A stretch of DNA of 24,000 bases from Paludibacter sp. GTDB taxonomy: Bacteria; Bacteroidota; Bacteroidia; Bacteroidales; Paludibacteraceae. Of this stretch, positions 1 to 24,000 are shown piece by piece. The stretch is from NCBI GenBank assembly GCA_028710895.1, contig JAQTTH010000002.1, positions 299,605 through 323,604 on the forward strand, written 5' to 3'. Every line of letters starts with the position of its first letter. The first letter of the stretch is position 1. The position numbers and the translations under genes were made by a program. The notes below the pieces were generated by a model that did no database searches, had not been told where the DNA came from, and saw only the letters and a list, made by a program, of their open reading frames with translations.

Positions 1-1282
1 TGGGCTGCCTTTCGCTTTTTTCCGATCCGATATTAAATTTGGGTGTGCGAATAAAGGAACTTTTAATGCCCACATATGCTTCAATCACTGCAATTGTATT
101 ACTGAGCGAAAGCCCGAGCATATAAACCATAAACATAAAGAAATGATACGGATAAGTTAAGGCATTCTTGTTTCCTTTTTCAATGCTAAAATAGGGAACT
201 GTATAATAAATAAATAATATGATTGTTGGACTTAAGAATAATAAGCCAATATTTTTAATTGGATTTGTTGATTGCTCTTCGCCATATATTGTCATTACGG
301 GTACGCTTACTAAAGCCATTAAGAACACAAAAACAAAAGTAGTACTGTTGAATAAATGATAGAGTGCTTGCAATTTTTGAGTCTTTGTAATGTTGGATTT
401 TAGAACCGTTCCAAAATTGTTCACGAAATTTTGTGCTCCACCTTTTGTCCATCTAAATTGCTGACTACGGATAGCACTCATACTCACCGGTAACTCAGCT
501 GGCGAAATAACATCTTCCAGGTATTTAATTTTCCAACCTTTCAGTTGAGCACGATAACTTAAATCCAAATCTTCGGTAAGTGTATCACCTTTCCAATTTC
601 CGGCATCAAAAATGCACGATTTTCGCCAGACACCCGCCGTACCATTGAAATTGAGGAAATAGTTTTTTTCATCTCTAACCGATTGTTCCATGCTAAAATG
701 AGCATCTAATGCCATAGCTTGCAATTTAGTGTGCAAAGAGAAGTTCCGGTTTATATGCCCCCAGCGGGTTTGCACTACGCCAATACGAGCATCCGTGAAC
801 CATGCCATTGTTTTAGTCAGGAAGTCAGGACAAGGCATAAAATCAGCATCGAAAATGGCAATAAATTCTCCTGTGGCAATTTCTAACCCGGCTTTTAAAG
901 CGCCTGCTTTAAAACCATCTCTGTTAGTACGAACAATGTGCTTAATGTCAATTCCTTTTTTGCTAAGTTCCGCCACTTTCAGGGCAACATGCTCTACAGT
1001 TTCGTCGGTAGAGTCGTCCAACACCTGAATTTCAAGTTTGTCGGAAGGATAATTGATTTTTGAAACTACCTCTAACAATCTTTCAGCCACATACAATTCG
1101 TTGTAAATTGGTAACTGAATGGTTACTTTAGGAAAACTTGTCAGTTGTGGAAAATCCAACTTATCAACCAACTGTTTCTTTTTCAACTTTTTATACGAGA
1201 TCAAAATGTGAAGTTGGAACACACTGTAAATAAGAAAAAGAATGAGGCATAAAATGTAAAAGATCAGTAAAGTGATTCCCAT
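1..1282 (-). CDS. Family-2 glycosyltransferase, membrane-bound processive (cellulose-synthase-like) type; C-terminal end runs off the window
   Basis: Absent from the ORF track because no stop codon lies in the window. My own translation from the ATG at 1282-1280 stays open to position 1 (MGITLLIFYILCL...VTIQLPIYNE...VLDDSTDET...AIFDADF...TEDLDLSYR...SQQFRWTKG...). It has an N-terminal TM helix, the D / DxD / ED / QxxRW signature of processive GT2 enzymes, and more hydrophobic helices after the catalytic domain. It starts 4 nt after the stop of the upstream gene. Confidence 0.85.
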   Translation of the reverse strand, partial: MGITLLIFYILCLILFLIYSVFQLHILISYKKLKKKQLVDKLDFPQLTSFPKVTIQLPIYNELYVAERLLEVVSKINYPSDKLEIQVLDDSTDETVEHVALKVAELSKKGIDIKHIVRTNRDGFKAGALKAGLEIATGEFIAIFDADFMPCPDFLTKTMAWFTDARIGVVQTRWGHINRNFSLHTKLQAMALDAHFSMEQSVRDEKNYFLNFNGTAGVWRKSCIFDAGNWKGDTLTEDLDLSYRAQLKGWKIKYLEDVISPAELPVSMSAIRSQQFRWTKGGAQNFVNNFGTVLKSNITKTQKLQALYHLFNSTTFVFVFLMALVSVPVMTIYGEEQSTNPIKNIGLLFLSPTIILFIYYTVPYFSIEKGNKNALTYPYHFFMFMVYMLGLSLSNTIAVIEAYVGIKSSFIRTPKFNIGSEKSERQP

Positions 1283-1286
1283 AAAA

Positions 1287-1982
1287 TTACATGTATTTGA
1301 ATATCGTTATTAGTATTTTATATCCAGCTCCAATTGTTCCTTTAATTGTTCCTGATACTTTGGAGACACCAATGCGTTGACGGTAGTTTATCGGCACTTC
1401 AACGCAATGCATTTTCATTTTGGCAGCTTTCACCTGCATTTCCACCGTCCAACCATACGTTTTATCCTGCATGTCCATTGCCAAAAGTTGATTAAACTTA
1501 ATAGCCCTGAACGGACCTAAATCGGTAAAATGCTCGTCGTAAAATAATCGAATCATTTTGGTAGCTAACCAATTACCAAAAATTTGCTGAGGTGTCATTG
1601 ACCCTTTTTCGCTCTTGCCTGTGTTGCGGGTTCCAATCACTAAATCGGCATTTAGTTCCAGAATTGGTTGAATAATCAATGGCAATTCAGCCGGAAAATC
1701 GGAATGGTCGGCATCCATAAAAACAATAATATCAGGTTGAATTTTCTGCATTGCAAAGTATTCAATACCTTTCAGGCAAGCCCAGCCATAACCCTGTCTG
1801 TTTTCAGTCAAAACAGTAGCTCCGTTTTCGGAAGCCACTTTAGCAGTGTGGTCGGTTGAATTATTGTTTACCACCACTATTTCGGATACGAGATGCTTCG
1901 GAATTTCTTGTATTACCTTGCCAACAGCCTCTTCTTCATTGTAAGCCGGTATTATAATGCCTATTTTAGGTTTATTGCTCAT
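1287..1982 (-). CDS. Soluble family-2 glycosyltransferase (Dpm1 / polyprenol-phosphate glycosyltransferase-like)
   Basis: 231 aa with an ATG start. It has the GT-A N-terminus IGIIIPAYNEEEAVGKVI and a DxD-like FMDADHSD motif, with no TM segment. It overlaps the upstream ORF by 11 nt. It may correspond to the GT2 'transferase 2' family that co-occurs with ArsS-type radical SAM genes, but this is unverified. Confidence 0.8.
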   Translation of the reverse strand: MSNKPKIGIIIPAYNEEEAVGKVIQEIPKHLVSEIVVVNNNSTDHTAKVASENGATVLTENRQGYGWACLKGIEYFAMQKIQPDIIVFMDADHSDFPAELPLIIQPILELNADLVIGTRNTGKSEKGSMTPQQIFGNWLATKMIRLFYDEHFTDLGPFRAIKFNQLLAMDMQDKTYGWTVEMQVKAAKMKMHCVEVPINYRQRIGVSKVSGTIKGTIGAGYKILITIFKYM

Positions 1983-2604
1983 ACATTTCTATTTGAATCA
2001 CTTTTCCATTTTTGTATTTTTTCCATTCACCCTTTGGTTGGTCGTTTTCATAAATTCCATCACGTGTTATACCATTGCCCAAATAATATCTGAAATATCC
2101 GTTACGCATACCGTTTTTAAAATAACCTTCGCACAATTTATTACCTTGTTCGTCAAAATCCTCCCACCATTCCGTTTTTTTATTGTTCAAGTATTCGCCC
2201 TTCTGTGCTATACTTCCGTTTGAATGATAGTGTATACCTGTTCCATTACGTTGGTCATTTTTGTACATTCCTTCAAACGATTTCAGTTTGCCTGGCAAAT
2301 ACTCTTCCCACCAACCTGTTTTTAAATTTTCCTCATAATGTCCGCCCCTTTGCCAATCACCATTCGGATAATAATATTTCCAATGGCCTGATTTTTTAGT
2401 ATTTATTAGCCAACCTTCATTTTGCAAATTTCCATTACTATAAAAAGATTTACTGTATTCTTTAGAAATGACAGCAACTTTACTTTCAACCAGTTTTCGA
2501 GTGCTGTTAGTAGTTTCAATTTCAGCTTCGTTATTTTTTCCACAAGCAAAAACTAACCCAACAACACACAAAAATACTGGAACAGTACGCAATAATATGC
2601 TCAT
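1972..2604 (-). CDS. MORN-repeat-variant (YwqK-like) lipoprotein
   Basis: Signal peptide ending in a lipobox-like LVFAC|GKNN. It carries repeated G-x-W-x-x-Y-Y-x-N-G / EG-x-Y-K-N-x-x-R-N-G units typical of MORN variant repeats. The track start at 2610 is a TTG; I prefer the ATG at 2604-2602, 2 nt after the upstream TGA. Confidence 0.7.
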   Translation of the reverse strand: MSILLRTVPVFLCVVGLVFACGKNNEAEIETTNSTRKLVESKVAVISKEYSKSFYSNGNLQNEGWLINTKKSGHWKYYYPNGDWQRGGHYEENLKTGWWEEYLPGKLKSFEGMYKNDQRNGTGIHYHSNGSIAQKGEYLNNKKTEWWEDFDEQGNKLCEGYFKNGMRNGYFRYYLGNGITRDGIYENDQPKGEWKKYKNGKVIQIEMYEQ

Positions 2605-2606
2605 AA

Positions 2607-3488
2607 TCAATGTATCAATCTAAATCCCACGTTAAAGGTTTCGCCTGCACCGGCATTTCTTCCAGCTGTAAATTTGGTATATAAAACTTCCGTTTCCAAT
2701 ACTCCTTTTATGAGTTGATATTTCATGCCAACTCCATTTTGTAAAAACCATGAAGAAATAAAGGGTTGCCCAAAACTTGGCCAATACTCATTTTGGAGGT
2801 AAAATGTAATTCTGTCGGTTGCATAATAGCTGAAAAAGGCACTCACCGGATTGGAAAAAGCCAGGCGACTTATGCCAGCTGCCTGTGGTTGTCGTTTATA
2901 GTAAAACCAAGGTGCAACCTGAAAGAACAGTTGAAATTTTGTTCCAATGGGCTGGTCGTAAAATAGTTGGGTGAACCAGATATAACTGTCATCGCTTAAG
3001 TAAGGTTTACCGTTTGTATGTCCTTCCAAATCAGTGGCAATAGGAAAAAGGAAAGTGGATTGCAGGGATAGTTTCGGCAAATTTCGAAAAGGTGCTATTT
3101 TTATTTTTGGGCCAAAACCAGCAACCGCCGTTCGTGAATTCATCGAGTTATCAAACTGAAATACAGCCAGTGGTGAGGAACCAGCAATGTCATTCCGAAC
3201 AGATTTAATCCAAATATCAGCCCCAATGTTCAATGTGGGGGAAATACCATACAGAAACTGGTTTATAGCTGTAAAATAACTGGCTCGTCCATTGTAATTG
3301 GTACGTGTCCCATTCGTATTGAACCCTTGGGTTTGTGTATACAGATTGTTGAATAATTTATATTCCCAATGGTTTTGACCAAGCAAAACCGAAGGGGAGT
3401 ATGCCTGCATGTTTATTTCCGCTACATCGTCTTGCGAATAGGCACAGATAGATAAGAAACAAAATAATATGATTAATTTATTTTTCAT
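2607..3488 (-). CDS. Putative outer-membrane beta-barrel protein (family not recognised)
   Basis: 293 aa with signal peptide MKNKLIILFCFLSICAYSQDD. The rest shows an alternating aromatic/hydrophilic pattern rich in G, Y, F, N and S, consistent with amphipathic beta strands. Its ATG overlaps the upstream TGA (ATGA at 3485-3488). Confidence 0.45.
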   Translation of the reverse strand: MKNKLIILFCFLSICAYSQDDVAEINMQAYSPSVLLGQNHWEYKLFNNLYTQTQGFNTNGTRTNYNGRASYFTAINQFLYGISPTLNIGADIWIKSVRNDIAGSSPLAVFQFDNSMNSRTAVAGFGPKIKIAPFRNLPKLSLQSTFLFPIATDLEGHTNGKPYLSDDSYIWFTQLFYDQPIGTKFQLFFQVAPWFYYKRQPQAAGISRLAFSNPVSAFFSYYATDRITFYLQNEYWPSFGQPFISSWFLQNGVGMKYQLIKGVLETEVLYTKFTAGRNAGAGETFNVGFRLIH

Positions 3489-4861
3489 TTTTTATAGCTG
3501 AATGTTTTACCAATTCTTCCTTCCAATTTTCCGTTCTCTAATTTCAATACACCACGTGGACAAACAGCCGAACAAATACCACAACCCACACACGATGCAC
3601 GTACAATGTTTTCACCTTTTTGAGCATACGCACGCACGTCAATACCCATTTCGCAATAAGTGGAGCAGTTACCGCACGAAATGCACTGACCACCATTGGT
3701 GGTAATCCGAAAACGTGATTTGAAGCGTTGAATTATGCCCATATAGGCTGCCATAGGGCAACCAAACCGGCACCATACACGACTACCCAATATAGGATAA
3801 AAACCAACGCCCACAACACCAGAGAAAGCAGCACCAATAAGAAAACCGTAAGGATGCGTGAAATAAGTGTAAATATCCAAGCCCAGGAATGTACTACTTC
3901 CACTGAAATAACCATACAATACAACTAATGTTATCAATGTGATTAATAATAAAATCCCATAAATCAAATACCGTTCAATTTTCCAGGCTCTCACACTTTT
4001 GTCAGACAAATGACGAAAAGGATCTCCGGCAGTTTCTGCCAAACCTCCGCAACCACACACCCAAGAACAATACCATCGTTTACCAAAATAATAGGTCAGG
4101 AAGGGCGTAATCACAAGAAAACCGATAATACCCCAAACGAGATAAACCATACCCAATGAGCCACCGTGCACCATATTATTTAAATGCCAATCGTTGAAAA
4201 AATAGTAGTTCAATGGCCAGAAATATTTAATGTCCATTGCAAAATATGCTTTATCCGAATTTAAACCCTCCATAATGTTGGGAATTAAATACGCCAAAAA
4301 AAGTTGTGCTATTATTACTACAATCGTGCGGATAATCTGGTATCTGTTGTGTCGGTACTTAAGAATAAATTTGATACCCAGTGTTGTAATTATGAGCGTA
4401 TAAAGCGTACCATACACAAACCATTGCGTAGCCGGCTTACCTGTAAAAAGGTCACTCAAGGGGTTAAATAAAGCGATAAGGTTGGTATTGGCTGCACCCT
4501 TTACTCCCTGACCTAAGTATTCGGGAAACCAATAAAGTACCACATAAAAACCGGTGAGAATAACTGCTGTTATCCAACCCAACAATCCTTTAGAAGTAAG
4601 CGAATTGAACCAGATCCCATGATTCTTAATGCCTGCGGGCAAGCTAATATAGGTTTTGATTGCATAAATCGACGTGCCGACAAAGATAGAAAGTAGCGAT
4701 ACGGTTAGCAGCAAACCGTTGTTTTCGAACTCAACACCAAATAATGTCACTGCCAAAATTAAAAGTCCGAGCGCAGAGAGCGACAGACCAAGCTTTTGAA
4801 GAAATCCTGTTTTATAGGGTTGAATATCAACCACTGACAAACTGTTATATATTGGTTTCAT
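3485..4861 (-). CDS. Polytopic membrane 4Fe-4S ferredoxin-type protein (NapH / CcoG(FixG) / RdxA-like)
   Basis: 458 aa with multiple hydrophobic helices. It carries the Cys motifs CSWVCGCGG and WCRFGCPMAA, plus two classical ferredoxin motifs, CISCGNCSTYCEMG and CVGCGICSAVCPRG. Confidence 0.8.
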   Translation of the reverse strand: MKPIYNSLSVVDIQPYKTGFLQKLGLSLSALGLLILAVTLFGVEFENNGLLLTVSLLSIFVGTSIYAIKTYISLPAGIKNHGIWFNSLTSKGLLGWITAVILTGFYVVLYWFPEYLGQGVKGAANTNLIALFNPLSDLFTGKPATQWFVYGTLYTLIITTLGIKFILKYRHNRYQIIRTIVVIIAQLFLAYLIPNIMEGLNSDKAYFAMDIKYFWPLNYYFFNDWHLNNMVHGGSLGMVYLVWGIIGFLVITPFLTYYFGKRWYCSWVCGCGGLAETAGDPFRHLSDKSVRAWKIERYLIYGILLLITLITLVVLYGYFSGSSTFLGLDIYTYFTHPYGFLIGAAFSGVVGVGFYPILGSRVWCRFGCPMAAYMGIIQRFKSRFRITTNGGQCISCGNCSTYCEMGIDVRAYAQKGENIVRASCVGCGICSAVCPRGVLKLENGKLEGRIGKTFSYKK

Positions 4862-4877
4862 ATTATAAATAGATTGA

Positions 4878-4898
4878 CCCCCTAACCCCCAAAGGGGG
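4878..4898 (-). terminator. G/C-only hairpin (C5-TAA-C5-AAA-G5) between the oxidoreductase and polyferredoxin genes; possible attenuator or weak terminator
   Basis: On the plus strand the sequence reads gaCCCCCtaaCCCCCaaaGGGGGaa, inside an otherwise AT-rich 59-nt gap. Either C5 run can pair with the G5 run. No clear U-tract follows on the minus strand. Confidence 0.3.
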
Positions 4899-4920
4899 AA
4901 TAAAGAGGGAGATTAGACTT

Positions 4921-6213
4921 TTAAATCAAATTACACACAGTTGATTTGTCGAATTGATTTTTAATTTCGGCTTCGTGATGTTTGAAAAACTCAGGATCGA
5001 AATTGGCTGTTTTCAAATTGTCAATTACATATTCTATGTTTTTCTTTTCCTGAATCCATTGGTCAAAGACTTCGTGTCGCAAGCGGATTCCAAACACATT
5101 TACACCTAAAATATGATTGCCAATCTTGTCGTAAATCAAACGAAGCGATTTAAATTCATTTTTTGATTTCCAAAAAAATGTAGCTTCGTTTTCTTTGGGT
5201 TTCGCCCATACCCAGCCATAAGTTTGATATTCCACATCGAAAAACTTAGCTGAATTAAACCATATTCCGGGTTGATAATCAGACCGATTACCACAAATGG
5301 AATTAGCAACCGTTTCGCCCATGATACGGCCTGTGTACCAAACCTGTTCAATGGGTTTTCGACCACCGGTGGGTGTACGGTGTTGTGCGCAATCGCCAAT
5401 GGCATACACATTCGCCACATTTGTTTCCAAAAATTCATTTACCAGAACTCCCCTTTCTATCTCAATTCCGGAATCTTTCAGAAAATCGATATTGGGTGTA
5501 ACGCCAACCGTTAAGCCAACAAGCTGACATTCAATTTCTTCGTTTTTGCTTGTTACAATAGATTTCACTTTTCCCGTACCAGAGTCTTTAATTTCTATAA
5601 GTTCTGTATTTAGTTGTAAATCAATATGGTGTAATTTTATCAATTCATTAATCATAGCTGATTCTTCATTAGGTAACACGCCATTCCAGAAACTTTTTTC
5701 GCGCACCAGCATGGTTACTTCAATGTTTTTTGATAATAGCATTTCAGCTAATTCAATGCCTATTAAGCCGCCACCTACAATTACTGCGCGCTTTATGGTT
5801 TTATAACTTTTGGTTAGTTTCTCCAAATCTTGTTTATGATATAAACCCTGTACACCGTCCAAATCCTGACCCGGCCAACCAAATTTGTTTGATTTAGAAC
5901 CAGTGGCAATAATTAAATCGTCGTATTGTAGCGATTTCCCTGTTTTCAACAGAACAGATTTTTGATTTGGATCCACTTTCAAAACTGTATCATGCAGCAA
6001 ATCAATCTTGTTCTTTTCCCAAAAATCATTTTCGTAGGGCTGTGTGTGCTCAAACTTCATGTGACCCATAAACACGTACATTAATGCGGTGCGACTGAAA
6101 AAAAAAGGACTTTCTTCGGAAATGACCGTGATACGGTTGTCGTTTTTTTTTCGGATATTTCGCGCTGCAGTAATTCCCGAAATTCCATTTCCTATAATCA
6201 CAATGTGTTTCAT
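4921..6213 (-). CDS. NAD(P)/FAD-dependent pyridine-nucleotide-disulfide-type oxidoreductase
   Basis: 430 aa. It has an N-terminal FAD Rossmann motif (KHIVIIGNGISGITAA), a second dinucleotide motif (RAVIVGGGLIGIELAE) and the conserved AIGDCA motif near the FAD site. A C-terminal extension of about 100 aa is of unknown function. Confidence 0.85.
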   Translation of the reverse strand: MKHIVIIGNGISGITAARNIRKKNDNRITVISEESPFFFSRTALMYVFMGHMKFEHTQPYENDFWEKNKIDLLHDTVLKVDPNQKSVLLKTGKSLQYDDLIIATGSKSNKFGWPGQDLDGVQGLYHKQDLEKLTKSYKTIKRAVIVGGGLIGIELAEMLLSKNIEVTMLVREKSFWNGVLPNEESAMINELIKLHHIDLQLNTELIEIKDSGTGKVKSIVTSKNEEIECQLVGLTVGVTPNIDFLKDSGIEIERGVLVNEFLETNVANVYAIGDCAQHRTPTGGRKPIEQVWYTGRIMGETVANSICGNRSDYQPGIWFNSAKFFDVEYQTYGWVWAKPKENEATFFWKSKNEFKSLRLIYDKIGNHILGVNVFGIRLRHEVFDQWIQEKKNIEYVIDNLKTANFDPEFFKHHEAEIKNQFDKSTVCNLI

Positions 6214-6301
6214 CTGTATATAATTGTTTTTTAGTTGTCAGATGGAACTCGCACATAAACATTTCCTCGTGAGTGAGTATATATTCGTTGTGCTCGTTTC
6301 A

Positions 6302-7114
6302 TTAGAGTTGCTGTATTAGTTGGGTGTATAATGTAATAAGTTTTGCTTCGGCTTGACCGGCAATGGCAATAATTTCGGGGATATTAACAGGTTTCAGATT
6401 GGCAGGGTCGCATTCGTCGGTCAGTACCGAAATGGCAGCACAAGGCAATCCAATTTGATTGGCTACCAATACTTCAGGCACAGTTGACATACCCACAGCA
6501 TCTGCTCCAATAATTTTCAAATAGCGATATTCCGCACGTGTTTCCAGATTTGGGCCTTTTAAAGCAGCATAAACGCCTTCCCGCAGAATTAGATTTTCTT
6601 TGAGTGCAATTTGTTTGAGTAAGTTGTTTAATTTACTTGAATAGGGTGCCGACATATCGGTAAATCGAGGACCTTGCGAATCATCCTTCAACCCAACAAG
6701 CGGACTATCGGGCAATAAATCAATGTGGTCATCAATAAGCATTAAATCACCTTTTTTGTAATCAAGATTAATAGCTCCTGCTGCATTTGAAAGTAATAAA
6801 TATTTCACGCCCAATGCTTTCATTACACGCACAGGAAAGGTTATTTGCTGCATAGAATAACCTTCGTAAAAATGGAAACGACCTTGCATAGCCAGCACCT
6901 TTTTGCCATTAAGCGTTCCATAAATCAATTTTCCGGAATGAAATTCAACGGTAGATTTTACGAAATTGGGGATATCAACATAATCAATTTGTTGACTAAT
7001 AGCAATTGAATCGACCAACTTGCCTAGCCCTGTTCCCAACACAATTCCTATTTCGGGTTGAAGAATGCCTTTGCTTTCTAAAAAGCTTACTGTTTCATTA
7101 ATTTGATTTTGCAT
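6302..7114 (-). CDS. Purine nucleoside phosphorylase (trimeric PNP/MTAP family)
   Basis: 270 aa. It shows motifs typical of inosine/guanosine-type PNPs: GIVLGTGLG, MQGRFHFYEGY, LLSNAAGAIN, GPNLETRAE and VGMSTVPEV. Confidence 0.85.
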   Translation of the reverse strand: MQNQINETVSFLESKGILQPEIGIVLGTGLGKLVDSIAISQQIDYVDIPNFVKSTVEFHSGKLIYGTLNGKKVLAMQGRFHFYEGYSMQQITFPVRVMKALGVKYLLLSNAAGAINLDYKKGDLMLIDDHIDLLPDSPLVGLKDDSQGPRFTDMSAPYSSKLNNLLKQIALKENLILREGVYAALKGPNLETRAEYRYLKIIGADAVGMSTVPEVLVANQIGLPCAAISVLTDECDPANLKPVNIPEIIAIAGQAEAKLITLYTQLIQQL

Positions 7115-7125
7115 AGAAATATTTT

Positions 7126-7956
7126 TTATGATTTACAATTGTCATTATTACAGCATCCGCCATCGGTTGTACTTTTTTTCATTGCCGGTTCCAGTATTTT
7201 AGTAAAGAACAATGCAGCGAATATTCCACCTACAATTGGAGCAAGCATATAAACGAGAAAAAATCCACCTTGTTGGTCGGGAAAAGCAGCATTACCCCAA
7301 CCAAACATCCAAGCTATCATTCGCGGTCCAAAATCTCTAGCCGGGTTCAAGCCTGCTTGTGTAAGTGGTGCTATCAGGCAAATTATTGAACTAACGGTTA
7401 ATCCTATAAACACAGGCGCAATAGCATTACTTGGCTTACCCACATTGCAGCCTTCGGTAAGTGCAAAAATCATGAGTAATAATATAAAAGTGCCAAAAGC
7501 TTCAGCTGCCATCGCCAATAGCATACCGATACCATGACCACCAATATTATAATACTCCCCAAACATCTTGGCTATTTTTGCTGATTCTTCGGAACCACGG
7601 ATTATATTTTGTGTTTGCTCAAACGAACTAATTGAAGACGAGAATAATATATATACCGTAAGACCTGCAACAAACGCGCCCAGTATTTGAGCGATAATGT
7701 ATGCCGGCAATCTGTCGGCTGACATTCGTTTGCTTATTACCATAGCAATACTAACAGCGGGGTTGAGATGTGCACAGCACAAATGTCGGGTGAGGTAAAT
7801 GGCAAGTGTGACACCAATTCCCCATACCAATGCTATCTGTAAAATGCCCTGATATCCGTTAAACAACACTGATACTGCTACCGAACCGCATCCAAAAAGA
7901 ACAAGTATAAATGTTCCCAAAAACTCACCTAAAAATTCGTTTTTATATTTTAGCAT
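7126..7956 (-). CDS. MIP-family channel (aquaglyceroporin-like) with a Cys-rich C-terminal tail
   Basis: 276 aa. Two NPA boxes are present (HLNPAVS and GLNPARD) with six hydrophobic helices. An unusual tail reads ...TTDGGCCNNDNCKS. Confidence 0.9.
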   Translation of the reverse strand: MLKYKNEFLGEFLGTFILVLFGCGSVAVSVLFNGYQGILQIALVWGIGVTLAIYLTRHLCCAHLNPAVSIAMVISKRMSADRLPAYIIAQILGAFVAGLTVYILFSSSISSFEQTQNIIRGSEESAKIAKMFGEYYNIGGHGIGMLLAMAAEAFGTFILLLMIFALTEGCNVGKPSNAIAPVFIGLTVSSIICLIAPLTQAGLNPARDFGPRMIAWMFGWGNAAFPDQQGGFFLVYMLAPIVGGIFAALFFTKILEPAMKKSTTDGGCCNNDNCKS

Positions 7957-7963
7957 ACATTTC

Positions 7964-8596
7964 TTACTTATATTCCTGAATTAATTTCACTAACTGCGTG
8001 TACTTCATTACATCTTCAACTTTATCCACATCATTCAGCGGAATTAAAGTGTTGTAGGTTAGTTTTTCATTTTCCAACACTGCTATCGTCTGTTTTAGTG
8101 TTTTGTCGGTACTCCATTCAATGTCTTCAAAAAGTGCCGAATGATTTCTCGTCATTCCCAATAAATAGTATCCTCCATCGTTAGCAGGACCAATCACACA
8201 ATCGGTTGATTTTAATTTTTCAAAAGCATCGGCAATTATTTCTGACGTTATTTCATAATTATCGCTGCCAATAATCACTACTCTCGAAAATCCAGCATCA
8301 AAAGCTGCATCAAACGCTCCTTTCATCCGAGTGCCTAAATCAGCTCCATGTTGCTCATGAACCTGAATATTACCCTTTATTTCTAATGAAAACTCTGAAG
8401 CTTCAGCCACAAAAACCAACTTTTCGACATCCAATTGCTCAACTACCTGAATGGTATAATTAAGCAATTCGGTATAAATCAAAAGTGCTTTCAGATTGCC
8501 AATCTCATTTCCAATTCGGGTCTTAACCTTACCTAATTCCGGGTTTCGGACAAACACGATTAAAGCATCGGTTTTATTCATACACTTTATCGCCAT
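7964..8596 (-). CDS. DUF2064 / CofC-like nucleotidyltransferase-fold protein (TIGR04282-type 'arsenosugar biosynthesis glycosyltransferase' family)
   Basis: 210 aa. The N-terminus ALIVFVRNPELGKVKTRIG and the later VIIGSDNYE and GPANDGGYYLLG motifs match my recollection of DUF2064. An alternative ATG at 8581 would shorten the overlap with the rhodanese gene from 23 nt to 8 nt. Confidence 0.65.
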   Translation of the reverse strand: MAIKCMNKTDALIVFVRNPELGKVKTRIGNEIGNLKALLIYTELLNYTIQVVEQLDVEKLVFVAEASEFSLEIKGNIQVHEQHGADLGTRMKGAFDAAFDAGFSRVVIIGSDNYEITSEIIADAFEKLKSTDCVIGPANDGGYYLLGMTRNHSALFEDIEWSTDKTLKQTIAVLENEKLTYNTLIPLNDVDKVEDVMKYTQLVKLIQEYK

Positions 8597-9083
8597 TAGT
8601 CAGCCACTTGCCCCAATCCTTATTATAGGCATGTATTTTATCTGTTTTTTGTTCGGTATTATCAACTACATCAAAGCCCAGGTTTACCCACTCAAAAAGT
8701 CCACCATAAAGATTAAAGACATTTTTATAACCCGCTTTTCGAAGTTTTTCACCTACTCGCTCGCTGCGGTATCCTACTGAGCAATAGACTACTATAGTAT
8801 CCGATTTGGCAATGTCTTTTACTTTTTCGAGTGTAAACGTGTCATAATCAACGAATTTTGCTCCATCAATATGGCTGGCATCGTATTCACTTTGTTTGCG
8901 TGTATCGAGTATTACGATAGCGTTTGGCTCTGATAGCTTTAGTTTTAATTCGGCTGCATTTATAAACGCAACGGTGTTTTTATACATTCCTTTTAGCATG
9001 GCATGATATTGAGTTGTTGATTGAGAAAATGTGCTACCAACAATTGTAAATAATGCGATAAATAATATTACATTTTTTTTCAT
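8574..9083 (-). CDS. Secreted single-domain rhodanese-like sulfurtransferase
   Basis: 169 aa with signal peptide MKKNVILFIALFTIVGSTFSQ. The rhodanese active-site loop is VVYCSVGYRSE, followed by the GGLFEW motif. Its ATG overlaps the arsS TGA (ATGA at 9080-9083). Confidence 0.8.
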   Translation of the reverse strand: MKKNVILFIALFTIVGSTFSQSTTQYHAMLKGMYKNTVAFINAAELKLKLSEPNAIVILDTRKQSEYDASHIDGAKFVDYDTFTLEKVKDIAKSDTIVVYCSVGYRSERVGEKLRKAGYKNVFNLYGGLFEWVNLGFDVVDNTEQKTDKIHAYNKDWGKWLTNGDKVYE

Positions 9084-10132
9084 AACAAAACTATTTCACC
9101 GCCACAACTTGACCCCGCACCAGCAGTGCAGCCATAGCAGTGTTGCGATACTTTTACTTCGCGTTTCAATAAATAATCCAAATCGAAATTCGCCACGTGA
9201 TTTCGTTCATCAGCAGCCACTTTCATGTTCAGCATCTGATTAAAATCACAATCGAATAAATAACCATCCCAACTTACCGAAATCATATTCCGACACATCA
9301 CATTTTCGGCAGCCAATGGATTAAAAGCATTAACAAGCTCTTCCATGTACGAAACGTAATTATCTGTATTTACCAAGTAGTTAAGAAAACGGCTAACAGG
9401 CAAGTTTGTAAGCGCAAATAGTTTATTGAAAACAATGCCGTGTTCGCTCCACAAATGCTCTTTAAACTCGGTTTCGAGCATTGTTTGCGAAGCTGGCAAA
9501 AATGCTCCGGCCGGATTGTAAACCAAATCCAGCAACAAACCACTATCAGGTTTGCCGTAACCTCTGGCATTCAACATCTTCAATGCTTTTATTGAGGTTT
9601 CAAAAACACCTTTTCCACGTACTTTATCGGTGCGGGTGGCATCATAAAACGGCAAAGAACTCACTACTTCCACGCCGTTTTCGGCAAAGAAATCAGGTAA
9701 GTCATTGTGCTCATCAGCTTCCAAAAGTATAGTCAGATTGCAGCGTACAATAATCCGTTTGCCCAAAGCGTGGCAAGCCTTTACAAACCAACGGAAATGT
9801 GGGTTCAATTCCGGTGCTCCACCTGTGAGATCAACAATTGGTATATTAAATTTCTGAATGGCATTTAAGCATAACTGCATGGTTTCTTTGGTCATAATTT
9901 CCTGGCGGTCAGGACCAGCATTTACATGGCAGTGACGGCAAGTCTGGTTACACATTTTACCTACATTTACCTGAAATACATCCAAACCAACAGGTTTTAA
10001 TGAGCTGATATTGTGTTCTTTCAACTTGTCTTTGAAATATGGAACATTAGTCGACTTTGTGGTTACAAGTTCCAATACCTGAAGTTGCCGTAAGGCTTCC
10101 GCTTCTTCTTTCGCTTTATTATATGCTATCAT
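9080..10132 (-). CDS. arsS: ArsS-type radical SAM / Cys-rich domain protein (arsenosugar biosynthesis radical SAM enzyme)
   Basis: 350 aa. The CX3CX2C radical-SAM motif is CNQTCRHCHVNAGPDR. The characteristic C-terminal Cys-rich end is HCYGCTAGAGSSCGGEIVLL. The ORF is uninterrupted, so this is the Cys form rather than the selenocysteine form. Confidence 0.85.
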   Translation of the reverse strand: MIAYNKAKEEAEALRQLQVLELVTTKSTNVPYFKDKLKEHNISSLKPVGLDVFQVNVGKMCNQTCRHCHVNAGPDRQEIMTKETMQLCLNAIQKFNIPIVDLTGGAPELNPHFRWFVKACHALGKRIIVRCNLTILLEADEHNDLPDFFAENGVEVVSSLPFYDATRTDKVRGKGVFETSIKALKMLNARGYGKPDSGLLLDLVYNPAGAFLPASQTMLETEFKEHLWSEHGIVFNKLFALTNLPVSRFLNYLVNTDNYVSYMEELVNAFNPLAAENVMCRNMISVSWDGYLFDCDFNQMLNMKVAADERNHVANFDLDYLLKREVKVSQHCYGCTAGAGSSCGGEIVLL

Positions 10133-10143
10133 TACATTTGTAT

Positions 10144-10479
10144 TTAGAAACTTATTTCTTCGTTTTTATTCATCATTTGCACACTATGAGCCAATACAGC
10201 TCCACCTTTTATGGCAGCTCCCACATGAACTGCTTCCATCATTTGAGCTTCCGAATATCCATTTTTCACACAATTCGTAGTATATGCATCAATGCAATAA
10301 GGACATTGAACTACATGCGCAACCGCTAATGCAATTAAATCTTTTTCTTTTTCCGTTAATGCTCCCTCTTTGAATACTTCGCCATACCAGGCGAAAAACT
10401 TGTCGGCTAAGGGTTTCTGATAATTTCCAATGGTACCAAACTTTTTTAAGTCTTCCGGTTTATAATAATCTTTTGCCAT
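10144..10479 (-). CDS. AhpD-like / carboxymuconolactone-decarboxylase-fold CxxC protein ('arsenosugar biosynthesis-associated peroxidase-like protein' family)
   Basis: 111 aa with a CPYCIDAYT redox motif. Its size and its position 11 nt upstream of arsS match that family's known context. Confidence 0.75.
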   Translation of the reverse strand: MAKDYYKPEDLKKFGTIGNYQKPLADKFFAWYGEVFKEGALTEKEKDLIALAVAHVVQCPYCIDAYTTNCVKNGYSEAQMMEAVHVGAAIKGGAVLAHSVQMMNKNEEISF

Positions 10480-10484
10480 ACTGT

Positions 10485-11195
10485 TTATTCGTTTAAATTC
10501 CAGTTATATGTTAAGTAACTAATTTTTGCGTTTTTGTCAATTTTTACTTTTGAGTATTGATTCAAAAAATCAATCAGTTTTGATTTTTGTGTAAAATCGG
10601 CTGTAAACCAACTGAATATTTCTGAAATTTCAATGTTTTGATTGGTAATTTTATTTCTTCCAGTATCATTCAGAAAACGTTTCGCACTTTCATCAAGCTG
10701 AACATCCAACGTTTCCGGCAAATAAGCTTTGTTGCTCAATATCGGACATGATTTAGCTGCACAAACAATGGCAAAATGTATGCGTGCGTCTTTATAAGTA
10801 GGACGTAAAATCTTGTTCTCTATGTCGTTGAGCGTATAGGTCTTATTCTCTATTGTTATGAATTTTTTATCCCAAGGTGCACCAATATCCTTAATGCTTT
10901 TGAGTGGATAATTATCCACTATCAATTTTACTGTAAAAGCATTGTAGGCATTTATCCAATATGCTTTCGCTTCGTTGACAGTCCATTTTGCTTTGGGACT
11001 CGTGGTTTTGAGTAGTTGCAAATAGTTATCCAATTCCGCTGCATTGCTTTTAATAGCTTTGTAGTTTACATTGCCCGTAGCCGATACGTATTTATTTAAA
11101 AATCCGTTCCATTTTTCGTGAGAAAAATTACTAATTTGCGCTGAAATTAAGTGAGAACTAATGACTAAACTTAGTGTCAATATTATTGTTTTCAT
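10485..11195 (-). CDS. Secreted DUF547 domain protein
   Basis: 236 aa with signal peptide MKTIILTLSLVISSHLISAQ. The motifs WINAYNAFTV and HFAIVCAAKSCPIL match the DUF547 core. Confidence 0.65.
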   Translation of the reverse strand: MKTIILTLSLVISSHLISAQISNFSHEKWNGFLNKYVSATGNVNYKAIKSNAAELDNYLQLLKTTSPKAKWTVNEAKAYWINAYNAFTVKLIVDNYPLKSIKDIGAPWDKKFITIENKTYTLNDIENKILRPTYKDARIHFAIVCAAKSCPILSNKAYLPETLDVQLDESAKRFLNDTGRNKITNQNIEISEIFSWFTADFTQKSKLIDFLNQYSKVKIDKNAKISYLTYNWNLNE

Positions 11196-11216
11196 ATTTA
11201 TATTTTTAATTGTAGT

Positions 11217-12248
11217 TTAGCAACCGCAGTTTGCTGGCGAGGAAACGTTTGAGCTTGAGGGCGAACAATCAAAAGCCCCAAAATGGGTTGACTTATCGCC
11301 AGTAATACGGAAATGCTCCGAGAAACGGGTTTCCTGCACCATGGCTGTCGTGTTACCACAAACCAACATGGGTTTACCTGTAATAAACTTGTGATGATCG
11401 TCTAATTCAAAAAAGTGAGAGTGATTCGGAATTGTCCCCAAATAAATGGCTACCTGACCGTAATCTTCGCAAATATCTTCTAACTCCAACTTAAATGCTC
11501 TAATGGTCAACGAAGTAAATTCAATCAATCCAACTTTCTCTTCAATTTCGGTATTGTTAACCGTAATGGGCGAAGAATTAGTAACACGAAAGTCATTACA
11601 TCCAATCTTTAACATCAATCGTCTAAAATCTTCAACGTACATAGCTCCACCCAAACATTCACCATGCAATACTTTGTCATTTGCCAAATGCGTTGGAATT
11701 CGTTGGTTAGCAAAAACATCCGAAAAATAAAGTTCCCCGCCCGGTTTCAACACCCTGAAAATTTCTTTGAAAACTGACTCCTTATCGGGCGATAAATTGA
11801 TAACGCAATTAGAAATAACCACATCTATAGAATTATCTTCTATGCCAATTTCTTTCAGATCCTCAATATAGCCTTGTTTGAAAACCACATTGGGTTTTTC
11901 AAAACCAAACTTGCTCGTTTGCGTATCAACATGTCTCTCGGCCACTGCCAGTTGCTCTGCTGTCATATCAACTCCAATGGACAATCCATTGCTGCCAACT
12001 AATTTAGATACAATATACACATCGCGACCTGAACCACAGCCTAAATCAAGTACGGTTTTTCCTTCGAGCAAAGCCGGAATTGGCGAACCGCAACCATAAA
12101 AGCGGTCTTTTATTTCGTTGTCAATCTGGCTTAAAGCCAACTTTACATCCGGCGAAAGTTTTTCGGTGCTGCAACAACAAGCATTGGTTTGTAAATCGCT
12201 GCTGCTTTGAAGTATTTCGCCATAATATTTTTTTACATCTTCTTTCAT
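11217..12248 (-). CDS. arsM: Arsenite S-adenosylmethionine methyltransferase (ArsM / AS3MT family)
   Basis: The SAM motif is VLDLGCGSGRD. All four As(III)-binding Cys positions of ArsM are present: NACCCS, FYGCGSP, SNCVINLSPDK and HGECLGGA. An extra C-terminal NCGC is present. The track start at 12311 is a TTG; I prefer the ATG at 12248-12246 (MKEDVKKYYGEIL...), which matches the usual ArsM N-terminus. Confidence 0.9.
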   Translation of the reverse strand: MKEDVKKYYGEILQSSSDLQTNACCCSTEKLSPDVKLALSQIDNEIKDRFYGCGSPIPALLEGKTVLDLGCGSGRDVYIVSKLVGSNGLSIGVDMTAEQLAVAERHVDTQTSKFGFEKPNVVFKQGYIEDLKEIGIEDNSIDVVISNCVINLSPDKESVFKEIFRVLKPGGELYFSDVFANQRIPTHLANDKVLHGECLGGAMYVEDFRRLMLKIGCNDFRVTNSSPITVNNTEIEEKVGLIEFTSLTIRAFKLELEDICEDYGQVAIYLGTIPNHSHFFELDDHHKFITGKPMLVCGNTTAMVQETRFSEHFRITGDKSTHFGAFDCSPSSSNVSSPANCGC

Positions 12249-12291
12249 AGATTTATATTTTGATTCTTGTATATAGCTATTTTTATCATTA

Positions 12292-13338
12292 TCATTTGGT
12301 TTTAAATGCAATCTTTATAATTTCTTGTGCCGACTTATTCTGAGGGGTGTAATCAGTATTGTTTATACCACCTGCATTAGTATGTTGCGGATACCATTTC
12401 CACAAAAAAGCACCTTTGAACCATGGTTTATCAGCAAAAGTTTGAAAAAATGCCTGCAATGCATTGCTTTGCGATTGCTGGTTTACGATTGTCGAAATAG
12501 GATTCCAGGGTTCTTTAGCACATTGGTCAACACTTTTGTAACCAATCTCCGTAAAAATGACCGATTTGTTTTTTGATAATCGGTATTGATCAATTTCATT
12601 CATTTCCTTTTGCCAACTGCTTACAAGACTTGCCACAGTTGGCGTGTTTTCATTCGACAAGGGAAAATAGGCATCAATCCCTATATAATCCAACTTATTC
12701 CAAAAAGGCACTTGTTGGTAATCATCCCAATTGGCGGCATAAATCAATTTACCACCGTAAAAAGTTCGGATTGTATCTATTAAATTTGACCAATACTGTG
12801 GACGCTTTTCCACCACCATTTTCAATTCAGTGCCAATGCAAAACATTTCAATATCGAGTGAATCGGCTAAATGAGCAAAATGCAAAATATAAGTTGAATA
12901 ATTTTTCTCCCATGCAGTCCATTCAACTTCAGTAGTAAGATTGAATGCAGCTGGATAAGAATTTCTAACCCAAATTTGGGGTTTCAACATCGTTTTAATT
13001 TCTTTTTCTCTTGCTAATTTTGTGGTTACAATCACTCCCAAATCCGTTTCGCCCCACCATTGATGATTTGGATCGAAAGTAACTTGGGTAGAATTCAATT
13101 GACCAAAAGCAAATGGCATTTGAGTAATATAATTGCAATTTACATCAACTATCGGTGTTATGGCTGTACTATCAAGTGTTTTTCCTCCTGCCACAAAACT
13201 CAAACCATTGAATTCGAAGTGGGCTGAAGCAATGGGCTTTTCATTTACTATTGGTTCTTTTTGACAAGCAAAAAAAGTAATTATTGCGCACATTATCAAC
13301 ACGAGCAATTGATGTTTTTTTAATTTCCTGAATACCAT
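12292..13338 (-). CDS. Clan GH-A-like (beta/alpha)8 glycoside hydrolase, lipoprotein (GH113/GH5-like; family unverified)
   Basis: 348 aa with a lipoprotein signal ITFFAC|QKE. Candidate catalytic glutamates sit in CIGTELK and VIFTEIGYKS, spaced as in 4/7-superfamily hydrolases. It is a paralog of the next ORF and shares the block FWNKLDYIGIDAYFPLS. Confidence 0.55.
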   Translation of the reverse strand: MVFRKLKKHQLLVLIMCAIITFFACQKEPIVNEKPIASAHFEFNGLSFVAGGKTLDSTAITPIVDVNCNYITQMPFAFGQLNSTQVTFDPNHQWWGETDLGVIVTTKLAREKEIKTMLKPQIWVRNSYPAAFNLTTEVEWTAWEKNYSTYILHFAHLADSLDIEMFCIGTELKMVVEKRPQYWSNLIDTIRTFYGGKLIYAANWDDYQQVPFWNKLDYIGIDAYFPLSNENTPTVASLVSSWQKEMNEIDQYRLSKNKSVIFTEIGYKSVDQCAKEPWNPISTIVNQQSQSNALQAFFQTFADKPWFKGAFLWKWYPQHTNAGGINNTDYTPQNKSAQEIIKIAFKTK

Positions 13339-14324
13339 CTCTTAATAATTTTCTCAACTGGTTTATGCTGCGGTGTATAATCCGAATTTGGTTTGTCTAT
13401 GTAAGTGGCATCGTTATTGTACCATTTCCAAACAAAACCTCCAGCTACAAAATCTGTATTCCATACCGCATCATAAAATGCAGTGTAGGCATTTATTTGT
13501 GCAGCCATATTTATTTTCTCGGTTTTGGGCGTTTGTTCAAACTCCCATTGTTTGAATGCTGCATAATCTATGCTTCTGTATCCATATTCGGTAAACAAAA
13601 TCTTTCTACCGTACTTTAAACTCAATTGCTTCATTTTCAATAAAGGTAATTTCCATGCTTTTTGTAACTCTTCCACCGAAGGTGTTTTCTTAGCCGAAAG
13701 TGGGAAATAAGCATCTATCCCGATATAATCTAATTTGTTCCAAAAACTAATGTGATTAAATTCTTCAAAATTAGCCGAATAGGTTAATTTTCCTTTATAC
13801 ACATTTCTGATTTTTGAAATAAGCTCTTCAAAAAAACGACCGTGCAATTGTGTATACACTTGTAATTCAGTGCCTATTCCAAGTAGCTCCACATGCTCCG
13901 ATTGAGCAATTTGTGCTAAAAAAAGCAGATAATTACAATAATTTTGTTCCCATTCAATTCTTGTATTACCCGATAAATTAAAACTTCCAGCCCAAACATC
14001 ATTCATCAACCAACAATGTGGTTTTAAGAACACATGTAAACCTTGCTTTTTGCTACGATTAATTAGCATTCTTAATCCAATTTCGGTATCCCCCCACCAA
14101 TTTTTTGAGCTGTTATACTCCACAATACTACTATTTTTATAAATGAATGCAAAAGGACATATTGCCACCCAATTAGCATTTACTCTGTAAATTGAATCAA
14201 TACCAGTAATTTCAGTTTTATATTTTGGCGAAACAAAAGATACACCATTTATTTTTCTAAAACTCTCACCATGAATCAACTGTGCATACCCTATAATACA
14301 AAAAACAAATACAAGAATTCTCAT
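13320..14324 (-). CDS. Clan GH-A-like (beta/alpha)8 glycoside hydrolase, secreted; tandem paralog
   Basis: 334 aa with signal peptide MRILVFVFCIIGYAQLIHG. It has GIGTELQ and ILFTEYGYRS motifs. It overlaps the downstream paralog by 19 nt. It is the first gene of the 16-gene array. Confidence 0.55.
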   Translation of the reverse strand: MRILVFVFCIIGYAQLIHGESFRKINGVSFVSPKYKTEITGIDSIYRVNANWVAICPFAFIYKNSSIVEYNSSKNWWGDTEIGLRMLINRSKKQGLHVFLKPHCWLMNDVWAGSFNLSGNTRIEWEQNYCNYLLFLAQIAQSEHVELLGIGTELQVYTQLHGRFFEELISKIRNVYKGKLTYSANFEEFNHISFWNKLDYIGIDAYFPLSAKKTPSVEELQKAWKLPLLKMKQLSLKYGRKILFTEYGYRSIDYAAFKQWEFEQTPKTEKINMAAQINAYTAFYDAVWNTDFVAGGFVWKWYNNDATYIDKPNSDYTPQHKPVEKIIKRWYSGN

Positions 14325-14344
14325 AAACGACTTATTTGAATATA

Positions 14345-14375
14345 TAGTCGAGAAGATCTACTATTCCTGACAAAT
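14345..14375 (-). promoter_or_regulatory. Copy A of the ATTTGTCAGGAAT-N12-CGACTA motif; putative ECF-type promoter of the 16-gene array
   Basis: The plus strand reads TAGTCG-agaagatctact-ATTCCTGACAAAT. It ends 21 nt upstream of the ATG at 14324. It is identical at 19 fixed positions to the copies at 16087-16117 and 16994-17024. Confidence 0.6.
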
Positions 14376-14381
14376 AAATAA

Positions 14382-15212
14382 TTATTTTATTTGAAGTGGA
14401 TAAATAAACTGTCCCCAAAACATCTTGGGAAAAATCTTTTCATCGCCAAAACCTAATTCAATATCTCTCCCTGAGCCCGGTATGTAGTTGGTTTTAAACA
14501 AATAATCCCAAACGCTCAACGACAATCCAAAATTTACACCGTAACGCCGGCTTTCAGGAAGTTTCTTGGCATGATGCCAAATATGCATTTGTGGATTATT
14601 TACGATATATTTAAACCATCCCAACTGAATAGAAAAATTAGAATGATTGAAATGCCCGATGGCAATAGTAATGATATACATGATGGTAAAATCCTGTGCA
14701 CTCATACCAAGCAATGCCAACGGAACATATTGCAAAACGCTATAAACCAGTCCTTCCACCCAATGGTAGCGTAGATGTGCGGCAAATCCCATTTCTTTGA
14801 CAGAATGATGCACTTTGTGGAATTGCCACAACCAATCGACCCGATGCAGCAAGCGGTGAATATTAAATTGTACAAAATCGCGCAACAGAAAAAATACAAG
14901 TATTTGAACCCACGAAGGCAATGAACTGATATTTAATAGATTCAATTGTTGTATACCCATCGTATTTAACCCGACCCAAAGATATTGATGTGTCAGGCTT
15001 GCTAAAAAATTAAGCAATAACACCGGGAAAATGAACAGGTTAAAAAACATATAAAAGCCATCGAGCCAAAAATCTTTCCGAAATATAGATTGATTTTTCC
15101 GCCACGGAAAGAATATTTCTAATCCCCAAAAGAAAATGGAAAGCCCTACAAACCAATGGAAAAATGGATTTAAAACTGTTTCCGTTATATTATTTTCCAA
15201 TGTTTCTAACAT
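14382..15212 (-). CDS. Fatty acid hydroxylase / sterol desaturase superfamily membrane protein
   Basis: 276 aa with several TM helices. The di-iron histidine boxes are HRLLHR, HKVHH and HIWHH. Confidence 0.8.
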   Translation of the reverse strand: MLETLENNITETVLNPFFHWFVGLSIFFWGLEIFFPWRKNQSIFRKDFWLDGFYMFFNLFIFPVLLLNFLASLTHQYLWVGLNTMGIQQLNLLNISSLPSWVQILVFFLLRDFVQFNIHRLLHRVDWLWQFHKVHHSVKEMGFAAHLRYHWVEGLVYSVLQYVPLALLGMSAQDFTIMYIITIAIGHFNHSNFSIQLGWFKYIVNNPQMHIWHHAKKLPESRRYGVNFGLSLSVWDYLFKTNYIPGSGRDIELGFGDEKIFPKMFWGQFIYPLQIK

Positions 15213-15234
15213 ATAAGTTTTCTATTGATAATTT

Positions 15235-15795
15235 TCAATAATTATATCCAATACCCTTGTCGTCTTCTAATTGCACACCCAACGACAAAACAATGCGATT
15301 GACAAAATTGAAATACGCAACAACCAAAACTGCATCCAATACTCCCTCATCTGAAATTCCTACAGTTTTAAGTTCTTTTGTATAATCCGCTTTTTCGTGC
15401 AAATGCGGAAACAATGTTAGTTCCTTAGCAAATTTACATAAGGCATTTTCTTTGACAGAAAGCTCTTTTACTTCCATATTTGAAAATAACAATTGTATCT
15501 TCGATTCATTTTTCCAATATTTATTCAACGCTTCCGAATGATGTGTTTTGCAATAATTACAACCATTATTTACTGATACAACCACGGCCATCATTTCGCG
15601 TTCGGCTCGTGATAAAGCCGAATGGTTAAACATAATTTCCATGTACAAATTCATGTGAGCCACTATACTTTCGGGATGTAAACTCTGAATTGTGTGCACT
15701 GCGGCAAGTTTAGCACGACTTTTTACAAGGTCATCGTAAATCTCTTTCAATCTGCCGGTTGATTCTTCGTGTTGTATTACTTTTATTCGGGACAT
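15235..15795 (-). CDS. Carboxymuconolactone decarboxylase / AhpD-fold 'peroxidase-related enzyme'
   Basis: About 186 aa with a CNYCKTHH CxxC motif in an all-helical context. The track start is a TTG at 15798; an ATG lies at 15795. Confidence 0.7.
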   Translation of the reverse strand: MSRIKVIQHEESTGRLKEIYDDLVKSRAKLAAVHTIQSLHPESIVAHMNLYMEIMFNHSALSRAEREMMAVVVSVNNGCNYCKTHHSEALNKYWKNESKIQLLFSNMEVKELSVKENALCKFAKELTLFPHLHEKADYTKELKTVGISDEGVLDAVLVVAYFNFVNRIVLSLGVQLEDDKGIGYNY

Positions 15796-15840
15796 CAATT
15801 AATATTATTGTTAATTTTATCATATGCTTATTTATTGCTA

Positions 15841-16050
15841 CTACATTGCTTTTACAGCAGAATAAGTTGACACTAAATAGGGCACACAATACGTTAGAAG
15901 CATTTTAAATATAGAAATTCGTTCAAAATCCAACCCAATTATGGAATTCCACTGATTGATGAGATTCAGAATTGTACCTACCACAATGGCTACTTTTAAA
16001 GCTGTAAGTACTATTTGCTTTTCAAAAGCTTGTTGGGAAAAGATATTCAT
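15841..16050 (-). CDS. Small two-TM membrane protein resembling NrtS-type nitrate/nitrite transporter family
   Basis: The segments ALKVAIVVGTILNLINQ and LLTYCVPYLVSTYSAVKA match my recollection of the NrtS family. The track start at 16086 is a TTG that abuts the promoter-like motif, so I prefer the ATG at 16050. Confidence 0.5.
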   Translation of the reverse strand: MNIFSQQAFEKQIVLTALKVAIVVGTILNLINQWNSIIGLDFERISIFKMLLTYCVPYLVSTYSAVKAM

Positions 16051-16086
16051 AGAGTTAATTTGTTGAGTTACATTGCTACACACCAA

Positions 16087-16117
16087 TAGTCGGCAAGAGC
16101 TAATATTCCTGACAAAT
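16087..16117 (-). promoter_or_regulatory. Copy B of the ATTTGTCAGGAAT-N12-CGACTA motif; putative ECF-type promoter of the NrtS-like/AhpD-like/hydroxylase operon
   Basis: The plus strand reads TAGTCG-gcaagagctaat-ATTCCTGACAAAT, 37 nt upstream of the ATG at 16050. Its spacer also matches copy A at 8 of 12 positions. Confidence 0.6.
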
Positions 16118-16150
16118 CAATCAAAAATAATTTTCAGAACACAAAGATAT

Positions 16151-16176
16151 ATATTAGTTTCAAATGAAACTAATAT
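16151..16176. promoter_or_regulatory. Perfect 26-bp palindrome (12-bp arms, 2-bp spacer); probable MarR operator in the divergent intergenic region
   Basis: The sequence is ATATTAGTTTCA-aa-TGAAACTAATAT. It lies 41 nt upstream of the marR ATG and 34 nt beyond motif copy B. A TAnnTTTG-type box (TACTTTTG, 16197-16204) sits between it and marR. Confidence 0.6.
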
Positions 16177-16216
16177 TGCGGTTTGATATTTTTCGTTACT
16201 TTTGCAGAAAAAAAGT

Positions 16217-16648
16217 ATGGAGTATTCCTTTTCCGGTTCATTTGGAAATCTATCGAGTAGAATTTCGCTGCAACTTAGAAAAGTTCTTATAAACAATTTG
16301 AAGAAGGCCGAAATTGAGATAACGCCTGATGAATGGTTTGTTATCTCAAAATTATATCATTCAGTATCGAGCACACAAAATGATATTGCAGAACATTTGG
16401 GATTAAGTAAAGTGAAAGTTACCCGTTTAATAGAGCAGCTCGAAAGGAATAAATTAATTCAGCGGGAATCTGAAGATGGTGACAGAAGGTTTAAAAATGT
16501 AAGTCTTACTAAAGTTGGAAAATCATTGTATTTGAAAGTTGAACCCATTGCAAAAAAGACATTAACGCAAACATTCTCAGGTTTCAGCGAAGATGAACAG
16601 AAAATATTTTTAGACTTTTATGTTCGGATATTACGTAATTTAGATTAG
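16217..16648 (+). CDS. MarR-family transcriptional regulator
   Basis: The winged-HTH region reads QNDIAEHLGLSKVKVTRLIEQLERNKLIQRESEDGDRRFKNVSLTKVG. It is the only plus-strand gene in the window. The track start at 16202 is a TTG; an ATG lies at 16217. Confidence 0.8.
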   Translation: MEYSFSGSFGNLSSRISLQLRKVLINNLKKAEIEITPDEWFVISKLYHSVSSTQNDIAEHLGLSKVKVTRLIEQLERNKLIQRESEDGDRRFKNVSLTKVGKSLYLKVEPIAKKTLTQTFSGFSEDEQKIFLDFYVRILRNLD

Positions 16649-16651
16649 AAC

Positions 16652-16912
16652 TTAGTGTTTGTCTTTGGTTAGTTCTTCCTTAATCTTACTTTTCAATTCA
16701 TCTGTATTGTGATGAGATTCTTGGTGTGAACGAAAAATAGCATCGTCGAGGAACTTGCTTTGTTTTTCGTAATTAGTGCAAGCATCGCACATGGATTTAT
16801 GCATTGTCAACCGAATTTTCTCAGAAAGAGACAGTTTAAACCTCAGTTTTTTTTCTATTAATTCTGTAGCTTTCAAACAGGAAAGAAACAGCAGTTGCAT
16901 AAGTTTTTTCAT
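16652..16912 (-). CDS. Small zinc-binding anti-sigma factor (ZAS HxxxCxxC type), no TM segment
   Basis: The MHKSMCDAC motif matches H-x3-C-x2-C. The ATG at 16912 lies 7 nt after the sigma gene stop. The track's TTG start at 16930 would overlap the sigma gene. Confidence 0.55.
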   Translation of the reverse strand: MKKLMQLLFLSCLKATELIEKKLRFKLSLSEKIRLTMHKSMCDACTNYEKQSKFLDDAIFRSHQESHHNTDELKSKIKEELTKDKH

Positions 16913-16919
16913 AAGTACT

Positions 16920-17471
16920 TTAATTTTCAAACCAATTTTTTTGAATACAATTTCTTAGTTGCAGTTTAGCCCGGTGAACTATCTGCCAAAAGTTAGTCGT
17001 AGCAATGCCCAATTCCTGACAAATTTCGTCACTGCTTTTTTCGCTCAGGTATTTAAGCTTTACACTCATACTCCATTTTTCGGGCAATGCATCTAAACAC
17101 ATTTTCAATACACCTTGAAAATCAATATCGTCGAGTAAATGCCCATCTTCCGTCAACCAATTAGTTGGCTTTTTGTTTTCGTGCCAATCACCACCTTCAT
17201 CAAAATAATTTTCTAGTGAATTGTCTTCAAACTTTAGCGGCTGGTTTATTTTCACCCTGTAGTAATCGATAATTTTGAAATTCAAAATGGAGAACAGCCA
17301 AGTTTTTGGCGAACTATCTCCCCTAAAGCTTCCAATCTTTTCGGCAGCCGCCAAAAAAGTATCCTGAACCAAATCCTCAGCCATTTCGGTTGATGACGTT
17401 TTGTGATATGCCCAACGGTAAAGCTCATCGGTGTATTCAGAAACCCAGTTTTCCAAGAGTGCGTTTGTCAT
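16920..17471 (-). CDS. ECF-type sigma-70 family RNA polymerase sigma factor
   Basis: 183 aa. Region 2 reads AEDLVQDTFLAAAEKIGSF...PKTWLFSILNFKIIDYYR. The region 4.2 HTH reads SDEICQELGIATTNFWQIVHRAKLQLR. Confidence 0.9.
   Translation of the reverse strand: MTNALLENWVSEYTDELYRWAYHKTSSTEMAEDLVQDTFLAAAEKIGSFRGDSSPKTWLFSILNFKIIDYYRVKINQPLKFEDNSLENYFDEGGDWHENKKPTNWLTEDGHLLDDIDFQGVLKMCLDALPEKWSMSVKLKYLSEKSSDEICQELGIATTNFWQIVHRAKLQLRNCIQKNWFEN
16994..17024 (-). promoter_or_regulatory. Copy C of the ATTTGTCAGGAAT-N12-CGACTA motif, inside the sigma factor coding sequence; putative internal promoter for the anti-sigma gene
   Basis: The plus strand reads TAGTCG-tagcaatgccca-ATTCCTGACAAAT. It encodes ICQELGIATTN of sigma region 4.2. 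It lies 82 nt upstream of the anti-sigma ATG. Confidence 0.45.
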
Positions 17472-17565
17472 ATATTAATTTATTTTCAGTTCAACAATTT
17501 CAAGTAACATAAGTTTATTGCAATGATATAAACAAGTTCGATTAATTTGAATTAATACCTTTGCT

Positions 17566-18468
17566 CTATTTCCAAAGTGGCTCATTCTGCCAGTCATTTT
17601 TCATGCCTAATGCGTTGGGATCTACATTTGGGTATTTCTCGAAAAGGTTGTATAAGCATTTAGTAAAGCTGTTTTCAGGTTGTATAATATTCAGCAAATA
17701 TTTCATACAACACAAATGAACATATAGCTTTTGAAATTCATTTTCTGTAGGAACATCTGCCACCCATGCATAAGGTGGTTTGGGCAATAATTTAGGTCGT
17801 CCAGGCAAATTCCTATTCCAAAGCCTGCTGTGATGGGCGCAGTAATTGCGTATTTGTGCAATAGACTGCAACCAACTAGGTAGAAAGGTATGATTCACAG
17901 TCCCAAATTCTTTTGCAATAGTATCTTTTGAATCGATAGAATGTTTTAAATTGCCATATAATTTTGACAGACTCCCGAAACTGGTAAGTTCTAATGCTTT
18001 CCATGCTGGTGGAAATCGAGTATCATCTTTGTGCTTTTTTTTATGTTCTTGTATAAACGTGTCTTTAGATCTTGTAATCTCTTCGTCCATAGCAAAAAGC
18101 GTTTTAATCAGTTCGCGTGAATCACTAAAAATTGTAGTGTCCTGAAACCACCATGGACTTATTTCGAGAGATAAATGGTGAATTAATTTTGTGCGGAGAC
18201 TGATTTCAATCTTCTCGATAACATCAAAAAGAAGTGCTCTCAGTTCTCTATCAAAATTATAAAGAGCAATTACGTCACAAAACTTGCTTCCGGGTTTAAA
18301 AATATGATTCATTTTGTCTTCCTGCATTGGCCACCAATATCCGGCAAGGCGATAATAACTGATATGTGACAGGAGATGAACAGCATTGTCTGTTTCTTGT
18401 ACTTGCAAACCTCTTTGATTTAATTGGTCTATTTGTTCCTGAATGCTAAAAGCTCTTTTTTCAAACAT
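17566..18468 (-). CDS. Abi_2 (AbiD/AbiF-like) abortive-infection family protein
   Basis: 300 aa. The N-terminus FSIQEQIDQLNQRGLQV..., then ISYYRLAGYWWP and a later IRNYCAHHSRLWNR motif, match my recollection of the Abi_2 family. Confidence 0.7.
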   Translation of the reverse strand: MFEKRAFSIQEQIDQLNQRGLQVQETDNAVHLLSHISYYRLAGYWWPMQEDKMNHIFKPGSKFCDVIALYNFDRELRALLFDVIEKIEISLRTKLIHHLSLEISPWWFQDTTIFSDSRELIKTLFAMDEEITRSKDTFIQEHKKKHKDDTRFPPAWKALELTSFGSLSKLYGNLKHSIDSKDTIAKEFGTVNHTFLPSWLQSIAQIRNYCAHHSRLWNRNLPGRPKLLPKPPYAWVADVPTENEFQKLYVHLCCMKYLLNIIQPENSFTKCLYNLFEKYPNVDPNALGMKNDWQNEPLWK

Positions 18469-18481
18469 AGATTTAAAGTAT

Positions 18482-18530
18482 AAAAAAACCTCTGCAAATT
18501 GCGTTGAAAACAGGCAACTTAAAGAGGTGA
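18482..18530 (-). terminator. Stem-loop followed by a T-run on the minus strand, immediately upstream of the Abi gene
   Basis: In minus sense it reads cACCTCT-ttaaGTTGcctgttttCAACgcaatttgc-AGAGGT-TTTTTTTA. A 6-bp outer stem and a 4-bp inner stem are followed by 7 T. It could end a transcript coming from the primase side, or be a leader structure for abi. Confidence 0.3.
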
Positions 18531-18848
18531 ATTGTTGAAATGAAATGTATTAAAAGCAAAAGACACACCCTGGGACGCTGTTCTTATGGGTAGCGTGGTG
18601 TGTACTGTTGGTGCAAAAGTACGAATAATTTTGAATATACCAAAACAAATTACAAATTCTGAAGTGGACAGACTGCTAAAACTGTGTGAATGTATGGATA
18701 GAACCCTTTGTCCATTAGCTTTAACAGCATATTGACATGATATATAAATTGATGCGTTTATTGTTGCTTCTAACATATCTGTAAGATTATAAATAGTCTT
18801 TTAAAATAATTTAAAACTTAATATTATTAGATGTAGAAAAATAGTTTA

Positions 18849-19907
18849 TTAGATTTCCTCTAATTGTAAACCGTTTATCAAAATCAATAAAGCTTTGTTT
18901 TTGTCAATCATAGATTGAAGGCTTGGACTGAAATAACTTTGAATTTCCAGACTGGTTTTCTTTAATTTAAGTTCGGTAATAATAAAATCTGCAATATCTA
19001 ATCCATTGGCACGGTCAGTGTCGGTGGCTTCGTCTTCTAATAGTGTTGATACAGTGACTTTGCAATTACATTTTTCATGTATCTCAGCTGATTTAAAACT
19101 CCATTTTTCAAAAGCTCCTAAGTCTGGATATAACATTACATCTCGCCCTTTAAATACCTGACATTTTTCAATCGATAGACCATTTAGGGTTCCTGCAGCT
19201 AGCCAAATCATATCCGGCACAATGCAGCGGGCAATGATGGCTGATTTTTCGCTTTCCACTATTGCAACCTGTTTGTCAGGATAAATTTTCAAAAGGTGTT
19301 CCCCAAAGAAACATTGCTGTAGGTTGAAGTCTTCAAGGAGTTGTTTCTTTTGTTTGAGTTTGTTATGCACCCAATCAATTGCACCACTTTCGTGTTTTAT
19401 ACGTTTTCCGCTAGCAGGGTTATATTGCATGATTTTACCCGTTCGTACTTTGCCTGTAATGTCGATTTGCCAAAATATAACTTCTTTGTTTTTGGTTGCA
19501 CCTAAAGCATAGTTCTCAGCTACGCTGCGTATCTGTTCGTCTGAAAAATGGTCGAATAGAAAGCGTACAAAATTGCTTTTGTAGGAGACAGAATTTTCTA
19601 CAAACCTGAATGAAATAGACCCGGGTGGTTGCGGTGGGTTGACCTTCTTGATAATTTGATTTGATATATTAGACGAGGCATGCCTCGTCTCTACACCTAT
19701 TGATGGATTATCAATGTAATATTGCTTCGGGGTATAATGATAGCCGCATTTGCTTTCACGGTTGCATTTGCCAACGGTGTGATGAATGGGTTCATGTGTG
19801 TTGCCATCTAAATAGAGTGTGAAGCTTTGTTTAGTTTCACAGGATGGGCAGGTGTGGCGGGTGGCTTTACCTTTGTATTTTTGTAAATATGGTTGAGGAT
19901 AATTCAT
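18849..19907 (-). CDS. Primase-like protein (N-terminal zinc ribbon plus Toprim-like core)
   Basis: A CPSC-x25-CNRESKC zinc-ribbon pattern is present. Toprim-like acidic motifs are AIVESEKSAI and MLYPDLG. The track start at 20027 is a TTG reading through the repeat-rich intergenic region, so I prefer the ATG at 19907 (MNYPQPYLQ...). Confidence 0.5.
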   Translation of the reverse strand: MNYPQPYLQKYKGKATRHTCPSCETKQSFTLYLDGNTHEPIHHTVGKCNRESKCGYHYTPKQYYIDNPSIGVETRHASSNISNQIIKKVNPPQPPGSISFRFVENSVSYKSNFVRFLFDHFSDEQIRSVAENYALGATKNKEVIFWQIDITGKVRTGKIMQYNPASGKRIKHESGAIDWVHNKLKQKKQLLEDFNLQQCFFGEHLLKIYPDKQVAIVESEKSAIIARCIVPDMIWLAAGTLNGLSIEKCQVFKGRDVMLYPDLGAFEKWSFKSAEIHEKCNCKVTVSTLLEDEATDTDRANGLDIADFIITELKLKKTSLEIQSYFSPSLQSMIDKNKALLILINGLQLEEI

Positions 19908-19964
19908 TTCGCTTAGTTGATAATTAACAGTTAATAGTTGAGAATGTAGGATAGATTTATAATG

Positions 19965-20136
19965 GTTGCGGTGTAAAATAGAGCGAAACCCTTTGTTGAA
20001 AGGAGTTGTAGCGATTATTGACCGCAACTAAGCAGTATTTTCAATGCGTTTTATTTTCTATTTTAGTTGCGGGGCAATTCTTCTGAAACCTTTACTGATA
20101 AAGGATTTCAGACGACCGCAACCGAAACACCGCAAC
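19965..20136. repeat. Five copies of the 8-mer ACCGCAAC (three direct, two inverted), plus a 12-bp imperfect hairpin and a hairpin followed by a T8 run
   Basis: Direct ACCGCAAC copies sit at 20021-20028, 20115-20122 and 20129-20136. The reverse complement GTTGCGGT sits at 19965-19972, and GTTGCGGg at 20065-20072. CCGCAACTA (20022-20030) and TAGTTGCGG (20064-20072) form a 9-bp inverted repeat. CTGAAACCTTTA-ctga-TAAAGGaTTTCAG lies at 20083-20111. ACACC-gcaaccaa-GGTGT-T8 lies at 20127-20152. Confidence 0.7.
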
Positions 20137-20149
20137 CAAGGTGTTTTTT

Positions 20150-21496
20150 TTATTCGTTGCATAGTTTTGAAATGTATTGCCGGGTTAATCCAATGGAATC
20201 CGCAAAGGTTTGTTTGTTCTTGATCCCGTATTCCTTTTGAATTATTTTTATTGCTTCTACCGGTGTTGTTTTGGTCGCTGTTTCTATATTTTCAACACGA
20301 ATAATATTTGAATTAAAGTAATTACAGAGATTAATGGCGTATTGAATGGCCTCTTTTGATATCTGTACTTGCAACCACTCAGAATTATCGTATAAACCCC
20401 GGATAATTTGAATAATCAGGGAAATGCGGAGTACCTGAATTTCCATTTTTGCATACGTGGCACGGAGGAAATTGTTTGAACAACCATTTACCAAGTCTGC
20501 GGTATGATTAGCATATTCAATGAATAACACTTTTGCTTCAGGGGATAGAATAAACGGATTTTCCGATTTTGGCAAATAGTAGCAATGTTTGATTAATTCT
20601 TCGTACCGCTCCAACATGATTCTATTCGGAATTTTCTCAGAGTACTTTTGCTTTTTTATTTCTCTTGGGTATACATAAAGGAATCGGCTGGCAAAGCCGT
20701 TTTCTTTGAGGCTGTTGTTGTTTAAGGCAATGTCTAATACTTCGGGTTGAATAGTACCGCAAATGGTCATAAACGGTTCTGGAATTTGAAGCGGTTCTTC
20801 GCTCTTGCGATTGATACAAAACTGTGCATTATTGAAAATAGACAGATACCGGCTAATCTCTCCGCTTTTGTTGTATCTGCCAAAGTCGGCAAACCAACCA
20901 GACAACTCATCCCGGCATAAAGAAACAGCTCCATTGTTCCGAAACATAGTTTGATATAAACTCTCGGGCGTAAAGTCATCAATTAAACATTGTTTGTAGA
21001 ATGGTTTTTCGGGTTCCTGACTTTTGGTTTGTTTGGCTTCAGAACATTCTATTTTCCAATTGGCGAGTTCTACCTGATAGGCATCGTAACTCAAATTATC
21101 TAGTCGTTGCAATGGCCGAAAGGCAGCTGCCATGGGTTCAGACTTTCCAACGCCGGGAGGCGCGACGAACATCAACCAGAGTTGCCCAAAGTTTCGGTAC
21201 TTGCCACTGTCAACACTGAATTTCTTCCGGAGTGCAGAACTCACAGCACACAATGCTGATAAGACCGGGAATTCAATGGGTACACCATAGACCTCTGCAA
21301 CCTCTAATCCAAAATCAAGTATGACCTGAGGTAATCCACTAGTGGGAAATACTGTGTCATTTGCATTCAAATTCATGCTTTTGGTATGAATTTCAGCTTT
21401 GAGTTTCTGAATAAAGTTGGTAGTTTTGTTTTGCTCTTGGTTATTAGCCTCTTCGGATACTGCAAGGTTCGAAGGGGCTTCTTTTTTATTGATCAT
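20150..21496 (-). CDS. DUF3987-family P-loop protein (helicase/replication-initiator-like) with C-terminal HTH
   Basis: 448 aa with Walker A FVAPPGVGKSEP and a DDFTPESL...CRDELSGW Walker-B-like region. The C-terminal HTH-like segment is FADSIGLTRQYISKLCNE. Its ATG overlaps the upstream TGA (ATGA at 21493-21496). Confidence 0.7.
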   Translation of the reverse strand: MINKKEAPSNLAVSEEANNQEQNKTTNFIQKLKAEIHTKSMNLNANDTVFPTSGLPQVILDFGLEVAEVYGVPIEFPVLSALCAVSSALRKKFSVDSGKYRNFGQLWLMFVAPPGVGKSEPMAAAFRPLQRLDNLSYDAYQVELANWKIECSEAKQTKSQEPEKPFYKQCLIDDFTPESLYQTMFRNNGAVSLCRDELSGWFADFGRYNKSGEISRYLSIFNNAQFCINRKSEEPLQIPEPFMTICGTIQPEVLDIALNNNSLKENGFASRFLYVYPREIKKQKYSEKIPNRIMLERYEELIKHCYYLPKSENPFILSPEAKVLFIEYANHTADLVNGCSNNFLRATYAKMEIQVLRISLIIQIIRGLYDNSEWLQVQISKEAIQYAINLCNYFNSNIIRVENIETATKTTPVEAIKIIQKEYGIKNKQTFADSIGLTRQYISKLCNE

Positions 21497-21852
21497 TTTC
21501 TCACTTTTGTTGAAGATTTATGATAGTTGTCGTTCAATAACTTTTGAATATCAGACAATCTGTAGTAAATTTTACCACTGATTTGAGAATAACTAATCAA
21601 GCCCTGATCTCTCCACAACTGAGCAGTACGAACACTAATAGTCATCAGGTTCATAAATTCATCATTCGTAAAAAAAGGATCTTCAGGGATTTTCCTGTAT
21701 TCATTTAATCCGGTTATCAGACAGTCAAGTTTTTTCAGTAGAACCTCATGTTTCGTATTGACTTCTTTCAATGACTCGATGATTATTTCATCATCGAGCA
21801 TTTTCTTCCGTATATCGGCTTCAAACTTTTCGAAATGTTCTTTGAAATTCAT
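21493..21852 (-). CDS. Excisionase/MerR-type helix-turn-helix protein
   Basis: 119 aa. The C-terminal half LMTISVRTAQLWRDQGLISYSQISGKIYYRLSDIQKLL matches the HTH_17 pattern. There is an ATGA overlap with the upstream gene. Confidence 0.6.
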   Translation of the reverse strand: MNFKEHFEKFEADIRKKMLDDEIIIESLKEVNTKHEVLLKKLDCLITGLNEYRKIPEDPFFTNDEFMNLMTISVRTAQLWRDQGLISYSQISGKIYYRLSDIQKLLNDNYHKSSTKVRK

Positions 21853-22202
21853 TTGTTATCCTTTCCGTTTGAAAATTGATTTTCTTTTTCTTCGATAAAT
21901 TCTTCGACAGTTTGAATGCGGTTAGCCAACAACCAGTTTTCAATTTCTTTTTTACGGAAAAGAACTTTTGCATTTCGTTTATAGAAAGGGATTTTCTTTT
22001 CGCAAATCATTTTGTTAATGGTGTTTACGGCGTAACCGGTTAATTTACTGCACTCATTCTTCCCAAATGTATCCGGGAAAGATTCTTGATTTGTTTGTAG
22101 TATAACCTGAGGTTTCACCATTTCTCCTAATAAATCTTTGAACTGGCCAATGGTTAGAGCTGCTAAGGGAGTTTCGTTTGTTGGTTGGAATTTTGTTTCC
22201 AT
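21849..22202 (-). CDS. Excisionase-type helix-turn-helix protein
   Basis: ECSKLTGYAVNTINKMICEKKIPFYKRNAKVLFRKKEIENWL matches the HTH_17/Xis pattern. The track start at 22235 is a TTG; an ATG lies at 22202 (METKFQ...). Confidence 0.6.
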   Translation of the reverse strand: METKFQPTNETPLAALTIGQFKDLLGEMVKPQVILQTNQESFPDTFGKNECSKLTGYAVNTINKMICEKKIPFYKRNAKVLFRKKEIENWLLANRIQTVEEFIEEKENQFSNGKDNK

Positions 22203-22265
22203 TTTGTTGATGTTTTTTGATTTTATGGAGGTCAATAGCTGCGCAGTCTATTAGCTTTCCTACTG

Positions 22266-22285
22266 CAAATGTATCATCAAAAATA
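22266..22285 (-). promoter_or_regulatory. Two overlapping candidate Bacteroidetes -7 boxes (TAnnTTTG) for the HTH-HTH-DUF3987 operon
   Basis: In minus sense, TATTTTTG lies at 22285-22278 and TACATTTG at 22273-22266. They sit 64-83 nt upstream of the ATG at 22202 and just downstream of the TGGGTCG repeat array. Confidence 0.3.
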
Positions 22286-22316
22286 TAAGCAGATACTATA
22301 AAATCATTGAAATTAT

Positions 22317-22415
22317 TGGGTCGTGGCACGACTTCGGGGTGGGTCGGAGTGGGTCGTGCTTTTACTAAAAAAGCCTCATAATCGAGGCTTTAAATGGGTC
22401 GTGGTATGGGTCGTA
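22317..22415. repeat. Five direct copies of TGGGTCG(T/G), two pairs spaced 10-11 bp apart; iteron/operator-like array
   Basis: Copies start at 22317 (TGGGTCGTGG), 22340 (TGGGTCGGAG), 22350 (TGGGTCGTGC), 22395 (TGGGTCGTGG) and 22406 (TGGGTCGTAT). Copy 1 is extended into the palindrome GTCGTG-g-CACGAC. Confidence 0.7.
22364..22391 (-). terminator. Rho-independent-type terminator of the 364-aa gene
   Basis: In minus sense it reads AAAGCCTC-gattat-GAGGCTTTTTT. It begins 28 nt after the stop at 22419 and is embedded between repeat copies 3 and 4. Confidence 0.6.
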
Positions 22416-22418
22416 TTT

Positions 22419-23513
22419 TTAGACGTTTTTTTTCTTTGAAATGGTAATAATTTGTTCTATATCTTTATACATTTTACCGGATTCGTAAATTTTACGCGTA
22501 GGCTTCACATATGTTTGAGTACAGAATGCTGTTTTTATTGTGGTTGAATTACTCTCTCCGCATAGATGTTGGATGATATTTGAAAGCAGGGTGTCTGATC
22601 CTTTCCACTTTAAAGGTTCGGGAATTCGAACACACTTTCGATTAAACCAGTAAAGCCAGATTTCTATGTTTGGCTTTTCCAACTTCTTTTTCTTATAAAG
22701 GTGATGCATGATATTAATTAAACACTCGTTAGAAAGTGTTGATTGAAATTTGGAGGATACTTGAGTTCCTGATTGATCTCCTTCCGGTAAAGAAATATAG
22801 GCGGTACCGATAGAAGTAGTCCCCCAATCCTTTTTACTCAAAGATTCATCTTTAGAAGAGTCAAAGATATATAAATTACGTTTCTGCATACGAGCTAGTT
22901 CTATAAGATCTACTTCGAAACAACAAAACAAATCAATCAATTTATCAATGAAATCTAAGTGGTTAATCAATCTGACAGATAGATCATAATCTGTAAATGC
23001 TGTTGAAAGATCTTTATTCTCAATCGAAAATTCAGCTATACTTCTACGGTCAAGAATAATCTCAAAAGCTTCTTTGTATTGCCTGTTACTTTCAGACTTT
23101 TCAAATTTCAGTTTGTGTACGTGACTTTTATCAAAGTCTCGCAATAAAACCTTTGCGTATGCAATTTGTGCTGCTTTAGTTTTTAGAACAAACAAATTAG
23201 ATTCAACTTCACAGATTACTTGTTTGTACAATTCAATATGATTCGAAAAGGTGTCTTGATTTAATTGATCTAAAAATTTATTAACCCATGTAAGATGATT
23301 AAAACGAAAATTATCAGTAAAATTAGTATAGTTCTCTTTGGTTGTCGTATGTATATACTTGTATGGCCCATAGGATATAATTAATTCTTTGAGTAAAGAA
23401 CTGTCTAACTGGTTGGTTTCAACATCAAATGCTTTAATCCAGGACAAATACAAAGACTCGGTAAGTAAATCAAAATCTGCAAGATAAATGTTTGTCAATT
23501 CGCGTTTAATCAT
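22419..23513 (-). CDS. Hypothetical protein, 364 aa, no family recognised (possibly distantly RteC-like at the C-terminus)
   Basis: A long ORF with an ATG start and its own terminator. There is no signal peptide and no TM segment. PLKWKGSDTLLSNIIQHL is only reminiscent of the C-terminal segment of RteC-family regulators of Bacteroidetes mobile elements. Confidence 0.55.
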   Translation of the reverse strand: MIKRELTNIYLADFDLLTESLYLSWIKAFDVETNQLDSSLLKELIISYGPYKYIHTTTKENYTNFTDNFRFNHLTWVNKFLDQLNQDTFSNHIELYKQVICEVESNLFVLKTKAAQIAYAKVLLRDFDKSHVHKLKFEKSESNRQYKEAFEIILDRRSIAEFSIENKDLSTAFTDYDLSVRLINHLDFIDKLIDLFCCFEVDLIELARMQKRNLYIFDSSKDESLSKKDWGTTSIGTAYISLPEGDQSGTQVSSKFQSTLSNECLINIMHHLYKKKKLEKPNIEIWLYWFNRKCVRIPEPLKWKGSDTLLSNIIQHLCGESNSTTIKTAFCTQTYVKPTRKIYESGKMYKDIEQIITISKKKNV

Positions 23514-23629
23514 AAATTTTCAAAATAATAGAGTTAGATAATGTGGAGAGATAAAACAAAAAATGACATGAGTTATCATGCCATTTAGAGAGATATTAAC
23601 GTATCAACTATATTTTTATTATGTGAAAA

Positions 23630-24000
23630 TTACAAAACTTTTGCAGCTTCGTCGATTTCTGTATTTGCGAAACTATCCAGATAGGTGTTTGTTGTTTTCA
23701 TGTCTTTGTGATCCATAATCTGTGAGATTAATTCACGCTTAACACCATTGTTTTGTAAAGTCATTGCCATAGTGTGACGGCTGACATACGAAGTTATATT
23801 GATATCAGCAATGCCGAGTTCTTTAGCCATCTCTTCGAGGTTGTCATTTATTACAGTCAATCTGTTATGAATGTGTTTGTATAATTTCTCTCCGGTATAT
23901 CCCTTTTTGGATACGATTGGCAATAGATAGTTTTCAATAGGTTTTTGCAGACTGCAAAGCTCATTTATGATCGTTTGCAGTTCTTCTGTGAGCTTTACAC
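23630..24000 (-). CDS. Tyrosine recombinase / site-specific integrase, C-terminal part only (N-terminus beyond the window)
   Basis: The frame is open upstream of the track's TTG at 23923 all the way to position 24000 (VKLTEELQTIINELCSLQKPIENYLLPIV...). The catalytic box II reads SYVSRHTMAMTL...IMDHKDMKTTNTYL (R-H...H...Y). Confidence 0.85.
   Translation of the reverse strand, partial: VKLTEELQTIINELCSLQKPIENYLLPIVSKKGYTGEKLYKHIHNRLTVINDNLEEMAKELGIADINITSYVSRHTMAMTLQNNGVKRELISQIMDHKDMKTTNTYLDSFANTEIDEAAKVL

Follow-up and report, generated by a model that had tools for sequence, protein, structure and literature searches.

Does the gene block around a radical SAM enzyme of the ArsS type in the anaerobic Paludibacter serve to build an organoarsenical compound or to resist arsenic? 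We analyzed a 24,000-nt stretch of DNA (the window), in which the initial annotation had described positions 6302–12248 as an organoarsenical (arsenosugar-type) biosynthesis cluster and not a resistance operon. All eight ORFs that it named are present on the minus strand where it had placed them.

The ArsS core

6302..7114, minus: trimeric-type purine nucleoside phosphorylase (PNP); NF006054, 342 bits (cutoff 218)
7126..7956, minus: GlpF-like aquaglyceroporin (MIP); TIGR00861, 178.8 bits (cutoff 171.25)
7964..8596, minus: DUF2064 (CofC-like) protein, nucleotide-diphospho-sugar-transferase fold; TIGR04282, 199.1 bits (cutoff 134)
8574..9083, minus: rhodanese, signal-like N-terminus; NF045521, 194.9 bits (cutoff 145)
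9080..10132, minus: ArsS radical SAM enzyme; TIGR04167, 438.1 bits (cutoff 300); Pfam Radical_SAM and DUF3641
10144..10479, minus: AhpD-like CPYC protein, 111 aa; TIGR04169, 172 bits (cutoff 120)
10485..11195, minus: DUF547 protein, signal-like N-terminus, conserved CxxxxC pair; Pfam DUF547, 98.5 bits (cutoff 27)
11217..12248, minus: long-form arsenite methyltransferase, ArsM/AS3MT type; full-length matches to PDB 5EVJ and 4FR0

With the ArsM start at the ATG at 12248 (the listed TTG ORF extends to 12311), the intergenic gaps are 11, 7, -23, -4, 11, 5 and 21 nt, matching the spacing of -23 to +21 nt reported before; the -23 value depends on start choice, because the public gene call of the DUF2064 protein is 205 aa and yields an 8-nt overlap.

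The assignment of ArsS held firmly: its score clears the trusted cutoff by a wide margin, no other radical SAM model gives it more than 40 bits, and the translation contains both CNQTCRHC and CYGCTAGAGSSCGG. Neither the CX3CX2C motif nor the five C-terminal cysteines vary across 84 homologues. At the annotation level this find is not new and the cluster is already partly annotated, as MDD4991158.1 carries the NCBI name 'arsenosugar biosynthesis radical SAM protein ArsS' and the peroxidase-like protein of the same Paludibacter MAG is also named there. According to Cheng et al. 2021, as cited in PMC13598754 and PMC12159101, ArsS adenosylates DMAs(III) to DDMAA; bioRxiv 10.1101/2022.09.23.509062 cites Xue et al. 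2019 for arsS as the first committed arsenosugar step and for co-transcription of arsM and arsS in Synechocystis.

The gene neighbourhood proved to be conserved in a sample of 86 ArsS-anchored loci. The AhpD-like gene, whose CPYC is invariant, adjoins ArsS in 79 of them (median gap 14 nt), and ArsM-family and DUF2064 genes each occur in 37, the latter always on the ArsS strand. In 36 loci a PNP gene lies no more than 10 kb from ArsS (in varying orientations and arrangements), DUF547 is found in 30 and rhodanese in 16. ArsS and the AhpD-like, TIGR04282 and rhodanese proteins all exceed curated cutoffs. The DUF2064 protein matches PDB 3CGX (E 2.5e-28), and the active-site Cys101 of the rhodanese is invariant in 16 homologues. 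In DUF547, conservation of C145 and C150 reaches 97% across the locus set, and neither varies in alignment A1; its AlphaFold2 model (pLDDT 93) gave no match to the PDB by Foldseek. The description of rhodanese and DUF547 as secreted was judged by eye from the N-terminal sequence only.

ArsM is a full-length homologue of two biochemically named arsenite methyltransferases, PDB 5EVJ (E 1.9e-112; algal-type) and 4FR0 (E 2.7e-85). The four As(III)-binding cysteine positions noted earlier are kept: C26, C53, C148 and C198 (ATG numbering) are invariant in 37 cluster-linked family members. The protein falls below every NCBIfam ArsM cutoff (NF008823, 199 bits against 263; NF038099, 121.6 against 400; NF040538, 164.9 against 500), and we rejected it as a dedicated arsenosugar ArsM (NF038099), the methyltransferase being from a different clade. 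Whereas all six relatives tested carry an NF038099-type arsenosugar ArsM, the Paludibacter cluster has the long algal-type form instead. This clade also sits beside ArsS in loci L082 and L083 and in the Nitrospirota loci L087/L088, where the same ArsM clade, MIP, DUF547, TIGR04169 and a glycoside hydrolase surround a TIGR04167 ArsS; it occurs alone too, as in Balneola locus L086.

Where human PNP has Asn243 and His257, the cluster PNP has Asp and Ile. Asp together with Ile/Val was found in 34 of the 34 linked homologues having a residue there. The signature is shared by the PDB homologues 4LNA and 4M1E and is therefore a clade trait and not proof of a dedicated role; the enzyme is a candidate phosphorylase for the adenosylated arsenical that could carry out the adenine-removal step. 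The best PDB match of MIP is E. coli GlpF 1FX8 (E 2.6e-50), with the NPARD signature retained and GlpF F200 pairing with Ala. Only three loci of Bacteroidota relatives link MIP to ArsS: L081, L083 and, weakly, L024. In L087/L088 MIP adjoins the long-form ArsM.

As had been claimed, the window holds no ArsR, ArsB/Acr3, ArsC or ArsA in a Pfam scan of its ORFs (those listed of at least 80 aa plus the partial left-edge ORF, minus six overlapping ones, namely 1957-2223 on the plus strand and five inside annotated genes) and an NCBIfam scan of the cluster genes and the partial left-edge ORF. Together with the ArsS score and the conserved neighbourhood, this supports, at the sequence level, the reading as arsenosugar-type biosynthesis and not resistance. 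The window lacks the TIGR04283 glycosyltransferase that 30 of 86 related loci carry, so that calling the pathway 'complete-looking' was overstated. The product may be a classical arsenosugar; we found no arsenic speciation data in the literature for the Paludibacter host or any Bacteroidota ArsS.

Extent and control

Comparison with related loci gave a conserved unit of about 1–17471, and the cluster is ~3 times larger than the limits 6302–12248 given before. The block (~17–20 kb) is co-directional apart from a divergent MarR gene, and the three closest relatives keep its genes in the same order, from ECF sigma to MIP or further. Promoter and terminator scans yielded no operon boundaries. To the right of ArsM lie the following features.

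12292..13338, minus: GH113-family TIM-barrel glycoside hydrolase; Pfam GH113, 152.7 bits; PDB GH113 mannanases, E about 1e-23
13320..14324, minus: second GH113-family protein, signal-like N-terminus; Pfam GH113, 126 bits
14382..15212, minus: membrane di-iron fatty-acid-hydroxylase/sterol-desaturase-family protein; Pfam FA_hydroxylase, 103.5 bits
15235..15798, minus: AhpD-family 'peroxidase-related enzyme', CNYC; TIGR01926, 141.9 bits (cutoff 81.8)
15841..16050, minus: NrtS-family small membrane protein, 69 aa; NF038050, 42.6 bits (cutoff 25)
16151..16176, no strand: perfect palindrome, 12+12 nt, in the gap separating the cluster from the divergent MarR gene
16202..16648, plus: MarR-family regulator, divergent; Pfam MarR
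16652..16930, minus: small anti-sigma factor, HxxxCxxC (zinc-binding anti-sigma) motif; NF052368, 45.8 bits (just below cutoff 50)
16920..17471, minus: ECF-type sigma-70 factor; TIGR02937, 81.4 bits (cutoff 42.9); TIGR02943, 141 bits (below 162.2)

The first GH113 protein, whose N-terminus appears on reading to resemble a lipoprotein signal, is kept in L083-85, L035 and L074-77, and the tandem pair in L083-85. An FA_hydroxylase protein with 50–51% identity immediately follows an arsenosugar-type ArsM in L044, L051 and L074, and L082 and L083 carry the family as well. In L082 and L083-85 the CNYC gene holds the same position, a 70–74-aa ORF clustering with the NrtS-family protein (with whose gene the co-directional block opens) sits at the equivalent place, and the MarR gene keeps its divergent orientation. 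The ECF sigma gene is kept upstream of the cluster in these loci and in L017 and L042, where anti-sigma homologues (motif HKSMCDAC in our translation) and a sigma factor stand beside ArsS. The palindrome is a candidate MarR operator that would overlap a Bacteroidota-type -7 box; its core GTTTCANNTGAAAC, followed by TATCTTTG, recurs in the same place in L083-85 and is absent from all others among 90 loci.

The left module

2..1282, minus: membrane GT2 glycosyltransferase, cellulose-synthase/PgaC-like; Pfam Glyco_tranf_2_3, Glycos_transf_2, Glyco_trans_2_3
1287..1982, minus: small GT2, AglJ/dolichyl-phosphate-hexose-synthase-like; TIGR04182, 131 bits (below cutoff 325)
1972..2610, minus: MORN-repeat protein; Pfam MORN_2, below cutoff
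2607..3488, minus: outer-membrane beta-barrel channel, undescribed family; AlphaFold2 all-beta barrel, pLDDT 92.8
3485..4861, minus: NapH-like membrane iron-sulfur (polyferredoxin) protein; TIGR02163, 66.8 bits (below cutoff); several Fer4 Pfam domains
4921..6213, minus: FAD/NAD(P)H pyridine-nucleotide-disulfide-family oxidoreductase (flavoprotein); Pfam Pyr_redox_2, 187 bits

The flavoprotein gene occurs in 14 of the 86 ArsS-anchored loci. In a reverse sample of 80 loci anchored on the NapH-like gene, the flavoprotein is paired with it in 74. Of the 80, the small GT2 occurs in 50, the membrane GT2 in 48, the first GH113 protein in 21, and weak homologues of the MORN protein, placed after the NapH-like gene and before GT2 or the reverse, in 17. 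Of the metagenome loci anchored on the NapH-like gene, 38 extend 8 kb or more upstream; 19 of these contain an arsenosugar-annotated gene and the other half do not, and several loci carry the flavoprotein/NapH-like pair with none of the other tested partner genes inside 10 kb.

The membrane GT2, which loses its 3' end at the window edge (the complete protein is 490 aa), scores under the NCBIfam CelA and PgaC cutoffs. It is kept after the small GT2 in L066, L072, L073 and L077, lies immediately upstream of ArsS in L067, and is complete in L090, followed by a GT87/MptB-like GT-C gene. The small GT2 has weak PDB matches to mannosyl-/glucosyl-3-phosphoglycerate synthases and DPM synthase; as the only small GT2 in the window it was considered for TIGR04283 and rejected (37 bits; cutoff 182). 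The N-terminus of the MORN-repeat protein reads like a possible lipoprotein signal. The barrel protein has no Pfam or NCBIfam match; Foldseek places its model closest to the COG4313 outer-membrane channel 4RL8 (E 9e-12, TM 0.68/0.73), and proteins fusing barrel homologues with DUF547 exist in other genomes.

A proposed route

We consider it probable, at roughly two in three, that the MarR-linked block makes an adenosyl-derived (5-deoxy-5-dimethylarsinoyl-ribosyl) organoarsenical and does not export arsenic. As(OH)3, and possibly glycerol, would enter via the GlpF-like channel. Going by the known chemistry of their families, long-form ArsM would convert As(III) with SAM to dimethylarsenite, and ArsS would transfer the 5'-deoxyadenosyl group of SAM onto it, giving 5'-deoxy-5'-dimethylarsinoyl-adenosine. 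Phosphorolysis by the linked PNP may then remove adenine and leave a dimethylarsinoyl-ribose-1-phosphate donor; in this enzyme the base-specificity position is Asp, and Ile replaces the 5'-OH-binding His. The arsenoribosyl unit could pass to an acceptor through the TIGR04282 nucleotide-sugar-transferase-fold protein and glycosyltransferases, with thiol and arsenic redox chemistry possibly assigned to the CxxC AhpD-like proteins, rhodanese and DUF547 (CxxxxC). An envelope-associated conjugate might be handled or exported by the left module, comprising the flavoprotein/NapH-like pair, the barrel, the DPM-synthase-like GT2, the membrane GT2 and GT87 beyond the window edge; both GH113 proteins, like the di-iron hydroxylase, are provisionally grouped with it. 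Control would lie with MarR and a thiol-sensing ECF sigma/anti-sigma pair, not ArsR.

In favour of this route we counted the core family scores, full-length ArsM homology with its invariant cysteines, the published ArsS chemistry, ArsS partner counts, the similar Nitrospirota loci, PNP linkage and its Asp and Ile/Val residues, the reverse test, L067, the DUF547-barrel fusions, the conserved core of the candidate operator with its -7 box, and the lack of resistance genes. Against it we counted the failure to find speciation data, an ArsM that is outside the arsenosugar-type clade and also found alone, the absent TIGR04283, a PNP signature that is a clade trait, the loci where the flavoprotein/NapH-like pair lacks the other tested partners, the half of reverse-test loci without arsenosugar-annotated genes, and the promoter and terminator scans. 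A further point against is that a number of partners look extracytoplasmic, a feature that a pathway confined to the cytoplasm would not account for. The recurring partner genes are testable candidates for the later arsenic-sugar steps after ArsS, the starter enzyme of synthesis.

Core genes of the ArsS cluster

Minus-strand genes of the window form a single co-directional block that runs from 15798 to the left window edge in the ORF listing, and the middle of this block is occupied by the eight genes (6302-12248) that the initial annotation had read as an ArsS-type organoarsenical biosynthesis cluster, namely those for ArsM, a DUF547 protein, an AhpD-like CPYC protein, ArsS, a rhodanese, a DUF2064 protein, a MIP channel and a PNP. 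The cluster is real and was correctly read: the cutoffs of TIGR04167, TIGR04169, TIGR04282 and NF045521 are passed, and NCBIfam and Pfam scores uphold the proposed gene identities. The tight gene spacing also stands as described, with the 23-nt overlap reduced to 8 nt if the DUF2064 protein is taken as the 205 aa of the public gene call.

Family scores of core genes (minus strand)
9080-10132, minus strand: ArsS, TIGR04167, 438.1 bits (cutoff 300)
AhpD-like CPYC protein: TIGR04169, 172 bits (cutoff 120)
DUF2064 protein: TIGR04282, 199.1 bits (cutoff 134)
Rhodanese: NF045521, 194.9 bits (cutoff 145)
PNP: NF006054, 342 bits (cutoff 218)
7126-7956: MIP, TIGR00861, about 179 bits (cutoff about 171)
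10485-11195: DUF547 protein, Pfam DUF547, 98.5 bits (cutoff 27)

ArsS scores well above its cutoff and does not fall into an unrelated radical SAM clade, the second-best radical SAM model of the NCBIfam scan reaching 40 bits. Its translation contains the two motifs noticed earlier, the CX3CX2C motif as CNQTCRHC and a C-terminal Cys-rich CYGCTAGAGSSCGG, and its C-terminal domain matches Pfam DUF3641 (179.9 bits). Every Cys of both motifs is invariant across 84 aligned homologues. Outside the known motifs, C280 and C295 are invariant as well. It is very improbable that the cluster handles selenium or antimony instead of arsenic. The TIGR04167 description does speak of a '(seleno)protein' family, rhodanese and AhpD-like CxxC proteins are frequent in selenium contexts, and several NCBIfam selenoprotein fusion models match the domains of ArsM and AhpD with scores far short of their cutoffs, a weak hint; against this, the C-terminal position is Cys in 84 of 84 ArsS homologues, the methyltransferase has the full As(III)-binding Cys set and matches solved arsenite methyltransferases, and ArsS biochemistry is known with dimethylarsenite only.

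The DUF2064 protein is related to PDB 3CGX (E 2.5e-28), and the active-site Cys101 of the rhodanese is invariant in the homologue alignment. A role of the rhodanese as a Cdc25/Acr2-type arsenate reductase is unlikely, because its loop CSVGYR (Cys, four residues, Arg) matches sulfurtransferases, and Cys, five residues and Arg would otherwise be expected.

A Paludibacter sp. MAG encodes identical copies of the window proteins, MDD4991158.1 being one example, on a contig of 468,875 bp. In this MAG, NCBI already names ArsS and an 'arsenosugar biosynthesis-associated peroxidase-like protein', so the core call is public at the annotation level; ArsM is labelled merely 'methyltransferase domain-containing protein'. 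Our literature search found no paper on this cluster in Bacteroidota or on its partners, no report of dimethylarsinoyl-riboside products from Bacteroidota, and nothing on later arsenosugar pathway steps. As the initial annotation had stated, ArsR, ArsC, ArsB/Acr3 and ArsA are absent among the window ORFs scanned with Pfam and NCBIfam, and the combination that defines an ars resistance operon (ArsR with ArsB/Acr3 and/or ArsC) is not found among them. Such operons (arsRBC, arsRDABC, acr3, arsM-arsR) can likewise hold an ArsM-family methyltransferase and an aquaglyceroporin, but the window is without ArsR, ArsB/Acr3, ArsC, ArsA, ArsD and ArsH, and its regulators are MarR and an ECF sigma factor. 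Rfam and tRNA scans of the window found no riboswitch and no tRNA integration site. A 99-aa GTG ORF at 729-1028 on the plus strand lies wholly within the minus-strand membrane GT2 gene, has no family match and is most likely no gene, and families of conserved short opposite-strand ORFs (clusters 2, 8, 9, 10, 18 and 21) were dropped as shadows of conserved genes.

Among the closest known counterparts is arsM-arsS of Synechocystis sp. PCC 6803 (Xue et al. 2019; Cheng et al. 2021), which likewise combines a TIGR04167 ArsS with an ArsM-family enzyme on one strand. Adenosylation of dimethylarsenite, DMAs(III), to 5'-deoxy-5'-dimethylarsinoyl-adenosine (DDMAA) is described in the literature for the cyanobacterial enzyme only (Cheng et al. 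2021). Assigned by family, the chemistry of ArsM and ArsS would run from As(III) through DMAs(III) to DDMAA, as expected for both systems, neither of which is an efflux-type resistance operon. The window differs in its host, an anaerobic, non-photosynthetic member of the Bacteroidales, in the DUF547 and AhpD-like genes that stand between ArsM and ArsS, in an ArsM of another clade, and in about 20 more conserved partners together with MarR/ECF regulation.

Relatives, ArsM clade and aquaglyceroporin

Heterotrophic Bacteroidota commonly carry ArsS clusters: of 600 genome stretches matched by pattern, at least 592 code for ArsS relatives, and the best 80 of these (at least 592) are nearly all labelled Bacteroidota, with 54-64% identity. 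With the window and five further loci (L081-L085), these 80 loci make up a set of 86, throughout which partner genes recur around ArsS (for example the AhpD-like gene in 79 and TIGR04282 in 37), in line with the neighbourhood conservation that the initial annotation had anticipated.

Partner genes in the 86 ArsS loci
AhpD-like gene: 79
TIGR04282: 37
ArsM-family gene: 37
PNP: 36
DUF547: 30
TIGR04283 glycosyltransferase (GT): 30
Rhodanese: 16
Flavoprotein: 14
Hydroxylase: 9
GH113: 9
NapH-like protein: 8

The TIGR04169 gene, 11 nt from ArsS in the window, is adjacent to it in 79 of the 86 loci. The pathway had been called complete-looking, which is an overstatement, as a TIGR04283 GT2 is absent from the window: the top-scoring window protein (1287-1982) reaches 37.1 bits against a cutoff of 182 and is thereby ruled out as the TIGR04283 partner; relatives score 212.5 (L073) and 190.1 bits (L082).

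The nearest relatives by ArsM identity are L082 (90%) and L083-85 (73%), the latter from a groundwater Porphyromonadaceae MAG. The order in L083-85 starts with an ECF sigma gene, a small anti-sigma gene, a divergent MarR gene, an NrtS-like ORF, AhpD(186), the hydroxylase and a GNAT acetyltransferase gene, which has no equivalent in the window, and continues with two GH113 genes, ArsM, DUF547, AhpD(111) and ArsS; beyond ArsS, L083 has a 728-aa ORF, which the window lacks, followed by rhodanese, DUF2064 and MIP genes. L082 has the regulators, AhpD and hydroxylase in common with the window, is without the GH113 pair, and carries extra genes between ArsM and ArsS, interrupting the ArsM-DUF547-AhpD-ArsS order that is common to the window, L081 and L083-85. 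Given this shared gene order, the conserved unit is far larger than 6302-12248, the extent originally proposed. Two ArsS loci with Bacteroidota-type synteny are labelled Brevundimonas vancanneytii (L026) and Candidatus Rokubacteria (L072) and may be mis-binned or transferred; in a locus labelled Bdellovibrionales (L070), ArsS was found with no partners detected.

The initial annotation was right that ArsM keeps the four As(III)-binding Cys positions, but the protein does not match the dedicated arsenosugar type. It scores below every NCBIfam ArsM cutoff: 121.6 bits against 400 on NF038099 (arsenosugar-type ArsM), 164.9 against 500 on NF040538, and 199 against 263 on NF008823, the generic arsenite methyltransferase model, which spans the N-terminal 272 positions only. 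Cluster methyltransferases of relatives reach 562-581 bits on NF038099 in six of six tested, and the window ArsM shares just 24-29% identity with them. It carries Pfam Methyltransf_31 (115.5 bits), its residues 2-340 align with 5EVJ (E 1.9e-112) and 4FR0 (E 2.7e-85), the ArsM structures of Chlamydomonas and Cyanidioschyzon, and C26, C53, C148 and C198 are invariant in both ArsM types among 37 cluster-linked family proteins. Judged from its sequence, it is a genuine long-form arsenite methyltransferase. Four further Cys residues (C260, C297, C328 and C343) are 92-97% conserved in both clades.

As(III) is known to enter cells through GlpF, and the MIP of the window is GlpF-like (E. coli GlpF 1FX8, E 2.6e-50), retaining the NPARD signature and the W48 equivalent, with Ala at the GlpF selectivity-filter position F200. 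Its C-terminus is a Cys-rich tail, GGCCNNDNCKS. Members of the window's ArsM clade, at 63-69% identity, carry the source names Nitrospirae, Deltaproteobacteria, Desulfobulbaceae, Zetaproteobacteria, Phycisphaerales and Balneolaceae; the Balneola copy (L086) stands alone. In a Nitrospirota genome (L087/L088; GCA_016214855.1), an ArsM of the clade (66% identity) adjoins a MIP gene inside a neighbourhood with DUF547, TIGR04167 ArsS, TIGR04169 and a glycoside-hydrolase-like protein. ArsM clade and MIP thus stand beside ArsS there too; their pairing is a second route by which ArsS is fed, one that recurs and is no accident of one genome. The Nitrospirota locus differs from the window in having no PNP, TIGR04282 or rhodanese, an 877-aa GH63-like hydrolase where the window has GH113, additional genes for a SoxA/TsdA-type cytochrome c, a DUF3047 and a VTT-domain protein, and a 301-aa ArsS that lacks the N-terminal extension of roughly 45 aa. 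Pfam domains of the MerF (PF11431) and pyridine-nucleotide-disulfide-reductase types occur in genes a few kb away.

Channel-mediated exit of trivalent arsenicals has been proposed for AqpS-type channels, and ArsM and the aquaglyceroporin could accordingly form a methylation-based detoxification pair placed into an ArsS neighbourhood, with ArsS secondary. The wide distribution of the ArsM clade, its solitary occurrence in L086, its proximity to detoxifying algal ArsMs and the rarity of MIP (1 of the best 80 of at least 592 ArsS loci, nearly all Bacteroidota) fit this idea, which we nevertheless consider quite unlikely: the window ArsM replaces the dedicated arsenosugar ArsM, with no second methyltransferase in the window; the ArsM-DUF547-AhpD-ArsS order is kept in the window, L081 and L083-85; clade and MIP flank ArsS in Nitrospirota; and ArsR, ArsH and an efflux pump are absent from the window.

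The NCBIfam Bacteroidota 'arsenosugar biosynthesis' set comprises TIGR04167, TIGR04169, TIGR04282, TIGR04283, NF038099 and NF045521, of which the window passes the first three and NF045521; it has a long algal-type ArsM in place of NF038099, no TIGR04283, an added GlpF-like channel and a different gene order. The window cluster is a variant: its ArsM comes from an alternative clade, it includes an aquaglyceroporin and lacks TIGR04283, and its core is already annotated. Flavobacteriia loci such as L073-L077 resemble it in carrying PNP, DUF547, the hydroxylase, GH113 and the flavoprotein/NapH-like/GT2 module.

Left module and candidate later steps

The block continues 3' of the PNP gene with a further set of genes, here called the left module.

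Genes of the left module (minus strand)
4921-6213: Pyr_redox_2 flavoprotein
3485-4861: NapH-like membrane Fe-S protein
2607-3488: unannotated 293-aa protein
MORN protein
1287-1982: DPM-synthase/AglJ-like GT2
Membrane GT2, truncated by the window edge
GT87/MptB-like GT-C, outside the window

The 293-aa protein, whose family is represented in neither Pfam nor NCBIfam, is confidently predicted by AlphaFold2 to be an outer-membrane beta-barrel (pLDDT 92.8), with the COG4313 channel 4RL8 as its closest Foldseek match (E 9e-12, TM about 0.7). P0264, P0266 and about 10 other homologues are natural fusions in which an N-terminal DUF547 precedes this barrel family. The DUF547 protein of the core (10485-11195) was modelled with pLDDT 93 and pTM 0.87; Foldseek found no PDB match at E 0.001 (best TM 0.26), and no PDB sequence relative was found. 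Its invariant residues include H140, C145, C150, R131 and R138.

In the reverse direction, 80 metagenome loci anchored on the NapH-like protein contain the following genes.

Genes in the 80 NapH-anchored loci
Flavoprotein: 74
GT2: 50
Membrane GT2: 48
GT87: 30
DUF547: 28
GH113: 21
TIGR04282: 15
PNP: 14
Rhodanese: 14
TIGR04283: 13
Arsenosugar-type ArsM: 9
ArsS: 5

Where at least 8 kb of upstream sequence is present, which is the case in 38 of these loci, half (19) have an arsenosugar-annotated gene. Module and ArsS are linked in several Bacteroidota families and in an Ignavibacteria-labelled MAG (L043, L050), and in L067 the membrane GT2 lies immediately upstream of ArsS; the linkage is far above chance and persists through rearrangement. 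It is not obligatory, with the redox pair alone in some loci. Six loci (L103, L104, L106, L122, L146 and L155) have the flavoprotein/NapH-like pair without other tested partners within 10 kb, so the pair also has an arsenic-independent context. Past GT87, to the left of the window, L090 carries tRNA_anti-like, YceI, thioredoxin, AhpC/TSA peroxiredoxin and cysteine-dioxygenase-type genes (7861-10848); an AhpC homologue (60% identity) lies between arsenosugar-type ArsM and PNP in L042.

The main rival to a single pathway is that the ArsS unit (about 6302-12248) makes the organoarsenical and the flanks, comprising the left block, the two GH113 genes and the hydroxylase/AhpD pair, form an independent envelope-mannan/redox-stress system that is adjacent by shared ancestry. 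We regard this as a serious possibility, although short of probable. The flavoprotein/NapH-like pair stands alone, or with glycosyltransferases, DUF547 and barrel only, in many loci, the other half of the full-upstream-flank loci (19 of 38) is without an arsenosugar-annotated gene, and an 88-nt gap separates the PNP from the flavoprotein gene; the DPM-synthase-like GT2, GT87/MptB-like GT-C and mannanase-like GH113 proteins moreover resemble ordinary mannose-glycan chemistry. Two independent systems are harder to reconcile with a linkage that recurs across Bacteroidota families and Ignavibacteria-labelled loci despite rearrangement, with DUF547 being common to both units and fused to the barrel, and with the hydroxylase gene directly 3' of arsenosugar-type ArsM in L044, L051 and L074.

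The known part of arsenosugar synthesis is the first committed step only, the ArsS reaction; for adenine removal and attachment of the riboside to an aglycone, reviews still draw a hypothetical 'nucleosidase' (PMC10456119). The value of the larger neighbourhood lies in the concrete candidates that it offers for these later steps: the PNP with its adenine-type, 5'-substituent-tolerant signature, TIGR04282, the glycosyltransferases and DUF547. PNP is the commonest ArsS partner without an existing 'arsenosugar' label (36 of 86 loci). At what we take to be the positions of human Asn243 and His257, set from the alignment to 8SWT and the human sequence, the linked PNPs have Asp and Ile/Val in all 34 with the residue present. 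6-Aminopurines are preferred when Asp occupies the base-specificity position, and an active site lacking the 5'-OH-binding His fits a bulky 5' substituent, as in MTAP. In the alignment to 8SWT, SHEEV of that protein corresponds to NIPEI in the window. The closest solved PNPs, 4LNA and 4M1E, have the same Asp/hydrophobic signature, which is therefore a clade trait and serves only as a lead. As a cluster-specific adaptation the Asp is ruled out, since 4LNA, 4M1E and 8SWT have it too. The lead we retain is the Asp and Ile/Val combination together with the genomic linkage.

The mammalian 'PNP arsenate reductase' activity seen in vitro couples the arsenolysis of nucleosides to a subsequent reduction by thiols. 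The PNP could supply As(III) in this manner, salvage adenine and 5'-deoxyadenosine from radical SAM turnover, or be a housekeeping phosphorylase rather than the pathway glycosidase, a set of options that we hold to be rather unlikely. It passes the generic equivalog NF006054, its signature is also seen in PDB PNPs, and the window is without ArsC; recurrence within 10 kb of ArsS in 36 of 86 loci, in varying order and strand, would, however, be surprising for a housekeeping gene, and ArsS consumes the adenosyl group, so that 5'-deoxyadenosine is not released.

In the mechanism that we favour, As(III) would enter through the GlpF-like channel, the PNP would phosphorolyse the ArsS product, and TIGR04282 and the glycosyltransferases would carry out the transfer; the CxxC proteins, rhodanese and DUF547 may give thiol and redox support, and the barrel, GH113 and GT87 proteins would provide an extracytoplasmic leg. 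A more far-reaching reading, to which we give a probability of roughly one in four, is that an anaerobic, non-photosynthetic member of the Bacteroidales produces an arsenoribosyl conjugate associated with the envelope (lipid- or glycan-linked), beyond free arsenosugar. The ArsS-linked PNP would then be the long-sought adenine-removing enzyme and yield a dimethylarsinoyl-ribose-1-phosphate donor for TIGR04282 and the glycosyltransferases to pass on, and DUF547, rhodanese and the flavoprotein/NapH-like pair would belong to a periplasmic or outer-membrane leg. Formation of a C-As bond by a radical SAM enzyme paired with an ArsM-type methyltransferase is also found in arsinothricin arsQML, whose ArsL, however, transfers a 3-amino-3-carboxypropyl group and belongs to another family, the window ArsM scoring 164.9 against 500 bits on NF040538. 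ArsS clusters extend to an anaerobe akin to taxa from paddy soil and groundwater, and if they are active, complex organoarsenicals of sediment and soil need no algal or cyanobacterial source.

Other ArsS neighbourhoods (L047, L055, L056, L022, L034, L057 and L083) carry accessory genes with no counterpart in the window, for a 342-aa glyoxalase/VOC protein, a PlsC-type acyltransferase and an SDR, and L083 additionally has a GMC oxidoreductase, likewise missing from the window; these genes hint at lipid-linked or further-modified products.

Regulation and flanking DNA

The stretch that parts the divergently transcribed MarR gene from the block's first gene contains a perfect palindrome of 12+12 nt (16151-16176), whose core GTTTCANNTGAAAC is followed by TATCTTTG, which we take to be a Bacteroidota-type -7 box. 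This core and box occur at the same place in L083-85, and the arrangement is absent from all other loci searched (90 in the set). The ECF sigma gene is followed 3' by a gene for a small protein with the HxxxCxxC zinc-anti-sigma motif, and homologues of both lie beside ArsS in the Chitinophagaceae-type loci L017 and L042. These features suggest control by thiol-reactive sensing rather than by ArsR. The sigma-70 promoter scan of the window gave fewer sites than shuffled sequences and the terminator scan about the shuffle mean; both were set aside for operon boundaries because the sigma-70 consensus is unsuited to Bacteroidota.

Adjoining the ECF sigma gene, 17566-24000 is an integrated mobile element with genes for an Abi_2 abortive-infection protein, a zinc-ribbon DUF6371 protein, DUF3987, two HTH_17 proteins and a 364-aa protein without assignment, and with a phage-integrase fragment at the edge. 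At the corresponding position, L083 carries HD-domain, NMN-transporter and GlyRS genes instead.

Follow-up and report, generated by a model that had tools for sequence, protein, structure and literature searches.

A conserved pairing of genes for a purine-nucleoside phosphorylase and a predicted CofC-like nucleotidyltransferase in bacterial arsenosugar gene clusters

A purine-nucleoside phosphorylase (PNP) and a protein of the DUF2064/TIGR04282 family, predicted to be a CofC-like nucleotidyltransferase, were found to be encoded by a tightly conserved gene pair within bacterial arsenosugar gene clusters. They are therefore candidates for the steps converting the arsenic-nucleoside made by ArsS, 5'-deoxy-5'-dimethylarsinoyl-adenosine (DDMAA), into an arsenic sugar. 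The pair was examined in a 24,000-nt stretch of DNA from Paludibacter sp. (assembly GCA_028710895.1, contig JAQTTH010000002.1, positions 299,605 to 323,604; hereafter referred to as the window), in which both genes belong to an array of 18 genes on the same strand, together with those for ArsS, ArsM, a rhodanese, an AhpD-like protein and a DUF547 protein (Table 1). A sequence-only reading of the window had proposed that the PNP, described as a trimeric PNP/MTAP-family phosphorylase, removes adenine from the ArsS product, that the DUF2064 protein activates the resulting sugar-1-phosphate, and that the GT2 enzymes encoded at positions 1-1982 transfer the sugar to glycerol or a lipid acceptor. 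The genes that it described are present as reported, with family scores far beyond chance, and the identical PNP protein is recorded as "purine-nucleoside phosphorylase [Paludibacter sp.]", but the reading did not mention a gene for a MIP-family channel, a putative aquaglyceroporin, lying between the two. The pathway that it proposed is only partly supported by our data, as detailed below.

Table 1. Features of the window, all on the minus strand (scores in bits, followed by the family cut-off where given)
Positions	Strand	Assignment	Family scores and recurrence
2..1282	-	Membrane GT2 (cellulose-synthase/PgaC-like), truncated by the window edge	Paired with the soluble GT2 in other loci and with a GT87/MptA_B protein in loci L002 and L168
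1287..1982	-	Soluble GT2, 231 aa; best matches AglJ (131), dolichyl/polyprenyl-phosphate sugar synthases and PpgS	TIGR04283 37.1 against 182; recurs downstream of ArsS clusters in 7 of 80 ArsS loci and 8 of 80 PNP-selected loci
3485..4861	-	NapH-like membrane 4Fe-4S protein	Always paired with the flavoprotein
4921..6213	-	Pyridine-nucleotide-disulfide oxidoreductase family flavoprotein	With ArsS in 14 of 80 genome loci; in 11 of 80 PNP loci
6302..7114	-	PunA-type (trimeric-family) PNP, 270 aa	PF01048 (PNP_UDP_1) 169.6 against 25.1; NF006054 342 against 218; TIGR01700 291.9 against 293.35; TIGR01694 93.5 against 274.85
7126..7956	-	MIP-family channel, 276 aa, with an NPARD second motif (GlpF-like, by inspection) and a Cys-rich C-terminal tail	PF00230 157; inserted between DUF2064 and PNP in this lineage only; a MIP is rare in other ArsS loci (3 of 80) and duplicated in the closest relative
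7964..8596	-	DUF2064/TIGR04282 protein, 210 aa	PF09837 116 against 25.8; TIGR04282 199.1 against 134; PF01983 (CofC) 31.2 against 22; TIGR03552 29.9 against 105
8574..9083	-	Rhodanese-domain protein (NF045521, "rhoda_near_glyco") with an N-terminal signal-like leader	Above the NF045521 cut-off; precedes DUF2064 in many loci
9080..10132	-	ArsS, radical SAM enzyme adenosylating dimethylarsenite to DDMAA (function from PMC13598754)	TIGR04167 438 against 300; radical SAM domain (PF04055) plus DUF3641 domain (PF12345)
10144..10479	-	AhpD/CMD-like "arsenosugar biosynthesis-associated peroxidase-like protein" (TIGR04169)	Above the TIGR04169 cut-off; adjacent to ArsS in 73 of 80 loci
10485..11195	-	DUF547 protein with a signal-like leader	Recurs in ArsS/PNP loci and next to the kinase-hydrolase pair
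11217..12311	-	ArsM-like As(III) SAM methyltransferase of the general type, not the AsSugarArsM type	NF008823 199, below its cut-off; AsSugarArsM (NF038099) 121 against 400
12292..14324	-	Two GH113-family proteins with signal or lipoprotein leaders	A GH113 recurs in ArsS/PNP loci (5 of 80 and 10 of 80)

We investigated whether the PNP gene is co-conserved with arsS, a lack of such conservation having been set beforehand as grounds for rejecting the proposal. A PNP ortholog was found within 10 kb of ArsS in 19 of 80 genome loci, from four Bacteroidota orders, whereas about 0.4 would be expected by chance (binomial P of 4e-26 against a 0.5% chance, although the loci are related), and PNP was the fifth most frequent conserved neighbor of ArsS. 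Likewise, of 80 metagenomic loci selected solely on the basis of PNP similarity, 39 carried ArsS or DUF2064, and this was the case for 30 of the 39 loci with PNPs displaying 60% identity or more. In total, 45 of 57 linked PNPs directly abutted DUF2064 on the same strand, in both gene orders and with a modal overlap of 4 nt, the figure for ArsS as partner being 12 of 57. In Flavobacteriia, the order is ArsS-rhodanese-TIGR04282-PNP-AsSugarArsM-DUF547-TIGR04283, with scores of 221 bits for TIGR04282, 571 bits (cut-off 400) for AsSugarArsM and 233 bits for TIGR04283. Nevertheless, about half the ArsS loci with DUF2064 had no PNP within 10 kb, none of the non-Bacteroidota ArsS loci (Verrucomicrobiota, Ignavibacteria, Nitrospiraceae) had a PNP within this distance, and some loci (L096-L098) had ArsS-PNP with no DUF2064 nearby. 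A scan for promoters and terminators, which does not cover Bacteroidota promoters, identified no more sites than in shuffled sequence, and none in intergenic gaps.

The best PDB matches of the PNP were the PNPs 4lna (E 6e-88) and 4m1e. The phosphate, ribose and catalytic residues (human R84, H86, Y88, M219, S220 and E201) are conserved in the window protein and in 139 relatives. However, the human Asn243 position, which renders human PNP 6-oxopurine-specific, is occupied by Asp, and His257, which binds the 5'-OH in the human enzyme, is replaced by Ile in the window protein; all 139 clade members have Asp at the first of these positions and Ile, Leu or Val at the second. In addition, Leu replaces Phe200 and Thr replaces Ser33. 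These features are consistent with an adenine nucleoside bearing a bulky 5' group. The protein falls just below the equivalog cut-off for inosine/guanosine-specific PNP I (TIGR01700), and it is not a member of the MTAP family (TIGR01694), as the sequence-only reading had allowed; it nonetheless shares with MTAP the Thr at S33, the Asp at N243 and a hydrophobic 5' pocket, and may therefore work like MTAP without being a member. The signature is clade-wide, extending to a basal clade of 26 PNPs with no ArsS linkage. We looked for residues separating ArsS-linked from unlinked PNPs; only six positions differed, none of them a classical active-site residue, and on this indirect evidence we rejected the idea of a specialized paralog. 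Orthologs at 71-76% identity lie in unrelated contexts (including locus L088), indicating that the enzyme has an ArsS-independent role.

The DUF2064 protein matched PDB 3cgx (E 2.5e-28), and beyond this structure the family profile found only FbiD and CofC in the PDB, albeit with weak sequence matches (E 0.24-0.37). This alignment placed K25-T26-R27 of the KTRL motif opposite the AKTRL of FbiD, and D112, D189 and D191 opposite FbiD D116, D188 and D190, which hold two Mg2+ and the substrate phosphate (PMC6450877). These residues were invariant or nearly so in the two sets of 81 and 79 sequences examined. An AF2 model (pLDDT 95.4), based on an alignment of library representatives of the family, was compared with solved structures with Foldseek. 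The hits ranked 2-49 were all nucleotidyltransferases, including sugar-1-phosphate enzymes, CofC (2i5e; E 6e-10, TM 0.72), FbiD (6bwg) and a 3-PG guanylyltransferase (7p97), and the first glycosyltransferase was at rank 50 (ArnC, TM 0.48). The protein hit no GT2 family of Pfam or NCBIfam. The predicted CofC/MobA-like nucleotidyltransferase fold of the sequence-only reading was thus supported by both fold and motif. Searches for DUF2064 fusion proteins yielded one fusion to a HIT domain and one to DUF952, but the HIT fusion lies in an unrelated context and is merely suggestive.

An independent parallel was provided by locus L007, in which ArsS is 93% identical to that of the window. The MIP-PNP pair is missing from its place and the cluster instead holds an IU-nucleoside hydrolase and a kinase for which the best family is MTR kinase (109 bits, E 2.5e-31). 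This kinase-hydrolase pair recurs next to a sister subfamily of DUF2064 in loci L168 and L169. DUF2064 proteins are thus repeatedly found next to enzymes that would make a 5-substituted ribose-1-phosphate. However, the hydrolase of this module has a signal peptide, whereas the kinase must be cytoplasmic, and the module may scavenge external nucleosides rather than act in biosynthesis.

We consider the explanation that the PNP and the DUF2064 protein act one after the other on the ArsS product to be somewhat more likely than not. The existence of the genes, their membership of a conserved ArsS/ArsM neighborhood, the conserved and often translationally overlapping PNP-DUF2064 pair, the intact catalytic residues of a PNP with an adenine-compatible, hydrophobic-5'-pocket variant of the PunA active site, and the CofC/FbiD-type predicted fold and phosphate/Mg2+-binding motif of DUF2064 are all established by the sequence and structural comparisons. 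The enzymatic activities and the pathway, by contrast, are inferred, with no biochemical support for any step assigned here to the PNP, DUF2064 or the GT2. In this view, ArsM would make dimethylarsenite, ArsS would add the 5'-deoxyadenosyl group to give DDMAA, the PNP would cleave DDMAA with phosphate into adenine and 5-deoxy-5-dimethylarsinoyl-alpha-D-ribose-1-phosphate, DUF2064 would condense this sugar-1-phosphate with an NTP (GTP by analogy with CofC) to give an NDP-sugar, and an inverting GT2 would transfer the sugar to give the beta-riboside found in natural arsenosugars. The stereochemistry is consistent throughout, as PNPs give the alpha-1-phosphate, nucleotidyl transfer keeps that configuration and GT2 enzymes invert it to beta. 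In most genomes, the GT2 concerned would be the TIGR04283 enzyme, true members of which score 190-239 bits in loci L007, L059 and L081. The window lacks this canonical transferase, and the candidates are the soluble GT2, which resembles polyprenyl-phosphate sugar synthases, with the membrane GT2, so the role that the sequence-only reading gave to these two enzymes is only weakly supported. The PNP is most likely the organism's general PunA ortholog, recruited by position and co-expression, rather than a dedicated paralog.

The first alternative, which we consider unlikely but cannot exclude, is by-product clearance: a housekeeping, MTAP-like, broad-specificity phosphorylase would be kept next to ArsS and ArsM to remove MTA, or 5'-deoxyadenosine from abortive SAM cleavage, and to recycle adenine, with DUF2064 acting on something else. 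The clade-wide active-site signature, the close orthologs without ArsS and the ArsS-PNP loci without DUF2064 are consistent with this possibility, and 5'-deoxyadenosine inhibits radical SAM enzymes and is salvaged through phosphorylase or nucleosidase-plus-kinase routes (PMC6079011, PMC8102628). However, the tightest partner of the PNP is DUF2064 rather than ArsS, radical SAM clusters do not, as far as is known, usually carry a PNP, and the productive ArsS reaction consumes the adenosyl radical rather than releasing 5'-deoxyadenosine. Furthermore, no MtnA-type isomerase or aldolase of the 5-deoxyribose shunt, and no other nucleosidase, was found among the annotated recurrent neighbors of ArsS: of the top 45 clusters, those not matching a window protein were only sampled with Pfam, and yielded generic genes (sigma factor, histidine kinase, SDR, ABC ATPase, epimerase, aldehyde dehydrogenase, response regulator and DUF2461).

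It is also unlikely, and slightly more so, that DUF2064 is itself the glycosyltransferase, using DDMAA or the ribose-1-phosphate directly as the donor without nucleotide activation. NCBIfam names TIGR04282 an "arsenosugar biosynthesis glycosyltransferase", 3cgx is entitled "putative nucleotide-diphospho-sugar transferase" and the fold belongs to the wider GT-A-like class, but the family, structural and motif data reported above argue against this reading, and a separate GT2 (TIGR04283) usually follows in the same operon. Arsenate reduction, in which the PNP would carry out arsenolysis of nucleosides and the ribose-1-arsenate formed would be reduced by thiols to arsenite feeding ArsM, appears very doubtful. 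PNP, as described for the mammalian enzyme, reduces arsenate to arsenite in vitro with dithiols (Gregus & Nemeti 2002 and Radabaugh 2002, cited in PMC12608789), no ArsC was seen in the window, and the array contains a disulfide-reductase-family flavoprotein and a rhodanese. However, the same review notes that an in vivo role is unproven, and this activity would not explain the operon fusion with a nucleotidyltransferase, the N243D and H257I changes, or the appearance in L007 of a hydrolase and an MTR-kinase-like kinase, neither of which can carry out arsenolysis. Finally, inherited synteny or chance is strongly disfavored, despite the 9.5 kb of unrelated genes between MIP and PNP in the closest relative and the MIP gene separating PNP from DUF2064 in the window, because the linkage recurs in four orders, with at least four different gene orders and overlapping reading frames, and well above the expected count.

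The proposed steps resemble the entry steps of methionine salvage and 5'-deoxyadenosine salvage, in which a 5'-substituted adenosine is converted to a 5-substituted ribose-1-phosphate either in one step by a phosphorylase (MtnP/MTAP) or in two steps by a nucleosidase and an MTR-type kinase (MtnN plus MtnK); counterparts of both solutions are seen here, in the window and in L007, L168 and L169, respectively. They differ in that the phosphorylase is of the PunA family, the next enzyme would be a nucleotidyltransferase rather than the MtnA isomerase, and the 5' group would be dimethylarsinoyl. DUF2064 shares its predicted fold (TM 0.66-0.72) and motifs with CofC/FbiD, the PEP, 2-phospholactate or 3-phosphoglycerate guanylyltransferases of F420 biosynthesis, and scores above the Pfam gathering threshold for CofC. 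However, it falls below the CofC equivalog model (TIGR03552), no CofD/FbiA or other F420 genes are present in the window, and the proposed substrate is a sugar-1-phosphate; moreover, CofC/FbiD products donate a phospho-group, with GMP release for CofC, whereas a glycosyl donor is needed here. With respect to the annotated arsenosugar cluster (ArsS TIGR04167, TIGR04282, TIGR04283, TIGR04169 and AsSugarArsM NF038099), the window carries ArsS, TIGR04282, TIGR04169 and the linked rhodanese, but lacks TIGR04283 and has a general-type ArsM in place of AsSugarArsM, and the PNP is not part of the named set. A further parallel, resting partly on background knowledge, is the methylthioxylose (MTX) capping of Mycobacterium tuberculosis lipoarabinomannan (Angala 2017; Palcekova 2024), in which a 5-substituted pentofuranose derived from a SAM by-product is loaded on polyprenyl phosphate by a GT2 (MtxS, Rv0539) and transferred by a membrane GT (MtxT, Rv0541c) (PMC8780516, PMC12088412). 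The MTX cluster reportedly also has an MTA phosphorylase (Rv0535) and a small unknown protein (Rv0540). The window and its relatives have a polyprenyl-phosphate-sugar-synthase-like GT2, next to which relatives have a GT87/MptA_B protein. In MTX, the heteroatom is S and the sugar is xylose; in the proposed route, these would be As and ribose. Neither Rv0540 nor DUF2064 was mentioned in any of the papers searched.

A more far-reaching possibility, which we consider unlikely on present evidence, is that many Bacteroidota, which are not known arsenosugar producers, may run a complete route from arsenite to an envelope glycoconjugate carrying a 5-dimethylarsinoyl-ribofuranose, through ArsM, ArsS, PNP, DUF2064 (as an NDP-sugar synthase) and then either TIGR04283 or a polyprenyl-phosphate GT2 plus membrane or GT-C transferases. 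This would be an arsenic counterpart of the mycobacterial methylthioxylose cap, and the parallel module of a TonB receptor, a periplasmic hydrolase and an MTR-like kinase, next to the sister-subfamily DUF2064 gene in L168 and L169, would scavenge the same or related 5'-modified nucleosides from outside the cell.

In the literature searched, only ArsM and ArsS have demonstrated roles, and no paper assigned the steps by which the ArsS product becomes an arsenosugar. The comparative genomic data presented here turn a plausible guess into a specific hypothesis with three candidate enzymes: the PNP, DUF2064 as an NDP-sugar synthase, and TIGR04283 or another GT2. Named culturable hosts, such as Kordia, Mariniflexile, Salegentibacter and Confluentibacter, are available. 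Our results also suggest that the database name "glycosyltransferase" for TIGR04282 is probably wrong, and the proposed activity would give a first function to a family with more than 16,000 representative sequences. They point to Bacteroidota as overlooked makers of organoarsenic glycoconjugates, which bears on arsenic cycling and on arsenic species in food webs.

All genes from position 15798 down to position 2 of the window, from a Paludibacter sp. MAG, lie on the minus strand, with gaps of -23 to +88 nt. Their order in the direction of transcription and their assignments are presented in the table, together with the features of the comparison loci (numbered L) discussed below. The observation made in the sequence-only reading, that a PNP and a DUF2064 protein are encoded in the same array as ArsS, was therefore confirmed, the only omission being the MIP gene between the two genes discussed. 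The rhodanese, the DUF547 protein, both GH113 proteins, the 293-aa unknown protein and the MORN-repeat protein all start, by inspection, with signal-peptide-like or lipoprotein-like leaders, and much of the array therefore appears to act outside the cytoplasm. The ECF sigma factor, the small downstream ORF and the divergently oriented MarR-family regulator upstream of the array are conserved in the two closest relatives and are candidate regulators of the cluster. A probable integrated mobile element flanks the cluster.

Features of the window, in the direction of transcription from the first AhpD-like protein, and of the comparison loci (bit scores are given against the model cut-off)
Feature	Coordinates	Strand	Assignment or score
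AhpD-like protein		-	
Fatty-acid-hydroxylase-family protein		-	
Two GH113 proteins	12292-14324	-	
ArsM-like methyltransferase	11217-12311	-	general arsenite-methyltransferase type, NF008823 199 bits; AsSugarArsM 121 against 400
DUF547 protein	10485-11195	-	
AhpD-like protein		-	TIGR04169
ArsS	9080-10132	-	TIGR04167, 438 against 300
Rhodanese	8574-9083	-	NF045521
DUF2064 protein	7964-8596	-	TIGR04282, 199 against 134
MIP channel	7126-7956	-	
PNP	6302-7114	-	NF006054, 342 against 218
Pyridine-nucleotide-disulfide oxidoreductase (flavoprotein) and NapH-like 4Fe-4S membrane protein	3485-6213	-	
Two exported proteins (293-aa unknown protein, MORN-repeat protein)	1972-3488	-	
GT2	1287-1982	-	not TIGR04283 (37 against 182)
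Membrane GT2	2-1282	-	
ECF sigma factor, small downstream ORF and divergent MarR-family regulator	16202-17471		homologous regions at L006:2169-3422 and L007:1047-2325
Probable integrated mobile element	17566-23923		Abi_2 abortive-infection protein, DUF6371 protein with a zinc ribbon, DUF3987 protein, two HTH_17 (excisionase-like) genes, short integrase-family ORF
MTR-kinase-like kinase and IU-nucleoside hydrolase	L007:12753-17707; L168:4319-9959; L169:4112-10181; L170:6948-10764		kinase of about 329 aa
AsSugarArsM	L081:13227-14192; L087:4843-5808		
728-aa protein	L006:11160-13346		no Pfam match
DUF2064 fusion (protein P0486)	L171/L172:8001-9080		

We first examined the nearest relatives of the PNP. 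The 86%-identical protein, from Porphyromonadaceae CG2_30_38_12, lies on the same contig as ArsS, but is separated from DUF2064-MIP by a 9.5 kb insertion of unrelated genes, and two relatives at 72-76% identity lie in unrelated contexts, which suggested a housekeeping gene. In the cluster of the closest relative (L006), the 728-aa protein is inserted between ArsS and the rhodanese. A broader sample changed this picture. In 80 ArsS loci from one-genome-per-species contigs, which did not include cyanobacterial ArsS loci (those of Synechocystis and Nostoc, in which arsenosugars are proven), a PNP ortholog at 57-65% identity lies within 10 kb of ArsS in 19. The PNP is thus the fifth most frequent conserved neighbour, after the AhpD-like protein (72-73 loci), DUF2064 (40-42), ArsM (21-23) and TIGR04283 (21-22). 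A single-copy gene would be expected this close in about 0.4 of 80 genomes (binomial P of 4e-26, although the loci are not independent). The linked cases span Flavobacteriales, Chitinophagales and Cytophagales, plus this Bacteroidales window. In three loci from Pontibacter and Adhaeribacter (L010, L011 and L018), two DUF2064 paralogs, one from each subfamily, flank CMD-ArsS, with no PNP within 10 kb.

The reverse analysis was consistent with this linkage. Of 80 metagenomic loci selected only for PNP similarity, 39 carry ArsS or DUF2064 within 6 kb, and the fraction is 30 of 39 for PNPs at 60% identity or more, but 0 of 10 below 55%. Of 57 linked PNPs, 45 directly abut DUF2064 on the same strand, with a modal overlap of 4 nt and in both gene orders, whereas 24 abut ArsM and 12 abut ArsS. 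In Flavobacteriia, the PNP sits between TIGR04282 (221 bits) and a protein matching the AsSugarArsM model (571 bits against 400), followed by DUF547 and TIGR04283 (233 bits). The PNP is thus an internal member of the cluster that NCBI already names “arsenosugar biosynthesis”, although no arsenosugar-specific family model exists for it. The Flavobacteriia clusters carry the dedicated AsSugarArsM type (562-571 bits), whereas the ArsM of the window is of the general type, and the Paludibacter-type cluster also lacks TIGR04283.

Other genes of the array recur in these neighbourhoods. The flavoprotein gene and the NapH-like gene form a fixed pair that recurs after ArsS-DUF2064 (L027, L063, L066, L070, L084, L087 and others), including in a Verrucomicrobiota MAG (L027), and the flavoprotein gene also follows DUF2064 at the cut end of an Ignavibacteria contig (L054). 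This pair may supply electrons to ArsS or reduce As(V) species. GH113-family proteins with signal or lipoprotein leaders recur in or beside ArsS/PNP clusters, usually on the opposite strand (homologs in L070, L074, L081, L082, L085 and 10 metagenome loci). The MIP channel has an NPARD second motif (aquaglyceroporin-like, by inspection) and ends in a Cys-rich tail, ...GGCCNNDNCKS. It could move As(OH)3, methylated arsenicals or glycerol. It is duplicated in the closest relative (L002/L006) and is rare in other ArsS loci.

The PNP belongs to the PunA family. It is not an MTAP (TIGR01694, 93 bits against 275), and it just misses the inosine/guanosine-specific equivalog (291.9 bits against 293.35). 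It was aligned with human PNP and MTAP sequences that were validated only by the presence of the expected residues at the known active-site positions. The window protein and all 139 relatives examined keep R84, H86, Y88, E201, M219 and S220, but have Asp for Asn243, Ile/Leu/Val for His257, Leu for Phe200 and Thr for Ser33. In human PNP, Asn243 sets 6-oxopurine specificity, the N243D mutant gains adenosine activity and His257 binds the 5'-hydroxyl, whereas MTAP has Asp220 and a hydrophobic 5' pocket. The active site is therefore compatible with a 5'-modified adenosine such as DDMAA, the ArsS product. Nevertheless, this signature is not specific to ArsS-linked enzymes. A neighbour-joining tree shows a basal, entirely unlinked clade and a large, mostly linked clade with a few unlinked members, all of which carry the signature. 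Only six positions separate the two groups, and none is a classical active-site residue. We conclude that this is most likely the general PunA ortholog of these bacteria, placed and co-expressed in the cluster, rather than a dedicated paralog.

Besides its own family, the DUF2064 protein hits Pfam CofC above the gathering score. A profile of 42 cluster-linked members found only three PDB sequences: 3cgx (same family), FbiD 6bwg and CofC 2i5e, the last two with weak support (E 0.24 and 0.37). The aligned pieces nevertheless place K25-T26-R27 on the AKTRL of FbiD, D112 on D116, and D189/D191 on D188/D190. In FbiD, those three aspartates hold two Mg2+ ions that anchor the phosphate of the substrate, and CofC/FbiD need their partner (PMC6450877). 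These residues are invariant or nearly so in 81 library representatives and 79 locus copies. An AlphaFold model (pLDDT 95.4, pTM 0.90) matches 3cgx first, followed by CofC, FbiD, a 3-phosphoglycerate guanylyltransferase, MobA-like Rv0371c, IspD, glucose-1-phosphate cytidylyltransferase, GlmU, KdsB and TarI, and the first glycosyltransferase appears at rank 50. The proposal in the sequence-only reading that this protein has a CofC/MobA-like nucleotidyltransferase fold is thus supported, whereas the database label “glycosyltransferase” is not. Rare fusions of DUF2064 with a HIT domain and with DUF952 were also found (proteins P0486 and P0496). The HIT fusion lies in a context without ArsS or PNP, so the family is not confined to arsenic clusters.

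An independent parallel was found in L007, a locus in which the ArsS, ArsM and flavoprotein are 87-93% identical to those of the window, and in which DUF2064 is followed directly by the flavoprotein with no MIP-PNP between them. This cluster instead contains an IU-nucleoside hydrolase and a kinase whose best family is S-methyl-5-thioribose kinase (109 bits, E 2.5e-31, below the equivalog cut-off). The kinase-hydrolase pair is widespread in Flavobacteriia. In two of the three further contexts examined (L168 and L169), it lies next to a TonB-dependent receptor and a divergent sister subfamily of DUF2064 that scores below the TIGR04282 cut-off (80-96 bits against 134), and in the third (L170) it lies between two DUF547 genes. 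None of the three has ArsS within 8 kb. A nucleosidase plus an MTR-type kinase gives the same product class as a phosphorylase, a 5-substituted ribose-1-phosphate, and DUF2064 proteins therefore repeatedly sit next to enzymes expected to make such a compound. However, the hydrolases carry signal peptides, so this module may instead scavenge external nucleosides. It looks like an uptake and salvage module for a modified nucleoside.

The gene content, its conservation, the active-site and motif features and the predicted fold are established by these analyses, whereas the enzymatic activities and the pathway that they would compose are inferred. In this view, DDMAA plus phosphate would give adenine plus 5-deoxy-5-dimethylarsinoyl-alpha-ribose-1-phosphate (PNP), that product plus an NTP would give an NDP-sugar plus pyrophosphate (DUF2064), and the sugar would then be transferred with inversion by a GT2 to give the beta-riboside. 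The interpretation of the sequence-only reading, a route from phosphorylase to nucleotidyl activation to glycosyl transfer, is supported in part, the last step being the weakest for this window, in which the canonical TIGR04283 enzyme is absent. The GT2 at 1287-1982 resembles polyprenyl/dolichyl-phosphate sugar synthases, and is paired with a membrane GT2 and, in relatives, with a GT87/MptA_B protein. This suggests a lipid-carrier route like the mycobacterial MTX cap, in which MtxS makes polyprenyl-phospho-MTX and MtxT transfers it (PMC12088412, PMC8780516). The MTX cluster reportedly also encodes an MTA phosphorylase.

Among the alternatives, clearance of a by-product (5'-deoxyadenosine or MTA) remains plausible, because the enzyme is clade-wide and occurs without ArsS, but it explains neither the operon fusion with DUF2064 nor the absence of shunt enzymes among the recurrent neighbour families annotated. 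Arsenate reduction by arsenolysis has an in vitro precedent in mammals (PMC12608789), but does not explain the DUF2064 pairing or the hydrolase-kinase module in L007. Chance or pure inheritance is strongly disfavoured by the numbers and by the variety of gene orders.

Literature searches on arsenosugar biosynthesis and ArsS in relation to these enzyme types, and on DUF2064, found no paper assigning post-ArsS enzymes, and the papers examined describe only ArsS chemistry. The enzyme families are known and the cluster is already annotated. The new elements are the role proposed for the PNP, the reassignment of TIGR04282 as a nucleotidyltransferase, which is predicted from fold and motifs, and the parallel hydrolase-kinase module.

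Follow-up and report, generated by a model that had tools for sequence, protein, structure and literature searches.

Three copies of a bipartite motif in the Paludibacter window (the whole 24-kb stretch of DNA that was analysed) are very probably cognate promoters of the adjacent ECF sigma factor, each with a -35 element TGTCAGG, a 15-nt gap, and a -10 element CGAC, which would place an arsenosugar cluster under a sigma/anti-sigma switch. Cognate ECF promoters had been proposed in the initial annotation, and this reading is supported by a family-wide signal at 83 loci and by a match to the Neisseria sigma-E consensus. If it is true, organoarsenic genes would be governed by a thiol-stress-type sigma/anti-sigma switch and not by the usual ArsR repressor; the window ORFs that were scanned include no gene of the ArsR family. 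The mechanism is standard and the promoter class is already known from Neisseria; organoarsenical biosynthesis as its target appears to be new.

Motif copies and gene content of the window

A search of the 24-kb window for ATTTGTCAGGAAT-N12-CGACTA returned exactly three matches, with 0 mismatches and all on the minus strand (Table 1), and no fourth match was found in the window with up to 3 mismatches allowed. Chance expectation is 0, and 100 dinucleotide-preserving shuffles yielded 0 matches, so the earlier claim of three exact minus-strand copies unlikely to arise by chance holds. With a PWM trained on the orthologous loci, copies A to C scored 28.5 to 31.6 bits and everything else in the 24 kb, on either strand, less than 9 bits. 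Among the three copies, no flank homology was found outside the motif, and the spacer sequences differ from copy to copy.

Relative to the fatty-acid hydroxylase gene that precedes it, copy A (-35 TGTCAGG, N15, -10 CGACTA) starts 6 nt past the stop codon; from its end it is 20 nt to the start of the first array gene (ATG at 14324). The end of copy B, which shares its intergenic region with a divergent MarR gene, is 36 nt from the start of the NrtS-like gene (ATG at 16049), and that of copy C 81 nt from the start of the anti-sigma gene (ATG at 16912). The distances given previously (21, 37, and 82 nt) were right to within 1 nt. Applying the Neisseria rule (PMC2893595), transcription from copy A is predicted to start near 14337, with a leader of about 13 nt.

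Table 1. Positions of the motif copies and of the genes around them in the window.
Feature	Coordinates	Strand	Assignment	Details
Arsenosugar array downstream of copy A	1..14324	-		profile family assignments
Copy A	14345..14375	-	predicted ECF promoter of the arsenosugar array	exact match; PWM 28.5 bits
Copy-B operon	14382..16049	-	NrtS-like, peroxidase-related AhpD/CMD, fatty-acid hydroxylase	15841-16049, 15235-15798, 14382-15212, respectively
Copy B	16087..16117	-	predicted ECF promoter of the NrtS-like, AhpD/CMD-like, and fatty-acid hydroxylase operon	exact match; PWM 31.6 bits
MarR-family regulator gene	16202..16648	+	Pfam MarR	convergent with anti-sigma, divergent from copy B
Anti-sigma gene, ~86 aa	16652..16912	-	small cytoplasmic ZAS type	C12, H38, C42, C45
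ECF sigma factor gene, 183 aa	16920..17471	-	Pfam Sigma70_r2, Sigma70_r4_2	
Copy C	16994..17024	-	predicted internal ECF promoter in the sigma ORF	exact match

The sigma protein is identical to one from a Paludibacter sp. MAG. It scores 81 bits against TIGR02937 (cut-off 42.9) and 141 bits against its best subfamily, TIGR02943, below the curated cut-off of 162; the closest solved structure by sequence is Mtb SigH (E = 2.4e-10). The anti-sigma protein scores 45.8 bits against NF052368, below the cut-off of 50, and its C-x25-H-x3-C-x2-C arrangement is kept in 78 of 79 orthologues. Immediately upstream of these genes lies a mobile-element backbone (17566-23923).

The array encodes two GH113-like proteins, an ArsM-like methyltransferase, a DUF547 protein, a TIGR04169 peroxidase-like protein, ArsS, a rhodanese, a TIGR04282 glycosyltransferase, a MIP channel, a purine nucleoside phosphorylase, a flavin disulfide reductase, an Fe-S protein, two unknowns, a GT2, and a 490-aa glycosyltransferase whose gene runs off the window start. 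Bit scores exceed the curated cut-offs for ArsS (438 against 300), TIGR04169 (172 against 120), and TIGR04282 (199 against 134). The continuation of the array past the window is seen in locus L165, and a fourth motif copy is located 1.55 kb past the start of the window, before a core thiol operon (tRNA_anti-like, YceI, thioredoxin, AhpC/TSA, and cysteine dioxygenase).

Conservation of the motif across orthologous sigma loci

The comparative set comprised 83 loci with orthologues of the neighbouring ECF sigma factor (1.24 Mb). The initial annotation had suggested looking for the motif upstream of orthologous clusters, and at these loci it is strand and spacing specific, intergenic, and close to start codons. 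Outside the sigma gene, 134 sites matching TGTCAGG-N14/15-CG(A/T)C were counted on the sigma strand and one on the opposite strand; the counts for GTCAGG-N14/15-CGAC are 134 and 2, and those of the PWM scan 247 and 6. No GTCAGG...CGAC site with a spacing of N13 or N16 was found on the sigma strand of the 83 loci. The T preceding GTCAGG is conserved at 98 to 100%, though absent from the search pattern, and the only -10 variants seen were CGAC (118 sites) and CGTC (16 sites). Bases beyond TGTCAGG and CG[AT]C (ATT..., ...AAT, ...TA) vary across the family. From these comparisons, we take the functional core to be TGTCAGG-N14/15-CG(A/T)C. The ECF-type layout proposed earlier is therefore retained, but its -35 element, given as TGTCAG, is not, since TGTCAGG is the conserved element.

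The sites are also arranged as would be expected of promoters. An ATG-started ORF follows within 260 nt in 132 of the 134 cases (median distance 38 nt, site-to-start-codon distances 22 to 74 nt), and only 9 of 134 sites fall inside ORFs of at least 100 aa, with such ORFs making up 77% of the bases. Of the sites outside the sigma ORF, 116 are found downstream of sigma and 3 upstream, both sides contributing the same amount of sequence, and the sigma gene itself has an upstream cognate promoter at only 3 of 82 loci. Most of the genes that follow the sites are of thioredoxin, rhodanese, peroxiredoxin, or DsrE type; the families represented are rhodanese-thioredoxin, tRNA_anti-like, DsrE, CxxC protein, DinB, AhpC/TSA, and DoxX.

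The link to arsenic recurs outside the window. The syntenic locus L038 carries the copy-A equivalent, TGTCAGG-N15-CGTCTA, just past the fatty-acid hydroxylase stop codon and the copy-B equivalent (L038:2844) upstream of the NrtS-like gene; its AhpD/CMD and fatty-acid hydroxylase orthologues are 80 to 81% identical, in the same order, with an NrtS-like ORF in the same position. In L099, L107, L116, L103, and L111 the motif stands directly upstream of CMD-ArsS genes, and in L099 and L107 a sigma/anti-sigma pair (45 to 46% identity) adjoins the arsenic genes. The copy-A site of L038 and these independent ArsS loci strengthen the earlier proposal that the arsenic array belongs to the sigma regulon. 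Among 80 more distant ArsS loci, all 10 motif matches are on the strand of ArsS; most of these loci are without the motif, which confines the arsenic link to particular lineages. It appears that the arsenic module was inserted into a sigma-controlled thiol-stress island that already existed and that the module carries cognate promoters.

The motif copy inside the sigma gene

Copy C had been described as lying upstream of the anti-sigma gene, which is correct, without mention that it lies within the sigma ORF, in the codons of the region 4.2 helix-turn-helix (E149-I-C-Q-E-L ... T158-T-N160). This location allows another explanation, in which only copies A and B act as ECF promoters and copy C is a codon by-product of a conserved peptide (EICQEL...TTN) that initiates nothing. 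I150, C151, and Q152 are indeed invariant amino acids, so part of the conservation of Cys151 and Gln152 stems from the protein. The codons, however, are more constrained than the protein demands: Cys151 is TGT in 84/84 and Gln152 is CAG in 81/81 orthologues, whereas the other Cys columns of the same genes are mixed (48/33 and 69/14), as are the other Gln columns (43/41 and 61/19). Across the 84 orthologues, these two are the only ones of 59 conserved degenerate codon columns without variation. At codon 158, likewise, the third base is G or T in 82 of 83 orthologues; A is never seen there, with a background of about 25% per base. In L099 and L107, where the full promoter motif follows just past the sigma stop codon, the constraint is relaxed and the equivalents of codons 151-152 read TGT-CAA and TGC-AAT.

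Less favourable to an internal promoter is the -10 element. The full CG[AT]C is present inside the sigma gene in just 39 of 83 orthologues, and roughly half of the sites within sigma genes carry CT[AT]C instead, a variant for which no enrichment was found among intergenic sites, so that in many species the internal promoter may have little or no activity. Because TGT-CAG is invariant while other Cys and Gln codons vary, copy C is nevertheless best read as a conserved promoter, internal to the sigma gene, that serves the anti-sigma gene, for which E. coli rseA P3 offers a precedent, and we consider a by-product of the peptide unlikely.

Other explanations and the proposed switch

The sites could also be ECF promoters read mainly by a paralogous sigma factor encoded elsewhere, the adjacent pair not being the main controller of the array. 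Several MAGs hold two members of the sigma family on different contigs (L029/L035, L017/L072, L005/L073, and L010/L078), which would let a paralogue recognise these sites as well, and the sites from all 83 loci, these pairs included, fit one consensus. Against this, sites cluster right downstream of each sigma gene, and the arsenic genes adjoin their own sigma/anti-sigma pair in the window, L038, L099, and L107, which makes control mainly by a paralogue quite improbable.

That the motif instead serves as an operator for a conventional factor, for instance the divergent MarR, or as a leader element at the RNA level seems to us very improbable. The MarR gene does adjoin copy B and has counterparts in the same position in L002 (72% identity) and L038 (60%), and 13 + 6 fixed bases exceed what a minimal promoter needs. 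However, MarR is present in just 4 of the 83 motif-carrying loci, and family-wide conservation is absent outside TGTCAGG and CG[AT]C. The motif is moreover non-palindromic and has two parts whose gap is strictly 14 or 15 nt. It always points the same way as the downstream gene, at a short distance from the start codon, and is the same as an ECF promoter consensus that has been published with a mapped start site. MarR may possibly act at copy B as a second regulator that could gate or override sigma-dependent expression. Dispersed repeats, mobile-element remnants (for which the neighbouring backbone might speak), or chance matches are effectively refuted by the strand-, spacing-, and position-specific sites across the 83 loci, which are intergenic and precede genes of recurrent functional classes, as well as by the zero chance expectation, the absent flank homology, and the differing spacers.

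With the motif copies taken as cognate sigma promoters, the anti-sigma factor from the next gene downstream, a small zinc-binding (ZAS) protein of the cytoplasm, would keep sigma inactive until a thiol-reactive signal (oxidants, electrophiles, reactive sulfur species, or possibly arsenite) frees it; we infer the type of signal, be it thiol, zinc, or arsenite. The gene sets transcribed are deduced from the site positions. Copy B would drive the NrtS-like, AhpD-like, and fatty-acid hydroxylase genes, copy A together with read-through from B the arsenosugar array of about 17 genes, and the fourth copy the core thiol operon of the family. Copy C, in the 3' end of the sigma gene, would serve the anti-sigma gene alone, giving negative feedback without positive autoregulation of sigma.

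Comparison with known systems

A close parallel in promoter, anti-sigma layout, and regulon is sigma-E of Neisseria meningitidis and N. gonorrhoeae (Ecf, NMB2144) with MseR (NMB2145). Its consensus (-35 GTMAGBWTT, spacer 12-13, -10 CGTCTAAH), with a start site mapped 6 nt downstream and a ZAS anti-sigma partner (PMC2893595), is near-identical to the GTCAGGwTT-N11/12-CG(A/T)CTA found here. Both anti-sigma factors are small, soluble, and encoded directly downstream of sigma, with the same C...H-x3-C-x2-C spacing, and both regulons concern oxidative damage or thiol repair (MsrAB there, thioredoxin and peroxiredoxin here). Haemophilus influenzae RpoE2/HrsE, related to Neisseria sigma-E, has been named "ECF group 13" (PMC7907618), and the original ECF13 was merged into ECF293 (PMC7826278). 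The systems differ in phylum, Proteobacteria in the former case and Bacteroidota in the present one, and in autoregulation: an upstream promoter gives the Neisseria operon positive autoregulation, whereas upstream sites are rare here and the predicted promoter is located inside the sigma gene or shortly past its end, before the anti-sigma gene. The present regulon would also be much larger and include organoarsenical biosynthesis.

Streptomyces coelicolor SigR-RsrA and Mycobacterium tuberculosis SigH-RshA (ECF12, thiol-oxidative stress) likewise use cytoplasmic ZAS anti-sigma factors, and the zinc-ligand spacing of RsrA, C11/H37/C41/C44 (PMC2893595), equals C12/H38/C42/C45 here. Their regulons, too, are centred on thioredoxin. 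SigR and SigH, however, autoregulate from upstream promoters, and their sequence similarity to the present sigma factor is weak. The SigR promoter, GGAAT-N18-GTT, is unlike TGTCAGG-N15-CGAC. For copy C, the counterpart is E. coli rseA P3, a sigma-E-dependent promoter inside rpoE that transcribes the anti-sigma genes only (PMC8595263). As predicted for copy C, P3 depends on the very sigma factor in whose coding region it lies and adds negative feedback. E. coli differs in also having a sigma-E-dependent promoter upstream of rpoE, in the distance of P3 to rseA (about 230 nt, against about 80 nt here), in its ECF group, and in its membrane-bound RseA. Finally, ArsR/SmtB-controlled ars operons, the usual form of arsenic control, share the handling of arsenic and possibly the sensing of a thiophilic metalloid by cysteines, but they act by derepression and lead to efflux or reduction, whereas the system proposed here would act by promoter selection through a sigma/anti-sigma pair and lead to the biosynthesis of arsenosugar-type compounds.

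Motif copies and gene content of the window

A search of the window for ATTTGTCAGGAAT-N12-CGACTA returned exactly three matches with 0 mismatches, copies A, B and C, all on the minus strand, and neither the rest of the window, with up to 3 mismatches allowed, nor 100 shuffles yielded another. The three exact copies claimed in the initial annotation were thus borne out, and the position it gave for copy C was correct; it left unremarked that this copy lies inside the ECF sigma gene, where it spans codons E149-I-C-Q-E-L ... T158-T-N160 of the region 4.2 helix-turn-helix. With a position weight matrix (PWM) built from sites in orthologous loci, the three copies score 28.5 to 31.6 bits, and the rest of the window reaches at most 9 bits.

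Copy A precedes a tightly packed run of minus-strand genes, the array. ArsS and the associated marker proteins (TIGR04169, TIGR04282 and NF045521) each score above their curated cut-offs, and the gene run is an arsenosugar-type cluster. The methyltransferase is ArsM-like and falls under every curated cut-off, including that of NF038099, the arsenosugar ArsM model. Of 80 metagenomic ArsS loci, 9 (including L132, L159, L160 and L162) have homologues of the GH113-like proteins close to ArsS, which suggests that arsenosugar clusters may include these proteins as a recurrent part so far overlooked. Upstream of the sigma gene, the minus-strand stretch 17566-23923 resembles the backbone of an integrative mobile element. 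A scan of positions 1-17700 for sigma-70 consensus promoters and terminators gave counts at or below shuffle expectation; such a scan is unsuited to Bacteroidota and uninformative on operon ends.

Motif copies and genes of the window. Paired values are score in bits/curated cut-off.
Feature	Coordinates	Strand	Details
490-aa glycosyltransferase gene		minus	runs off window start
GT2 glycosyltransferase (array)		minus	Pfam Glycos_transf_2
Two unknown proteins (array)		minus	one with weak MORN_2 match, one without match
Fe-S protein (array)		minus	Pfam Fer4 families, under gathering cut-offs
Flavin disulfide reductase (array)		minus	Pfam Pyr_redox_2
Purine nucleoside phosphorylase (array)		minus	PRK08202 342/218
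MIP channel (array)		minus	TIGR00861 179/171
Arsenosugar glycosyltransferase (array)		minus	TIGR04282 199/134
Rhodanese (array)		minus	NF045521 195/145
ArsS radical SAM enzyme (array)		minus	TIGR04167 438/300
Arsenosugar-associated peroxidase-like protein (array)		minus	TIGR04169 172/120
DUF547 protein (array)		minus	Pfam
ArsM-like methyltransferase (array)	11217-12311	minus	PRK11873 199/263; NF038099 122/400
Two tandem GH113-like genes (head of array)	12292-14324	minus	Pfam GH113 (TIM-barrel glycosidase-like)
Copy A	14375-14345	minus	starts 6 nt past fatty-acid hydroxylase stop codon; ends 20 nt before ATG 14324, first array gene
Fatty-acid hydroxylase		minus	third gene after MarR
Peroxidase-related AhpD/CMD		minus	second gene after MarR
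NrtS-like		minus	first gene after MarR
Copy B	16117-16087	minus	in intergenic region shared with divergent MarR gene; ends 36 nt before NrtS-like ATG 16049
MarR regulator	16202-16648	plus	
ZAS-type anti-sigma		minus	ATG 16912
ECF sigma	16920-17471	minus	
Copy C	17024-16994	minus	within ECF sigma ORF; ends 81 nt before anti-sigma ATG 16912
Abi_2	17566-18468	minus	
Zn-ribbon + DUF6371	18849-20027	minus	
DUF3987	20150-21496	minus	
Two HTH_17 genes	21493-22235	minus	
Unknown 364-aa ORF	22419-23513	minus	
Short ORF	23630-23923	minus	phage-integrase domain match

Copy C as a candidate internal promoter

Relatives of the sigma factor number in the thousands in Bacteroidia. The comparison set comprised 83 loci whose sigma orthologues share 60-87% identity with that of the window, 1.24 Mb in total, each turned so that its sigma gene is on the plus strand. 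Copy C might be a by-product of the protein sequence that it encodes, an explanation that codon usage makes improbable. Within the sigma gene, TGTCAGG is formed by Cys151 (TGT), Gln152 (CAG) and the first base of Glu153. Codon choice is invariant at only two of the 59 conserved degenerate columns compared across 84 sigma genes, Cys151 (TGT in 84 of 84) and Gln152 (CAG in 81 of 81), and background usage across the loci is about 52% TGT and 49% CAG. In the same genes, other Cys columns show TGT/TGC ratios of 48/33 and 69/14, and other Gln columns show CAG/CAA ratios of 43/41 and 61/19.

Of 83 orthologues, 39 have the full CG[AT]C -10 element inside the sigma gene. Codon 158 of sigma (window 16994-16999) supplies the G of CGAC with its third base, which is G in 42 orthologues, T in 40, C in one and A in none; each Pro codon accounts for about 25% of usage elsewhere in the loci. 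The T form, carried by about half of the orthologues, gives CT[AT]C, a form absent from intergenic use.

Two loci with a more distant sigma gene, L099 and L107, offer a natural control: the full motif stands in the spacer right after the sigma stop codon, before the anti-sigma gene, and the equivalent codons read TGT-CAA and TGC-AAT. Taken together, the codon constraint and this control argue for a conserved design in which a sigma-dependent promoter separates the coding sequence of sigma from that of the anti-sigma factor. Consequently, copy C is probably a conserved internal promoter which, in the subfamily of the window, has been written into the sigma coding sequence, so that synonymous-codon constraint would reveal a promoter embedded in the codons of the sigma factor's own DNA-binding domain.

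Probable assignment of the motif to the adjacent sigma factor

The sigma protein, whose only domains are sigma2 and sigma4, is an ECF (group IV) factor by its matches to Pfam Sigma70_r2 (59 bits), Sigma70_r4_2 (33 bits) and TIGR02937 (81.4 bits, cut-off 42.9). TIGR02943 is its top-scoring subfamily, yet at 141 bits it stays under the cut-off of 162.2 and the protein is not assigned to it; several relatives at 66-68% identity carry the JGI label "TIGR02943 family". An identical protein is encoded in a Paludibacter sp. MAG, and the closest solved structure by sequence is M. tuberculosis SigH (E = 2.4e-10).

Across the 83 loci, GTCAGG-N14/15-CGAC occurs 134 times on the sigma strand versus 2 times on the opposite strand, and the core is found zero times on the sigma strand at N13 or N16 spacing. 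Of the sites that fall outside the sigma ORF, 116 are downstream of the gene and 3 upstream, with about 0.6 Mb searched on each side. A T precedes GTCAGG at 98-100% of sites, though it was absent from the search pattern, and the bases favoured 3' of CGAC are T-(A/G)-T-T. With TGTCAGG fixed, the only tetramers enriched at the right spacing are CGAC (118 sites) and CGTC (16 sites), the strands standing at 134:1; CTAC, CAAC, CGCC and similar variants were rejected as they show no enrichment on the sigma strand. An ATG-started ORF begins within 260 nt of 132 of the 134 sites (median 38 nt, 10th-90th percentile 22-74 nt), and only 9 of 134 fall inside ORFs of at least 100 aa, versus 77% of the sequence covered by such ORFs. 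At a PWM threshold of at least 12 bits, the sigma strand has 247 sites and the opposite one 6. The family consensus is tTGTCAGGwtt-N11/12-CG[AT]CTa.

The sites are therefore co-oriented with genes, intergenic, fixed in their -35/-10 spacing and enriched beside the cognate sigma gene, as functional ECF promoters are. These statistics of strand, spacing, position and PWM score argue for a promoter read by the co-encoded sigma factor, and we infer that the adjacent sigma factor reads the sites. A paralogous factor could be their main reader instead, since some MAGs carry two members of the family on separate contigs (L029/L035, L017/L072, L005/L073 and L010/L078), but the concentration of sites beside the co-encoded gene makes this decidedly unlikely. 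A single promoter consensus fits the sites of all family loci, which raises the question of cross-talk between sigma paralogues. That the motif is a MarR operator, as the MarR gene next to copy B might suggest, or an RNA element is very improbable given the strand bias and the promoter-like spacing, which do not suit a palindromic operator. A dispersed repeat or chance can practically be dismissed on the same statistics.

A SigR-type reading of the copies (GGAAT-N18-GTT) was rejected because none of the three has a GTT at the distance it requires. Nor was GGAAT accepted as the -35 element: its AAT is not conserved in the family, where the bases are just w-w-t, and CGAC would follow after a gap of only 12 nt. 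With the co-encoded factor as reader, an uncharacterised Bacteroidota ECF family would gain a well-populated regulon of more than 130 sites in 83 genomes.

The arsenic array as a probable member of the sigma regulon

The proposed placement of the array under this promoter can be followed in other genomes. Locus L038, from Porphyromonadaceae bacterium CG2_30_38_12, is syntenic with the window for sigma, anti-sigma, MarR, NrtS-like, CMD, fatty-acid hydroxylase, two GH113-like genes, ArsM-like, DUF547, CMD and ArsS; products matched by tblastn are 60-90% identical, and the NrtS-like ORF was read in the L038 sequence. Its equivalent of copy A, TGTCAGG-N15-CGTCTA, begins 8 nt past the hydroxylase stop codon, and a further site, equivalent to copy B, lies ahead of the NrtS-like gene. 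L038 also has an added GNAT acetyltransferase gene (L038:4599-5099), absent from the window, between the copy-A-equivalent promoter and the GH113 genes.

Among the 80 metagenomic ArsS loci (53-63% identity), the motif was found 10 times on the ArsS strand and 0 times on the opposite strand. L099 and L107 have the order sigma (45-46% identity), motif, anti-sigma, motif, one small gene, CMD, ArsS; in L116, L103 and L111 the motif stands just upstream of the CMD/ArsS genes, and L112 and L113 are arranged in a third way.

Beyond the window, contig L165, which is identical to window positions 1-6248 and runs 4.6 kb further, carries a fourth copy, gatTGTCAGGatttccacttttctcCGACtgtat (L165:7802, minus strand, 30.1 bits), about 1.55 kb past window position 1 and after a further pair of glycosyltransferase genes. 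The operon 52 nt downstream of this copy comprises tRNA_anti-like, YceI, thioredoxin, AhpC/TSA and cysteine dioxygenase genes and is the core regulon of the family; the array is thus sandwiched between the sigma/anti-sigma pair and this core thiol operon. The locus with the closest sigma factor (L002, 87% identity) reads sigma, anti-sigma, MarR, motif (L002:3055-3085), tRNA_anti-like, without arsenic genes, and its promoter is orthologous to the fourth copy. Set against this gene order, the window appears to have gained about 17.5 kb between MarR and the core operon by insertion into an older sigma island; the added segment would include copies B and A together with the genes that follow them, the NrtS-like operon and the arsenic array respectively.

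The synteny of L038, the distant ArsS loci, the fourth copy and the comparison with L002 all point to the array as a member of the regulon. The ECF-promoter regulon including the arsenic array that the initial annotation had proposed is therefore supported and sharpened by these comparisons.

All 19 fixed positions are identical in A, B and the in-gene copy C, and the spacers of A and B share 8 of 12 bases. The likeness of A and B exceeds what the family consensus would lead one to expect, the fourth copy and the L038 sites being core-only matches, and suggests a recent duplication or homogenisation of both promoters. The MarR gene, divergent from copy B across 16087-16201, holds the same place in L002 and L038; MarR may add a second, ligand-dependent layer of control on the NrtS-like operon or on read-through into the array.

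Regulon content and proposed mechanism

The first gene downstream of the motif is most often a rhodanese-thioredoxin fusion (32 sites) or a tRNA_anti-like OB-fold protein (20 sites), followed by a DsrE-like protein (10), a 135-aa CxxC protein (9), a protein of about 727 aa with a type IX secretion (T9SS) sorting tail (8), a DinB-like protein (5) and an AhpC/TSA peroxiredoxin (4). Other recurrent first genes encode DUF4395, a cytochrome P460-like protein and DoxX, and YceI and cysteine dioxygenase appear later in the motif-headed operons. The regulon is a thiol, sulfur and oxidative stress set, in keeping with the conserved ZAS motif of the anti-sigma factor. This protein of about 86 aa has C12, H38, C42 and C45, and its sequence is that of a class I ZAS factor: H-x3-C-x2-C, an extra Cys/His 23-26 residues upstream and a gene directly downstream of sigma. 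C-x25-H-x3-C-x2-C is kept in 78 of 79 orthologues (about 88 aa long). Against NF052368 it scores 45.8 bits, slightly under the cut-off of 50, and a PDB sequence search with it found no solved homologue.

Under the proposed mechanism, the ZAS anti-sigma factor would let go of sigma upon thiol-reactive stress, copies A and B would then drive the arsenic module, and copy C would replenish the anti-sigma factor. The anti-sigma factor might also sense arsenite or trivalent methylated arsenicals directly, the thiols of Cys12, Cys42 and Cys45 being bound and zinc displaced; we regard this as a tentative idea, more to be doubted than expected. If true, the pair would represent a novel class of arsenic sensor in which a sigma/anti-sigma switch takes the place of an ArsR repressor, and organoarsenical (arsenosugar) biosynthesis and thiol repair would be switched on jointly in anaerobic Bacteroidota.

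Literature searches returned no paper on bacterial regulation of arsenosugar (ArsS/ArsM-type) clusters and none tying such clusters to an ECF sigma factor. If the broader reading holds, a thiol/sulfur stress response acting through a cytoplasmic zinc-thiol sensor would turn on organoarsenical synthesis in several Bacteroidota lineages. This would give a concrete, testable account of when and why Bacteroidota make arsenosugars, with defined parts for reporter assays (sigma, anti-sigma and a 30-bp promoter).

Comparison with known systems

Hopman et al. described the Neisseria sigma-E consensus as -35 GTMAGBWTT and -10 CGTCTAAH with a spacer of 12-13 nt, and a conserved A six nt past the -10 is the mapped transcription start of gonococcal msrAB (PMC2893595). 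Copies A, B and C, which read GTCAGGAAT-N12-CGACTA, are of this promoter class. By the same start-site rule, transcription is predicted to begin near 14337 (A), about 16079 (B) and about 16985 (C). The anti-sigma factor that controls Neisseria sigma-E, MseR, is a small ZAS protein of the cytoplasm with C4, H30, C34 and C37 in RsrA-like spacing (PMC2893595). H. influenzae RpoE2/HrsE has been described as a relative in 'ECF group 13' (PMC7907618), and ECF13 was merged into ECF293 in the ECF reclassification (PMC7826278). The likeness to sigma-E/MseR drawn here is one of promoter motif.

Full-text literature searches for TGTCAGG together with ECF gave nothing relevant. As judged from sequence, the mechanism would be that of a standard ECF sigma/anti-sigma circuit whose promoter class is known from Neisseria, and what is new is the Bacteroidota regulon of this class and, by the same comparisons, its probable extension to arsenosugar biosynthesis in several lineages. 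In Neisseria, a promoter upstream of the sigma operon provides positive autoregulation; here, in contrast, a cognate site upstream of sigma (PWM of at least 12 bits, within 400 nt) is present in only 3 of 82 loci and is lacking in the window. Copy C would accordingly give negative feedback without positive autoregulation. The E. coli rseA P3 promoter, which lies within rpoE, depends on sigma-E and transcribes rseABC alone (PMC8595263), is a precedent for such a sigma-dependent promoter inside a sigma gene that serves the anti-sigma factor; a putative internal promoter so strongly constrained in the sigma factor's own region 4 codons is new.

Follow-up and report, generated by a model that had tools for sequence, protein, structure and literature searches.

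Does the coding sequence of an ECF sigma factor gene in Paludibacter contain a promoter for the anti-sigma gene that follows it? The locus lies in the 24,000-nt stretch of DNA that was analysed in full (the window, to which all positions refer unless stated otherwise), and the question is raised by a two-block, promoter-like motif, here called copy C, inside the codons for region 4.2 of the sigma factor. We consider it likely, with a probability of roughly 80%, that copy C functions as a promoter and that it is recognised by the ECF sigma factor in whose own gene it lies. The evidence for this prediction comes from the comparison of sequences.

The sigma gene (16920-17471, minus strand) is an ORF encoding 183 amino acids and is TIGR02943-like. 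Pfam matches cover Sigma70_r2 (3e-16) and Sigma70_r4_2 (6e-8; residues 122-172), and the ECF superfamily model TIGR02937 gives 81.4 bits, above its cut-off of 42.9. With regions 2 and 4 only, a size in the range of about 180-200 amino acids and a match to the superfamily model, the protein has the characteristics of ECF (group 4) sigma-70 factors. The best-scoring specific model is TIGR02943 (Sig70_famx1), with 141 bits under a curated cut-off of 162.2; the protein is a relative of this family and no formal member. A genome-wide model scan found it to be the single TIGR02943-like gene in the 4.9-Mb genome, the runner-up gene scoring 46 bits, and the TIGR02943 cut-off was exceeded in none of 14 control genomes. 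Among solved structures, M. tuberculosis SigH (5zx2) is the best match. Genome comparison did not find the sigma gene in 36 other species of the genus, and more distant orthologs were therefore used for comparison. Since the distribution is patchy, the locus may be horizontally acquired.

The next gene on the same strand (16652-16912, minus strand) encodes a putative anti-sigma factor of the ZAS (zinc-binding) class I type, small and soluble. Counted from the ATG at 16912, which lies 7 nt past the sigma stop, the product has 86 amino acids. The ORF finder's alternative start, a TTG at 16930, would extend it to 92, and the gene calls of relatives begin at the ATG of MKK.... The protein carries HKSMCDAC, of the pattern HxxxCxxC, together with an upstream Cys (LSC), as ZAS class I proteins do by their motif definition. 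No Pfam match was found in this small ORF, and the anti-sigma family NF052368 of NCBIfam scored 45.8 bits against a cut-off of 50. The arrangement is common to the family, as a small HxxxCxxC ORF directly follows the sigma gene in 77 of 88 orthologous loci. On the other side of the anti-sigma gene, a MarR-family gene (16202-16648, plus strand; assigned by Pfam) is convergent with it across a gap of 3 nt (16649-16651), so that a transcript from copy C would carry the anti-sigma gene alone in this genome. No terminator-like site was found between the anti-sigma gene and marR. Transcripts from copy C would also extend antisense into marR.

Copy C (16994-17024, minus strand) reads ATTTGTCAGGAAT-N12-CGACTA on the minus strand and occupies sigma codons 150-160. 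The initial annotation had placed it wholly within the sigma ORF, in the codons for ICQELGIATTN of the region 4.2 HTH, and the limits of the ORF and of the Sigma70_r4_2 match bear this out. The predicted -35 element TGTCAGG (17015-17021, minus strand) consists of the codons for C151 (TGT) and Q152 (CAG) and the first base of E153, and the predicted -10 element CGACTA (16994-16999, minus strand) of bases 2-3 of the T158 codon, the T159 codon (ACT) and the first base of N160. In the alignment with SigH (5zx2), C151-L154 fall into HTH helix 1, with C151 opposite the Ala of 'EIAEIM', and T159/N160 are at the start of the recognition helix. The -35 element would therefore be written in Cys151-Gln152 codons of HTH helix 1, and the -10 element in the Thr158-Thr159-Asn160 codons with which the recognition helix begins. 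The spacing, TGTCAG-N16-CGAC, is of the type seen in ECF promoters and comparable to TGAAAC-N16-CGTA of B. subtilis sigmaW. Copy C is on the sense strand of the sigma ORF and upstream of the anti-sigma ATG at 16912. From the typical geometry of ECF promoters, transcription is predicted to start 6-9 nt past the -10 element, at 16985-16988 (minus strand). This would give an mRNA leader of about 75 nt, in which the first AUG would be the start of the anti-sigma gene; on inspection of the sequence, no ATG was present between the predicted start and 16912.

The exact motif TGTCAGGAAT-N12-CGACTA, with 16 specified bases, occurs three times in the window, always on the minus strand (14345-14372, 16087-16114 and 16994-17021), and 0.12 matches with up to 3 mismatches were expected in the window search. 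The whole 4.9-Mb genome contains the same three exact copies, within 2.7 kb and on one strand. Copy B (16087-16114, minus strand) is a predicted intergenic promoter in front of genes for NrtS-like, CMD/peroxidase-related and fatty-acid hydroxylase proteins, and copy A (14345-14372, minus strand) is another, 21 nt before the first GH113 gene.

For comparison, orthologous loci were collected in a first set of 80 from species genomes (35-61% protein identity), with 7 closer ones (67-87%), and in a replication set of 80 independent metagenome loci, 77 of them usable. External sites were defined as matches outside sigma ORFs, on the sigma strand only, that differ from the motif variants in no more than two bases. 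The fetched loci contain 46 of them (45 distinct sequences), versus about 1 by chance according to a rough estimate. A weight matrix was trained solely on the 45 external sites, none of which lies within a sigma gene. Matches to this matrix are nearly all on the sigma strand, and many are 255-330 nt past the sigma stop. In more than 100 loci, external copies share the strand of sigma and stand in front of genes. The positions of TGTCAGG have the highest information content of the matrix.

The two-block version of the matrix was used to scan the 9.8 million positions of the genome and gave 18 matches of at least 17 bits. Copy B was first (29.9 bits, the top-scoring site of the genome), copy A second (28.4 bits) and copy C fourth; with the original matrix, derived from sites outside sigma genes, copy C scores 26.2 bits. 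A further match (C22:347717, plus strand; position 118 of locus L182) reached 26 bits; its gap is 13 nt, it falls within an HPPK (folK-like) gene, and it is probably a false positive. A fourth copy of the motif, TGTCAGGATT-N12-CGACTG, scored 21 bits and is found about 1.6 kb past the low end of the window (G000:C22:298024-298051, minus strand; locus L183). It precedes genes for tRNA_anti-like, YceI, thioredoxin, AhpC/Redoxin and cysteine-dioxygenase proteins. The same gene families also follow or flank sigma and anti-sigma genes in close relatives, which ties the motif to a conserved sigma regulon and indicates that sigma is separated from the regulon operon in this genome by the arsenic and GH113 genes. 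The nature of these genes suggests that the sigma factor governs a thiol/oxidative stress response, consistent with an anti-sigma factor of the ZAS type. That the motif is the promoter recognised by the sigma factor is what we infer from this co-occurrence.

The internal position is conserved far beyond Paludibacter. Among the genome loci, it scores at least 12 bits with the external-site matrix in about 70 of 84, the TGT being located 96-123 nt (most often 102 nt) before the sigma stop, and in the first set most of these sites exceed the 99.99th percentile of the scores at all positions. In the replication set, the site is found at the same place in 67 of 77 metagenome loci. When all distinct orthologs are taken together and the two-block score is used, 132 of 165 (about 80%) have the site at these codons, and by their record labels the carriers belong to Bacteroidota, Ignavibacteria, Calditrichota and some Deltaproteobacteria and Nitrospirae bins. 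Carriers that can be cultivated include Labilibaculum antarcticum (L093), Pedobacter steynii DSM 19110 (L027), Mariniflexile fucanivorans DSM 18792 (L025) and Flavobacterium fryxellicola DSM 16209 (L043). It is absent in about 20% of the orthologs, some of which nonetheless have the ZAS gene (for example L048 and L054). Internal sites have a lower median score than the external training sites (about 23 versus about 30 bits), and in some close relatives the internal -10 element is CTACTA, not CGACTA. The internal promoter may be weak in such relatives.

The closest cultured and metagenome relatives (L093-L097) have external sites in front of rhodanese-thioredoxin genes in which the gap is 11 nt and not 12. 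In these loci, the intergenic sites are 505-1372 nt past the sigma stop, and the internal -10 is often CTACTA. It seems that both the spacing and the strength of the -10 element are adjusted individually at each site.

The 94-nt gap upstream of the sigma gene (17472-17565, minus strand) contains no site of at least 12 bits with the external-site matrix. It had been noted at the outset that the motif was missing from these 94 nt and that the usual promoter for positive autoregulation seemed absent, and the same now holds for nearly the whole family. By the two-block score, a site is located at most 300 nt upstream of sigma in 1 of 151 orthologous loci, and in the first set the 950 nt in front of each sigma start were free of sites. 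With the full matrix, three loci of the replication set have a site in front of sigma, at a distance of 59-149 nt, and two of the three lack the internal site. These two metagenome loci (L168, with a site 60 nt upstream, and L171, with one 149 nt upstream) have the classical autoregulated layout, which is rare in the family. In five other loci (L107, L110, L147, L161 and L167), a minus-strand motif precedes the sigma start by about 90-130 nt; the opposite orientation of these copies suggests a divergently transcribed regulon gene. As for a promoter of another kind, a scan for E. coli-type promoters around the Paludibacter locus gave nothing above the shuffled expectation, and no exact Bacteroidetes-type TAnnTTTG was found by eye in the 94-nt gap. 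An Abi_2 gene (17566-18468) directly adjoins the sigma gene.

The position of the motif would have a simple regulatory consequence. As no cognate promoter is found upstream of sigma, the sigma and anti-sigma genes would presumably be transcribed together from a housekeeping promoter or by read-through. Stress would free the sigma factor from the anti-sigma factor and thereby turn on the regulon, and at copy C the free sigma factor would lead to the synthesis of more inhibitor and of no more sigma. Since the inhibitor would thus increase and sigma would not, the circuit would amount to negative feedback, and the response would be self-limiting with a fast shut-off.

Sites downstream of sigma complete this picture. 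Eight loci have a site at most 40 nt past the sigma stop, all eight lack the internal site, and the internal-site codons are unconstrained in them. In the first set, a site just past the stop was seen in six loci. A ZAS gene follows only in L050, and the others have a different next gene, or none was found, so that the description as a relocated anti-sigma promoter strictly holds for L050 alone. The majority of loci have a second site 255-330 nt past the sigma stop, just beyond the anti-sigma gene, or sites with an 11-nt spacer before thioredoxin genes, which implies that the regulon has its own promoter. Judged by sequence matches, nearly every member of the family thus has one cognate promoter that is located after the main part of sigma and before the gene that follows, and hardly any has one in front of sigma.

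These positions also bear on a reading in which the internal site would act on sigma itself, either because RNA polymerase with the sigma factor, bound there, hinders upstream polymerases that transcribe the sigma gene, or because the site titrates the sigma factor. The same sequence conservation would then be predicted, the site is in the path of any sigma transcript, and the degenerate internal -10 of some lineages could favour binding without efficient escape. We nevertheless regard this reading as unlikely, since external copies of the motif stand at promoter distances before genes, since loci without the internal site have a post-stop site that could not block sigma but could drive the next gene, and since the predicted leader is free of AUG codons up to the anti-sigma start.

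Equally improbable, in our estimate, is that the internal promoter mainly serves a downstream regulon operon, in which the anti-sigma gene happens to be first, so that the feedback would be a by-product and the arrangement in the window a remnant. It is true that in close relatives a small ORF and rhodanese-thioredoxin, YceI and AhpC genes come after the anti-sigma gene on its own strand. But the separate sites past the anti-sigma gene or in front of thioredoxin genes, present in most loci, would make such a role of the internal promoter unnecessary, and in the window a convergent gene comes right after the anti-sigma gene, yet copy C is an exact match to the motif.

If copy C is a promoter for the anti-sigma gene, its bases should be conserved beyond what the protein requires. 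The initial annotation had supposed such a dual constraint, as protein code and as DNA signal, and had proposed to compare codon choice at this position in orthologous sigma genes. The comparison supports it: about 80% of the 165 orthologs have the motif at the same codons, and the synonymous positions of the motif are strongly biased, while elsewhere in the gene synonymous sites are saturated, as follows from the pairwise identity of 0.29 at 4-fold sites outside the motif. Codon 151 is TGT in 77 of 88 genes (background 52% TGT). At codon 152, CAG outnumbers CAA by 38 to 1 and AAG outnumbers AAA by 34 to 3, against backgrounds of 46% CAG and 24% AAG, respectively. The third base of codon 158 is G in 60 of 88 genes versus 22% in the background (p=1.5e-20), even though the encoded amino acid varies (S/P/A/T/V/M/K), and codon 159 is TCT or ACT in 61 of 88 genes. 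When codon use, conditional on the encoded amino acid, was tested in 178 columns, columns 152, 158, 159 and 151 were among the top five deviants, and the remaining one reflected the AGY/TCN split of serine. The control columns Gln163 and Cys175 of the same domain were unbiased. Bias was weaker in the spacer codons, with 153 and 150 low in the top 15 and 154-157 absent from it.

A recoding control, in which the codons of each gene were redrawn synonymously from the family's own usage, led to the same result. In the first set, the median site score was 22.6 bits for the real genes versus 7.3 bits after recoding, and 63 of 88 genes were in the top 5% of their own distribution. In the replication set, for which the control was the maximum over candidate positions, the medians were 23.5 and 8.6 bits, with 54 of 77 genes in their own top 5%. 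On this statistical evidence, the bases of the internal site are under selection at the DNA level, beyond the protein code.

Selection on these bases could also act in the mRNA, for instance if they formed a structure, or a site for ribosome loading, by which the anti-sigma factor is translated in coupling with sigma; the distance from the site to the anti-sigma start is about 100 nt, and the two genes are adjacent or overlapping. We consider this very improbable, because at each position the conserved bases fit the matrix of non-coding sites, the 12-nt gap included, and because the much weaker bias of the spacer codons leaves a pattern that is explained without RNA structure. Least credible of all is a coincidence, by which the amino acids of the HTH and the codon bias of an AT-rich genome would spell the motif by chance: the residues C-Q/K-E-L and S/T-N are indeed conserved and these genomes commonly use the codons TGT, GAA and ACT, but CAG, AAG and NCG are disfavoured and yet dominate at the motif columns, real genes score far above their synonymous recodings, the third-position G of codon 158 is kept across amino-acid changes, and the genome has just three exact copies.

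The internal and external sites of a locus mostly agree in their two variable bases. At position 4 of the -35 element (C or A), the two agree in 68 of 72 loci, and C or A goes with Gln or Lys at residue 152. At position 3 of the -10 element (A or T), they agree in 61 of 72 loci, and A or T goes with Thr or Ser at residue 159. On the protein tree, there were 6 changes at the former position and 10 at the latter, with 2 and 4 well-supported independent pairs, respectively. The changes were never in opposite directions, and they are too few for a sign test to reach significance. The covariation, as seen in the sequences, is thus no more than suggestive. It is conceivable, although we would not count on it, that protein and target are locked together in evolution by the location of the promoter in the codons of the very HTH that reads it. 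A regulon -35 of TGTAAGG (not TGTCAGG) is found with Lys152 (AAG) instead of Gln (CAG), and a regulon -10 of CGTCTA (not CGACTA) with Ser159 (TCT) instead of Thr (ACT).

If this coupling were functional, residues 151-153 and 158-160 would be dictated by the promoter and not by the function of the protein, and each member of the family would carry a readable copy of the promoter variant used by its own regulon. Promoters could then be predicted for an ECF family without an autoregulatory site in front of sigma. Apart from this, the analysis provides a predicted target promoter and feedback logic for a widespread, uncharacterised family of ECF sigma factors and ZAS anti-sigma factors, together with a predicted core regulon of thioredoxin, peroxiredoxin, YceI and CMD genes. 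One stretch of 28 nt appears to be selected both as protein code and as transcription signal, with a cost that is visible in the codon choice.

A literature search found nothing specific on this Bacteroidota sigma family or its motif. In the ECF classification, promoters are predicted on the assumption of autoregulation, and no motif is given for groups that are not self-regulated, as far as the account in PMC7826278 goes (Casas-Pastor et al. 2021). By that account, a promoter search confined to upstream regions would call the present family "not autoregulated, no motif", which may be a blind spot. The family has several features of canonical ECF autoregulation, namely a two-block promoter, a co-encoded anti-sigma factor at position +1 and regulon genes nearby. 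The difference lies in the position of the cognate site, which hardly ever precedes sigma; the two-block score places it there in 1 of 151 loci.

Internal promoters that uncouple an anti-sigma gene from its sigma gene had been described as uncommon in the initial annotation. Uncommon they are, but the arrangement is documented, in sigH of C. glutamicum (PMC3489674) and, according to the citation in PMC8595263, in rpoE of E. coli. The latter case is rseA P3, a sigmaE-dependent promoter within rpoE, 228 nt before rseA (Rhodius et al. 2006, as cited in PMC8595263). On the basis of that citation, rseA P3 resembles the predicted copy C as a site within a sigma gene for transcription of the anti-sigma gene without sigma. 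Its start, 228 nt before rseA, is however outside the region 4.2 codons, and E. coli rpoE also has an upstream sigmaE-dependent promoter for positive autoregulation, unlike the present family. Moreover, in the same cited system, RseA is a membrane anti-sigma factor controlled by proteolysis, whereas the putative anti-sigma factor here is soluble and of the ZAS type.

The closest parallel is PrshA of C. glutamicum, a SigH-dependent promoter within sigH with a start 62 nt upstream of rshA, which is supported by Northern blot, primer extension and reporter fusions (Busche et al. 2012, PMC3489674). The C. glutamicum sigH gene itself has SigA-type promoters, and the authors propose that the arrangement permits a quick shutdown of the response (PMC3489674). 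In both systems, an ECF sigma factor and a small soluble HxxxCxxC anti-sigma factor are encoded in direct succession, the cognate promoter (predicted in the present case) is in the 3' part of the sigma gene with a leader of similar length (about 75 nt here versus 62 nt), no cognate promoter drives the sigma gene, and the proposed role is the rapid shut-off of a thiol/oxidative stress response. The differences are that PrshA has been proven by experiment and copy C is predicted from sequence, that the sigma factors belong to different ECF families (TIGR02943-like here, in Bacteroidota and neighbouring phyla), and that the consensus is TGTCAGG-N15-CGACTA here versus GGAAT-N16-19-GTT. PrshA has also been described as a peculiarity of C. 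glutamicum in comparison with Streptomyces and Mycobacterium (PMC3489674), whereas the embedded site reported here is kept in about 80% of 165 orthologs, under measurable constraint at the codon level. A feedback through the anti-sigma gene only, known from one Corynebacterium species, could thus be an ancient trait of a whole family. The design of an internal anti-sigma promoter is already known; what is new is the family in which it is found, the depth of its conservation and the measurable constraint of dual coding.
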